NCBI GenBank assembly: GCA_963575745.1
Contig: CAUYUJ010000288.1
Coordinates: 62,001 to 115,757 of the forward strand
From: Prorocentrum cordatum
Lineage: Eukaryota
Length of the DNA: 53,757 nucleotides
Direction of reading: 5' to 3'
Shown: piece after piece, positions 1 to 53,757 of the stretch
Layout of the letters: every line of letters starts with the position of its first letter
Position numbering within the stretch: position 1 is the stretch's first letter
Program-made: the position numbers and the translations under genes
The notes under the pieces: model-generated
What the model saw: the letters and a program-made list of their open reading frames with translations, nothing else
Database searches by the model: none
What the model was told of the DNA's origin: nothing

Positions 1-1098
1 CGGGCCTCAGGACCGTCAATAAACGACTCAGGACGAAAGACCGGTCCCGGGGAAGGGGCTCAGACCTTTGGGGGTCGACGTTGCGAAAAAATCACGACGT
101 CGGGGGTCTGGGTCGTGTGTTGCTAGAAGTGCCCCTGGCCCAAGGATTCTCGGTGTGGCCCAGACGGCCTCCCTCACGAGGGATCAGAGGGCCCCAGGGG
201 CTCCAGGATGGAGCGAAAAGCTGGGGGCACCTTGGGCTAGGGGCACCGTTCGCAACTCCCGACAACGGTCTCTCCGGCGATGACGCGCAGCCGAGGACCC
301 CAAAGGTCACCAAAGCTTCCCCAGGCGGTGGATACAGTGGGGGGGCGTTAAGGAATGCGCCCGGGCGGCTTCAGATGCTGGGGGGTCCCTAATCTGATGA
401 GGGCGGCGGTGATATGCACGGCGAAGCCTCAAGTTATGTGCCGCCTGCTTCCAGGCCCTGGACTCCTTCCTCATCCAACTCCTTCACCGTATGCGCACAC
501 AGACATGCGACGTCCTCATTTTTCAATAGGGGGCCCCTGAGGGTTCCAACCCTTTCCCCAGGGCCGGCTTATCATCCCGAGTTGTCTCTGGTTTGACAGC
601 CACGAGGCCCTGCGAGGGCCCCCCGAGGCCGAACACGGCCAAAAACCTCCCGTCCTGATCCTCTCACGACGCGATCACCGTACCTGCGTAAGACCCCGCC
701 TCCCCAGACCCCCGACGTCGCGATTTTTTCACAACGTCGACCCCCAGAGGTCTGGACCCCTCCCCTTTTGCATCCTGAGCTGTTTTTTTGACGGCCCCGA
801 GGCCCGGTTTAAGGGCCCCCGGAGGCCGAAGATAGCGAAAAACCTCCCCTCGCGACTGGGGGCTTGGGGGCCTCGAGATCCGACGTGGCGGAAAAAATGC
901 AACATACCAAAACATCGCGACCCGAGCCCTGGACCCCATCTGTCTGCGTCATTTTTCGAGCTGGATCGACATGTGAGGGTCTCGGGGCCCGACAATGAGC
1001 GAAAGCGCTGCTGGTTAAAAATTACAGCGCGAGATCTTAGGGTCGTCCTCGAACGAGGAGGAGGAGGAGGAGGAGGAGGAGGAGGAGGAGGAGGAGGA

Positions 1099-2032
1099 CC
1101 AGTGTAAACCCAAGAGTCCTCAACGATGTTGGAACGAACCCTCCCTCCAGGCTTCCTCTTCATAGGCCCTCTCAACTGTTCATTGCCACTGAAGGAAGTG
1201 CCTCGTTGGTAGACAACCGTCTGAAGAAAGCATGCCAAAACATTGTTCTCGGGATTCCAACGCCACGGATCAACCTGACTGTTGCGTCGTGACGATCTTG
1301 AACCGTGCCAGAACGCCATTCCTGAGATTTCAACACCGGCAATCAATGTAACTGTTGCACCCTCGTAAATCTTGAATCCTTCCAACGCATAAATTCTGGC
1401 ACTTTGACTATAGGAACCCGTGCAACGCATGCAGTTTTTTAGAACGAATGTGCGCGGCGCTATTTTGAAAATCAGTCGCCCTCAACCCGTGAAGCTCTTG
1501 CCATTATTTGAAACGAATGTGCGCGGTGCTCAGGCGGGAGCTACATGTTGAAAACCACCCGCCCTCAATCTGTGAAGCTCTTACATGTTGTAACAAATGT
1601 GCGCGGCGCTAAGGTGAGAACCACATTTTGAAAAAGAGCCGCCCTCAATCCGTGAAACCCTTACAAATGTTTACATCGAATGTGCGCGGTGCTAAGGCGA
1701 GAGCTACAGTTTGGAAATCACTCGCCCTCAATCCGTGAACCTCTTGCAATTATTTCAAACCGAATATGCGCGGTACTAAGGCAGGAGTTACATGTTGGAA
1801 ACCACCCGCCCTCAATCCGTGAAACTTTTGCAAATGGTTAAAGCGAGTGTACGCGGCGATAATGCGAGAACCACATTTTGAAAACGACCCGCCCTCCATC
1901 TGTGAAGCTGTTGCCAAGTTCTGAGCTTCAGGGTCGTAAATGGTGAGGAGGTCTTGGGCGAAACGCCCGGCCCGCTTTATAAATTGGCTTCGCGGTGCGA
2001 CAGGGAAGATATCATTTACAAGGAAAAGGAAT
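1099..2032 (+). repeat. ~0.9-kb GGA-bounded element carrying an ~84-bp minisatellite, copy 1
   Basis: CCAGTGTAAACCCAAG...AAGGAAAAGGAAT with internal units AAACGAATGTGCGCGGCGCTAAGGCGAGAGCCACATTTTGAAAA..CGCCCTCAATCCGTGAAGC. Confidence 0.85.
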
Positions 2033-3733
2033 AGAGGAAGAGGAGGAGGAGGAGGAGGAGGAGCCGAAGGAGGGGGAGGAGGAGCCAGGAGGAGGAGGAG
2101 GAGGAGGAGAGAGGAGGAGGAAGAGGAGAGGAGGAGGAGGAGGAGGAGGAGCAGGAGGAGGAGGAGGAGAAGGAAGGTGGAGGAGGAGGAGGAGGAGGGA
2201 GGAGGAGGAGGAGGAGGAGGAGGAGGAGGAGGAGGAGGAAGGGGGGTCTGGGTGCGCAATCCCCCGCGTCGCCCGAGGCTCCGCTGCGGGCCGCGCCGGC
2301 CGCCCCGCGGCCTCGCGCGGGCCGCGCGGGCGCGCGCCTGCAGGCCCTGTGCGCGGGCGGCGCGGCTGGCGCCTGGGCCGCCGCTCGGCGCGCCCGGCGG
2401 GCGGGCCCGCGCCGGCAGGCTTCCGTTTGGGGTTCGTCATTCTCCTCCTCGTCCTTCTCGTCCTTCTCCTTCTCCTCCTCCTCCTCCTCCTCCTCCTCCT
2501 CCTCCTCCTCCTCCTCCTCCTCCTCCTCCTCCTCCTCCTCTCCTCCTCGTCCTCCCTCCTCCTCCTCCTCCTCCCTCCTTCTCCTCTCCTCCTCCCCCAG
2601 ACCCCCTCGGGCGTGAGAGTCCATGTGGGGTTCGTCCTTCTCCTCTTCCTCGTCCTTCTCCTTCTCCTTTTCCTCCTCCTCCTCTCCTCCTCGTCCTTCT
2701 CCTCCTCCTCCTCCTCCTCCTCCTGTCCTCCTCCCCCAGACCCCCTTGGGCGTGAGAGTCCATGTGGGGTTCGTCCGTCTCCTCCTCCTCGTCCTTCTCA
2801 TTCTCCTCCTCCTCCTCCTCCTCCCACTCCTCCTCTTCCTCCTCCTCCTCCTCCTCCTCCTGTTCATCCTCGTCAGTTGCGCAGTAGGAAAACGTCCAGA
2901 AGATATCCGGCCCCCCTCCGCGTAGTGTGTTTTTACACGGGATTCCCAGGACATGGTTTTCGCTGTTTTTTGTTCAAGATGTTGCTCCCGCTGAAGCGCT
3001 GGCCTCATCTTCGGGCTTCCGCTCGTTCCGAATCGTGCTCCCGCTGCAGCGTTGGCTTTCCTTCGCGCTGCCTTCCTTTCCAAATAGGCTCCAAAATCTA
3101 GAAAATGGCTCCCCGAAAAAACCATCGGAAGTGATTACACATTCGGTGTCGATTCGTTGATTTCTTATGCCGCAGAAGCCCCACCCGCCACTTTGGAGCG
3201 TCGTCGTTTTCAGTCAGTATGAAGCGGGAGCTCCGTTTCTGCTTTGGGACGGCGATGTTGAAAGCAGAACCAGCGGGTGCTCTCCATCAGCCCCTCCTTG
3301 TGTGGAGCTACTCGGGGAGCCCAAGGAGCTAGACATGCAACCACGATTCCAGACCGACCACACCTTTCGAAGACGATCCATTTACCATCCAAGAAACCCG
3401 GCGCCATGCCATGACATGCTGAGCGGTGTTGTGTTCTGCGCCGCTGTGCGATGCCATGCTTTGCGTTGCAATTCTTTGTGATGCAATACCTCACTGCGCA
3501 ACGCCACGCCATGCTGTAGCATGCAACGCTTTGCCGTGCTCTTCTACGCCATGCCATGCCGTGCTCTACCATGCATCGCGCACCATCTCGCGAGAATCGC
3601 CCTGCTCGGCATCCGACGGAGCGAACAGACAGGATATCTACGGAATGGTAAGGGATGGGAGGGAGGGGTAGGACGTCAGATATGACGCGGGCGCACCTAG
3701 CTTGTCCTCTCCTCCTCCGCCTCATCCTCCTCC

Positions 3734-4451
3734 ATTTCTTTTCCTTATAACTGATCTGTCCCTGTCGGGAAGGAGTTGTAAGGACAGGCAAGTTTTTAGG
3801 GCGGGCCAGGGGTTTCGCCTGAGACTTTCTCACCACTTATGACTCTGAAGGCTTAAACAGTGACAGCAACTTCACAGATGGAGGGCGGGTCGTTTTCAAA
3901 ATGTGGCTCTCGCCTTAGCTATTAGCGCCGCGCACACTCGTTTATACAAGTTGCAATGGCTTCACGGATTGAGGGCGGGCCGTTTTCAATGCGTGGCTCT
4001 CGCCTCAGCGCCGCGCACATTTGTTTGTACAATTTGGAGGAGCTTCACGGATTGAGGGCGGGTCGATTTCAAAATGTGGATGTCGCCTCAGCGCCGCGCA
4101 CATTCGTTTATACAATTTGTAATAGTTTCACGGGTCGAGGGCGGTTCCCTTTCAACATGTGATTCCAATGATCAGCGTACCTGACATGGTGCTTGTTGGA
4201 AGGATTCAGGATTATGCGGGTGCAACAGTTATGTTGATTCGCGGTGCTGATGTCCCAGAAACGGCGTTCTGGCACGATTCCGGATCGCAAGAACGCAGCA
4301 GATGTATTGGCATGGCGCAGGATCTTCAAACGGCTGTCTTCCAACGAGGCAATTCCCGCAATGGAAATGAACCGTTGTAGGGGCCTATGAAGAGGGAGCT
4401 TGGAGGGAGGGTTATTTTCAACATCGTTGATGACTCTTGGGTTTACACAGG
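3734..4451 (-). repeat. Same element, inverted copy with fewer minisatellite units
   Basis: Reverse-complement termini and internal units. Confidence 0.85.
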
Positions 4452-6009
4452 TCCTCCTTCTCCTACTCGTCCTTCTCCTCCTCCTCTTCTTCCTCCTCGT
4501 CCGACGACGACCCTGAGATCCTGGCGTCCCAATTTGTTCGAGCCATGCGTTTTCGTTTCTTTTCGGGCCCCACGGCCCTCACAGGTCGATCCGGAACGGA
4601 AATGACGCAGCAAGGTGGGGCCTAGGGCTCTGGGCGTGATCTTTTACGATGTTGCAATGTGTTCGCGACATCGGATCTCAGGGAAGGTTTTTCCATATCT
4701 TCGGCCTCTGGAGGCCCTGGGACGAACAACAAAAACGATCCCGGGGAAAGGGTCCAGACTTCCAGGGGTCGACGCTGTGAACAAAAACGCGACGTCGGGA
4801 ATCTGGGTTTGGGGCTCGCTATTTACGGACTTGTAGTTCCGAGCGAGATGTTGGTCAGGCGGGGCGCTGGCGGAGGAGGTCGTCTTGATCTGTAGTGCGC
4901 GTGCGGTGTGAGTTGTTGTTGGCCCCCTTTGCGTCTTGCGATCCACTGCCCACCCCGGAAGTGCGTGGCGCAGGACCGCACTGTGAGTGGTTATGTTCGG
5001 GTGCTCACAGGGGTTTGCCTTCTGGCTGCGAGCCAGATTGCATCGACAAGTATCAGCTTCTCAGACCCCGTCGGGTCATGAAAACATAATACCCTGAGGT
5101 TGTTCGCTATGTTCTGCTTCCCGGGGCCCTCATAACGGGTCCTCGAGGCCGTCCAAAACTGGCTCCGGGTGAACAACTGGTTTCGAGGATTGGGTCCAGA
5201 CCGCTGGGGGTCCGCGTCATGAACAGATGCGACGCCGGAGGTCTGGGTTCGGGCGTTGCTAGCGAAGTGCCCGTGGTGTCTCTCTGACATCGCCTCCGCG
5301 CAGGAGTGGCCCTTCGCCAGGGTGACCTTCCAAGAGGTCCGCGGCTCCAGAAGAATGGGGGCGGTCGGTTTTCGGTTGTCTTCGCCCTCCGGGGGCCCTC
5401 GACGGGCGGCGGGGCCGTCAAAGCATGGTCCGGAACGACATGCCAGCCCGGGGGAAGTTGTCCAGACCTCCAGGAACCCACGCGTCGAACAAGTTCGGGC
5501 GCTTGATGTCTTGCTCTGGTGCGGGCCCACAGGGAGTCCCACGATCGCTGCATGCGATGCGGCAGCAGAAGCCTGCACGCCTGTGTTTGGCATCCCCGAG
5601 CCCCTCTGGAAGGCGCGCACCAAGGATCACTCTTGCCTAGGGTCACTTCGGGCATTGCCAGCTGAGTTCGGGGAGCAAGCAGTAGTGACATGACCATGCA
5701 CTTTTGGAGGTCCGCGTGGACTTCTTGGATCGGCGCTGGGGCCTCCTGGCGGCGCCTCCGTCGCCGCCCCTGGCGCGCTCCATACGCCAGCAAAGAGGTC
5801 CAGCGCTGATCCAAGAAGTCCGCCTGGACCTCCACACGTTTATCCGTAAGAGCTTCGCCCCCTGCTGCCGGCCCCCCTCTCTTAGAATGGGACTTGCCAG
5901 AGCTGTGTTGGGATGTCTGGACGCTGACGTGAAGCAATGTGGGGAGAGGGCCTTGTACGGCTTGCACCGCAAACCTGAAGAACTGCGTTCGAATTCTGAC
6001 AGGAGGGAT

Positions 6010-6303
6010 TATGGCTTCGGAGGCGCGAATATAGGGTCACTTGCGAGGGCATTGCATAATTTATGAGGGCGTATGTCCTCGAGGACGCCAACTATTGCGT
6101 ACTCTGCTAGGTTGCATGGCTTCGGGGACGCGAATATGGTGTAGTGTGCGAAGGTTTATGGTCTCGAGGGCGCGAATTTTCATAATTTACAAACTTGTAT
6201 AGCCTCGGGGACGCGAATACCGCATGATTTACAAAGGTTTCTGGCCTCGGGGACGCGAATTTGGGGTAATTTACAAGGGATCATGGCCTCGGGGACGCGA
6301 ATC
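6010..6303 (+). repeat. ~42-bp-period minisatellite (core GGCCTCGGGGACGCGAAT)
   Basis: Cores at 6118, 6160, 6201, 6243 and 6285, plus degenerate ones at 6013 and 6075. Confidence 0.8.
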
Positions 6304-7117
6304 TCATATTTTGTTTACATGTCCCTCGCCCCCCTGGAATTTTGAGAACCCTCCCAGGGCGTGGTAACAAATCCCATTTGGGGCTCCCACCCCTCGCGCG
6401 GGCAGCTAAATGACAGTAAGGAAGCAGAAAGCAGGACTGTAACAGTGGAAACTGAAAGCTGCAACTGGAACAGGGAGCTGCAATCTTGACCCTCGCAGCC
6501 TGGTGGCCCCGCCAGGGGGCCGGCGGATATGTTTATGCCATTGCCTGTTCTTCTTATAAGTGCCCATGGTGGCTTCCCGATCCCCTTGAGGCCCCTGGGC
6601 CTCCCTTGGTCCCAGACGTCCCACGCAATGTTCTGGTTCAGTACGCCTCCCCCCCAGAAATCCCGACCCGTTCCCGGGGACCGGCTTGGTGTCTTGAGTT
6701 GGTTGGTCTCAGCTCCGAGGCCCGGTGAGGGCCCCCAGAGGTCGACAGCGGCCAAAAGCTTTCCGTTTCTATCTTTTCCCCACAACGCGAGCCCAGACAT
6801 GCGACGTCCAGATTTTTTTCAATGCGGGGTCCCTGGAAATCCCGGCCCATTACCTGGGACCGGTTTCTCATCCTGCGTCGTTTTTTGACGGTCCGAAGGC
6901 CCGGCGAGGGCCCCCCGAGGCCGAAAGCGGCCAAACACATCCCGCCCTGACTTTGCTACGACGCGATCGTGTCTGGGAGCATGTCTGGATCGGTGCTCTG
7001 GAGGCTCCCTGGGCCGCCCGGGGGAGGTAAAATTCTAACTTTACCCTGGTCCGAAATCCAGCTTACTCGGGCTGAGTCCCGTTTCATCTGGCCTTTTGCC
7101 GCTTCATCCGCCTTGGT

Positions 7118-7285
7118 TTAAGTCGGGCATGTCCCTCTACAGGGGGAGTATTCGAAAATAGCCCAAAAATAATATGGGGACGATTTTTGGGGGTACTTTT
7201 TAGGGGGGGGCTATTTTTGAGTAGGTTTGGGGTATTTCCAATTTTTCGCCCCAAATCCGCCTGTAGGGGGACATGCCCAACCTAA
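7118..7285. mobile_element. MITE with ~25-bp TIRs and 8-bp TSD (hAT-like)
   Basis: TTAAGTCGGGCATGTCCCTCTACAGG...CCTGTAGGGGGACATGCCCAACCTAA; flanks GCCTTGGT/GCCTTGGC. Confidence 0.8.
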
Positions 7286-8159
7286 GCCTTGGCTCCGCTT
7301 CCTCCGCGGCCTCGTCCGGCGCAGCAGCCCCCCATTAGGGGCTGAACTCTCCTTGATCGTCCTCCCGACGAAGGCCTCCCAGCAGTCTCTTGCTATGTCC
7401 CTGGCCACGGGGCGGTCGCCCGTCGTGTGGCCTGTGCCTCCTCCTCGTCCTCCTCCTCCTCCTCCTCCTCCTCCTCCTCCTCCTCCTCCTCCTCCTCCTC
7501 CTCCTCCCCCTCCCCCTCCTCCTCCCCCTCCTCCTCCGCCTCCGCCTCCTCCTCCTCCTCCTCCTCCGCCTCCGCCTCCGCCTCCTCCCTCCCTCCTCCT
7601 CCTCCTCCTCCGTATGTCTGGGCCGGTGCTCTGGACCCAGACCCCGGGGCTGTGCCTCCTAGCCCATGGGGCCACGGGGCGGTCGCCCGTCGTGTGGCCT
7701 GTGCCTCCTAGCCCATGAGGCTGCTGGAGGTCTTCTTTCGGTCAGTGAGGTCTCCCTCACTGCCAGCAGCGCTGTCCCAGCCGCCGCTGCTGTGTTCACC
7801 AGGGCTGTGCGGGCGTGGAGCTCAAACAAAAAGCCTCCCAGCAGTCGCCTCCCGAATGTCTGGGCCGGAGCTCTGGACCCAGACCCCCGACATCGCGATC
7901 TTGTTCACAGCGTCGACCCCCCGAGGCCTGGACCCCTCTGCCGCCCTCCGCGGGAGCGGCTCCTCATCCCGAGCCGTTGTTTGACGGCCCCGAGGCCCCG
8001 TAAGGGCTCCCCCGAGGCCGAAAATATACGGAAACCTCCCGTCCCGATTTTTGTATGACGCGATCGTGTCCAGGAAGACCTCCCAGTGGTCGCCTCCTGA
8101 ATTCTTGGGTCGGTGCTCTGGGGGCCACCTGGGCCTCCCGGGGAGTCCACCCTGGGCCC

Positions 8160-8321
8160 AGGTCGGGCGTGTCCCTCTGCAGGGGGGATACTCAAACATA
8201 GTCAAGTAATAGTATGGGGACGATTTGTTTCGATTATTTTTGGGCGATCCTTGAATATTTGATTGGTAATTTTTGATTTTTCGTCCCAAAATCCGCCTGT
8301 AGGAGGACATGCCCGACCTAA
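8160..8321. mobile_element. hAT-like MITE copy 2
   Basis: Same TIRs; flanks CTGGGCCC/CTGGGCCA. Confidence 0.75.
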
Positions 8322-9101
8322 CTGGGCCACGGGCAGTACGGTGGAGACCCCTGCCAAGAAACACCCAACTTGCCTCCAGGCTGCCCTGGGTTTCTTGGTT
8401 GTCGATGGTTTTGCGATGGAGAGCGTGACGCTCCCACACCAAAGATCAATGGACGTCCTGGGGTCTCAGGGTTGGGTCTCTTGTTGAAGGTTTCTTGTGG
8501 TCGGGCCCATGTCCCAGAGATCCGACGTCGTGATTTTTCAATATGGGCCCCCCAGAAGTCTCGACCCCTTCCCCGGGACCGGTTTCTCATCCTGAGTCGT
8601 TTTTGACGGCCCCAGGGCCCGTCGAGGGCCCCTCGAGGCCAAAAAATAGAAAGAACCTTTGTCTTTTCTGTTGCATCTTCGGGGGACCTCGCCTGTCCCA
8701 AGAAATGGTGTCTTTGGAGGGGCCCGACGCGTGCTCGATGCGGACTCGACGCGGATTTGTCGTGGATTCGACGCGGATTCGACGCGGATTCGACACGGAC
8801 TCGAGACGGATCCGACGCGTCCGACTTGGATTCGACACGGATTCGACGCGGACAGGGCCGCGACGGGACAGACAAGGCCCCCCGAGGATGCAACATGACG
8901 CTTTGATTTTTTCAATACGTTGGATCTCTGGGATTGTACCTGAGCGCACCCGAGCAGGGCGCCGGCGCCAGCCAGCGCGCCGCGGGGGCGTGGCGCTGGG
9001 CGCCCGCGCCCGCGCCGGCACCGCAGGCCGGCGCGCCCGCGCGCCGCAGGCCGGCGCGCACCGGCACGGCCATTCACCGCCGTCCCTTCGGTGCACCGAG
9101 G

Positions 9102-10163
9102 GGGAGGGAGGGGGAGGAGGAGGAGGAGGAGGAGGAGGAGGAGGAGGAAGGAGGGAGGAGGAGGAGGGAGGAGGAGGAGGAGGAGGAGGAGGAGGAGGAG
9201 GAGGAGGAGGCGGAGAGACGAGGGACGAGGAGGAGAGGAGGACGAGGAGGAGAGGAAGGACGAGGAGGAGGGACGAGGAGGACGCGGAGGACGAGAGACG
9301 AGGAGGAGACGAGGAGGACGAGGAGGACGAGGGAGGGACGAGGAGGACGAGGAGGGGCCGAGGAGGAGGAGGGGAGGAGGAGGAGGAGAGGAGGAGGAGG
9401 AGGAGGAGGAGGAGGAGAGGAGGAGGAGGAGGAGGAGGAGGAGGAGGAGGAGGAGGAGGAGGAGGAGGAGAGGAGGAGGAGGAGGAGGAGGAGGAGAGGA
9501 GGGGTGGGGAGGAGGGAGGAGGAGGCGGGAGGAGGAGGAGGAGGAGGAGGAGGAGGAGGAGGAGGAGGAGGAGGAGGAGAGGACGAGGGAGAGAGGAGGA
9601 GGAGGATGGAGGAGGAGGAGGAGGAGGAGGAGGAGGAGGAGGAGGGGAAGGAGGGGGAGAGAGGGGGAGGGGGAGGAGAGGGAGGAGGAGGAAGGAGCGA
9701 GGAGGAGTGAGGGGGAGAGGAGGGGAGGAGGGGAGGAGGGGGAGAAGGAGGAGGAGGATGAGGAGGAGGAGGAGGAGGAGGAGGAGGAGGAGGAGGAGGA
9801 GGAGGAGGAGGAGGAGGAGGAGGAGGAGGAGGAGGGGAGGAGAGGGAGGAGGACGAGTGAGGGACGAGGAGACGAGGAGTGCAGGAGGAGGGAGGAGAGG
9901 AGGAGGAGGAGGAGGAGGAGGGGGAGGAGGGGAGGAGGGGGAGGATGGGGGAGGAGGGGGAGGATGGGGAGGAGGGGGAGGAGGAGAGGAGGAGGAGGAG
10001 GAGGAGGAGGAGGAGGAGGGGGAGGAGGAGAGTAGGAGGAGGAGGAAGAGGGGAGGAGGAGGAGGAGGAGGAGGAGGAGTAGGAGGAGGAGGAGGAGGAG
10101 GGGAGGGGGAGGGAAGGAGGAGGAGGAGGAGGAGGAGGAGGAGGAGGAGGAGGAGGAGGAGGA
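9102..10163. repeat. Long imperfect (GGA)n tract
   Basis: Direct inspection. Similar tracts at 2033-2240, 2442-2860, 7437-7610, 12380-12803, 14457-14763, 16034-16113, 22190-22400, 24508-25398, 30180-30843, 34950-35365, 45084-45238 and 51729-51830. Confidence 0.95.
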
Positions 10164-12036
10164 CCAGTGTAAGCCCAAGGGTCATCAACGATGTTGGAGT
10201 AAACCCTTTTTCCAAGCTCCCCCTGCATAGGCCCCTACAACGGTTCATTTCCATTGAGGGAGCTGCCTCCTCGGAAGACACCCGTTTGGAGACCCTGAAC
10301 CATGCCAAAACATTGTTCTCGGAAGCCAGCGCCACGGACAAACCTGCATGTTGCGTCTTGACGATCCTGAATCGTGCCAGAACGCCATTCCGAGGACTTC
10401 AACACAGAGAATCAACCTGACTGTTGTACTCAATCCTTCCAAAACGCCATTTCTGGTACGTTGATGATGGGAACCCGTGAAACTTTTATGAACGTTGTAA
10501 ACGAATGTGCGCGGCGCTAGGGCGAGAGCCACATCTTGAAAAAGAACTGCCCTCAATCCTTGAAGCTCCTGCAGTTTGTTTAAACAAATGTGCGCGGCGC
10601 TAAGGCGAGAGCCAAATTTTGAAAACGACCCGCCCTCGATCCGTGAGGCTCTTGCAAATGTTTAAACGAATGTGCGCCGCGCTAAGGCGAGAGCCACATT
10701 TTTGGAAAATCGCCCGCCCTCAACCTGTGAAGCTCTTGCAACTATTTTAAAACGAATGTGCGCGGCGATAAGACGAGAGAGCCACATTGTGAAAACCGCT
10801 CGCCCTCGATCCATGAAGCTCTTGCATTTGTTTAAAACGAATGTGCACCGCGCTGAGGCGAGAGCCACATTTTTGAAAACCACCCGCCACCCATTTGTGA
10901 AGCTGTTGCCAACACTTTAAACTTCAGAATCATCAGTGGTGAGGGAGTCTCAGGCGAAACGCCCGGCCCGCCCTAAAAACTTGGCTTCGGGCTGCGACAG
11001 GGAGAAGTTATGTATAAGGAAAAGGAATGGAGGAGCAGGAGGAGAGGAGGAGGAGGAGGAGGAGGAGGTGGTGCAGGAGGAGGACCAGTGTAAACCCAAG
11101 AGTCACCAACGATGTTGGCAGCCACCCTCCCTCTAAGCTCCCTTTTCACAGGCCTCTACAACGGTTCATTTCCATTAAGGGAACTGCCTCGTTGGAAGAC
11201 AACCGTTTGAAGATCCTGCAGCATGCCATTACACTGTTCTCGGGACTTCAACGCCACGTATCAACCTGGCTGCCGCGTTCTTGCGATTCGGAATTGTGCC
11301 AAAACGCCATTTGGTGATTTCAACACCGCGATTCAACATAACTGTTGCACCCGCATAATCTGGAGTCCTTCCAAAACACCATCTTTGGTACGTTGATCAT
11401 GAGAACCAGTGAAACTTCTGCAGTTGTTTAAAACGAATGTGCGCGGCGCGAAGGCGAGAGCCACATTTTGAAAAGGAACCGCCCTCAATCCGTGAAGCTC
11501 TTGCATTTTTACAAAGAATGTGCGCGGCGCTAAGGCGAGAGCCACATCTTGAAAAAGAACTGCCCTCAATCCCTGATGCTCCTGCAGTTTGTTTAAACAA
11601 ATGTGCGCGGCGCTAAGGCGAGAGCCACATTTTGAAAACCACCCGCCCTCAATCCGTGAAGCTCCTTGCAAATGCTGAAAACGAATGTGCGCGGCGCTAA
11701 GGCGAGAGCAACATTTTGAAAACCACCCGCCCTCAATCCGTGAAGCTCTTGCATTGTTTTACAAGGAATGTGCGCCGCGCTAAGGCGAGAGCCACATTTT
11801 GAAAACGACCCGCCTTCAATCAGTGAAACCCTTGTAGGTTTTGAAAACGAATGTGCGCCGCGCGAAGGCCAGAGCTACATTTCGAAAACGACCCGCCCTC
11901 CATTCGTGCAAATTGCTGCCACTTTCTAAGCTTCAGAGTCATAAATGGCGAGGAAGTTTCAGGCGAAACGCCCGGCCCGCCCTAAAAACTTGCCTCGAGG
12001 TGCGACAGGGAGGATTTCTCGATAGGGAGAAGGAAT
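10164..12036 (+). repeat. Two tandem copies of the same element (10164-11028, 11085-12036) separated by a GGA tract
   Basis: Conserved termini; 5-6 minisatellite units each. Confidence 0.9.
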
Positions 12037-12037
12037 C

Positions 12038-12087
<50 letters not shown>

Positions 12088-12103
12088 CGACGATGACGAT
12101 GAC

Positions 12104-12185
<82 letters not shown>

Positions 12186-12186
12186 T

Positions 12187-12228
<42 letters not shown>

Positions 12229-12284
12229 ATAGATGGATGATGATGACGATGATGATGATGATGATGATGATGTATTGATGATGA

Positions 12285-12363
<79 letters not shown>

Positions 12364-12380
12364 GAGGAATCGATGATGAT
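12038..12380. repeat. (GAT)n microsatellite
   Basis: Direct inspection. Confidence 0.95.
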
Positions 12381-12804
12381 GAGGAGAGGAGAAGAGGGAG
12401 GGGGAGGGAGGAGGAAGGAGGGGAGGAGGGGGGGAAAGGAGAGGGAGGAGGAGGCGCGAGGAGGGTGGAGGAGGAGGGGAGGAGGGAGGAGAGGAGGAGG
12501 AGGAGGAGGAGGAGGAGGAGGCGGAGGAGGAGGCGGAAGAGAGGGGAGAAGGAGGAGGAGGAGGATCAGGAGAGGAGGAGGAGGAGGAGGATGAGGGGAA
12601 GCGAGGGGAGGAGGAGGAGGAGGAGAGGAAGGAGGTAGGAGGAGGAGGAGGAGGAGGAGGAGGAGGAGGAGGCGGAGGAGGAGGAGGAGCGAGGAGGAGG
12701 GGAGGAGGAGGAGGAGGGGGAGGAGGAGGAGAGGAGGAGGAGGAGGAGGAGGAGGAGGAGGAGGAGGAGGAGGAGGAGGAGGAGGAGGGGGAGGAGGAGG
12801 AGGT

Positions 12805-14455
12805 GGCACGAGGCTCGTGGCTCTGCGACTGCCGCGAGGTCTGATCCACGCGATCCGCATGGTATATCATGGAGCGATCGCTGCCTCCACGAGGGGCGCC
12901 ACCATGTCCTTCGCGTTCCGGATTTGCAGTGGAGCCCTCCAAGGCTGCCCACTCAGCGGGCACCTCTTGATCCTCCTGAGCGCCCCCTTCATGTGGGATC
13001 CTTGGGCAGGGATCGACCTGGCGAGGCATGGGGCGACGCGGCGTTGCGCGGACGACATCGGCGCGTTGGCCCTGGACACAAAGGCGCGTAGGGTGCTTGG
13101 GCGGGTGTTCAGGCTTGCTGAGCTCGTTCGCGCATGTGCGCTTGAAGCCCGCCAAGTGCGCCGCCATTCCCCTTGACCAGCCGTGCACGGACGAGGCGGT
13201 GAGCTCGACGCAGGCGCTACTCCGGGAGATCCAGGCAGAATGGGGACGGTTCAAGACGGTGAGTTCCGCCGAATACCTCGGCTTCACCATCGGGCCAGGC
13301 GCCTCCCGAGGATTGGACCAGCCCTCCCTGCAAGTGGCAGGCGCGAGCGAGAGAGTTCGCCCGTGCTGGGGGCGACGGCCACACCGTGGTCCGCCTGTAC
13401 ACGACGCGTGCAATCCCTACGACCTCCTACGTCAGCCAACTGCTACCGATGCAGTTGCGGACCCGTGACACCGAGATCGGGGTTTTCGCCCGGCTCCTCC
13501 GGGTGCCGACGACGACTTGCCGCCATGCCGATTGGCATAACCTAGATGCTCTGGGAGGCCCGTCGCTGCCGAGCACCGTCGTGACTGCCGCCGCCGCACT
13601 CGCCAGGACGGCTACGACGACCGGCCCCGAGTGGAGCCACAGTTTTTCTTCCTCCTCCTGGTCCTCCTCCTCCTCCTCCTCCACCTCCTCCTCCTCCTCC
13701 ACGTCCTCCTCCTCCTCCTCCACGTCCTCCTTTTCTTCCTCCTCCTCCTCATCCTCCTCCTCCCCGTCCTGCTCCACACATGGAAAGGATCCTCCACGCC
13801 GCCGCCAAGGAGGTCTTGCCGATCGCCTCTCTCACGCGTGGCGCGAGGGACTGCGGCATCTGGCGCGAGAGGCCGCTGGTCGAGCACCCCCGCGAGGCCA
13901 GCGACGGGTTCCCTAACCGTCACAAGCCGGGGATCCACGCCGCGACGCTGCGCCGGACGGTCGCGGAGGCACGCCTCCTCCGCGTGCCCGTGGCCGCCCA
14001 GGCCTTCCGAAGACGCGCGCGGCGCAGGTGGTGCCGCACGGCCTGCAGGAGGAGGCCCGGGAGCGCCTCGGGAAGCGGGGTTCCCTGCACTCGCTCCGCT
14101 GCTCCCCGCGGTGGCTCGACAGAGACGGCGGGGGCACTCCTGCGGGGGCGCGCCCCCCCCCCGGTGACGAACCAACAACACACACCCACATGCCATAGGG
14201 GCATCGGCGAGGGCCATGGGTGCGTGTTGTCGGAGGGGGGTCCCCGCTCGAACGCGAGCGTTCCCCAGGGTCCGACAGCCCGCACCCATACCCATGGCCA
14301 GTCCTCCTCCCAACGACCTCCCTCGCTCGCTTGCCAGCCCGGTGAGGCCCGCCCTCCTGCAGACAAATTGGCCGTGCGCGTGGCCCAAAGGGGCGACGGC
14401 TGCAGGGCGAGGGCGCCGGCCAGGCGTGCCCCCTCGGGTGCGACGGGGAGCCCTG
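12805..14455 (+). mobile_element. Decayed 5'-truncated non-LTR retrotransposon (LINE) RT fragment
   Basis: LPRGLIHAIRMVY, SGALQGCPLSG, CADDIG, LKPAKC and EYLGFTIGP lie across frameshifts; a CCT tract interrupts at ~13645-13765. Confidence 0.85.
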
Positions 14456-14765
14456 GCTCCTCCTCCTCCTCCTCCTCCTCCTCCTCCTCCTCCTCCTCCT
14501 CCTCCTCCTCCTCCTCCTCCTCCCCCTACTCCCCCTCTCTCCTCTCCTCCTCCTCCTCATCCTCTTCCTCCTCCTCCTCCTCCCCTCCCTCCCCTACTCC
14601 TCCTCCCTCTCCTCCTCCTTACTCCTACTCTCCCTCACTCCTCCTCCTCCTCCTCCCTCCTCCTCCTCCTCCTCCTCCTCCCTCCTCCCTCATCCTCCTC
14701 CTCCTCCTCTACTCCTCAATCACAAGCTCCCCTACCTCCTCCTCCTCCTCCTCCTCCTCCTCCTA

Positions 14766-14941
14766 CAGTCGGGGCCCTGAACAAGGAACCCTTTTCGTTG
14801 GGGAGGGGCTCCGCGTTCCTTAAGTGTTTCACAGCTTGCCTCAGACTTTCCTCAGGTCTTCGATGGGACATCGAAGTTTAACTTATGGAAAATAGGGGCC
14901 TCGTTCCTTATTTGGGGTTCCTTAGGTCAACGCCCCGACTG
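14766..14941. mobile_element. 176-bp MITE, Tc1/mariner-like (TIR CAGTCGGGGC)
   Basis: TIR CAGTCGGGGC...GCCCCGACTG, flanks TA/CA; same-length sister copy at 18395-18570. Confidence 0.8.
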
Positions 14942-15708
14942 CACTTTGGGGAATTTCGTAAGTGGGGCTCGGAAGTCCCGCCCTACTCTCCAAGCCCCGC
15001 GGGTGCCGATCTCCGCCTTGCGTTTCTGCTGCTGTTCCCGCCCTATACTTCTGTGGATTGCCGCCCCACTTTCTGCTGGGTGCAGAGATTTCCGCCCCAC
15101 CTTTTCGGCCTCTTACAGGTGGATTTCCGACGCTATTTTAAGTTGGACAAAAAAGCCAAAGCAGGGCGGATCTGGTGTCGGGGAGGAGGACGCGATGTAC
15201 CGCGCCCTCCAGGATTGCGCTGGCCTCCCGCGCGCGCTGGACGAGGCGACGGGCGCCCGGAGGGGCTCCTCCCTGGCGCTCCGACCCGGTCTCGACGGAT
15301 CGGTCGAGAGCACGCTGGCCGCGGCAGCCGGATGGCATGTGTGGCGGATTATCACTCGGGTTGGTCCAAAAGGGGGTCCAGCGACAAGGGGGTGGTGCAA
15401 TAGATATAGTGCAATCGATTTGTGGGGTTGCAATACATTTGGGGCGTGCCATACATTCCGGGGCGCAAAGGTATTGCTGGGTCTTCACGTGCAATACGTT
15501 AGTTGCAATACAATGCGATACAATTCTCTGGCGCAATACATTTGCGCGGCAGCCGGATGGCATGTGTGGCGGATTGCCCGCTGCGGGAACCTGACCGACA
15601 CCCTGCTGGTGGAAGTTGGGCGGGCAGCAAGCTTCGGATGCGCGCTGAGGACCGCCAGGGGGGCGCCGGAGCGCTGCTCTGGAGCCGCGGGGCTCGTCCG
15701 CGATTGAG

Positions 15709-15984
15709 GGGCCCACAAGTTCATCGTCGTCTTCTTCGGCGTCCGCGGACTCCGCGGCATCGCCGAGGCTCACCCCGTGGGTGTCCTCGCCCTCGTGCTC
15801 GCGGGTGCCCTTGTTCCTGCTCGTCGCTCTCGCCGGCGGGTTCGCCCAGCGGCTTCTTCAGCTTGGCGGCGTCTTCCACTGCTCCGAGAGCACTGGCGAT
15901 GCCCCCCATCGAGCCCAGGCTTGGCTGATCATGCACGTTTTACCTTCCCGCCCTTCTCGGAGCTCGGTGGGCTCCTCTCTGAGG
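15709..15984 (+). CDS. Candidate upstream exon, N-terminal targeting-like leader of the monooxygenase
   Basis: The frame of ORF 15777 reads GVLALVLAGALVPARRSRRRVRPAASS..ARFTFPPFSELGGLLSEG (hydrophobic then Arg-rich). A GC donor at 15985 is phase-compatible with an AG acceptor at 17666-17667. The start boundary is uncertain. Confidence 0.3.
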
Positions 15985-17667
15985 GCGACCGGCCGGCGGC
16001 GTCAGCGTGGAGCCTCTGAGAGCGCACGTTCGCGGAGGAGGAGGAGGAGGAGGGGGAGGAGGAGGAGGAGGAGGAGGAGGAGGAGGAGGAGGAGGAGGAG
16101 GAGGAGGAGGAGGAGCTCCCAGCGCCTTCCCCTCGGTGCCTTCGCCGCCGTGCAGGCGCCCGAGGTCTGGCGCTGTGGTCTTCTGTGAGGGCGGGCGGCG
16201 TTCAGACCCCCATCGCGTGGTGAAAAAGTCGCGATCCGGGCGGTTTTCCGCCGTTCTCGGCCTCTTTACGGGGCCTCGGGGCCGTCGAAAAAACGATTCG
16301 GGATGAAGAGCCGGTCCCAGGGGAAGGGGTCCAGACCTCTGGGGGTCGACGTGGTGACAAAAAGCCCCGCCGTCGGGGGTCTGGCGTCTCCACCTTTTCG
16401 AGCCGGGCGTTGGCGCTTCTTTTCAGGCCCCGGCACCCTCATAGATCGATCCGGCGCGACAAATGACGCAGAAAGATACACACTGCTCATCTCTAATGCT
16501 TCGAATACTGTTTGATTTCTGGGGGGCCAAGATCCTTTCATTTCTACTTGTTCTATCCTGAGCCTCTTCCTGGTCACTAGGGGGCCGGGAACAATTAGAA
16601 ACGGCCACACTTAGAACTGCGCGCGATTAGACATGAACGACGTGTAGGGTCCTTGCGTAATTCTTATGTGCGCGCAGAATTCGTATGCGCGCGCGCATAA
16701 TTCTTAAGTGCGCGCGCAGAATTCGTATGTGCGTGCCCTCAACTATGAGGCTGATAGGACTAAAAGGAGAAACAGAAAGCCAAGGTCCCGGGCCCCGGTC
16801 GCGAACGTTTGCGATGTTGCAGTGTTTTTGGTGCAGCGTCGGATCTCCGGGCGTGCGGGCGGCTCTCCAGACCCCCTCCGCGTTGTGCACAGCTATCGCG
16901 ATCCGGGTGGTGTTTTTCGCTGCTCTCGGCCTCCGGGGGCCTCTTTAGACGGGGCCTCGGGACCGTCGAACATTGTTCGACGTTGTTACAACGACACAGG
17001 ATGAAGAGCCGGTCCCGGGGAAGGGATCCAGACCTTTCTGTGTCGAAGTTGTGAACAGATCATGGTTTCGGGGGTCTGGCGTCGCAATTCTTTCGAGCCA
17101 GGCGTTTTCGCCTCGATCTTTTCAGGCCCCAGGACCCTCACAGATCGATCCGGCTCGACAGGTGACGCAGAGAGCTGGGGTCTAGGGCTCTGGGCGTGAT
17201 TTCTGCGTGTTGCAATTTTTGAAGCGTCGGATTTCAGGGTATCGTGTAGTGAAAAAGTCTTGGCGGGAGGAGGCTCTTCGCTACTTTCGGCCTCCGGAGG
17301 CCCTGAGCCGGCCCTCGGGACCGTCAACAGAGCAGCTCAGCATGGAAAGCCAGTCCCGGAGAAGGGGTCCAGAGCGCTGGCGCTCCACGTCGTGAAAAAG
17401 CCACGACGCCGGGGCTCTGGGTATCGGAGGGCACACGTCGTGCACCTACACCGATCCTGGCCAGATCCTGGGCCCAGGATCGGTGTACAGACCTTCTTGC
17501 CCAAGCCAGGAAGGTGTGTACACCGACCCCAGGCTCAGAGCCTGACCAGGAGTTGGAGGGCAACGTCCACCTGCCCCTGGAAGACCAACGCTTTTTAGCC
17601 ACAAGCGTCCATGCACACAGGATGTCGCTACGCACATAGACGCAGTCGGGGGCGGACGCGTCTCTAG

Positions 17668-17707
17668 GCAAAGAGGCCGTTGCGTCCCTGCGTTCGGCGC
17701 AGCACAG
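17668..17707 (+). CDS. Candidate short exon (G)KEAVASLRSAQH(R) preceding the Rossmann exon
   Basis: tctctag|GC acceptor. It joins in phase to 18181 giving SAQHRVVIVGAGPGG, but needs an unusual GG donor at 17708. Confidence 0.35.
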
Positions 17708-17993
17708 GGTCGGAGCAAGGGCAGATGCGTCTATGGTATGTTCCTGTTCTAAAGCGGGGTCCTGCATGGTACTCCGAGCCAAGATCTGTGCAGGTGTCTA
17801 GAGGCGTCCTCCCACCGGAGCCCCAGACCCCACCCTTCCGGGCCAGCTCTCGAGCCGGATCCTTCTGTGAGGGCCCTCGGGCCCGCAGCCGGCCGAAGCC
17901 GCCCGTGAAATTGTGAAGACACCGCGGTCTGCCTGGATCTCAGGGTACACCGATCCACGGCCCAGAGCCTGGCCAGGACCGGTGCAGGCGTAT

Positions 17994-18157
17994 TCAGGAG
18001 GGGAAAAAACACACAGACACAATCAATCGTCGATCCCCCAGAAAGTATGGAAAGATATGGGAATTGAGGCGGGAAGACGAAGACTCAGAAAATACAGAAA
18101 AATATGGGGAATCGTTTGATCTGTGTGTGTTTATTTGTGTGTCCTTGGGCCCCTTCA
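17994..18157. mobile_element. Copy of the 5-bp-TSD introner-like element
   Basis: Same termini (TCAGGAGGGG...GGCCCCCTTCA); flanks CGTAT/TGTAT. Confidence 0.8.
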
Positions 18158-18180
18158 TGTATGAGTGGGCGTCCTCCCAG

Positions 18181-18379
18181 GGTGGTCATCGTCGGTGCTG
18201 GCCCTGGGGGCCTGGCGCTCGCGAGCTCGCTGTCCCGCATCCCGGGCCTGGACGTCCGGATCCTGGAGGCCCGGGCGGCCAACAAGGGCAGCGCCCGGTC
18301 CCACAGCATAGGCCTCGGCAGGAGGGCGAGGGAGGCCTTGATCGCCGTGGGCGGCGAGGAGCTGTGGCGCCGCGTCAAG
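18181..18379 (+). CDS. Exon: FAD-binding Rossmann fold (GxGxxG)
   Basis: VVIVGAGPGGLALASSLSRIPGLDVRILEAR..RSHSIGLGRRAREAL; acceptor cccag|G at 18180, GA donor at 18380. Confidence 0.9.
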
Positions 18380-21300
18380 GATCGGCTGCGCGTACAGTCG
18401 GGGCCCTGAAGAAGGAACCCTTTTCGTTGAGGAGGGGCTCCGTGTTCCTTAATTGTGTCGCAGATTGCCTTAGGTTGTCCTTAGGTTTCCGATGGGAAAG
18501 CGAAGTTTAACTTGTGGAAAAAAGGGGCCTCGTTCCTTATTTATCGTTCCTTAGGTCAACGCCCCGACTGTAAGAGTGACCCTTCGCAGGAGTGACCCTT
18601 GGTCCTGTCCTATGGACCCCCTCGAGCCAGGAAGCGACCACGACAGGAGGTGCCTCGCCGCTTTCGGCCTCTGGGGGCCCCTACACCGCGGCGGGCCTCG
18701 GGACCGCCAGAAACAGCGCCTCAGGACGAGAAGCCCTCGGCATCGCTCGGACGTGTGCATTTTTCCTTCGGCGAGGACCATCGAGGAGCATCCTTGATCA
18801 TTTGGCGAAAAGCCACGCACGAAACCGAACAAACACACAGGGAATGGACGTCCGAGCGATGCCAAGGGCGTCGGGGGCCCGCTGAGGCACTGGCTTGCGC
18901 GCTTGGGGCTGGTCCCCCCGCGGCCCCCCCGGCAGCCGCGCGCCGAGGCCCCGGACGGCGTGATTGTTTCGTGGCATGGGCTCCCAGATCTGGACAGCCC
19001 CCGGGACCGGCTTTTCGCCCCGAAGCGTTTCTGGAAGGTGCCGATCGGGCCGGTGCGGGGGCCCCCCGGAGGCCCCGGAGGCCGAGGGACCTCTCGTCGC
19101 GAGCTTTTCCACTTCGCGAGGGGGTCTGGGAGTGGCTCTCGGAAGGTACCCACGAGGTCCCAAGAGAGAGGCCCCCAGCACACCCCGAGTTTCAGTTCCA
19201 CCCCCCTCGGATCCTCGAGGGAGGTGCTGGGCCTGCCCCTCCGGTCCTCCCCTCCTTCCCTGCCCCCTCCATCCCTTCCCCCCCCCCCCCTCCTACTCCT
19301 CCTCCTCCTCCTCCTCCTCCTCCTCCTCCTCCTCCTTCTCCTGTCCAGGGCCACTCCAGCGTGTGGCCGAGAGGAGCAGGGGTTCGTGGCCAGTGGCTTC
19401 TGTCTCCACCTCAACGGCTTCGCCCTGGAGCTGCCGCCCCCCGAGGCCGGCCGGCGAGGTTCACCCAGACCTCCACCGCAGGGAAAGCTTTCGAGGCGAA
19501 GGTTTGCCGTCGTTCCCAGGCCCCCTCGAGTGGCGAAGAAGTCACGACCTATTTTTTTCGCTACCGTCGGCCTCAGGGGGCCCTGACCGGACCTCGGGCT
19601 TGTCAAAAAGCGGCACTGGATAGAAAGCCGGTCCCGGGGAAGGGGTCCAGACCTTAGGGGGTCGACGCTGCGAAAGAACCTCGACGTCGGGGGCCTGGGT
19701 ATTGAAAACATCGAGGCGCAGGTGTTGCATCGTCTTCGGCGTCTCTGGGCCCTCGCTGGGCCCCGGGACAGTCACAAAGAACGGCCTGGGACGAACCCTC
19801 GGTCACCGAGACGTGGCCCAGAGCTCTGGGGACTCCGTATTGAGGCTTACAGGGCCGACCTGCAGGTACCCTGGGAGGGGTTGTGAGGTTTTCCAAAAGT
19901 GGGGTCGTTGGTGCCATTATTATGGCTGTTGGATTAGGAGGTTTGGCCCTTGGCCTGGCTAAGGGCAGTGTAATTATCGGATTTGGGGGGGTGAGATCGC
20001 CGTGAAGCAGACTCGCCCAAGCGGGAAAACGATTTTTCGGTCTCGGCTCGTGTCGTGCGTGGTGTGCGTGCGAGGCGAGGCGATGCGAAGTTGCGCGAGG
20101 GTTTGCTGCAGTAGAGGCCGAAAGCCCAGGATGCGTCGTACTGGCCGCAATAGAGGCTGTACTGGGAGAGGTACTAGTTGTTGTGCCAAGGAGCTGTAGT
20201 ACGAGCTGCGTTAATATATGCAGAGTGCGTTGCAGTAGTAGCTCTTATGAGATCTGCATGTTTGGCCCCACTAGAAACTGCACGGGTCTGTAGTGAGAGC
20301 TGCAGGATTACCTGACGTAGGAGTTTCGGTGGGAGCTGTGCTATTGACTCCAAGAGGTTCTGCAATGGGAGATGTAGCCGGGGATGTAGTAGAGCTGCGG
20401 CAGACGTTGTAACAGATGTATCAACAGCTGTGGTACGAGCTGTAGTGGGAGCTGTGCGAGCTGTATTATTGTTTGTGGTATGATCTGACATCGGAGCTGT
20501 AGTGCGAGCTATGCTGAAAGCTGCGCTGAGCTGTAGAAGGATCTGTCGTAGGAGTTGTAGTGAGAACTGCGTTGCTGTTTGGTGTATGCATTGCTGTTGG
20601 AACTGTAGTGGTATGTGTAGGAGAGCTGCAACAGACGCTGCAGCAGGAACTGTATCAATAGCGTCGGTAGGAGCTGCATTGGGAACTATAGTGGAAGATG
20701 TGCGACTGGCTGTCATATGGATTGTAGTAGTATGTCGTAGGAGCTGTGCGGTGAGCTGTATTGATAGCTGTCTACTGGTTGTCGAAGGATCCGTCGCAGG
20801 TGATGCAGACAGACTGAGCATGCGACGAAACGGGACGGGGGCGGAAGAGAGCAATGAAGACGAGAGTGAAAGATCGGAGGAGCGAGAGTGGCCACGGAAG
20901 AAGAGAAACTGAAATCACCGAGCACGAGGCAACATGTATGATCACCTGGGGGGGGGCGCGAGCACTGATATATGTATATATTTACATAAGCATATATGTT
21001 TACACACGTACATACATACATGCACATATGTGTGTAACTATTATGCATGCACACATCTTTATGAAGTACATATACACGTATATGAACACATGCCAACACA
21101 TGTAACACGTAGTATATGCATATGTGCATCTACCTAGGTGCCAGAACATATGGAGAGGCACTGATCTACATTTGTTGTTTTTTGTTCTCTCTCTCTCACA
21201 CTACGTGTGTTAACACCTGGGCATACACCTACCAATATGTACATACCGCTCGATTGGTAAGTGAACATCCGTTTTGATGTCCCGATATGCGTCCACTCGT

Positions 21301-24300
21301 GAGATGTATTGTGCGTCCTGTGCAAATCAAAAATGGCGTCACCTCCCAAGCCTCCTGATGATCCGAAGCGCGGTCCATGAGGTATGGCTATATACAGACC
21401 TCGTCGCCCTGCCCAGGGGGAGCCCGTTGTGCTGGTGGACCGGTGGAAGATCTGCGAGGCCATCTCCGAGCACATCTCGGACGGGGCCAGGACGAGGATA
21501 AATCCGTTCCAGAGCGCTCCAGAACGCTTTCAGAGCGTTCCGGAACGCTCTGAGAAGGCCGCGGCGCCCGAGACATCCTCCAGAGGTGCCGGATTTTGGA
21601 GATTCTCGATTGATTGGGGATGCGAAAAGGTACCGATACCGCTACTCCCCGGACCTCTCCCAGGGTGCGTTCTGACCAAGATTTCGAGGAGAATCCAGCG
21701 GTGGCGACGAAGGCCTCCCGGGAGGCCCAAATATGGGGGAAACGAGGGAACGGTAGTGGTATGCGTACCTTTTCGCCCTCTCAAGATCAGGAGGGAAAGA
21801 AACACACAGACACAATGAATCGTCGACTCCCAGGAAAATATGCAAAAATATGGGAAGTGGGGGGAAGACAAAAACCCCAAGATATGGGACAAGCATTGGA
21901 GTCTTTTTAGTTGTGTGCATTTATTTGTGTGTCCTGGGGCCCCTTCGCAAGATTCACCCTCGCCCGAATTTGTCCTGGTCTTGGCTTCGTCTCAGCATCG
22001 CGTCGGTGGAGCACGCGCCGGGCACCACGATCGCGGTGGAGAGCGGCGTGCGGGTGAGCTCGGTGGACCTGGTCCAGAGGCGCCTGGCGCTCGACCGCAG
22101 CGCCGCGGCCCCGCAGGAGGTCGGGGGGAGAACGGGGTACCGATCGATGCCGCTGCTCGTCCTGGAGGGCCCTCGTCGCCGCGGGTCCCTCCTCCTCCTC
22201 CTCCTCCCTCCCCCCTCCCTCCTCCCTCCCTCCTCCTCCTTCCTCCTCCATCCCTCATCCTCATCCTCCTCCTCCGCCTCCCCTCTCCTCCTCCTCCCTC
22301 TCCCTCCTCCTCCTCTCCTCTCCTCCTCTCCTACTCCTCCTCCTCCTCCTCCTCCCTCCTCCTCCCCCTCCTCCTCCTCCTCCTCCTCCTCCTCTTCCTT
22401 CCCGCCCAGACCCCCTCGCGTCGTGAAAAAAATCACGCTGGGAGGCTTTTCGTTATTTTCGGCTTCCAGGGGCCCTCGCCAGGCTTCGGGGCCGTCGACA
22501 AAAAGACTCAGGATGAAAAGCCCGTCCCGGGGAGGGGGTCGACGTTGTGGGAAAATCACGACGCTGGGGGTCTGGGGTGGATTCTCCCCGAAGTTGTGGT
22601 CAGAATGCACCCCAGGGGGTGTCCAGGGAGCTGCGGTATCAGTCCCCGCTCGTCCCCGCAGGATAGGCGTCACCCCAACATACTAATACTATGTGCGAAT
22701 CGCCCCCCCGAGGGGCGACGCGCGCATCAAGATATCTCATATAATATGCGTCGTGGCGGGCGCTTTCTGGCCACACCGCTCGGGAAACGATGTACTATAA
22801 GATGGGTATACTTTAGGTTCGGGCCGGACGCGCGCCTCCAAGGAGGACATAAAGTATTAGTATGTCTCTGTGCGTCCCCCACAGGAGGAGGAGGGAGGCG
22901 TGCTGCGGAGCCTGCTCTTGAGCGGGGGCGGTAGCAGCAGCAGCGAGGACACCATGTCGTGGGATCTCCTGGTGGGGGCCAGCGGTGTGCGCTCAACGGT
23001 CCTCAGGAGGGAGAGAAAAAACATAGGCACAATCGATCGTCGATCCCCAGGAAAATGTTGGAAAATATGGGAAGGGGGGGGGGGGGAAGACGAAAACGTA
23101 TAAAATACCAGAGAACATAGGGAATCTTAGGACTTCTATGTACCTATGTGTCATGTGTGTGTCCCTGGGCCCCTTCAGGTCCGCCAGGCGATGAGTACCC
23201 AGTTGCCCGCCAGCGCCTTCGAATCAGAGGTAAAGACGCAGCCAGGTCGCTGGCAGGTGCTCAACATGGGCCTCCCGCCTGCCTTCGTGGCTGGCAGCGT
23301 GCACGCGATGGTAAACTCGAAGGCACCCTTTGGTCTCTTCTGCATCCCCAATATCACCGGCGAACACTGCATCATCGTATCCTGGAGCAACGAGGAGACG
23401 CCCGAGGAGCTGATGCGCGCGAAGACTCCGCGGGAGCTCGAGGATGCCATCCTGAAGTACTTCCCCAAGGTGGGCCACGTCCCCGAGGACGCCGCGAGGC
23501 AGTTTATCGAGAGCCAGGCCTCGAGAGCGGTGTTGAGTCGCTGCCGCCCGTTGCACGATGCAGATGCCGGCGTCTGCGTCCTCGGCGACGCCGCTCACGC
23601 TGTGGGCGGCGGCTCGCTGGGCCAGGGATGCAGTGCTGCGCTGCAGGACACCTTGCGATTGCCACGGTGGGCGCATCCAAAGGAGCCTGCCACTCGAAGA
23701 TTTCTCCACGGGCCTAACAGATTTCTGGGCGCTTTGCAACGCTTAGCATGTCGACGGCAAATGCGCCCCTAGACTTCCTGCAGAACCATGCTGTTCTGGT
23801 TTGCTCTCTTATGACATCGGACCGGCGGCGAGCGAGGGGGCGAAGTGAGAAGGGGCGGGCCTTCTCAGCAGGCCCGGAAGTCCCCTGTCATTCTGAGAAG
23901 TCTTCTAGAGCTCCCCTGGAGACAAAGAAAGCCTCTCAGAAGGCCGGAGGCCTTCTGAGAGGCCCCGCCGCCTTTCTGAGGAGGCCCTCTCCTTGTCACC
24001 TTTCCCCTCCTCGCTCGACGCCGATTGGGGACATGGCGTCTCCCGTGGCCGAGCAGGGGCGGGGGGAGCGGGAGGCAGAGGCGGGTGCGGGAGGGGCGGG
24101 ACAGCGGGAGGGTGGGCAGGGGTCAAGGGGGGGAGGGGGGGGGGCGGCGCAGGGGAGCCAAGAGGGCGAGGGTGAGGTGGGTGAGGTGGGGGCCAGGCCC
24201 AGATCCATACCAAGAGTCAAGGAGTCACCACCCACCAAACCACCCCAACCCAACCCAACCCGAAGGCCCCGAGCTGCCCAGGGGGGGGGGCGCGTCAGGG

Positions 24301-27300
24301 AACAGTCTGGGAAAAACGTGTGGAGCCCGTACCCCTCTCGACCCGAAATCGGGGTCTTCGGGTTGGGCTGGGGTGGACTGGCAGGTAGTCAGCGAGGGAG
24401 CCAGACATGTGGGGAGCACACGGGCGGGGAGGGAATGGGGGGCGGGAGGAAGGGCCCCGGCCGGCCCAGGCCCGAGGGCCTCCGGTGGCCCCTCGTGGGC
24501 TGGGCAGGGAGGGAGGGAGGGAGGGAGGGAAGGAGGGAGGGAGGGGGGAGGGAGGGAGGGAGGGAGGGGGGAGGGAGGAGGAGGAGGAGGAGGAGGAGGA
24601 GGAGGAGGAGGAGGAGGAGGAGGAGGAGGAGGAGAGGAGGAGGAGAGGAGGAGGAGGAGGGAGGAGGAGGAGGAGGAGGGAGGAGGAGGAGGGGGAGGAG
24701 GAGGAGGAGAGGAGGGGGAGGAGAGGAGGAGGAGGAGGAGGAGGAGGAGGAGGAGGAGGAGGAGAAGGAGGAGGGGGAGGAGGGGAGGAGGAGGAGGGGA
24801 GGAGGAGGAGGAGGAGGAGGAGGAGGAGGAGGAGGAGGAGGAGGAGGAGAGGAGGAGGAGGAGGAGGAGGAGGAGGAGGAGGAGGAGGGGGGGGGAGGAG
24901 GAGGGGAGGAGGAGGAGGAGGAGGAGGAGGAGGAGGAGGAGGAGGAGGAGGGAGGAGGAGGAGGAGGAGGAGGAGGAGGAAGAGGAGGAGGAGGAGGAGG
25001 AGGAGACGGAGAGGAGGAGGAGGAGGAGGGGGAGGAGGAGGAGGAGAGAGGAGGAGGAGGAGAGGAGGAGGAGAGGAGGAGGAGGAGGAGGAGGAGGGGA
25101 GGAGGAGGAGGAGGAGGCGGAGGCGGAGGCGGAGGAGGAGGAGGAGGAGGAGGAGGAGGCGGAGGAGGAGGAGGAGGAGGAGGAGGAGGAGGAGGAGGAG
25201 GCGGGCGGAGGCGGAGGCGGAGGCGGAGGCGGAGGAGGAGGAGGAGGAGGAGGAGGAGGAGGAGGAGGAGGAGGAGGAGAGGAGGAGGGAGGAGGAGGAA
25301 GAGGAGAGGAGGAGGAGGAGAGGAGGAGGAGGAGAGGAGGAGGAGGAGGAGGAGGAGGAGGAGGAGGAGGAGGAGGAGGAGGAGGAGGAGGCGGAGGTCT
25401 GGGAGGCGCGGGGAGCGGGCGAGAGGGGAGGGCTCGGGCCCTTGGCTGTCCTGATGCGCCCGTCTTGAGGCGCAGGGCGCGCCGGCCGTGTTCGGAGCGT
25501 TCGTGCTAGCATGCTGCGTGTTGGCTCAACGTGTTTGCCCACGTCTTGGCGATCGTATCGCGTCATTCTATCGGCGAGCGCGTTCCAACGCACGGCCACG
25601 GCCACCGAACCCCAGGGCAGTGGGGCCGCTACGCCCATGCTTTGATTGATAACAACGTCTTCCTTGTCTGCACGCGCGGGACGCTCCCGAGACAGGCTGC
25701 GAAGGGTCCGGCGCGGGGGCCTCGCAAGACGGCGACGGCCAAGTCCGAGACATCTTGCCGCTCTGTGCCGTCCGAGCCCCAGCCCTAACTTACTCGCAAA
25801 CGTTCGAAAAACACCTGTCTGCATTGATGTAAGTTATCGTAGATCCCCCGCGGGGATCCAGGCCATCTGCGAGTAGCTACTTTACGAGTCGTGGAACGCG
25901 CTCGTCGATTCTAGGCCTCCTAGATGGGGTCGGAGTAGATGGGGTCGGAGGATCGCGCCGCATCGCCGAGACATCGCCGATACGGCTCGATGTGCAGCCC
26001 GCTTTGCTTCACGTCAACGTCGCCGATGCATCGCCGAAGCCGACGATGCATCGCCGGTGTATCGCCGATGCGTCGCCGATGCATCGCCGATGTATCGGCG
26101 ATGCGGCGCGATCCTCCGACCCATCTACTCCGACCCCACCTAGGAGATCTCTAGTCATACATGCGTTTTCCGTCTTGCGCGTGGAGCTCCGTGCCAGTAC
26201 GCCACGTGTGGCGTGTTGCGTATCGGGGCGCAGCTAGGCTCAGGTCCTGTGCGAGTCTTCGGGCCGCGGAGCCCCGGTCTTTCAGAACCTCGTCTTGGGC
26301 GAGTTCCAGGCGGGGTCGTGGGTTTCGGTGGAAGGTCTCAGGAGACCCACCGCTTGTAGGACACAGAGGACACAGAGGCAGGGGAAGTTCAAGGAAGACA
26401 CTGGATGGTGGCAAATGGCGCCACCAGGTATTAAGGCCAGAGTTGTGGAGGTACGTTGGCACTTCTCCCTGCGGCCGTCGTCGTTGGCCGAGGGAAAGCG
26501 GGAGGGGGGGGCGGGGGGGAAGGGCGGGCGAGGAGGAGGCGAGGGGGAGGCGAGGGGGACGCAGCGTTCGGGCCGCAGGACGCCGCGGCGCTGGGCCAGT
26601 GCCTGCTGGATGCCCAGGCGGCGGAGGGGCTGCCGGAGGAGGCATCGGAGGGCTTCCACGCGGCCCTCTCGGAGGCCCTGGCGGCGTACTCCGAGCGGCG
26701 CGCGGAGGAGGGCTGGGCGCTGCTGGACCTCATCGAGCTGCAGGCCGCCAACGAGCTGCGCGCGGGCGCGCTGCTGCAGGGGCCTGTGGTGATGGGGTTC
26801 CTCATCGAGCAGGTCGCCCGTGGGTCCCTGAAACCCCTGGCCGAGCTGGGGTCGCGCATGCTCGGCGCGCGGCTGCAGAAGAACGAGAGCTTCATCAGCA
26901 GCGAGCTCGACGCGGTGCCCCTGCTGGGCCTCCTGCACGAGCGGGTGGCGCTGGGCACCTGGAAGCGGTTCTTTGACGGCGTGGCGAGGCTCAAGCCCGA
27001 CATGCAGACCGCGCTGATGGCCACGGACGAGCCGTACAGCGAGCTGGTGAACCGCAACACGGCGTGGCTGGAGCTGCTGCAGGTCTCGAGGGATTCCTTC
27101 GGGGCGCAGCAGGTGCAGGTCGTCCGCGGCATCGAGGTTCTGAGGCCGGAGGGCGCCAGCGGTACACCTGCACCGATCTTGGTCAGGCCGCTCCCGGGGC
27201 CCAGGTTCGGTGTGAACATACACATGTTTTTATATATACACGTACACTGAGATAATGCAATGGGTGGCACTATCATACAATACAAGACGATATGCTACAG

Positions 27301-28770
27301 CACAGCATTACAGAACGTAATGTATTATAGCACACTGCACTGCTATACAACTGACGGTTATATCCTATATCAAAGCATACCAGAGTATGATGTAATGCAG
27401 TATGATATGGCACAACATAACATTATACAACAGTATTGTACGTTGCACTATATTACGTCAGAATACTAAACAATAGTGCACAGCAGCATAACATGCATCA
27501 GCACATCATGCTACAATGCATTATGCAATACCATATTGTGTTACCCTATCAAGCAAGACAACATACCATAGTAGGATAGTATGTAGCGAACTTGGATATA
27601 TGTATATTACACACATATATATAAACAACTATACGTGTGTACGTATGCCGTGCCGTATCATCGCATATGACAAGAACTCATCGTGCAGCAGATGACATAT
27701 CAGGTAATATGGCAAATAAAGGTTTCGACAGTGCGTATGCAAACATCTATACAAACGTATACTATAATGCAACTACTAGTGCACCTTATGGCTATGTTTA
27801 ACATAGCACTGTCGATTAGAACAGTATGTATTGTATACTGCTATGCTTTCAGGTGGTAAAGTATTTTGACATTTGATATTCGGCAATGTACCATTATTCG
27901 AGATAGGATAACAACATACAGGACACTATAAACTAATATTGTGTCATACCATCTCGTATCATATATTACGAGATGCAACGACATTACACTACATCGTATT
28001 ATTATAGACGAGAGTGATACAGACACCTCTCTATATAGATGCATGCTTGCGTGTGTGTATGTATATATATATATATATATATGTTGCTGTATATACATGC
28101 GTACATTGATGTATACATATCAATACGCCTGCCTGGTCCGGCCAAAGCCAGGAAAGCGCATCTGCACCGATCCTGGGCTGAGGACGGACCTGGCCAGGAC
28201 CGATTGAGGTGTGTACGCTGGGCGCCCTCCTACGAGGGGCCTCCCGGACTCGACGCTGCTCGACTGGGCCGCGGCCTTCACCCCGCAGGAGCGGCTCCAG
28301 GGCGACGTCATCGTGCGCCAGGCGGTCTCGGTCAAGAGCTTCTTCGCCATCCGCTCCGGCACCTGCACGGTGCTGAGGGACGGGGCCGAGGTCGCCACGC
28401 TCGGCCCGGGCGACCACTACGGGGGCATCGCGCTGCTCCTGGGCGTTCCGAGCTCCACCTCGCTGGTGGCCTCCACCGACGCCGGCCTTCCTCACCCACC
28501 AAGCCACCCCAACCCGACCCGAGGGCCCCAGTGCGCCCTCCGTTCCCCGTGGGGGGTCGTCGGGGAACAGTAAAAAACATACAATTTGGGTCTTCGGGTC
28601 AGGTAGCGGTGGTCCGGTGGGGAGTCAGGCCTCCTCGAGATGCCGCGCGAGGTGTTCCTGCGCCTGGTGGAGAGGCAGGGGCCCGAGCTGCGGGCCGCGC
28701 TCTCCGCGCCGGCAGACCGCTTCCACCTCGGGCTGGACGGCGTGGCCAGCGAGCAGGAGCGAGAGAGACA

Positions 28771-28839
<69 letters not shown>

Positions 28840-31800
28840 GGTCGTCGTCGTCGTCGTCGCCGTCCCGGCAGGGAAGGCCAGAGGGGCTTCCTCGGTGGAG
28901 CGCGGGCGGGGCAGCAGGAGGATGCGGCGGCAGGAGGAGGAGGAGGGGGAGGTGGAGGAGGAGGAGGAGGACAACAGGAGGAGGAGGAGGAGGAGGAGGA
29001 GGGAGAACAGGAGGAGAAGGAGGAGGAATCGGAATCGTAATCGAAGGCATAATCGGAGTCGGAGTCGGAACAGCCGCGCGAAGTATATCAACAAGTGAAC
29101 GCCATCCCCTGCCGCCTCAACCATCGATGCACACGACGATGCCCGAGAATAGGAGCTGCAATGCACAGGGCGATGGAGTCCAGCAACACGTGCACGACTA
29201 ACACGACGAAGAAACCCAAGGAACAAGTGTTTGATACTTCGAATCGAATGAATTCCTCCCCACATGAACGCGGCCTCCACGCAGGCAACTAATTCACACC
29301 GCTTCGACAACAACAAGTATCTTCTATCCCGCACCAGCCACAAAAGTGCGGTACGACCACACGATACGAGCAACTCCCAATCCACCACGCAGAGCGAAGC
29401 GCACGAACAACACCGCGAGTCGAGACGACACAGTTCCGAACCACAACCACACAGCTGCGCCGGCATGCAACCCATGCACCTGAAGTGACGAAGTAGACTG
29501 GGCACCACCCTGGTACTATGCACGGTGATTTCGGACATGCGAAAACCAATTGGCCAAACAATTTTGAATGTTAGGGTACGCTGCGACTGCCCGCTCTCAC
29601 CAGGCGAGATTATCCTAGCAGTGCAGCAGCAGTAGCAGCAGCACAACAACAACACAAGAAACCAATCGAATCGTATGCCATGCCGTCCTTGGCGGTGAAC
29701 CACTTGGGCGAGCCCCTGGCCGTCCGACCACCAAAGAGGGCTGTATACCCACCAACAAATCCCATTATGTGAACAGGCTCAGGCCAGCATGGTACACTGC
29801 ACAAGACATGCGTTCAAACGTAAGCCTTTCACCTCCTCGCGGTGAGCCACGAGGGCGAATCTCTAGCTCTCCGCCCGCAAGGGGGGGGCGACGTACAAAC
29901 TGGCAGGTCCTAGTTTGTGCACTTACTACGAGCAACCCATTCTGAACTCACACCACCATATACTGACGCGCCGTGCCGGTATCCTCCAAGCTGTCCTGCC
30001 TCTGGCCAAGGCCCAGTCACCTACCAATCCTGGATGTCCAATCGCAGGAGGCATCACCTATGTCACCTCGCTTAGATTCAGCCACCACGATCGACAGTGC
30101 ACGGGCATTGCAGGCGAGTTGGCACTCGAGGACTCTCCTCTGATCCGTCCCTCTCCAGTCCCCCCCCCTCCGTTTACTTGTTCTCCTCCTCCTCCTGCTT
30201 TTCCTCCTCCTCCCCCTCCTCCTCCTGGTTCTTCTCCTCCTCCTCCTCCTCCTGGTTCTTCTCCTCCTCCCCCTCCTCCTCCTGGTTCTCCTCCTCCTCC
30301 TCCTCCTCCTCCTTCCAGGCTTCGTTCACTCCTCCTCCTCCTCCTCCTCCTCCTCCTCCACCTACCCTTCTCCTCCTCCTCCTCCTCCTCCTCCTCCTCC
30401 TCCTCCTCCTCCTCCTCCTCCTCCTCGTGCCCAGCGTGAAGGCATCGAGGTGCGACTCGGGGCCAAGGGATACGCTGGAGTGCATGCGGGAGCCTGGGCC
30501 ACATGTGCTCGAGCCCCGCCGCAGGAGCGGGGAGCCCCCCGCCGAGGGCGGCGCCGCGCAGGAGGAGAAGGAGGAGGAAAGGAGGAGAGGAGGAGAGGAG
30601 GAGAGNNNNNNNNNNNNNNNNNNNNNNNNNNNNNNNNNNNNNNNNNNNNNNNNNNNNNNNNNNNNNNNNNNNNNNNNNNNNNNNNNNNNNNNNNNNNNNN
30701 NNNNNGTGGAAAAGGAGGAGGAGGAGAGGGAGGAGGAGAAGGAGGAGAAGGAGGGTGAGGTGGAGGAGAAGGAGGAGGAGGAGGAGGAGGAGGTCGAAGA
30801 GGAGGAGGAGGAGGAGGAGGAGGAGGAGGAGGAGGAGGAGGAGGGTCCCATTCGAGGGCGCCCTGGCGCGCGCGCACGTGCTTCCGAAGGGCTCCTCCCC
30901 CTCCGTGCGCAGGAAACTGCGAGGAGCAGGGTGCGCTCCCTGCTGTCGGGCCGGCCCGAGCTCGCCGCCTGGGCGGAGGAGCACCTCGACGCGGCCGTCT
31001 GCGAGATCCACGCGGAGGGTGAGGTCTAAAAAAAAAGCGAAAGGCACAAGCTGTGAGTCGGGCCTGTCCCCCTACAGGGGGATATTTCGGCGAAAAATCA
31101 AAAAAATACCCCCAAAAATGGCCAAACAAGAATCCAAAAATAGTCTGGGGACTATTCTTTGAGTATTTTTTGGCCTTCTTGGGGTATTTCTGTTTTTTAT
31201 TTTTCGTCGAAAATCCCCCTGTAGGGGGACACGCCCGACATAACACAAGCTTACATTTTCGGAGGACCGCGCGGATTTCTTGGATCGCCGCCGGGGAGGG
31301 GGCTTCAGCGCCGATGCAGGGCGTCTGCGCGGAGCTCCGAGAGTTTTCGTCCGTGCAGTTGTTCTCTTACGGTGGGGGCGTTCGTCAAGGCATGTGCCCA
31401 GGATGCTTCAGGCCCCTGGAGGGTTCCTCACCTGATGATGGCGGCGGCGGCGGCATCCATGGCCAATCCACGATTGGAGTTCGACTGGCCTCCAGACCCT
31501 GGATTCCTTATCCAGGGGCTCCCTATCCAATGCCCTCACAGTATTCGAGGTCGTCACGCTGGACGAGCGAGAGAGCCTTCGACTCTTGGAGTGCGGGTCC
31601 GCCTCCGTGGTGCTCCGAGGCGCCGAGGTGCGCCGCCTGAGTCCTGGGGACTTCTTCGGGCCAGGCCTGCAGCCCGGGGAGCAGGTGGAGCGCTTCAGAA
31701 AGGGACTCGCCTGCGAGGCATCGAGGGGGTCCATCTCCTCCTCGGCGGGCGTCGGCGGAAGGGCGACGCAGGCCGGCGGAAGTCAGACGAGGCCCGCTCC

Positions 31801-31969
31801 GCTGGCGGGAGGAGAGAGTTGCCTCGCAAAAGATGCCCACCTTAGGGTTTCCCGCACCCGCCAGGTGGTGGCAAGAAGCGATCAGACCTTGGTGTGCAGA
31901 TTCCACAGCAGCGCGTCCGGCGCGATACTTGCGGGCATCGCCTCGGCGGCCGAGGTGGCCGCGCGCTGA
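18181..31969 (+). CDS. Multi-exon gene: KMO-like FAD-dependent monooxygenase fused to two C-terminal cyclic-nucleotide-binding-like domains (5' end incomplete)
   Basis: Hand-spliced exons 18181-18379, 19374-19445, 21417-21490, 21996-22116, 22885-22998, 23179-23646, 26579-27144, 28237-28484, 28629-28756, 30913-31018, 31542-31684 and 31865-31969 join in phase (2344 nt, ~780 aa) to a TGA at 31967-31969. Motifs occur in the expected order: GAGPGG, DLLVGASG..STVR, GDAAH..GQG..ALQD, PYSE, then two CNB beta-roll motifs. All acceptors are AG; donors are GT, GC or GA. Confidence 0.85.
18395..18570. mobile_element. 176-bp MITE, Tc1/mariner-like, intronic
   Basis: TA|CAGTCGGGGC...GCCCCGACTG|TA. Confidence 0.85.
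19374..19445 (+). CDS. Monooxygenase exon EQGFVASGFCLHLNGFALELPPPE
   Basis: Phase-0 AG acceptor, GC donor at 19446; bridges the neighbouring exons in frame. Confidence 0.65.
20150..20780. repeat. Degenerate GAGCTGTAGT-type repeat, intronic
   Basis: Recurrent GAGCTGT/GAGCTGC units. Confidence 0.6.
21417..21490 (+). CDS. Monooxygenase exon GEPVVLVDRWKICEAISEHISDGA
   Basis: cccag|G acceptor; the VDR..(L/I) segment matches the conserved Arg of flavoprotein aromatic hydroxylases; GA donor at 21491. Confidence 0.75.
21787..21947. mobile_element. Copy of the 5-bp-TSD introner-like element
   Basis: TCAGGAGGG...GGCCCCTTCG; perfect TSD CAAGA (21782-21786, 21948-21952). Confidence 0.85.
21996..22116 (+). 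CDS. Monooxygenase exon ..TTIAVESGVRVSSVDLVQRRL..
   Basis: Strand-like segment preceding the DG motif. Boundaries are approximate: CAGGAGG at both intron ends allows a GA donor at 22117 or a GT donor at 22120. Confidence 0.6.
22678..22865. mobile_element. Probable MITE (TIR ACATACTAATACT), intronic
   Basis: 13-bp perfect inverted termini; single copy in the window, TSD unclear. Confidence 0.55.
22885..22998 (+). CDS. Monooxygenase exon with DG-type motif (WDLLVGASGVRST)
   Basis: Matches DLL(I/V)GADGxxSxVR once spliced to VRQAM at 23179; GT donor at 22999. Confidence 0.85.
23003..23177. mobile_element. Introner-like element with 5-bp TSD, forming an entire intron
   Basis: TCAGGAGGG...GGCCCCTTCA flanked by GGTCC (22998-23002 and 23178-23182); homologous to 17994-18157 and 21787-21947. 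Confidence 0.85.
23179..23646 (+). CDS. Monooxygenase exon with GD motif
   Basis: ..CRPLHDADAGVCVLGDAAHAVGGGSLGQGCSAALQ; cttcag|G acceptor, GA donor at 23647. Confidence 0.92.
25917..26146. mobile_element. Foldback MITE-like element with ~55-bp inverted arms and internal CATCGCCGATG repeats
   Basis: CTCCTAGATGGGGTCGGAGTAGATGGGGTCGGAGGATCGCGCCGCATCGCCGA is mirrored by TCGGCGATGCGGCGCGATCCTCCGACCCATCTACTCCGACCCCACCTAGGAG. Confidence 0.7.
26579..27144 (+). CDS. Monooxygenase C-terminal exon
   Basis: DAAALGQCL..ALAAYSERRAEEG..DEPYSEL continues the GD motif (ALQ|DAAAL). GCAGGAC occurs at both intron ends; GC donor at 27145. Confidence 0.88.
28237..28484 (+). CDS. Exon: first cyclic-nucleotide-binding-like domain
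   Basis: GLPDSTLLDWAAAF..QGDVIVRQ..FFAIRSGTCTV..EVATLGPGDHYGGIALLLGVPSSTSLVASTD fits the CNB (CAP/PKA-R type) pattern. Confidence 0.88.
28629..28756 (+). CDS. Exon: end of CNB domain 1 (LLEMPREVFLRLV) and linker
   Basis: Phase-1 junction CCG|GC..cag|GCC; typical beta8/hinge 'll.l.r..F..l'. Confidence 0.8.
28771..28864. repeat. (GTC)n microsatellite, intronic
   Basis: Direct inspection. Confidence 0.95.
30606..30705. other. Assembly gap (100 N) within a GGA tract
   Basis: Run of N. Confidence 1.
30913..31018 (+). CDS. Exon: N-terminal helices of CNB domain 2
   Basis: ETARSRVRSLLSGRPELAAWAEEHLDAAVCEIHAE; gcgcag|G acceptor, GT donor at 31019; 3' junction uncertain. Confidence 0.6.
31053..31243. 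mobile_element. hAT-like MITE copy 3, intronic
   Basis: Same TIRs; perfect 8-bp TSD CACAAGCT (31045-31052, 31244-31251). Confidence 0.85.
31542..31684 (+). CDS. Exon: core of CNB domain 2
   Basis: EVVTLDERESLRLLECGSASVVLRGAEVRRLSPGDFFG parallels domain 1 (IRSGTCTVLRDGAEVATLGPGDHYG). Confidence 0.78.
31865..31969 (+). CDS. Last exon VVARSDQTLVCRF..AAR*
   Basis: CAGGTGG at both ends of a 180-nt GT-AG intron (31685-31864); matches CNB beta7-beta8; ends in TGA. Confidence 0.65.
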   Translation: MVARSDQTLVCRFHSSASGAILAGIASAAEVAAR

Positions 31970-34900
31970 CAAGGGAGCCACTTCACGGCTGCTGTGTGTT
32001 CATAGCTTTTTTCACGAGCTCTTTCCGCAGGCACGCACATCAATCATGGGAAGCAGGGCTCATGGAATTGAGGGCGGGACGGCGAGAAGTGAATTGATCC
32101 AAACAGGGGTATGAATAACGGGCAGTCTATGGAGTTCTTACTGCCTGTGACCTCGACCATAGGATTCGCGAGCTCCCCCTGGATATTTCTGGCCCTGCCA
32201 CGATCGTGAAGCTATTCCCCTTAACCATTGCAGCTGTTCCAATCAGCTCTATCTCTCTCTCTCTCTCTCTCATCTGATCGGACTGGCAATGGGTCGAAGG
32301 CTGACATATGACGTAACAGTTCATGCCTGTTCAATGATTCTGGGCCTCTTGGGCCAGCCCCCTGGGCCTCCACGAGGGCCCAAGTGGCGCCCGAAGAGGC
32401 TCCAGGACGGTCCCTGGGACTATCTTATGCCGTGTTCGAGCTGTGGAACATAACCATGCTCCTGAGGCCGCTGAAAAGCCACGCGGGGATCCCCACGATA
32501 AGCGTGACAGTGATTGATAGTTCATGACGCTTCGCGTATCCCCAGTTAATCGGTTCAGTGAGGTCTCGCTGCGCTGCTGTCCTCTACGGTGCAAGGACTT
32601 CGGCATGTGTGGCTCTGTGCGCCCGTCGGCTGCTTTCTCCTACAAGGACTTCGCTTTCGACATGTGCCACTGCTGTACAAACAAGAGGTACTGCCGTTCG
32701 CAGTCCTGTTTGTGACGAGGTTGCCCCTCTTCACTCTTGCGCTGACACGATGCAGTTGTGTCGCCTACGGCACGGACGTCGTCCGGGTGTGCCTGTCGGT
32801 CCTGCTTGTATCTGACGGGCCTTGTGCCGATTCACACCGAGTGGTTGACCTCTGCGTGTTCATGGTCGCGCCGCCGTGCTATCCTGGCTGCGCCTACTTG
32901 ATGGTTGCCACCGGGATCTCCACGCCACTGGGTTGGGAGTTTCGTTTCTGGCTATTCTTCTGAGTGGGTGCCCGCGCGTTCGCTTCGCTTGCCTCTCTTC
33001 TCTTGCTGCCTAGTCGCGGCCCGGCTAGTGTTCGGCTGGCTTTCGACATGCTTCGCGAGCCCGCTGCTTAAGAAGTATCCCCACCCAACCCATCCAGCAA
33101 CGGTCCCCGGGCACGCGGCCCTGATCAAGGAAGTGCGGGAGCACGCAGCGGAATGAAGAGGGCGCAGCCGCCAAACCATATGCAGGGATTTGCCTGGGCA
33201 GGCCCATGACTGCCTCCGTGGATCTCTCGATCTGGGGGCCACTTGGCAGCCTCCTTGGGCCATCCTGGGGCCATGTTGGCAGCTTTTGTGGCCCTGCCGG
33301 GGCCCTCTTGGGGCCGTCTTGGGGCGCTCTTAGGTCGTGGGGCCATCCTGTGGGACGTCGATCAAAGAAGGGTGGGTTTTTAATTCCGCTTGCCGTTTTC
33401 AGGCGATCGCAAACATGGATCAAGGGGGCGTGGATTAGCGACGGGTCCCGTTTCCATGGGACATCGCGGATTTCCGCCGCCGAACGAGGCGGCACTGGCC
33501 GCATTTTGGGGATGTTTGCGCGCCCCTGACCTTCTTGAGCCTCTTAGGGCCCTCTTGGATCCGTCTTGGGGCGCTCTTGAGCGCTCTTGGGGCCGTCTTG
33601 GGTCCTTCGTTTGCCCGTCATGGGGCTCCCGGAAAAGAGCCAAGATGATACCAGCGGAACCTGTTATGAGAGTCATGAATGCCCAGGCAAAGTTTGGCCA
33701 CATGTTTTCAATATTTTCCATAGCCTCCTGGGCACGACAGAGGGGGGAAACTGCATATATACTCGAACTTTTGGTTTCTCGATAATGTTGGGCCTCACAG
33801 CGGCGTTTGTACTCTTCGGGACCGTCTCGGAGCGGAATGGACGGACAGCAAACGAAAAGTTTCAAGAGTTGATTCGTCAAGGCTTTTGTGAGCCCAATAT
33901 TCGAACCTTCCGTTGAGCCTAATCGACTGCGGCTCTCGTTGCCAGTGCCTTCACTGAGCCAGGCCGCATCAGGTGCTCCAGCGAGGTCGCAGCGCTGCGC
34001 ACACGTTGCCAGCACAGCAAGCGAGGTGAGCGGTGTATGAAATTCGACAGGTGCGGCATGTCTACATTTTCGTGTTTTGCGTGTCTCCCATCAGTGCCCC
34101 TTGTGATTTACTTTCTTTGTGAATGCTACTGCATCACCGCAGTCACCTGCACGTGCCATGTGGCAGAGCATGGCCAGGACTCGAGCGCATCGCGTGCAGG
34201 CTTGTCGCTTGTGCACAATGTAGACTGCGATTCCAGTACAGGATTGGGCAATTCTTGGCGCTTCGCGTATTCCTTTGCCAGGGCTAGGATCAGGCTAATT
34301 CGTTCCAGAATGTTCCGGAAGGCTTTCGGAGCAGTACAGAGCGTTCTGGCCTGGCCGCAACGCCCGATACATTCTACAGAACCGTCGAGCTTCGGAGGTC
34401 CCGGCCTCATCCAGGTCTGATGTTGTCCTGTTTCTGGCTTCCTTCTCGAGTCCCGCCAGCAAGCGATCCCGAGGGAGAACAAGCGAAGCCAGCTGGGGCG
34501 GGCACTAGTCAAATCGAAGATGGAGGAGGAGTAGGAGGAGGAGGAGGAAGAGGAGAAGGAGGAGGAGGAGGAGGAGGAGGAGGAGCGGGCACTAGTCAAA
34601 CCGAAGATGGGGTCAGCCCCAGCATCCTCCGCAGTGGCCACCTCGGGGACCTCTCGGCGGAGCATCTCGGAGGCCTCCTGGAGCCACCGTGGCGCTCCCT
34701 TGCGGCAACGTTTTGTGCGCCTCTGTGGCTCCTGGGGCTCTCGTTTGGACCCTTCGGGGGGGCCTTCGGGATTCTCTTGGGGCCATGCTGGAGCCCATCG
34801 ACCCTGAACAAGTGTGCACCGAAACGAGGTTCCGCACCGCTGGGATGAGAAGTGAGCTCGTGGGTGTCTTTCGAGAGGCGCTCTTGGGGTGCTCCAGGAG

Positions 34901-35752
34901 CTCGAATCCTCTGGGGCCGTCTTGGGGCCCTTCTGGGCCCCTGTCGGGGCTCTCCTCCTCCTCCTCCTCCTCCTCCTCCTCCTCCTCCTCCTCCTCCTCC
35001 TCCTCCTCCTCCTCCTCCTCCTCCTCCCCCTCTCTCCTGGGCCATCTGGCGGCCTCAGAGGCGCATCGTAAGCGAACAGGCGAGACGGCGCAAATCACAG
35101 GCAGCCCAGACCTCTCGGGGGGCACCACTCCTCCTCCTCCTCCTCCTCCTCCTCCTCCTCCTCCTCCTCCTCCTCCTCCTCCTCCTCCTCCTCCTCCTCT
35201 CCTCCCCCTCCCCCTCCCCCTCCCCCTCCCCCTCTCCCCCTCCTCCCTCGTCCCTCCTCCTCCTACTCCTCCTCGTTCTCCTCCTCCTCCTCCTCTTCTT
35301 CTTCTTCCTCCCCTCCTCCTCCTCCTCCTTCTCCCCCTCCTCCTCCTCCTCCTCCCTCTCCTCCTGGAGGTGTCCACCTCGGGCCGTCTTGCGGCTTTAC
35401 TGGGGCCCCTTGGGAGGCATGCGGTGTGCTGCCTTCAACCAAGTTGGACGACCTTCCGCGATCTTGGATGCCAGCTTGGGCGGCGGCGGCAATGTTTTTT
35501 CTCCAGCGAGGCCCTCGGACGTTCTCTATACGCTGACGACTGGGAGCCCCTCGAGCAGCCCCCTCGAACGTCAAGAGCGTGGGCCGCTCAAGCCTCTGAT
35601 CTCCCCTCTCTGCCACGGCTTCTCGGCGGCGCGCGCTCACGGGGAGAGGAAGGCAGCCGGGGCGGGCCCTCCCGGAAGCCTCGGGAGGCCCCCGGGCTCT
35701 CTGAGAGAAGCTTTCCGAGCCTTCTCCGAAGACGCAGACGGTATTTGTTTTT

Positions 35753-36050
35753 TGTGTGTGCAGGTCTGTTATTAATGTTTTGTTTGTTGTGTGTGTGTGT
35801 GTGCGTGTGTGTTTGTGTTTTTTGTTGTGTGTGTGTGTTTGTGTTTTTGTTGTGTGTGTATGTGTTTGCGTGTGTGTGTGCTTTTGCGTGTGTGGGTGTT
35901 CTTTTGTTGTTGTGTATGTGTGTGTGTGTGTGTGTGAGTGTGCGTGTGTGTGTGTGTGTGTGTGTTTGCGTGTGTGTGTGTGTGTTTGTTGTGTGTGTGA
36001 GTGCGCGTGTGTGTGTGTGTGTTTTTGTGTGTGTGTTTGTGTGTGTGTTT
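35753..36050. repeat. Imperfect (GT)n microsatellite
   Basis: Direct inspection. Confidence 0.95.
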
Positions 36051-36291
36051 TCCAGAACGGCAGAAGCCTTCCGAGACGCCCCTCCTGCTTCCGACGAGCC
36101 CCGCCCCCTCGCCACGCCTTCCCCGCCGCGCGCCGCCGGCCCCCCCTGCGCAAAGAAACCCGTCGCCGCGCCCCGGGGCCGTCGGGCGGGGCCGCCTCGG
36201 ACGCTCGAGCGGGCCTCGGTCCTCGTCGTCCAGACGCCGGACGCCCGCGGGGCCCTCCCCCAGCGATAACAGCGACTCAGAGCCCCGAATC

Positions 36292-36380
36292 ATCAGGGGT
36301 AACTCGGGTCAGGGATAACTCGGGTTCCTTTTTCGGGAATCCAAGCCCGAGTTATACCCCGGACCCGAGTTACCCCGGAT
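36292..36380. repeat. Short palindromic element built of TAACTCGGG/CCCGAGTTA units
   Basis: ATCAGGGGTAACTCGGGTCAGGGATAACTCGGG...CCCGAGTTATACCCCGGACCCGAGTTACCCCGGAT. Confidence 0.65.
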
Positions 36381-37209
36381 AACTCGGGCGCCCAAGCGAC
36401 GACAACGACAACGACAGCGTGTCGTCGTCGTTGTTTTCGTTGTGGTCGTTGTTGTCCTTGCTGCCGTTGCCATCGTTGCTATTGTTGCGCTGTCGTCGTT
36501 GTCGTTGCCGTTGCTATCGTCATCGCTGTTATCGCTGTTACCGCTGTCAGGATGGGCTGGCCCCTCCAGCTGACCTCGCCCTCAAGACAAGCGCGGATCG
36601 CGGCCCTGCCTGGACTGGGCAGGTCTCTGGTCGGTCCGAGACGGCCTCCAGCGCTGCCAAGGCCACCCTAGAATGGCCTCCTCGACGGCCACGACTGTCT
36701 CTAGGACGGCCAAGATGGCCCAATATTTATGATATGTGTCGCAGCGCCGTTTATTCCGACGCGCAGCTTCACGTCTTGGGGAGAAAGCCTCGGCCACCAG
36801 GGCGAATTCTGCCTCGGACGCAGGGTTTGCCGTGGGTTTGCCTTGGTGCCGGCTTCGTCACCTTGGGCGTGTCGTGAACAAACGGCGCGGCGACATTGTC
36901 TCAGGAGCATCTGACAAGAGCGTCCGGAGCAACAGATGTAGAACACACATGTTGTATTAATTCAGGAAACATATATTCAATGTGAAGGACGAAATGCGCC
37001 TGCAATCTTTCCATCATATTGAATCGCTTCGCTCATTCCGCCAGCCAGTGATATGGCATCGCTGGTTTTTGTCTGTGTGTTCGTTGCCCATGTTGCGCTC
37101 TTGGGGGCGGGTGTCGTTCGGACGCGTTGCGTGGGGAGTTTTGATGGTGAAGCAGTTCCCTGGGGGTCGTCTCTCGATGGAGCGAAATAGAGTCGTCGTC
37201 AAGATGCTT

Positions 37210-37850
37210 CTTTGGGGGGCCTCTTGGGGTCTGTTGAGAGGCCGTTCGGGGGCGCCTGGGAGACATGTTTGAAGCCTTCTGGGGCTTCTTTTGGGCCTCC
37301 TGGGAGTCTCCTGGGGCCTCTTGGCGACATCTTGGGGCCTCTTGGAGGCCTCTTGGGGCCTCTTTGGGACCTCCTGGGCGCCTTCTGGGACGGAGGGCTC
37401 CATTTTTGAGTTCTCGGTATCCCTCCTGAGTCCCTCTTGGGCCCGTCTTGGGGCCTCTTGGTCCGTCTTGGGCGGCACTTGGGCCGTCTTGAGGGCTCTC
37501 TTGGGTCGTTTCGGCGCCGTCTTGGGAGCTTCGTGGGCCGTCTTGGAGCGGTCTTGGGGGCCTCTTGGGCCGTCTTGGAGCGTCCGGAAGCCGAAAAAAC
37601 CAGAACACAAAAAACATAGGAAAAACCAATGAAAATCAACAATTTTGGCCTCTTGGGGCTCTCTTCGGAGGCCTCTTGGAAGGCTCTTGGGGCGTCTTGG
37701 AGGCCTCTTGGGCTGTCTTGGGGGCCTTTTGGGCCGTCTTGGGGTCATCTTCGGCGTCTTCGAGCGCTCTTTGGGCGTCTCGGGGGCCTCTTGGGCAGTC
37801 TTGGGGGCCTCTTGGGGCACTCTGAGCGCGCTCTGGGGAGCCTGAGAGGC
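37210..37850. repeat. Low-complexity repeat of (GGGCCTC/GGGCCGTC)TTGG units; related patches at 33230-33650 and 34860-34950
   Basis: Direct inspection. Confidence 0.8.
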
Positions 37851-40800
37851 CGCACCCAGAAGGAAAACCATCTCTGAGTAGACTTGGTCGGGCGGCGGTC
37901 GGGCGGCGGTCGGGCGGCGACCGGGCGTTGGTCGGGGTACTTTTCGCCGGGGGACCCACAGGGGCCGCCCCGCGCGCGCGAACTAGCAATACTGTTAATA
38001 CTGTTAACCAGTTACCGGAGATCTTAGCACGCCCTGGCCCGTTGGGCCGGCGAATTTCATGAGATGAAAAGCACTCTGTGTTGTTAATATAGAGGCTTAG
38101 GGCACACATCTCTTCTTAGAATAGGCGCATCGCAGCTGCACTTACATAAGCATATGGAGTTGTGCATTTCATGCCCCATTTTGGTGCTGAAACATAGATC
38201 GCACAATTCCGCGTCAATCGTGAAAAGTCGGCGGCGCATTTCCATGCGAATCTAGATCGATGAGAAAGCACATCTTCCCTGTGAGAGGGCAGGGCGCGCT
38301 CTGCCTTCCCGTCGAATGGTGAGCTTTCGCCTTGGCGCGAGAGCGCGCCTAGACGCGCCGGCATGGCCGTGGCGGGCTTCGCAACGCGCGCCGAGGCGGG
38401 GGGCGCGGCGTGCTCATACGTGTCGGCGCGCCAGCGGCCCAGTAAAGCACGCGAGCGTGGCCGGCCCCCAGCCGGCACGGCCGACCCGGGCTCGACGGGC
38501 GCGGTTTCTCTTCGTTTGGCTGCCGCGCGGGTGACTTCCCAAGTGGTAGACGCTCTATCTAACTTAACTTACTTTGCAGGGGGGCAGTAGGATCGCGCCC
38601 TTTGTGTCCACATGTTTTTGTGCACAGACCTTGCACGGCATATCTAAGCTTAAAGGATGCGGATAGATGCGGCCGCACCCTGGTACAGGCGAGAAGCGTC
38701 TCGTATCCCCTTTTCTGTAACGACGTCAAAAAAGATCAGCATTCTAGATGCGCGCCCCCGGCCTGCACGGGAGCGCCGCCGTATTTAAACACATATATAT
38801 ATATTGAAGCATATCTAAAAGTTTGGAACCGTATCTGCTTGTCTTCAAGACAACATATTTGTTCGTATCTAGCTATCAAAGAATGGCACTGCCGCGCCAT
38901 ACCTGTTCGTATCTAAGTGTGTCAGAATGGATGCTGTTGGCTGTGCTCTCGGGCGAACAGGATCTATGATTCTGGTCGAAGCAATGAGCAATGGGATTGG
39001 GATAGTGGGAAGCCGTAGCGATGAGTGAGGAGGCGAGCGACGACGAGAAAGAGGACGACGAGGTAGGATGGATAACAGCGATGAAACGAGATTCAGGAGA
39101 GAACTGGAAGGGAACAGGGAACCTTTGGAGGGGGAGAGCAAAGAGGAGGAGAAGGAGGCGGAGGACGAGGACGAGGAGGATACGTCAAATCGAAAACCAG
39201 GGGGATGATGGGGAGTGCGGGCGAGGAGGTTTTAGGAGAGCTGGCAGGGAGGTTGACGACGTCGATGCGTTGAGGCTGGAGGAGCGGGGCTCAGGAAACG
39301 GACAAAAGGAAAACAATGGAGAGGAAATTCCGACGCGGAGGACGACGACAATGAATAAGAAGCTGGGTGATACGAAAGTACGCAGACGTGCGAAGAGGAG
39401 GGAGGAGGGGGGTACGTGGGGAAGGGCAGCGAGAACGAATGCGGGGAGTACGGGGGAGTAGGAGGAGGAGGAGGAGGAGGAGGAAGAGGAGGAGAAGGAG
39501 AATAACTGGGAGGACGAATCAAAGTCGTGAGGGGGGATAGTAATTTCGATGGGGGTGCATCAGGATTATGATGTGAAGGCGTGGGGAGGAGTAATTCGGA
39601 CGATTTGCGCGGATGAGGAGTAGGACGAGGAGGAGGGCGCGCGGCTAGGAGGCAAGAGAAGTGAGGTGGAGTAGGAGGGAGAGTCAGGAGGAGAACGTTG
39701 AAGAGGGGGAGTCAGGGCGGGGATGAAGTAGAGCAATGATTGAAGATAATGGCTCCTCTGCTTCGTCCTCCTCATCCTTGTGATCGTTCGGATCGCCCGC
39801 CGTGCCCCTATCCCATCGGTTCGTCATGAATCCCCACTTCATTTTTTCTTCCTCCTCCTCCTCCACCTCCTCATCGTTGTCGTCCTGACTGGCATGTGCA
39901 GTGTCTTCCCTGTTCGTGGTCATTGAGCGGCCTCGGCATGGCAGTGGAGATACGGCGCCGTATCTATTCGTATGTGTTTTTGTTAGCGATGTTTCCAGCG
40001 ATGGGCGCCATATTGAACCGTAGATTAAACATGTACAGACATATCTCTTCGTTTCTAAAAGCGGCCCCGTACATACAAGTAGTAAGAGCACATAGCTCCC
40101 GCATCTATTCATATTCTAATATTTGACCATCGTATCTAAGCGTATCTGTTATGATCGATATCTATTCGTATCAACATTTCTTGAGGGAGGCGCTATACAG
40201 CAGATGGTCCAGGGGGAATTTGGGATGCCGCGCGGCCCCTCCGAGCGCAGCTGCCGCTGAGGACATGAGCGAGCAACATAGATGTTTGAACTTGTTTTCC
40301 AGGGTATTTGCTGGTGAGCAGAAAGCCGGCGGGGCCGTTCCCAGGGCGGCTCGCCGGGTGGGCCTGGGCCGCCGCCGCATGTGCACCCCGGCGGGGAGAG
40401 ACGCGCCCAAGAGGGGGCCGGCCGCGGCGGGTCGCAAGCGCTCCTGCGCAGCCGGCCCCGCCGCCTTCGGCCGCGCCCAGCGCGGCCGACCCGAGCTCTG
40501 CACAGCGCGCGGACGCGGCCGCCCCCGCATTCTCAGGCGCGTCGGCGCGGCCGAGGCGGGACGCGCAAAACCCGCCAGCGCGGCGGGCCCCGCGCTTTCG
40601 GATTCGCCGGCGCGGCTGAGGCGGCGCTGCGAGGTGCGCGCGGCGCGGCTGGCCCCGCGTTTTCGGGCTTTCCGCCGTGCCCGAGGCGGGCCGAGCAGAA
40701 CGCGCCGGCACGGTCAGCCCCGCGCTTTCAGACGCGTCGTCGCGCCTCAGGCGAATTCTGTCATGCCCCCGGCGCCCAACGGGCGATTTTGTAGTCGAGG

Positions 40801-40859
40801 GGTTGGCGCGTGAAGGGCAGCATGCGCGCGTTAGAAGCGCGTGCGCCTGAACGCCGCAA

Positions 40860-40907
<48 letters not shown>

Positions 40908-41489
40908 ATCGTTCTGGGGCACGCGCGGACGCGGCCAGCCTGGCATCCTCAGCCCAGCTGGTCGCTGGCGGACTCTGCCGCTGGGATCTCGCCGCGGGCT
41001 GCCAGACATTCCCGCCGCAGTGTTTGCGCGTAGGGTTGGAGCTGGGCCTGCGCGTCGGCTCGGCGGCCGCGTGCCCGCCGTCGCCGCCCCGTCGCCGCGC
41101 GGCCGCCGCCCGTGGGCCTGCGCGGCGCTGTGGCGGTTTATGTGGCCGCCGTCGCCGCCCCGTCGCCGCCCCGTCGCCGCCCGTCGTCGGGGCCTGCTCG
41201 GCGGGCCTGCGGCTATGCAGCCGCCGTGGCCGGCCCGTCGCCCGTCGTCGCCGCCCGCCGGCTCGTCGCCGCACTGCGTCGCAGTGCTCTCGATTGCTCC
41301 GCACTGCTCGGCATTGCCTCGTACAGCTTCGCACTGCTTTGCATCGTGCTGCCTTGTGTTGCTGTGCTTTGCATTGCTGCGCGCTGCGTTGTCTAGTCTT
41401 GCGCTGCTTTGCATCGCTTCCTTGGCGTTGCTTTGTGCTGCTTGGGTTCACCTTGCTTGACATTGCTTTGCGTTGCATTGTTTCGCGTA

Positions 41490-42010
41490 GCATACCACCA
41501 CATCGCCTACACCACATATTTTACACCACATATATAAGTGCGCTGCGTATACTACACCATATAGCTCGCACCACACATTGCACTGCATAGACTTGCATCA
41601 CATGAATTGCACCACATGGCTTAAATCATACATATCTATATATATATATATATATAGATCGCACCACACGGATTGCACCACATAGATTGAACCACATAGC
41701 GCCCACCCCATATATTGCACCACTGAAATGGCACCATGTAGCTTACACCACATAGCTCACACCACATACAGTGCACCACGTAGCGTGCACCACATAAGGT
41801 GCAGCACGTACCTCGCACATAGCTCGCATCACATACAGTGCTTCACGTAGCATGAACCACAGCTTGCGCCACATGGCCTGCATCGCGTGAATTGCACCAC
41901 CTAGCTTGCACCACATAGCGTGCATAGCATCTCGTAAATTGCTCCGCATAGCTTGCACCACGTAGCTTGCGCCGCAGAAGTTGCGCCACATAGCTTGCAC
42001 CACATATACG
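41490..42010. repeat. Degenerate GCACCACATAG(C) tandem repeat
   Basis: Direct inspection. Confidence 0.8.
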
Positions 42011-44199
42011 GACCTGCTATGATAGAGAACGCGCTGTTTGGGATCCACGGTGGCGGACATATGTCTTTCAAGGGGTTTCAGCTCATCTTGGTTGCTTTTT
42101 TTTGCCGGTGCATTTGCGCGGGGGAGCCAGTGTCCTCATCTTATGCGTGAAGCAATGAAGCATGCCCCTCGTGTTCGATACCTTGAGATTTTGCGGTTCG
42201 CAGGGCACGACGGAACGCATTTCTTATTCGTGTCGAATCGGTGAAGCTTGCGTTTTTGTTGTTCATTGTGTGATGAAGTTCGGCTATTGCGTTTTAGCCG
42301 CGCAGTGAAGTCTGCAGTTTCATATCTTCAGAAAGTGACGAGGTCGTTGTTTCTATTTACCTTGATACCGATAGACTGTATGCTCTTGGTGTTACCACAG
42401 AGCGATTTGTTGTTGCAGACGCCAAACATTTCATAACGGGGTGCAAAGAATTCCCCGCATGCCGTATGAATCGATGAGTCGTTTTTCAATAGTCCTGGCG
42501 GTTTACCGGTGCGGCGTTGTCACATGATTCCAGGGCTATAGCCCAAGATGGCTTCCAAATTGCTCTCAGATGCCCCAAGGCAGTACCTCCAGTCCCCACG
42601 GAGGAAGGCATCGTCATACAGTCATACATTCGATTTCGCGGGGTGCACAACACGGCACACGAGGGCCTTCCAAGGCGACCCAACGCCCCAATAGTGAATT
42701 GTTATGCGGCCATAAAGAGGCTTGAAACACGGCCCAGTAGAGCCCCAGGACTGCCCAAGATGGCTAGAAGATGCCCCCCGACGCCTTCCAAATCGTGGCC
42801 TGGTCATTCTACCAAACTCTGGTTGGCAGCAAGTTGCATGGCTGAGTCTCACCTCTCTGTGCAGGCCTCTGGTGGAGCCAGGGCGCGGAGCCACCGCTCG
42901 AGTGGCTTCGTTTTGGCAGACGGTATGACGGGACGCTTGCAGGGATGTGTGACTTGTTCGATCTCCGTGTGAGTGTGGTTCACCAGAGGAGAAAAAAAAA
43001 AACTCTGGTTGGCAGCAAGATGATCCCCAAACATACTTCGACGTCTCTATCCCTGTGATGCCCCCCGGGAGGCCCCCCGAGGCTCCCCCGAACTCCCCAA
43101 CACGGCTTACGAGAGGCTCTCCAGAGCCCCCTCCCTCCTCTGCCCCTCCTGCACAGGCCGCAAGAGGCCTCCAACAGGCTTCCGATTGACAACAAATACC
43201 TACCGAAAGGCATTCAAACTCTGTTCGTGTGACGAGGTTAGGGGGGAAGTGTTGCGACGTGGGGGTAAGGGAGATGGTGAGACCCTTCCACGAAGGGCAA
43301 AGACGGGGACAGTTCCGGAAGAATTCGTACCCTGAGCCGCCTACGCCCAGAGGGCCAGTGGGATTTTCAGAATCCGTTTCGTTGTGCGTGCAGTGTTGTT
43401 CATATGCCGGAGCCTTGCCCGCGGTGCCCACTTGTAGCTTGTGTGCATGCCCAGCTGTCTGGCCGAGGTGCTGAGAAGTACTTCGGCGGCGAGCCTGGGG
43501 AGGGGGAACTGAGAAGGAAAAGACCTTCTCAGAAGGCTTGGAAGTCCCCCGGCCTTCTGAGAAGCTCCCTGAGCCTTCCTCGAATACACAGAATACCTCT
43601 CGGAAGCCGCGAGGGCTTGTGAGAAGTCACACCGCCTTCTGAGAGGGCCTTCTCTTTCTCACTTCCCCCCCGGGCGCGCCGCCGAATCTGGTGTTTGGAT
43701 CATAGGTCGGGTCTCTGGTGGCCGTTCGGGACGATCCCGGCACCCCCCCCGGAACGTTCTCGCCGAGGCGCAGCCGCTGGAACGCATCCCGAGGCTGGAA
43801 AACCGTCGAGAACCGACGAACACGTCCGAGAACCTCGAGCCTCGAAACCGCCGAGTGCTGGCAGGCTGCAGTGTGTCTGGACGGCAAGGTTGGACACCGC
43901 GGCAGGGGGGCGCCGCGCGCCCCAGGCCGGCAGAGCGGAGGAAGAAAAAAACACTTCCGCCAGACGCCTCTGGCGGGCAGGACAGCCCTGAGGTGCTCGG
44001 GCAGCGCTTGCGACGACTCGGGCGGCACCGCTCTCCTTCTCCTCCTCCTCCTCCTCCCCCTCCTGCCCCGCTTCCTCCTCCCCTTACCCTTCGGTTTCCT
44101 CTTTCTTTTCCTCCACCCACTCCTGCCTCTCGTCGTCCTCTTGCTCCTCCTCCTCCGCCCGCCACTATCCCTCTCCTCTTCCCTTTCCTCCATCCTCCC

Positions 44200-44740
44200 C
44201 ATTGTCAATAACTCCTCCCTGTTGCACCCTCCGACGTGTCTGTAGGGCAGGCCTGGCGTTTCGCCCCAGATTTCCTCACCATTTCTGATCCTGGAGCTTG
44301 GAATTCGCAGCGGGGCTGGAGGGCGGGTGGTTTCCAACATGTGGTTCTCGCCTCGGGTCCGCGCGCATATTTGTGTTCAAAAAGTGCAGCAGTTTCAGGG
44401 ATGGAGAGGGGCCGTTTTCTGAATGGAGCTCTCGCCGCACCGCCGGGCACATTCGTCCCAAGAGTTTGCAGCATGCTCGGGGATGGGAGGCGGGGTCTTT
44501 TTCTAAATGGGGCTCTCATCCTCAGCGTCGCGAGCAGTTGTCGCAAGCGCGTGCGCTCGCTTCGAGGATGGAGGGCGGCTCATCTCTCCGAGGGGGGGGG
44601 GGCCTTGCCGTGGCGCGGCGCCCGGTCGTTTTGCGAGCTTGCAGCAGCATCAAGCACGGAGAGCGGCTAATGTTCAGCACGCGGCCCTCGCGTGCGTGCC
44701 GCGCCCAGGTCGCTGTTTTAAAAGTTCGCAGCAGCTTCAG
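44200..44740 (-). repeat. Degenerate partial copy of the minisatellite element
   Basis: GGCGTTTCGCC..CTCACCATTT, GAGGGCGGGTGGTTTCCAACATGTGGTTCTCGCC. Confidence 0.6.
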
Positions 44741-47448
44741 GGACACAGTCAAAAACCCTCATGAGGACGCGCGACTTTGCTCGGGGTACCCTTGCGTCCT
44801 TGCTCTTCCTTGCTCTTGCGTCCCTGGGGTTTTCGTCGTCCGCCGCCCCAAAAATCCCAACTTCGGCTTCCAAGGGTCTTGCGTCCTTACCGCGCGTCCC
44901 TATTAGGGTTTTTGACTGTACGTGGGGCGCCGCTTCCTGCATGGGGCTCGCGCCGTGGCGCCGGGCGCACACTCGTCCTGACAGCCTGCAGCAGCTTCTG
45001 GGACGGAGTGGTGGGGGAGGGGGGGCGTTTGTTGTAAGGGTCTCTCGCCGCAGCGACGCGCATAGATTCACTGTAAACGTGGCGAGGAGGAGGAGGAGGA
45101 GGGGGAGGAGGAGGAGGAGGAGGAGGAGGAGGAGGAGGAGGAGGAGGAGGAGGAGGGGGAGGAGGGGGAGGAGGGGGAGGAGGAGGAGGAGGAGGAGGAG
45201 GAGGAGGAGGAAGGAGGAGGAGGAGGAGGAGGAGGAGGCTCTCGCCGCAGCGCCGCGCACACTCGTGGATGGATCAGAGGACGGAGCAGAGGATGGCGTA
45301 GAGGTGGTTTGCGGGCCCCCCCGCCAGAACGGCAGCCCCCATGGGGTGCTGATGCTTCGAGGAGGGCGCCTCATGCAGTGCAGACGAAAGCTTGGAGAGA
45401 CGTGCGAGGAAGGGACTCGGGACGGAAGGGCGTTTTGCCGCATCTCTGGTGCATCGTGGGCTCGCTCTGGTCCTCCTCCCCTCCTGCGTCGGAGGCGGCC
45501 TCCGAAGGAGGAGGGGGCGGCAGTAGAGGGAGGAGCAGGCGCAAGAACAGTGAGGTACGAGCACGGGGAGGAGCGAGGGGGGGGGTGCGGCAGGGAGGGA
45601 GGAGCAGACGCAAGAGCGGTGAGGTGCGAGCACGGGGAGGAGCGCGGGCTCGATGCAGAGGTCGATCCCCCGCTCCTGCTCCCAAGCACCCCCCTCCGGT
45701 GCGTCCCGCCCGTGCGCGGGCCAGGGAGCTGCGGCGCCCATCTCCTCCATCTCCTCCGTATCCTCCCTCTCCTCGCCCTCCTCCCGCTGCCCCTCGCTCT
45801 CCCTCTGCCCTTCCTGCTGCTCCCCCCCTCGTCCTGCTCCTTTTCCCCCCCCCCCCCCCCCTCCCCCTCCCCCTTGTCCTGCCCCCTCCATGGGACAAGG
45901 GGGCACACAAGGAAGCGCAAAGGAGGTACCAGGACAGGAGGTGGATGGGGCAGAGCGGCGCACTTGGTACGTCCCCTAGTTCCCGTTGAAGGTGTACGTT
46001 ATGGTACTTTGGCTCAGAGAGTCGCGCTGTCGGTTCTGGCCCCCCACCACGCTTCGGCGCGACACGCTGTCCATGTCCCAGTCCCCGAGCGTCAAGGTCC
46101 CGAGTCTTTCCCGAGCCTCCCGCCCCGCGGGGCGGAGCGACACGCTGTCCACTCGCCAGGCATAGCGTGTGGCCAGGGCCGCCGCCGCGACATGCTGAAA
46201 CAAGCATTCCCGACCGTAGGCGTAGCATGTTATACTTATCGGGGTACCCGAAGAGCGTACGAGGCGACGTGAGTAGAAGCTGAATGGGATCCAGTACCAT
46301 TCCGGCGGAGCGTAGGAGACGCGTCGTAGCATGCAGCCTCTCGCCGGCAAGTGTTTCAGTATTTGTCGCCAGTTGTAGCTTACACAATGGCGCAGCACAA
46401 ATGCGACGGCTATGCATGGTCCCAGTGTCTTCGCATGCTTGGGAGCTGGGCCTGTGTGCGGTTGCAGCGGTAGGCTTCGTGCCTGCTCCTCGCGGGGAGC
46501 TGCAGCGCTCCTCACGGCTGGGGGCCCGAGATTGCCGTCCACATCTTCGCGATCCTGCGTAGCATGGTGGTCGTCCGAGGCATTGCTTTCCTCAGGCGTG
46601 GGAGCCAGCTGCGGTCGCGTGTCCGCCTCCAGGTTGTTCTGGTGCGTGAAGGGGTTGCCCTGTTCGGAAGAAGGGCCCAGTTCGTGTGAGCTGCCTCCAG
46701 ACTCTTGCTCCTGGCAGAGGAGCTTGAGGTCTGCAGTCAGCTCGTCACTCTCTTCACGGGGGTACCAGGCCTGCAAGTTTGAGTAGGCCTGCTCAGGCAA
46801 AGCATCCCATGCCCCTGTGTAGACGACCACTTGCGAACTCACTTGAGGTAGTCTGCCTAGTCGTATCACTGTTCAGGGCGATGCGCTCGCCAGTAGTCTC
46901 GAATTGTGCGTCAAAGCGTATGGTGGCCAGAGTCTTCTTGATGATTGCTATGGTGCTAGTCGTCGCGGTAAGGGGTAGATTGTCCCTCGCGGTCATTTTG
47001 CCAGGGGCCTTGGTACATCGGCGCCGTCATCGTGCGTAGCCTTGACAAGTACGATGATGTTTGTTGACGCTGACCTGCGCGAACTTCGTAGCGATTCTGC
47101 ACCCCGCACGTTTTATTTCCTACGCGGGGACGTGGTGGAGTGGAGTGCTCGGGTGGTAACCTTTACTGGGATCTCGAGCCCGTTGTGAAGGACCTCGCTG
47201 TAGACGCCGATCGTGTTGAAGACCCCTGCGTCTGTCATGGTGGTGGTGCCGTCCTGGCCCAGGCTCTTTTATAACGCGAGGAAGGACATCTTGGCTGGCT
47301 AGGGCAGGGTACTTTTGCCGCTGGAAGCTGTAGACTTGAGTGGGCGTACGTAGTTATGGCTGTCTATGTTCCCCCCTTCTCTTTCTCCTTGGTTCCTTCC
47401 TCCCTCTCCTCCTCCTTGACTGCCTCCTCCTCCTCCTCCTCTTCCTCC

Positions 47449-47470
47449 TCCGTAGCCATGTTGGCTGCAG
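47449..47470 (+). other. Relic dinoflagellate spliced leader (DinoSL)
   Basis: TCCGTAGCCATGTTGGCTGCAG matches DCCGTAGCCATTTTGGCTCAAG at 19/22 positions. Confidence 0.7.
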
Positions 47471-47741
47471 TCTCCGTGTCGCCGTGCGGCCACATGGAGA
47501 CCGCTTGGCCCCGAATGTCCCCAGCCATTTCCAGCACCACTCAGGGATGCGCTGGCGCCCACGCTGTGCCCTCGCGGCCTCCATCTCCCCGTCCTGTGCG
47601 GCGGTCGAGGTCTTCCTGTCGCTGTGCTGCCCTGCCGGGCGCAGCCTCCATATCTCCGCCGGGCAGCTACCCTTGTTCATGCTGTGCGGCGCTGTTACTG
47701 TTCGGACTGCCCCCCCCCCCCCCCCCCTCGCCTTCGACACC

Positions 47742-48546
47742 ATGCCGCGCACTGGCGTCTCCAAGGGCGGCGCCACGGACGAGGTCTCCATCGGCAACCG
47801 CAGCACCGGCTGCAGCGGGCGTGGCCGTGCCAAACCTGGTTTCGATCCTGCTCGGCGTGGGCAAGATCGGGGACATCGACTAGAAGGAGAAGGAGACCAA
47901 GAAGGGCCTCGTCAGTCTCAGGCTGCTGTCAGCACTGGCACACGGGACCCCGCTGGGGGACAGCGCCGACACCGCTCTGGTCCAGCCCGCACACCGGTCC
48001 GCACTGGAGCAGGACGCCGAGAAAAACCACGAAGAGAAGGCGCTGCTGGAGAACACCCTGAGCAACGAGAAGGACATCGACTTTCAGGCGCTCCTCTTCA
48101 ACGTGCACCGGGTGGCGCCACCGCCCCCATGGCCGCCCATGGTCTTGCACCTCACCCATGGCTGCGCACCTCACCCCACCTGGGAAGCAGGCAGGTGGAC
48201 CAGCGTCCGAATTGCGCTGGAGAAGAGCTGGGATCGGTGGTTGATCCTCTCCACCACCCTGGAGGAGGCCCCTGGCATGGAGCTGCTCCCCGAGCGCCAC
48301 ACCGAGTACCTGTGCCACCTGCTGGAGATGGAGGGCAAGTTGACCAAGCCTTCGAGGCGGCCTTCCAGTCCGACCCCACCGTGCCATCGCAGCGACCGGC
48401 CCCTGCACGAGCTCATGCCGAACAGAATCCAGAACGTGCAGGCCAAGGTCCTGGAGCTACCTTCCCACAAGGTACACATGCAGCATTCCCATCAATTGCT
48501 GATAATCTTCAAGCTCAACTGCTCGCGCACGTCAACGCCGCCATGA
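47742..48546 (+). pseudogene. Decayed intronless coding-like sequence of unknown product, downstream of the SL relic
   Basis: MPRTGVSKGG.., then a frameshift into SILLGVGKIGDID*KEKETKKGLVSLRLL..NEKDIDFQALLFNVHR..SVRIALEKSWDRW; GC3-rich, in-frame stop. Confidence 0.4.
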
Positions 48547-51500
48547 ACACCTGCAGCCGCACTGCTTCGACATCGCTCGCTGCCTCCGTCGACCAACTCC
48601 GCGCCCCCACCATGCGCAGGCGGGGCGCCGCCGAGTCAGCCGTCACAAGTCTTCACCAGCGTGTTATTCCTTCCGAGGGCGCTGAACGACAAACAGCAGC
48701 ATGTCTCGCAGACATCCAACTCCAGCTCGCTATCGCGGAAGCCCAACTACTACTTGCAATCGACGCAGTCTCTCTGGCGGGCTGGCATTGTGCCCCCGAC
48801 CCATCGATCTAGCCCATCGGCTGCCCAGAGATCGTCTCCCCGCAGGCGGTCTACCAGGGCATCGCGCAGTGGATCGCCGAAGTGGGGCTCGGGCCCAGCA
48901 TAGTCCAGTTGGTCGGCGACGCCCCCCAACCCCTTGGAGGTCGAACGCTCGCCCCACCTCGCTCGACAGCACTGGCCAGAGCCTTCAAATTTGCATGAGG
49001 TCGATGGCGCGACTTTTCCACCGACGCTGCTGCGGGGCCGAGAGTGCTTCTCTATTTCAGTGCTGACCGCAGCTGACCGCAGCCCCAAACATATCAGAAG
49101 AGAGATCCAGACGAGGCGTCTACATCGCCTGCTCTATGACTCGTGTCCCGACGAGCAGTTCCAGGCGCCCAAATCCAAGGGTCGCGTCGTCCTGGGTGGC
49201 GTTCCATTGGCCAAGTTGGAGATCGGCGAATGCATCGACGCCAAGGCGAAACTGGCGTTCGACACGCAGCCCGCCGCCCACCGCGGGCTCGGCGAGGGCC
49301 GCGTCGCGGCCGGCGCCCACTCGTGCTGCGCGGAGGATCGCGGCATGCCGCGGGGGCGACGCGTGCTCGGCCCCGCGGACCTCGACGGCGCCCCTGGCTC
49401 GTGGCGCGCGCGTCGCTGCGCGGGGCGCCAGCGGCCTGGCCCCCCGCGGCCCTCGCTGGCGCAAGCAGGAGATCCAGACCCTCGAGACCTGCTTGCAGCA
49501 GAAGGTCATCATTGCAGCGGGAGGGGTTCATGGCAATGCTTCGCGTCTGCGGCGCCTCCTGGGCCCCCCCCCCCCTTGCTCGCGCCCCGCTTCCTTCGGC
49601 GGCTCCGAGAGGGCGGGCAAAGGTGGCGTAGCTTTCCTGCTCCTCGGCCATCCTTCGACCCAGGTTGTGGGCGACGCTGCCGAGTCCGAGTCTCCCGGCG
49701 CCCCCGACTGCTCCGTCTCGGAGGCCGGCGAAACTTCTGGCTCTTCGGGCCCCGCCTCCATTCCCACCTTCTCGTCATCGTCGAGCATTTCAGGCACTTC
49801 ATCGCCCCCTGCGTCGGGGGCCTCGGCGCGCCCGCCGCCCGCTGGTAGCTGTCGCCCCCCAGCTTCCCCACTGCCTCGCCAGGGTGGGCAAATTTGCCGA
49901 CGTCGTCAGCCGCCGCCGCCGCCTCGCTGTCAACAACGGCCGCGCCAATCGCGCTGAGATGTTCCGCAGCGGGGGGGGCCGCCTCGCCATCGCGAACACT
50001 CGCGGCCGCGATCTCGAGCCTCAGCGCCGCGGGGATCTTCGGCTTGACTGGCCCTGTCTGCAGCGGTGGGCCGCGGCCGCCCCCCCGCGACGGGCCCCTC
50101 GCTGCGCCCGGCGACTTCGACGTGCGCGACGGGCCCCCATCGCGATTCAGTGCACCATCGGCAAGCGCGCCATCTCCGACAGCCCCTTCGCCAGGCTTGA
50201 ACGTCGCTGCTCCGTCGGACAATCAGCGCCAAGACTCGTTTTGGAATCGCTCGCTTGGCAGCGCGGCGGAGATCGAGAATGGCCGCTCGGCGAGGTTTGA
50301 CCGCCGCGCGTTCATGGCCGCGGGGATTGACCGAGCAGCGGCCAATCTTCCTGCTCATGTCACACGGAAGTCGTCCGTGCATCTACACGTGGTTCAAGGA
50401 GCGGCTATTATGAGCGATGCCCGCGCGAGTGACCGCTGCGCCCCATCGATGCGCGCGGCGCCGGCGGATCCAGCGCGGGGCGAGTGCCGGCGTATCCCAG
50501 ACTTCTCTTCAAGTTGCTGCAGTTCAAACGTCACTGTGATCTCCAGCAACCCCTTCTCCAACCTGCAAGGCCGCTCGCCTGATCGCCGTCGTCGGATCGC
50601 GGGGGGCAGCGTGACCGGCGCGGCGAAGCTCACCAGGGGACTTCCTCGCCGCCGTGCCAGGTTCTAGGCGGCAGCCCGCGATTGCGGCACTCGCCATCAC
50701 CGCGCGCTCCATTTCCCGAGCGACGTGGCGACGAGACACTCGACTCGCGGCCGACCTCATCCAGCGCGCGGAGCTGGGCAAGGAACAGCTGGGCATCGAG
50801 GGCGGCTCCGTCGCGCTGAACAACTAGACCAGCTTCGCAGCTTCGGCGGCGCCCACTCACCGCCCGCGCGCCGCATTTCCTCAAAAGGAGGCGCGGGCCC
50901 AAGCCGCCGAAGCAGCGCGCTTTCCGCAGAGGGCGCGCGACCTCGAGCACGTTAGGAAGCGGCAGCATCTGCTCCAGCGTCGGAGCCGCTCGCGGGCGCC
51001 CTTTGCCCCCTGGCCGCAGCTCGAGGGCATCGAGACTGCGCGGGGAGAACCGCTCGCCGGGGGCCCCGACAGCGCGCCGAAGGCGCCGACGGACCAGCGG
51101 GGGCCGATCTCAGCGGTCAAGCTCATCAACCACGCCGAGCTCGACCAGTTCCTCGACGCCCCCGCCCCCTCGGGCACCGGAGGCGCGCCTTCCGCTGCCA
51201 GCCGCTGCCTCGGCAACGCACGCAGCCGGGGCCGCTCGCCACTCGGCGCCCGACCCTGACCAGACCCCGCGCAGAGCCTGGCTGGCCGTCGAGGGCAGCT
51301 TCGCCCTGCTCGAGGACGTAGCATGGGACTTCTTCGAATTCGGTTTCGCTTCGGAGGGTTTCGGAAGCCCGCTCTTCAACATCGCCCCGAAGGGGTCGGG
51401 GCCCGACTACCTGGCGCACTGCGTTCGGGAAGCGGGGGCTCTCAGCCCCCTCGCGTGCATCGGCGCAGACTCCAAGATCATCGCGCCCGCGACGAATCGC

Positions 51501-52880
51501 CAGGTGGCCAAGCAGGTCGCCCCACGTGCCCACGTGATTCAACGGGGCTTCATGAGGGGCATACATTCACGCCAGAACATCATACAGCTCGACGGCGAAG
51601 CCCGCGCCGCAGGCCTCCGGGCGGCTGCGCAGCACGCGACGCCGATGATCCTCACGTTCGACATCGCGGCCGCCTTCCCTTCCCGTGGCAGACGGTGGCT
51701 GTTCGGTGCCCTCGGACGCTTCGGGCTCCCCCTCCTCCTCCTCCTCCTCCTCCTCCTTCTCCTCCTCCTCCTCCTCCCCCTCCTCCTCCTCCTCCTCCTC
51801 CTCCTCCTCCTCCTCCTCCTCCTCCTCCTCTCCCCCGTGGCTTCATCGACGCGTTCCGCGGCCTCCGCGACGGGGCTGAGGGCAGGGTCTTGCTAGGGGG
51901 CGCCCACCGCCGCCTCTGTGACGTCGCTGGGGGCGCGGTCCAAGGAAGTCCCCCCTCGGGCTCGGCGCGGGCTGTGGTGATGGACCCCGTCCCGCGCGCC
52001 GACATCCTCCCCGCCCAAGCTGAAGGAACCGTTGGTGTCTGCGCCCGTGGCGTGGGCGCGGTCAATCGCAGCTAGGAAACCTTGCCGAAGAGCACCACAA
52101 TCTTTGACGATGCGTATGGGCCGGGCAACCTCCAGCCGCCGCAGAAGAAGAGCCTCCTCGTTCCTCTCTTGCAGGCCCTCGACGAGCGGCTGATCGCCGA
52201 GTTCGAGTCGTTCCTTTCCGTGGGAGTGCCCCAAGAGACTGGCATCCAGATCAAGGACGTCGGCAATCTCCTAGGGAGCCAGCTGGGCCCCGGGGCAGCT
52301 CCCGAAGCTCAATGGACTGAAGCGGCGGAGATACGCGGCATCGAGCGGTGCGCACAGGGCATTCGTCCGCCCCTGTCGACATCGACGTGCGACTCTACGG
52401 CGCCTACTTCCTGTCGATGATGTCCTACTTCATATAGTTCTACCCGCTCCCCAACAAGCGCGCCATGACGGAACCCCACGCCCTTTGCAACGTATTCGAC
52501 GCGCGCTATGGCAGCGGGCTCGATCTGGATAATGGCTTAGTTCACGACCTCAGCCTGGCACGACACCTACGAGAGGCTCGAGCAGCAGGCCATGACGAAC
52601 ATCGGGCTGCCCGCCTTCGCTGCTGATGAGTGGGGCCAGCCGTTTCGGCGCACCCTGGAGTCCACCGTTCAGCGCTGCTTCCTGGTGGTCAACTCAAGCC
52701 GATCGACACTCCTGCCCGATTGCATTGTGATCTTGAGGTGTATGCTGGCGCTGCTATATGCGCGGTGGCGGCGTCGTTCGAGGATGGTTGGCGCTCGCGC
52801 CCTCAAGGGATCTTCGCGCGTACCCTGCCAGCGAGATGGTTCTCCGACAGATCCCACCTTAACATCGGACAGAGCGCGTT
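48470..52880 (+). mobile_element. Decayed LINE: ORF1-like region, APE endonuclease and RT remnants
   Basis: EN-like GDFD, GIDR and SD(R)C at ~50100-50440. RT-like SAPDPD..AW, LSPLA..ADSKIIA, QRGF..NI..LD, FDIAAAFPS and QGSPPSG at ~51240-51960. Multiple stops and frameshifts. The ORF1 assignment (48470-49330) is positional only. Confidence 0.85.
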
Positions 52881-53018
52881 CTGTGGTCGCTTGAAGGGGT
52901 GGTGGTGGTGGTGGTTGGAACCAGACCTCCCCCCCCCTCCCTTCCCCTACTTCTCCTCTCTCCCTCTCCTCGCGCCGGCGCCGGCGTCGTCGGCGGCTGG
53001 CGGCGGCGGCGGGGGTGC

Positions 53019-53757
53019 AGGTGGTGGTGGTAGTGGCGGTGGTGGTGGTGGTGGTGGTGGTGGTGAGGTGGTTTGTGGTGGTTGCAGCGGTGGTGGTGGG
53101 TTATGCTGCTGGTAGTAGTGGTGGTGGTTCTGGTGGTGGTGGTGGTGTGGTAGATTGTGGTCATGGTGGTGGTGGTAGTGGTGGTGGGTTGTTGTATTGG
53201 TGGTGGTGATGGTGAGCTGTTGTGGTGGTGGTGGTGGTGGTGGAGGCTGTGGTGGTGGTGATTGTGTGGTGGTTTAGTGGTGGTGGTGGGTTGAGGTGGT
53301 GATTATGTTGGTCGTGGTGGTGGTGGCGGTGTTGGTGGTGGCGTGGTGGTTTGTGGTGGTGGTGGTGGTGGTGGTGGTAGGCTGTGGTGTTGGTGGTGGT
53401 GCTGCTGCTGCTGGTAGTGGTGCTGGTGGTGGTGGGTGGTGGGTGGTGGGTGGTGGGTGGTGGGTGGTGGGTGGTGGGTGGTGGGTTGTGGTGGTGGTGG
53501 TTGTGGTGCTGTGGTGATTTTTGGTGGTGGTGGTGGTGGTGGGATGGTTGTGGTGATGGTGGCGGTTGTGGCGGTGGTGGTGATGGTAATGGTGGTGGTG
53601 GTTTGTGGTGGTGGTGATGGTGGTTGTGGTGGGTTGTGGTCGGTTGTGGTGGTGCTGGTGGTGGTGCCGTTTTTGGTGGTGGTGGTGGTGGTGGTGGTGG
53701 TGGGATGGTTTGTGGTGATGGTGGTGGTTGTGGTGAGGGTGGGTTGTGGTGGTTGTG
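53019..53757. repeat. Imperfect (GGT)n tract
   Basis: Direct inspection. Confidence 0.95.

What the first reader, a model, noticed from the sequence alone, without database searches (positions are those of the whole stretch)
18181..31969. KMO-like flavoprotein monooxygenase fused to tandem cyclic-nucleotide-binding-like domains
Seen: twelve exons splice in phase, carrying all three class A flavoprotein hydroxylase fingerprints followed by two CNB-type beta-roll domains. The fusion junction (..RGIEVLR|GLPDSTLL..) reads as the normal start of a CNB domain. Known: KMO/UbiH-type hydroxylases are usually single-module enzymes, and tandem CNB domains are regulatory modules as in PKA-R/PKG. Inference: this may be a ligand-regulated monooxygenase, an architecture I do not recognise as characterised. 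It is invisible in the ORF track because of the non-canonical introns.
Basis: partly seen in the sequence, partly recalled or inferred. Interest (0 to 1): 0.85.

Follow-up and report, generated by a model that had tools for sequence, protein, structure and literature searches.

The report
Dinoflagellate monooxygenase fused to sensor-like domains
This is a real, expressed dinoflagellate gene that joins a kynurenine-monooxygenase-like flavin enzyme to a cyclic-nucleotide-binding-type sensor domain that lacks the key phosphate-binding residue, so what it senses and what it oxidises are unknown.

Summary
A 12-exon gene (18161-31969, + strand; 2325-nt CDS, 774 aa) of Prorocentrum cordatum encodes a class A flavoprotein monooxygenase, a helical domain, one clear CNB domain and a degenerate second CNB-like beta-roll.

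- **One transcript:** single RNA contigs of 1645-2799 nt in 4 of 4 runs laid (two are polyA RNA-seq) join exons 7 and 8. Contigs of three runs run on through exon 9, and the fourth run has that joint on a separate 200-nt contig. Loose ends reach exons 6 and 10.
- **Conserved:** the same architecture occurs in Scrippsiella, Symbiodinium, Cladocopium, Durusdinium and Effrenium at 49-58% identity. There it carries automatic names such as 'kmo'. My literature searches found no paper describing the fusion.
- **Mis-annotated here:** the public model for this locus (386 aa) lacks the catalytic domain and is in the wrong frame at both ends.
- **Interpretation partly supported:** KMO is the closest solved enzyme, but the residues that hold L-kynurenine (R84, Y98) align to invariant Phe and Val. 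The phosphate-binding Arg of CNB1 is Ser in 23 of 23 relatives and in the window. The second roll has no phosphate-binding helix.

My reading is a KMO-like hydroxylase of unknown substrate with a sensor or allosteric module that is probably not a canonical cAMP/cGMP receptor. It is a new variant of known kinds and of moderate interest.

The parts
18161..18379 (+). Exon 1: in-frame ATG at 18161; GxGxxG FAD-binding fold (GAGPGG at 18194-18211)
   Evidence: Pfam FAD_binding_3 25.8 bits (cut-off 22) and NAD_binding_8 28.2 bits on window:18068-18406. tblastn E 1e-24 to P0006. Donor GA.
19374..19445 (+). Exon 2: carries the family-invariant GF.LHLNG motif; its Phe aligns with KMO Arg84
   Evidence: tblastn, splice scan, alignments to KMO.
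21417..21496 (+). Exon 3: GEPVVLVDR motif; its first Val aligns with KMO Tyr98
21996..22127 (+). Exon 4: part of the substrate-domain beta-sheet
   Evidence: The borders are the least certain of the model: the top splice-scan scores are within 1 unit of each other.
22938..22998 (+). Exon 5: DG-type motif LLVGASGVRST, with Ser in place of Asp; the motif is completed in exon 6
23179..23646 (+). Exon 6: substrate domain and the GD motif (GDAAH... from 23584)
   Evidence: tblastn E 3e-68, 70% identity to P0007. The last 30 nt before the junction appear as the loose end of RNA contigs that precede exon 7 in 4 of 4 runs.
26579..27144 (+). Exon 7: family-specific helical domain between the hydroxylase and CNB1; ends ..GIEVLR
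   Evidence: Covered without mismatch by RNA contigs in X1, X10 and X12, and with 1 difference in X5. 100% identical to P0001. The model of homologue P0004 shows long helices at 346-529.
28237..28484 (+). Exon 8: CNB1 beta-roll; phosphate-binding-cassette region at 28403-28474 (GPGDHYGGIALLLGVPSSTS), lacking both Glu and Arg
   Evidence: Pfam cNMP_binding 39.2 bits. RNA joint 27144/28237 in 4 of 4 runs. Cassette columns.
28629..28756 (+). Exon 9: end of CNB1 (last strands and B/C helices) and the linker
   Evidence: RNA joint 28484/28629 in 4 of 4 runs.
30913..31023 (+). Exon 10: helical lead-in of the second roll
   Evidence: The loose end behind 28758 matches 30915 onward. tblastn, splice scan.
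31550..31684 (+). Exon 11: core of the second, degenerate CNB-like roll (..GDFFGPGLQPGEQV..); no cassette helix
   Evidence: tblastn E 7e-13. hhalign of CNB1 against CNB2: 95.4% probability with a 5-residue gap at the cassette helix. No Pfam hit.
31865..31969 (+). Exon 12: last strands, C-terminal helix, stop codon TGA
22999..23178 (+). Intron 5: filled almost entirely by one copy of a dispersed repeat of about 165 nt, which also supplies the acceptor
   Evidence: the repeat finder families D4 and D7; alignment of the three copies.
30606..30705 (.). Assembly gap (100 N) inside intron 9; no exon is hidden in it, because the RNA goes from exon 9 straight to exon 10

Best explanation
The region is one expressed nuclear gene of Prorocentrum cordatum with 12 exons and mostly non-GT introns. 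It encodes a soluble 774-aa protein with four parts.

1. Residues about 1-345: a class A FAD-dependent aromatic hydroxylase whose nearest characterised relatives are kynurenine 3-monooxygenases.
2. Residues about 346-525: a long helical domain in the position of KMO's C-terminal domain.
3. Residues about 530-655: a well-formed CNB-fold domain.
4. Residues about 660-774: a shortened second CNB-like beta-roll without a phosphate-binding helix.

Shown:
- The gene structure around the fusion.
- The single mRNA.
- The domain identities.
- Conservation of the whole architecture across core dinoflagellates.
- The loss of KMO's kynurenine-binding Arg and Tyr.
- The loss of the CNB cassette Arg.

Inferred:
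- The enzyme hydroxylates an aromatic substrate other than L-kynurenine, probably one without an alpha-carboxylate.
- The CNB module acts as an allosteric, sensor or assembly module. It would couple through the helical domain to substrate access or to flavin reduction.
- If the module binds a ligand, that ligand is not held like cAMP or cGMP.
For: Gene and fusion:
- In three runs (X1, X10, X5) one contig of 2364-2799 nt carries exons 7, 8 and 9. In X12 a 1645-nt contig joins exons 7 and 8, and a separate 200-nt contig joins exons 8 and 9.
- Both joints were seen in 4 of 4 runs. X10 and X12 are polyA RNA-seq.
- Loose ends equal to the end of exon 6 and the start of exon 10 extend these contigs.
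- The pieces of the three long contigs fit the model. Exons 7-9 should sum to 942 nt, and the pieces span 948 nt including 6 ambiguous bases.
- The X10 contig has 1058 nt before exon 7, against 1028 expected from the ATG.

Conservation:
- The spliced protein aligns end to end with 9 full-length or near full-length relatives at 49-58% identity.
- It keeps 225 of 250 family-invariant columns.
- 9 of 14 hits and 15 of 20 hits carry both PF01494 and PF00027.
- Named members come from Scrippsiella, Symbiodinium, Cladocopium, Durusdinium, Effrenium and Prorocentrum.

Hydroxylase module:
- Pfam FAD_binding_3 scores 51-85 bits on the eight relatives that carry both domains.
- KMO is the best solved match: E 2e-12 for a single sequence and 1.4e-18 for the profile. 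The next non-KMO monooxygenase is at E 5e-3.
- The Foldseek hits listed through rank 34 are all KMO chains, with target TM-score 0.68-0.80. The query was a model of mean pLDDT 87 and pTM 0.83.

Not a kynurenine enzyme:
- PMC5477544 (passages read) states that R84 forms a salt bridge with the L-Kyn carboxylate and that Y98 hydrogen-bonds the amino group.
- Two independent HMMER alignments put R84 on the invariant Phe of GF.LH and Y98 on the invariant Val of EPVV.

CNB1:
- VIA Z is up to 19.3, with rmsd 1.8-3.5 A over 123-144 residues, on a model of P0002, which is 89% identical to the window protein.
- Cassette Arg position: Ser in 23 of 23. Cassette Glu position: Glu in 15 of 22, and Gly in the window.

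CNB2:
- hhalign to CNB1 gives 95.4% probability.
- All 30 named ESM-feature hits are cNMP_binding clusters, the best three scoring 0.95.
- Foldseek alignments of about 250 columns span both rolls of PKA-R and PKG.
Against: - Nothing biochemical is known about this protein. Substrate, cofactor content and ligand are all inferred.
- The DG-motif Asp is Ser in this species, and the cassette Glu is Gly. The Prorocentrum copy could therefore be impaired or work differently from the Symbiodiniaceae and Scrippsiella copies.
- The R84/Y98 mapping rests on low-identity alignments (about 19-20%). I could not read model coordinates to check the pocket.
- Seven of 11 junctions and the 5' end have no direct RNA support here.
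- A repeat copy that abuts the ATG leaves room for an upstream exon.
- Both structure models are of homologues (P0004 at 57% identity, P0002 at 89%), not of the window protein itself.
- CNB domains without the Arg can still bind cyclic nucleotides weakly, or bind other ligands, so cNMP binding is not excluded.
Confidence: 0.65

Rival explanations
1. One reading: a cAMP- or cGMP-regulated monooxygenase, in which tandem CNB domains bind a cyclic nucleotide as in PKA-R or PKG and switch the hydroxylase on or off.
For: - CNB1 passes Pfam's cNMP_binding cut-off (39.2 to 66 bits).
- It has a full CNB fold (Z up to 19.3).
- Its closest solved relatives by sequence are cGMP-dependent kinases of apicomplexans (E 8e-30 with the profile).
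- The Ala equivalent to RI-alpha A202 is kept, so a phosphate is not sterically excluded as it is in kinetoplastid PKA-R.
- Gly-Glu of the cassette is kept in 15 of 22 relatives.
Against: - The cassette Arg, which neutralises and hydrogen-bonds the cyclic phosphate (PMC10959531, passages read), is Ser in 23 of 23 relatives and in the window.
- The window also lacks the Glu.
- The second roll has a 5-residue deletion in place of the cassette helix and no Pfam match.
Confidence: 0.15
2. A genuine kynurenine 3-monooxygenase of the tryptophan-to-NAD pathway, as the automatic database names say, that merely carries an extra C-terminal extension.
For: - KMO is the best match by sequence and by fold.
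- Sources name family members 'kmo' or 'Kynurenine 3-monooxygenase'.
Against: - R84 and Y98 of KMO align to invariant Phe and Val.
- Identity to KMO is only 18-21%.
- No hydrophobic C-terminal anchor is present: the maximum Kyte-Doolittle 19-residue mean is 1.33.
- The nearest stand-alone relatives (P0028-P0045) also have Phe at the R84 position, so they form a KMO-like but distinct clade.
Confidence: 0.07
3. In Prorocentrum the protein is a pseudo-enzyme or scaffold. It keeps the fold but has lost efficient flavin or NADPH handling (DG Asp to Ser) and ligand binding (cassette Glu to Gly).
For: - The window has Ser, and P0004 and P0006 have Asn, where 9 of the 11 relatives that cover the column have the DG Asp.
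- The same lineage lacks the cassette Glu.
Against: - 225 of 250 family-invariant columns are kept, and most of the 25 changes are conservative.
- The reading frame is intact over 12 exons.
- The gene is transcribed in 4 of 4 runs laid.
- GxGxxG and GD are intact.
Confidence: 0.1
4. Two separate neighbouring genes (a hydroxylase and a CNB protein) wrongly joined, or a chance run of open frames.
For: The public model P0001 starts only at the end of exon 6 and holds no FAD domain.
Against: - Single RNA contigs bridge exons 7 and 8 in 4 of 4 runs and continue upstream into the exon 6 sequence for about 960-1060 nt.
- Full-length transcripts of other dinoflagellates have the same collinear architecture.
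Confidence: 0.02

Closest known systems
Kynurenine 3-monooxygenase (KMO; Pseudomonas fluorescens, yeast, rat and human structures, e.g. 5x6p, 6fox, 4j36, 6lkd, 5x68)
   Same: - Class A FAD hydroxylase fold.
- Best sequence match (E 2e-12 to 1.4e-18) and best fold match (target TM-score up to 0.80).
- The RSxxxxL / RRxxEAL region after the first beta-alpha-beta is shared.
- A C-terminal helical domain follows the catalytic core.
   Different: - L-Kyn-binding R84 is Phe and Y98 is Val, both invariant in the family.
- Identity is only 18-21%.
- There is no membrane anchor.
- A helical domain of about 180 aa and two CNB-type rolls are appended.
Tandem CNB modules of PKA regulatory subunits and PKG (e.g. 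1rgs, 4z07, 5dyl, 5j3u)
   Same: - Two successive CNB-type rolls with helical lead-ins.
- Foldseek aligns about 245-288 columns across both.
- CNB1 superposes at Z 17-18.5.
- Apicomplexan PKG is the best sequence match.
   Different: - The cassette Arg is absent in roll 1.
- Roll 2 has 6 rather than 8 strands and no cassette helix.
- The relative orientation of the domains differs (rmsd about 17 A over both).
- The module is attached to an oxidoreductase, not to a kinase or kinase-inhibitory segment.
Cyclic-nucleotide-independent PKA-R of kinetoplastids (6flo, 6hyi; PMC10959531, passages read)
   Same: This is a precedent for a CNB fold in which the phosphate-binding Arg is replaced by a small polar residue (Thr or Asn there, Ser here) while Gly-Glu is kept. 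There the ligand is a nucleoside instead of a cNMP.
   Different: The kinetoplastid ribose-binding Glu that replaces RI-alpha A202 is not present here: Ala is kept. So the kinetoplastid nucleoside-binding solution is not copied, and the ligand remains unknown.
VioC and other KMO-like class A hydroxylases (NCBIfam NF053548)
   Same: VioC is the best NCBIfam model for the hydroxylase part (56-74 bits on the family, 112 bits on the stand-alone relative P0028).
   Different: The scores are far below the curated cut-off (760 bits). The protein is not an equivalog of any NCBIfam enzyme.

Membership tests
Class A flavoprotein monooxygenase (Pfam FAD_binding_3, PF01494) | N-terminal GxGxxG beta-alpha-beta FAD-binding fold | tested here: met
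   GAGPGG at residues 12-17. Pfam FAD_binding_3 scores 25.8 bits (cut-off 22) on exon 1 alone.
Class A flavoprotein monooxygenase (Pfam FAD_binding_3, PF01494) | DG motif (recalled consensus ..DGxxSxxR) serving FAD and NAD(P)H binding | tested here: inconclusive
   The motif is present as LLVGASGVRSTVR, with Ser where Asp is expected. It is Asp in 9 of the 11 relatives that cover the column, and Asn in P0004 and P0006. The role of the Asp is recalled, not tested.
Class A flavoprotein monooxygenase (Pfam FAD_binding_3, PF01494) | GD motif contacting the FAD ribityl chain | tested here: met
   GDAAHAVGGGSLGQG...D at residue 324 onward, invariant in the family.
Class A flavoprotein monooxygenase (Pfam FAD_binding_3, PF01494) | Whole-domain profile score and fold | tested here: met
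   Pfam scores 51-85 bits on the eight relatives that carry both domains. Foldseek top hits are KMO, PHBH and MHPCO with target TM-score 0.62-0.80. Both tests were run on relatives, not on the joined window protein.
Class A flavoprotein monooxygenase (Pfam FAD_binding_3, PF01494) | NAD(P)H- and O2-dependent hydroxylation with bound FAD | not testable with these tools
   Needs biochemistry.
Kynurenine 3-monooxygenase | Arg84 (salt bridge to the L-Kyn carboxylate) and Tyr98 (hydrogen bond to the amino group), P. fluorescens numbering (PMC5477544) | tested here: not met
   Two HMMER alignments (single sequence, profile) place R84 on Phe of GF.LH and Y98 on Val of EPVV. Both are invariant in the family.
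Kynurenine 3-monooxygenase | C-terminal domain 3 donating Tyr404 and Asn369 to the active site | tested here: inconclusive
   A helical domain follows the core, and Foldseek aligns up to 550 columns to PfKMO. No residue-level mapping was possible.
Kynurenine 3-monooxygenase | C-terminal membrane anchor of eukaryotic KMO | tested here: not met
   No 19-residue window reaches Kyte-Doolittle 1.6; the maximum is 1.33. This is a crude test.
CNB domain (Pfam cNMP_binding, PF00027), first roll | Profile score above the gathering cut-off, and an 8-stranded roll with helical flanks | tested here: met
   39.2 bits on exon 8 and 52.7 bits on P0001, which covers the window's exons 7-9. VIA Z is up to 19.3 on the P0002 model.
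CNB domain (Pfam cNMP_binding, PF00027), first roll | Phosphate-binding-cassette Arg | tested here: not met
   It aligns to Ser in the HMMER alignment with PKG. It is Ser in 23 of 23 relatives covering the column, and in the window.
CNB domain (Pfam cNMP_binding, PF00027), first roll | Cassette Gly-Glu (ribose 2'-OH contact) | tested here: not met
   The window has Gly-Gly. Among relatives the position is Glu in 15 of 22.
CNB domain (Pfam cNMP_binding, PF00027), first roll | Binding of cAMP or cGMP | not testable with these tools
   Needs a binding assay.
CNB domain, second roll | Recognisable CNB profile and cassette helix | tested here: inconclusive
   There is no Pfam hit at E <= 0.1. Against that, hhalign to CNB1 gives 95.4% probability and E 2e-8 with a 5-residue gap at the cassette helix. 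All 30 named ESM hits are cNMP_binding clusters, the best three scoring 0.95.

The most novel reading that the evidence does not exclude
This would be the first ligand-gated class A flavoprotein hydroxylase. A CNB-fold sensor that has given up the cyclic-phosphate Arg (invariant Ser) would bind a non-cNMP metabolite. It would transmit that signal through the KMO-type C-terminal helical domain to gate substrate access or flavin reduction. Dinoflagellates would thereby have a metabolite-switched oxygenase for an as yet unknown aromatic substrate.
Probability: 0.25. Interest if true: 0.8.

Novelty: new variant of a known kind. Interest (0 to 1): 0.58.

Why it matters
- **Enzyme regulation.** From recall, class A flavin hydroxylases are normally controlled only by their own substrate. 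A conserved fusion to a CNB-type sensor would add an allosteric input to this enzyme class.
- **CNB ligand range.** It would add one more effector type and one more non-cNMP variant to the CNB superfamily, next to kinetoplastid PKA-R.
- **Annotation.** The family is labelled 'kynurenine 3-monooxygenase' in several Symbiodiniaceae genomes, although the kynurenine-binding residues are missing. Pathway reconstructions of tryptophan and NAD metabolism in coral symbionts that rely on these names may therefore be wrong.
- **This locus.** The public P. cordatum model lacks the catalytic half and the second roll. It is a clear case of how GA and GC donor introns defeat gene callers.

Tried and rejected
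- **Whole genome.** None is held for this window, so paralogues and a canonical KMO in this organism could not be sought.
- **Earlier findings.** Three look-ups returned nothing.
- **Flanks.** Pfam on 97 long, non-repetitive stop-to-stop frames outside the gene, on both strands, gave 0 of 97 hits at E <= 1e-4. Neighbouring genes were not identified. Short exons make this test weak.
- **Second roll in the window.** Pfam on the window's own pieces (31439-31966, 31023-31637, 31225-31842) gave no hit.
- **Full-length protein for this species.** Searching with exon 6 ('longer') and exon 7 ('longer') found no full-length P. cordatum protein. Only the truncated P0001 was found.
- **Other fused lineages.** Longer hydroxylase hits in the representative search (P0158, P0096, P0112, P0128, P0124) were checked for a CNB domain. 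None of the 5 has one.
- **VIA second look.** It tested only CNB1 (model residues 93-240) and says nothing about the second roll.
- **Literature.** Four searches on the fusion found no paper describing it. One search was badly framed, because dinoflagellate terms alone satisfied it. PMC4217691 and PMC3679056 were checked by passages and do not mention the fusion. Subscription journals are not covered.
- **Depth.** Absence of depth over introns was not used as evidence.

Full report
**What the window is.** The best match of exon 7 is a 386-aa 'unnamed protein product [Prorocentrum cordatum]' at 100% identity (P0001). The window is therefore dinoflagellate nuclear DNA. It is GC-rich (0.51-0.70 in 2-kb steps) and full of simple repeats. 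No whole genome is held for it.

**Checking the observation.**
- Pfam on these pieces finds FAD_binding_3 and NAD_binding_8 on the first piece (25.8 and 28.2 bits). It finds cNMP_binding on 28208-28570 (39.2 bits against a cut-off of 27.5).
- tblastn of three full-length relatives finds 12 collinear blocks.
- A scan of G[T/C/A]...AG splice pairs, scored against five relatives, fixes the borders.
- The resulting CDS is 2325 nt (774 aa) and has no internal stop. Donors are GA x5, GC x3 and GT x3. All 11 acceptors are AG, and every spliced exon ends in G.
- The protein aligns end to end with nine relatives at 49-58% identity. It aligns with two C-terminal fragments (P0002, P0003) at 89% and 83%.
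- It keeps 225 of 250 columns that are invariant in the family.

**RNA evidence.**
- Of 24 runs listed, 18 hold part of 26400-28800, at shares of at most 0.35. That is what the three exons alone would give.
- I laid four runs on 25500-28768. X10 and X12 are polyA RNA-seq. X1 and X5 are guessed to be RNA.
- In X1, X10 and X5 one contig (2364, 2457 and 2799 nt) covers 26575-27141, skips to 28234-28483, and skips to 28628-28758. In X12 a 1645-nt contig joins exons 7 and 8, and a separate 200-nt contig joins exons 8 and 9.
- Allowing for the 4 and 5 bases that fit both sides, the joints are 27144/28237 (GC..AG) and 28484/28629 (GC..AG).
- The loose end before 26575 is window 23613-23642, the end of exon 6.
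- The loose end behind 28758 is window 30915 onward, in exon 10. It is exact in X1 and has one T>G difference in X10 and X5.
- These give junctions 23646/26579 and 28756/30913, both with GA donors.
- Contig lengths fit the model. X10 has 1058 nt before exon 7, against 1028 expected from ATG 18161. Four hundred and fifty-one nt follow exon 9, against 349 expected to the stop codon.
- The remaining 7 junctions and the 5' end have no direct RNA support here.

**The public model is wrong.** P0001 begins 'MQCCA' in another frame of exon 6. It reads exons 7-9 correctly. It then joins exon 9 to exon 10 two bases off from what the RNA contigs show, and it ends in a wrong frame. It therefore shows only PF00027. 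No protein of at least 274 aa in the collection holds exon 6 at more than 71% identity. The hydroxylase half of this locus therefore appears in no protein of at least 274 aa in the collection searched.

**The hydroxylase module.**
- GxGxxG and GD are intact. The DG-type motif is LLVGASGVRSTVR, with Ser for the usual Asp. It is Asn in P0004 and P0006 and Asp in the other 9 relatives that cover the column.
- By sequence, the best solved hydroxylase matches are KMO chains: E 2e-12 with P0004, 1.4e-18 with the family profile, and 2.4e-9 with the CNB-less fragment P0005. The next non-KMO monooxygenase is at 5e-3.
- An AlphaFold model of P0004 (57% identical to the window protein) has mean pLDDT 87.1 and pTM 0.83.
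- Its Foldseek hits listed through rank 34 are all KMO chains from P. fluorescens, yeast, rat and human, with target TM-score 0.68-0.80. MHPCO and p-hydroxybenzoate hydroxylase follow.
- NCBIfam gives only far sub-threshold hits, the best being VioC at 56-74 bits against a cut-off of 760.

**It is KMO-like but probably not a KMO.**
[quoted passage not shown] Y404 of domain 3 also contacts the substrate.
- In a single-sequence alignment and a profile alignment, R84 falls on the Phe of 'GF.LHLNG' and Y98 on the first Val of 'EPVVLVDR'. Both are invariant in the family.
- The nearest stand-alone hydroxylases found (P0028-P0045, 385-582 aa) also carry Phe there. The fused enzymes thus belong to a KMO-like but distinct clade.
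- No hydrophobic anchor is present.

**The C-terminal module.**
- After long helices (P0004 residues 346-529) comes CNB1.
- A model of P0002 (mean pLDDT 80.9) superposes on CNB domains of HCN, SthK, MloK1, PKA-R, PKG and CRP. Z is 16.6-19.3, with rmsd 1.7-3.7 A over 120-144 residues.
- Foldseek aligns about 245-288 columns to tandem-CNB proteins, but at about 17 A rmsd. Both rolls are matched in series with a different mutual orientation.
- The second roll gets no Pfam hit.
- Even so, its profile matches the CNB1 profile at 95.4% probability (E 2e-8), with a 5-residue gap exactly where CNB1 has the cassette helix.
- All 30 named ESM-feature hits for P0004 655-775 are cNMP_binding clusters, the best three scoring 0.95. 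This is a lead, not a proof.
- In the model the second roll has 6 strands and no cassette helix.

**The ligand site.**
- In the HMMER alignment with Plasmodium PKG, the cassette '..FGEAAL....QRSAT..' pairs with '..FGSVAL...VPSSTS..' of P0004. Arg pairs with Ser and Glu with Ser.
- Across 24 family sequences the Arg position is Ser in 23 of 23 that cover it. The Glu position is Glu in 15 of 22, with Gly 3, Ser 2, Asp 1 and Ala 1. The window has Gly and Ser.
- PMC10959531 (passages read) states that this Arg neutralises and hydrogen-bonds the cyclic phosphate in PKA RI-alpha. It also states that kinetoplastid PKA-R, where the Arg is Thr or Asn and A202 is Glu, binds nucleosides instead of cAMP.
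- The dinoflagellate family shares the loss of Arg but keeps Ala at the A202 position. It is therefore a different variant, and its ligand, if any, cannot be named.

**Distribution.**
- A profile search over 1.84 billion representatives gave 108 hits at E <= 1e-30.
- The only full-length fused representatives were P0015 (882 aa) and P0016 (974 aa), plus fragments. Multi-CNB proteins and stand-alone hydroxylases followed.
- Five longer hydroxylase hits that I checked have no CNB domain.
- Cluster members carry names from Symbiodinium microadriaticum, other Symbiodinium strains and S. necroappetens, Cladocopium goreaui, Durusdinium trenchii, Scrippsiella acuminata and Effrenium voratum. The names are automatic, such as 'kmo', 'Kynurenine 3-monooxygenase' or 'Cyclic nucleotide-binding domain-containing protein'.
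- All named members are dinoflagellates.

**How it most likely works.**
- Shown: one polypeptide links a KMO-like FAD hydroxylase, a helical domain and a CNB-type module, and this arrangement is conserved.
- Inferred: in KMO the C-terminal domain closes the substrate channel and completes the active site (PMC5477544). Here the equivalent helical domain leads straight into CNB1. A conformational change of the CNB module could therefore be passed to substrate access or to the substrate-triggered flavin reduction typical of class A enzymes (the latter is established knowledge, recalled).
- My odds for the module: about 0.15 that cAMP or cGMP is the ligand, about 0.4 for another small ligand, and about 0.4 for a ligand-free structural or assembly role.
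- The substrate is probably an aromatic compound without the amino-acid head group of kynurenine.

**Novelty.** The sequences are public and the two Pfam domains are visible on them, so the family is not unseen. I found no paper that describes or tests the fusion (passages). The library does not cover subscription journals. I rate it a new variant of known kinds.

Noticed in passing
window 17994-18160, 21787-21946, 23004-23178: Three copies of a dispersed repeat of about 165 nt (72-84% identity to the first copy). The third copy fills intron 5 (22999-23178) almost completely and supplies its acceptor (...CCCCTTCAG). The second lies in intron 3. The first abuts the start codon at 18161. It looks like an introner-type element. 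The first copy raises the question whether a further intron and upstream exon lie 5' of 18161.
   Followed up: partly
window 23620-23646 and 26579-31640 (public model P0001): The public 386-aa model for this locus reads exons 7-9 correctly. It starts in a wrong frame of exon 6 and joins exons 9 and 10 two bases off from the RNA contigs. It therefore lacks the FAD domain and the second roll.
   Followed up: yes
window 25908-26123 (intron 6): In all 4 runs, short pieces (31-57 nt) of other RNA contigs, some abundant (depth up to 298.6), match here with loose ends on both sides. The region holds a 15-nt and an 11-nt tandem repeat (25921-25950, 26020-26104). It is probably a repeat shared with other transcripts.
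   Followed up: no
window 24506-25397 and 30183-30844: Intron 6 holds an 824-nt (GGA)n array (278.7 copies). Intron 9 holds inverted (CTC)n / (AGG)n arms (30183-30314 against 30712-30843, 85% complementary) that flank the 100-N assembly gap at 30606-30705.
   Followed up: no
window 26914, 28280, 28389, 30918: Single-base differences between RNA contigs and the window: G>A at 26914 in X5, A>T at 28280 and A>C at 28389 in X10, and T>G at 30918 in the loose ends of X10 and X5. These could be strain, allele or paralogue differences.
   Followed up: no
relatives: cluster of P0166 (Durusdinium trenchii): Four family members of 879-893 aa have near-consecutive accession numbers. Three of the four sit on a contig listed at the same length, which suggests a tandem array. 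A 1479-aa Symbiodinium microadriaticum entry in the P0008 cluster is probably a merged gene model.
   Followed up: no
window 1-17900 and 32000-53757: None of 97 long, non-repetitive stop-to-stop frames in the flanks, on either strand, has a Pfam hit at E <= 1e-4. The neighbouring genes remain unidentified.
   Followed up: partly

Follow-up and report, generated by a model that had tools for sequence, protein, structure and literature searches.

A spliceosomal intron probably made by insertion of a short transposable element into a monooxygenase gene of the dinoflagellate Prorocentrum cordatum

Introner elements of the algae Aureococcus anophagefferens and Micromonas pusilla are said to have been described by Huff, Zilberman and Roy in 2016, with target duplications of 3 and 8 nt. 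These families belong to other eukaryotic lineages and reportedly comprise thousands of near-identical copies. Published Introner families account for many introns in unrelated genes, whereas the locus reported here has three copies at one gene and a single intron. In dinoflagellates, the Introner mechanism in which the duplication produced upon insertion serves as splice site has already been published for thousands of introns (10.1101/2020.10.14.339549; PMC9860276). In the available part of their preprint, Roy et al. count 12,253 introns derived from elements in Polarella glacialis and sort them into 15 classes, whose duplications measure 3, 4, 5 or 8 nt; in some of these classes, the splice sites lie across the junction of element and duplication (10.1101/2020.10.14.339549). 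Families of the type 'co-opt 5' carry 3'' are tabulated for Effrenium and Polarella in the accessible portion of Gozashti et al. (2025; PMC12130899), and in 12 of the 14 supplementary files of that paper the name 'Prorocentrum' has 0 occurrences. The genome of Prorocentrum cordatum, a free-living dinoflagellate, is described as having 59.7% G+C, long introns, GT, GC or GA donors and AGG acceptors (Dougan et al., 2023; PMC10666404). Its introns are reported to be enriched in 'introner elements', which the available text of that paper defines only by inverted repeats at both ends, so that an intron without inverted ends, like the one described below, would fall outside this definition and not be counted. 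A description at the level of individual families was not found in that text (PMC10666404).

The stretch of P. cordatum DNA analysed here as a whole (the window, 53.8 kb) matches the published genome, as characterised in the same part of the paper, in its composition and splice sites (61% GC and a GA-AG intron; PMC10666404). Both (GGA)n/(CCT)n arrays and short dispersed repeats are abundant in the window. A multi-exon gene extends on the + strand from about 18161 to beyond 31600. The dinoflagellate proteins matched by its pieces have 800-940 residues and contain both a FAD_binding_3 monooxygenase domain (PF01494) and a cyclic-nucleotide-binding domain (PF00027). The encoded protein is an FAD monooxygenase to which a cyclic-nucleotide-binding domain is fused. 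The 22 protein matches include three from named dinoflagellates, Scrippsiella (1) and Effrenium voratum (2), and the top match is a Scrippsiella transcriptome protein with 71% identity over the exon at 23179-23649. A tblastn search with the N-termini of 11 orthologues, at E values up to 50, found nothing credible as upstream exons for an N-terminal extension. The intron that is the subject of this work interrupts the stretch DLLVGxxGVRSx/VR of the protein (here and below, a slash within a sequence marks the splice junction), which we take to be the 'DG' motif that contacts FAD in flavoprotein hydroxylases. The next intron downstream has a GA donor and an AG/G acceptor, splice sites of a kind reported for dinoflagellates (PMC10666404), and is 2.9 kb long, with a 7-nt repeat in register around it. 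Another intron of the same gene harbours a MITE flanked by TA.

The intron consists of 4 nt of a left duplication, a 175-nt element and 1 nt of a right duplication (Table 1). Positions 2-3 of the left GGTCC constitute the donor GT (G/GTCC), while the acceptor AG combines the A with which the element terminates and the G that opens the right GGTCC; the next G provides the AG/G context. The element is non-coding; it starts with TCAGGAGGG and has a pyrimidine-rich 3' terminus, GGGCCCCTTCA, of which the last A opens the acceptor AG, and its 3' end (TGTGTGTCC..GGGCCCCTTCA) forms a ready-made pyrimidine tract. Its GC content is 47%, against 60.8% for the window. Retention of the intron leads to a stop codon at 23101-23103, as deduced from the listing of open reading frames and their translation. 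The predicted RNA fold of the intron gave no signal of structure (z-score 0.73, with 150 of 200 shuffled sequences folding as well or better).

Table 1. Features of the intron, its element and flanking repeats, the adjoining exons and the sister copies (positions in the window)
Feature	Position	Strand	Description	Evidence
Upstream exon	22885..22998	+	ends in ...DLLVGASGVRST	contig pieces 22883-22997 in four runs; translation
Left copy of the target-site duplication, GGTCC	22998..23002	+	first G is the final exon base; GT at 22999-23000 is the 5' splice site	sequence read directly
Intron	22999..23178	+	GT-AG, phase 0, 180 nt	joints in RNA-derived contigs
Element copy 1	23003..23177	+	175 nt between the two GGTCC copies	sequence read directly; blastn; flank alignment; nhmmer (E 4.5e-47); GC content
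Right copy of the target-site duplication, GGTCC	23178..23182	+	first G completes the acceptor AG; GTCC from 23179 restarts coding (Val-Arg)	sequence read directly
Downstream exon	23179..23646	+	VRQAMSTQLP...GDAAHAVGGGSLGQGCSAALQ	60-71% identity to dinoflagellate orthologues
Sister copy 2	17994..18157	+	CGTAT at 17989-17993, TGTAT at 18158-18162	blastn; flank alignment; nhmmer
Sister copy 3	21787..21947	+	CAAGA at 21782-21786 and 21948-21952	blastn; nhmmer; homology-guided scan

The first-pass annotation of this DNA had proposed that a 175-bp unit lies between the GGTCC copies within the conserved motif, that the left duplication supplies the GT donor, that the acceptor arises from the terminal A of the element joined to the first G of the right duplication, and that splicing at 22998/23179 excises 175+5 nt and thereby restores the coding sequence. 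All of this is borne out, the extent of the unit by direct reading of the sequence and by the edges of homology in three copies, and the splice by RNA-derived contigs and orthologous proteins. Logan contigs were aligned to positions 22420-24000 from four runs: X15 and X16, which are polyA RNA-Seq, and X5 and X10, whose type is not recorded; runs sharing few words with the stretch (X18-X24) were left aside. In 4 of 4 runs, which stem from four studies, one contig of 1.6-2.5 kb contains the joint 22998/23179 (22997/8 to 23178/9). The joint skips 180 nt and gives GT..AG with the cut at +1, and the five letters over which its position is ambiguous are those of the duplicated GGTCC. Contig cover is absent over parts of the stretch, e.g., 23109-23161. 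The same contigs extend to 22088-22117 upstream and to 26582-26611 downstream, skipping the neighbouring introns as well, which identifies the joined contigs as spliced transcripts. Dinoflagellates carry processed gene copies, so a joined form might conceivably stem from DNA, although even a copy of this kind would go back to the 22998/23179 splice.

The same junction was obtained independently in a homology-guided scan of every GT, GC or GA donor and AG acceptor within 75 nt, in which 22998/23179 reached the best summed score (2491 vs 2453 for the next). The spliced product, DLLVGASGVRST/VRQAMSTQLP..., is collinear with the orthologous proteins and aligns free of gaps across DLLVGxxGVRSx/VR with 14 of 14 dinoflagellate orthologues, these being picked from the 22 matches. 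Among the indexed DNA runs none was found to hold the intron, the top share of words being 0.73, roughly what the exons alone would give, and the presence of the intron in the genome hence rests on the sequence of the window itself. A megablast search of positions 22900-23300 against a phage collection returned no match and is uninformative.

Copy 1 belongs to a small family of repeats. Three full copies are present in the window, all on the + strand, as determined by blastn and by an nhmmer profile built from the three copies (E 4.5e-47 to 2.9e-52); one extra nhmmer match, with an E value of 5.9, is spurious. Neither a search for the termini with mismatches nor nhmmer --max revealed additional or truncated copies in the window. 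The copies measure 161-175 nt, have a GC content of 44-47% and are 73-78% identical in pairwise comparison (126/164, 118/161 and 126/161). When they are aligned together with 20 nt of flank on either side, homology sets in for all three at the first base of TCAGGAGGG and stops after GGGCCCCTTC(A/G), and the flanks show no relatedness to one another. Each copy is bordered by a 5-nt repeat of its own, GGTCC and GGTCC, CGTAT and TGTAT, and CAAGA and CAAGA, respectively, in agreement with the annotation, which had already named the repeats of the sister copies. The sole mismatch, CGTAT vs TGTAT, corresponds to a single CpG-to-TpG change. At these spacings, flanks match in 5/5 letters at 1.0-1.3% of window positions and in 4/5 letters or more at about 4%; this rate is about ten times the naive expectation (1 in 1024) because the window is rich in repeats. 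The joint chance of finding such flanking repeats at the alignment-defined ends of the three copies is about 5e-6. Most of the weight is carried by the sister copies, which lie outside splice contexts, because the repeat of copy 1 partly coincides with the splice-site consensus of dinoflagellates (G/GH).

All three copies share one orientation and lie in a 5.2-kb part of a single gene; one of the three forms an intron. Copy 2 stops 3 nt short of 18161, where the gene that hosts copy 1 has its first in-frame ATG, in a region that the RNA contigs do not attain. Copy 3 is located within an intron, 48 nt 5' of an exon beginning at 21996, and the boundaries of that intron were not made by it. Since copies 2 and 3 form no splice site, being placed upstream of the ATG and inside an intron, respectively, the unit moves independently of splicing. 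The annotation had spoken of an introner captured in place. Of this expression, the equation of the intron with element plus duplication stands, while the recency that it implies does not, given that the copies have diverged by 22-27%: the family is old and the insertion of copy 1 is not recent. There is a weak hint of more copies elsewhere from X5 contigs, which at an identity of at least 90% cover 23003-23108 separately from the spliced transcript. The invariant 3' block of the family (19 specified bases), compared with metagenome contigs, was found at one locus only; this lies in a coding-looking contig that otherwise has no similarity to the element and was discarded as a chance match.

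Taken together, the observation made in the annotation is confirmed and its interpretation supported. We consider it probable, at roughly 0.85, that insertion of the element made this intron, as opposed to the element having landed in an older one. In this model, a short non-autonomous transposable element would have entered the coding sequence ...TCA ACG/GTC CGC... through a staggered 5-nt cut, which would have duplicated GGTCC. We infer both the staggered cut and the class of the element. Because the target read G-G-T and the element ends with a pyrimidine tract plus CA, the insertion would have produced a complete spliceosomal intron at once. Its 5' splice site (G/GT) would have been contributed by the left duplication, and its 3' splice site by the terminal CA of the element together with the G that begins the right duplication; a further G comes next and completes the AG/G favoured by dinoflagellates. 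Splicing then takes out the element and exactly one copy of the duplication (180 nt), so that the mRNA is left without a scar. The element would thus be of the Introner type in which the target-site duplication is co-opted as 5' splice site and the 3' splice site is largely brought along by the element.

The same process may be read with a duplication of 4 nt (GTCC, GTAT and AAGA), in which case the element would extend by 1 nt and possess a complete CAG acceptor of its own. Two of these repeats, GTCC and GTAT, conform to GHNN, and this is the design published for Symbiodinium and for Polarella classes 4-5, as these are described in the portions of the two sources available (10.1101/2020.10.14.339549; PMC9860276); copy 2 could then formerly have been an intron. 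The last base of the element would, on the other hand, be G, T and C across the three copies, and in two of three it equals the base that precedes the left repeat, which a length of 5 nt explains directly. A 5-nt duplication requires just one CpG-to-TpG change at the remaining copy, and in the comparison, which covers three copies only, 5 nt (5/5, 4/5 and 5/5) fits better than 4 nt with a variable last base. The Symbiodinium families have, in the published descriptions at hand, terminal inverted repeats, of which none are detectable here. We therefore regard a 4-nt duplication as unlikely.

Considerably less probable still is that an older intron at the same codon boundary received the element and later lost all of its original sequence by deletion. 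Copy 3 shows existing introns to be among the landing sites of the element, the TA-flanked MITE occupies another intron of this gene, and the age of the family leaves time for decay. Against this, the deletions must have halted precisely at the two terminal bases of the element, and the 5-nt repeat lying over both splice sites in register would be a coincidence. The homology of copy 1 to both sister copies spans the intron from base +5 to base -2, the remainder being the 5-nt repeat, so that no older intron sequence is left and the 180 nt contain only the element and the duplication. It is barely credible that the unit, instead of being a transposon, is an intron which propagated itself through reverse splicing or intron transposition: copy 1 is an efficiently spliced intron, but reverse splicing would copy the whole GT...AG intron and leave no flanking duplication, and the sister copies lack a GTCC start or AG end and have each a 5-nt flanking repeat of their own.

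No pair of terminal inverted repeats was found in any of the three copies, copy 2 showing no pair other than an internal (CA)n/(TG)n one, and the 5' end compared with the reverse-complemented 3' end matched no better than shuffled sequences (p 0.12, 0.12 and 0.55). Of the 117 long open reading frames in the window, 58 were scanned, and these yielded no match to a transposase family. A MITE of a known TIR superfamily was considered and rejected, as inverted termini are absent and the duplications GGTCC, CGTAT and CAAGA have no common motif.

The closest described relatives in terms of design are Introner family 1 of Symbiodinium microadriaticum, the 'Symbiodinium-like' pattern and the Polarella ILE classes 4 and 5. 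As far as these are characterised in the sources available in part, they share with the present case that a short non-autonomous element sits in a coding exon, that element and one duplication copy together make up the intron, with the 5' splice site coming from the left duplication and the 3' splice site located at the element end, and that only one orientation yields an intron, whose excision is scarless. They differ in that Symbiodinium-type elements have a 4-nt GHNN duplication and terminal inverted repeats that stop at the 3' splice site, whereas here 5 nt fits better and no inverted termini are detectable. In addition, the acceptor AG is split in P. cordatum, the A being derived from the element and the G from the duplication, a feature that, going by the descriptions of the Symbiodinium type, sets the two apart. 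A 5-nt duplication occurs also in Polarella glacialis ILE class 12 (10.1101/2020.10.14.339549), but in this class it is reportedly the 3' splice site that the duplication (NAGGH or NNAGG) supplies, and not the 5' splice site as here. Polarella ILE class 9 is described as another case in which the splice sites can straddle the boundary between element and duplication. The frame GGHNN is not among the frames of the Polarella classes described in the available part of the preprint of Roy et al. More generally, no published description of this family or of its splice frame (GGHNN, split acceptor and no inverted ends) was found in the portions of the literature at hand, and supplementary family lists may hold a related element. 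The mechanism is consequently known, and the family appears, as far as the published descriptions at hand go, to be new.

It is possible, if on the doubtful side, that the family represents an undescribed class of Introners in a high-G+C, free-living dinoflagellate, characterised by the lack of inverted termini, a 5-nt duplication and an acceptor composed of its own A and a target G, for which only GGH targets in sense orientation would be viable. The three copies in the same orientation within 5.2 kb would then hint at local or transcription-coupled reinsertion. If this were true, and considering the 7-nt repeat at the 2.9-kb GA-AG intron, even very long introns may have begun as introns made by insertion.

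In all, this locus provides an RNA-verified and base-exact case of what is probably the birth of an intron through transposon insertion. The site is the presumed DG motif, strongly conserved and catalytic in flavoprotein monooxygenases, at which imprecise splicing would be lethal to the protein. The route by which a duplication becomes a splice site would thereby operate also in a high-G+C dinoflagellate genome in which introners have so far been counted by inverted-repeat ends only, a criterion that would miss families without inverted ends. The current picture of intron gain is left unchanged by this finding, the value of which lies in a well-resolved case and in a seed for a genome-wide search for the family.

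The intron that follows the 180-nt introner-derived intron of the host gene, which encodes a FAD monooxygenase with a cyclic-nucleotide-binding (cNMP) domain, is backed by contigs from two public runs, X15 (polyA RNA-Seq) and X10 (of a kind not on record), the loose ends of which match 26582-26611. Both ends of this 2.9-kb intron carry a repeat of 7 nt that is in register with the splice sites, GCAG|GAC (23643-23649 and 26575-26581; the bar marks the splice site), and that exceeds by 4 nt the AG|G which two further introns of the gene show. This repeat may be what remains of a target-site duplication around a large insertion that is now filled with repeats; no repeat family was found at the ends of the intron. 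Further downstream, an assembly gap of 100 N (30606-30705) lies within the gene.

Features in and around the monooxygenase gene (window coordinates)
Feature	Position	Remarks
Intron next downstream of the 180-nt intron	23647-26578	2,932 nt; GA donor, AG|G acceptor
Second short element, unrelated to the introner	18393-18570	88% identity to sister copy
Sister copy of second short element	14764-14941	
cNMP-binding exon	~28208-28570	before the assembly gap
Last matched exon	~31460-31693	after the assembly gap
Dispersed repeat, ~110-150 nt	1-113, 703-848, 7877-8021, 16268-16384, 17277-17424, 19554-19702, 22440-22580, others	both strands
Longer composite repeats	1055-2062, 3705-4498, 10108-12075, 44034-44541	
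Repeat of ~213 nt	22666-22878	inside 765-nt intron 22120-22884; inverted ends ~13 nt (ACATACTAATACT...)
50-nt segment	23823-23873	within 2.9-kb intron; many contigs in 4/4 runs, loose ends on both sides

The second short element is placed right at the 5' end of the intron that follows the first coding exon. This element has perfect inverted termini of 12 nt (TACAGTCGGGGC ... GCCCCGACTGTA) and is readable as a TA-flanked, Tc1/mariner-like MITE. Taking it out would leave CGC|GTAAGAGTG, and the present candidate donor reads G|GTACAG. Because the element-free sequence would be a classical donor, the element appears to have inserted into the TA of a pre-existing 5' splice site. In the homology scan (orthologue-guided scoring of splice sites), the two candidate donors of this first intron, a GT at 18391 and a GA at 18379, obtained close scores.

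At the 5' end of the gene, the first in-frame ATG (18161) stands 3 nt past the end of introner copy 2, and the last A of this copy together with the TG of its right flank forms an extra, out-of-frame ATG at 18157. Among the 11 listed orthologues, nine have N-terminal extensions of ~60-145 residues and two begin near the Rossmann motif, which would also hold for this gene if ATG 18161 were its start codon. The three copies of the introner lie within 5.2 kb (17994-23177) of one gene, all in sense orientation, and no further copies were found in the remaining 48 kb of the window. Such clustering could stem from local reinsertion or from transcription-linked targeting, and with n = 3 it could also be a matter of chance.

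Other repeats are dispersed over the window. The ~110-150-nt repeat has at least eight copies (73-82% identity between copies), several of them within introns of the monooxygenase gene. The ~213-nt repeat is matched at 90-95% identity by many contigs from X5 (kind not on record) and X16 (polyA RNA-Seq) that stop exactly at 22666 and 22878, with a depth of up to ~400 in X5, and it is therefore an abundant, transcribed and dispersed family. The 50-nt segment, on which summed contig depth reaches 655 (X5), is part of another high-copy transcribed repeat.
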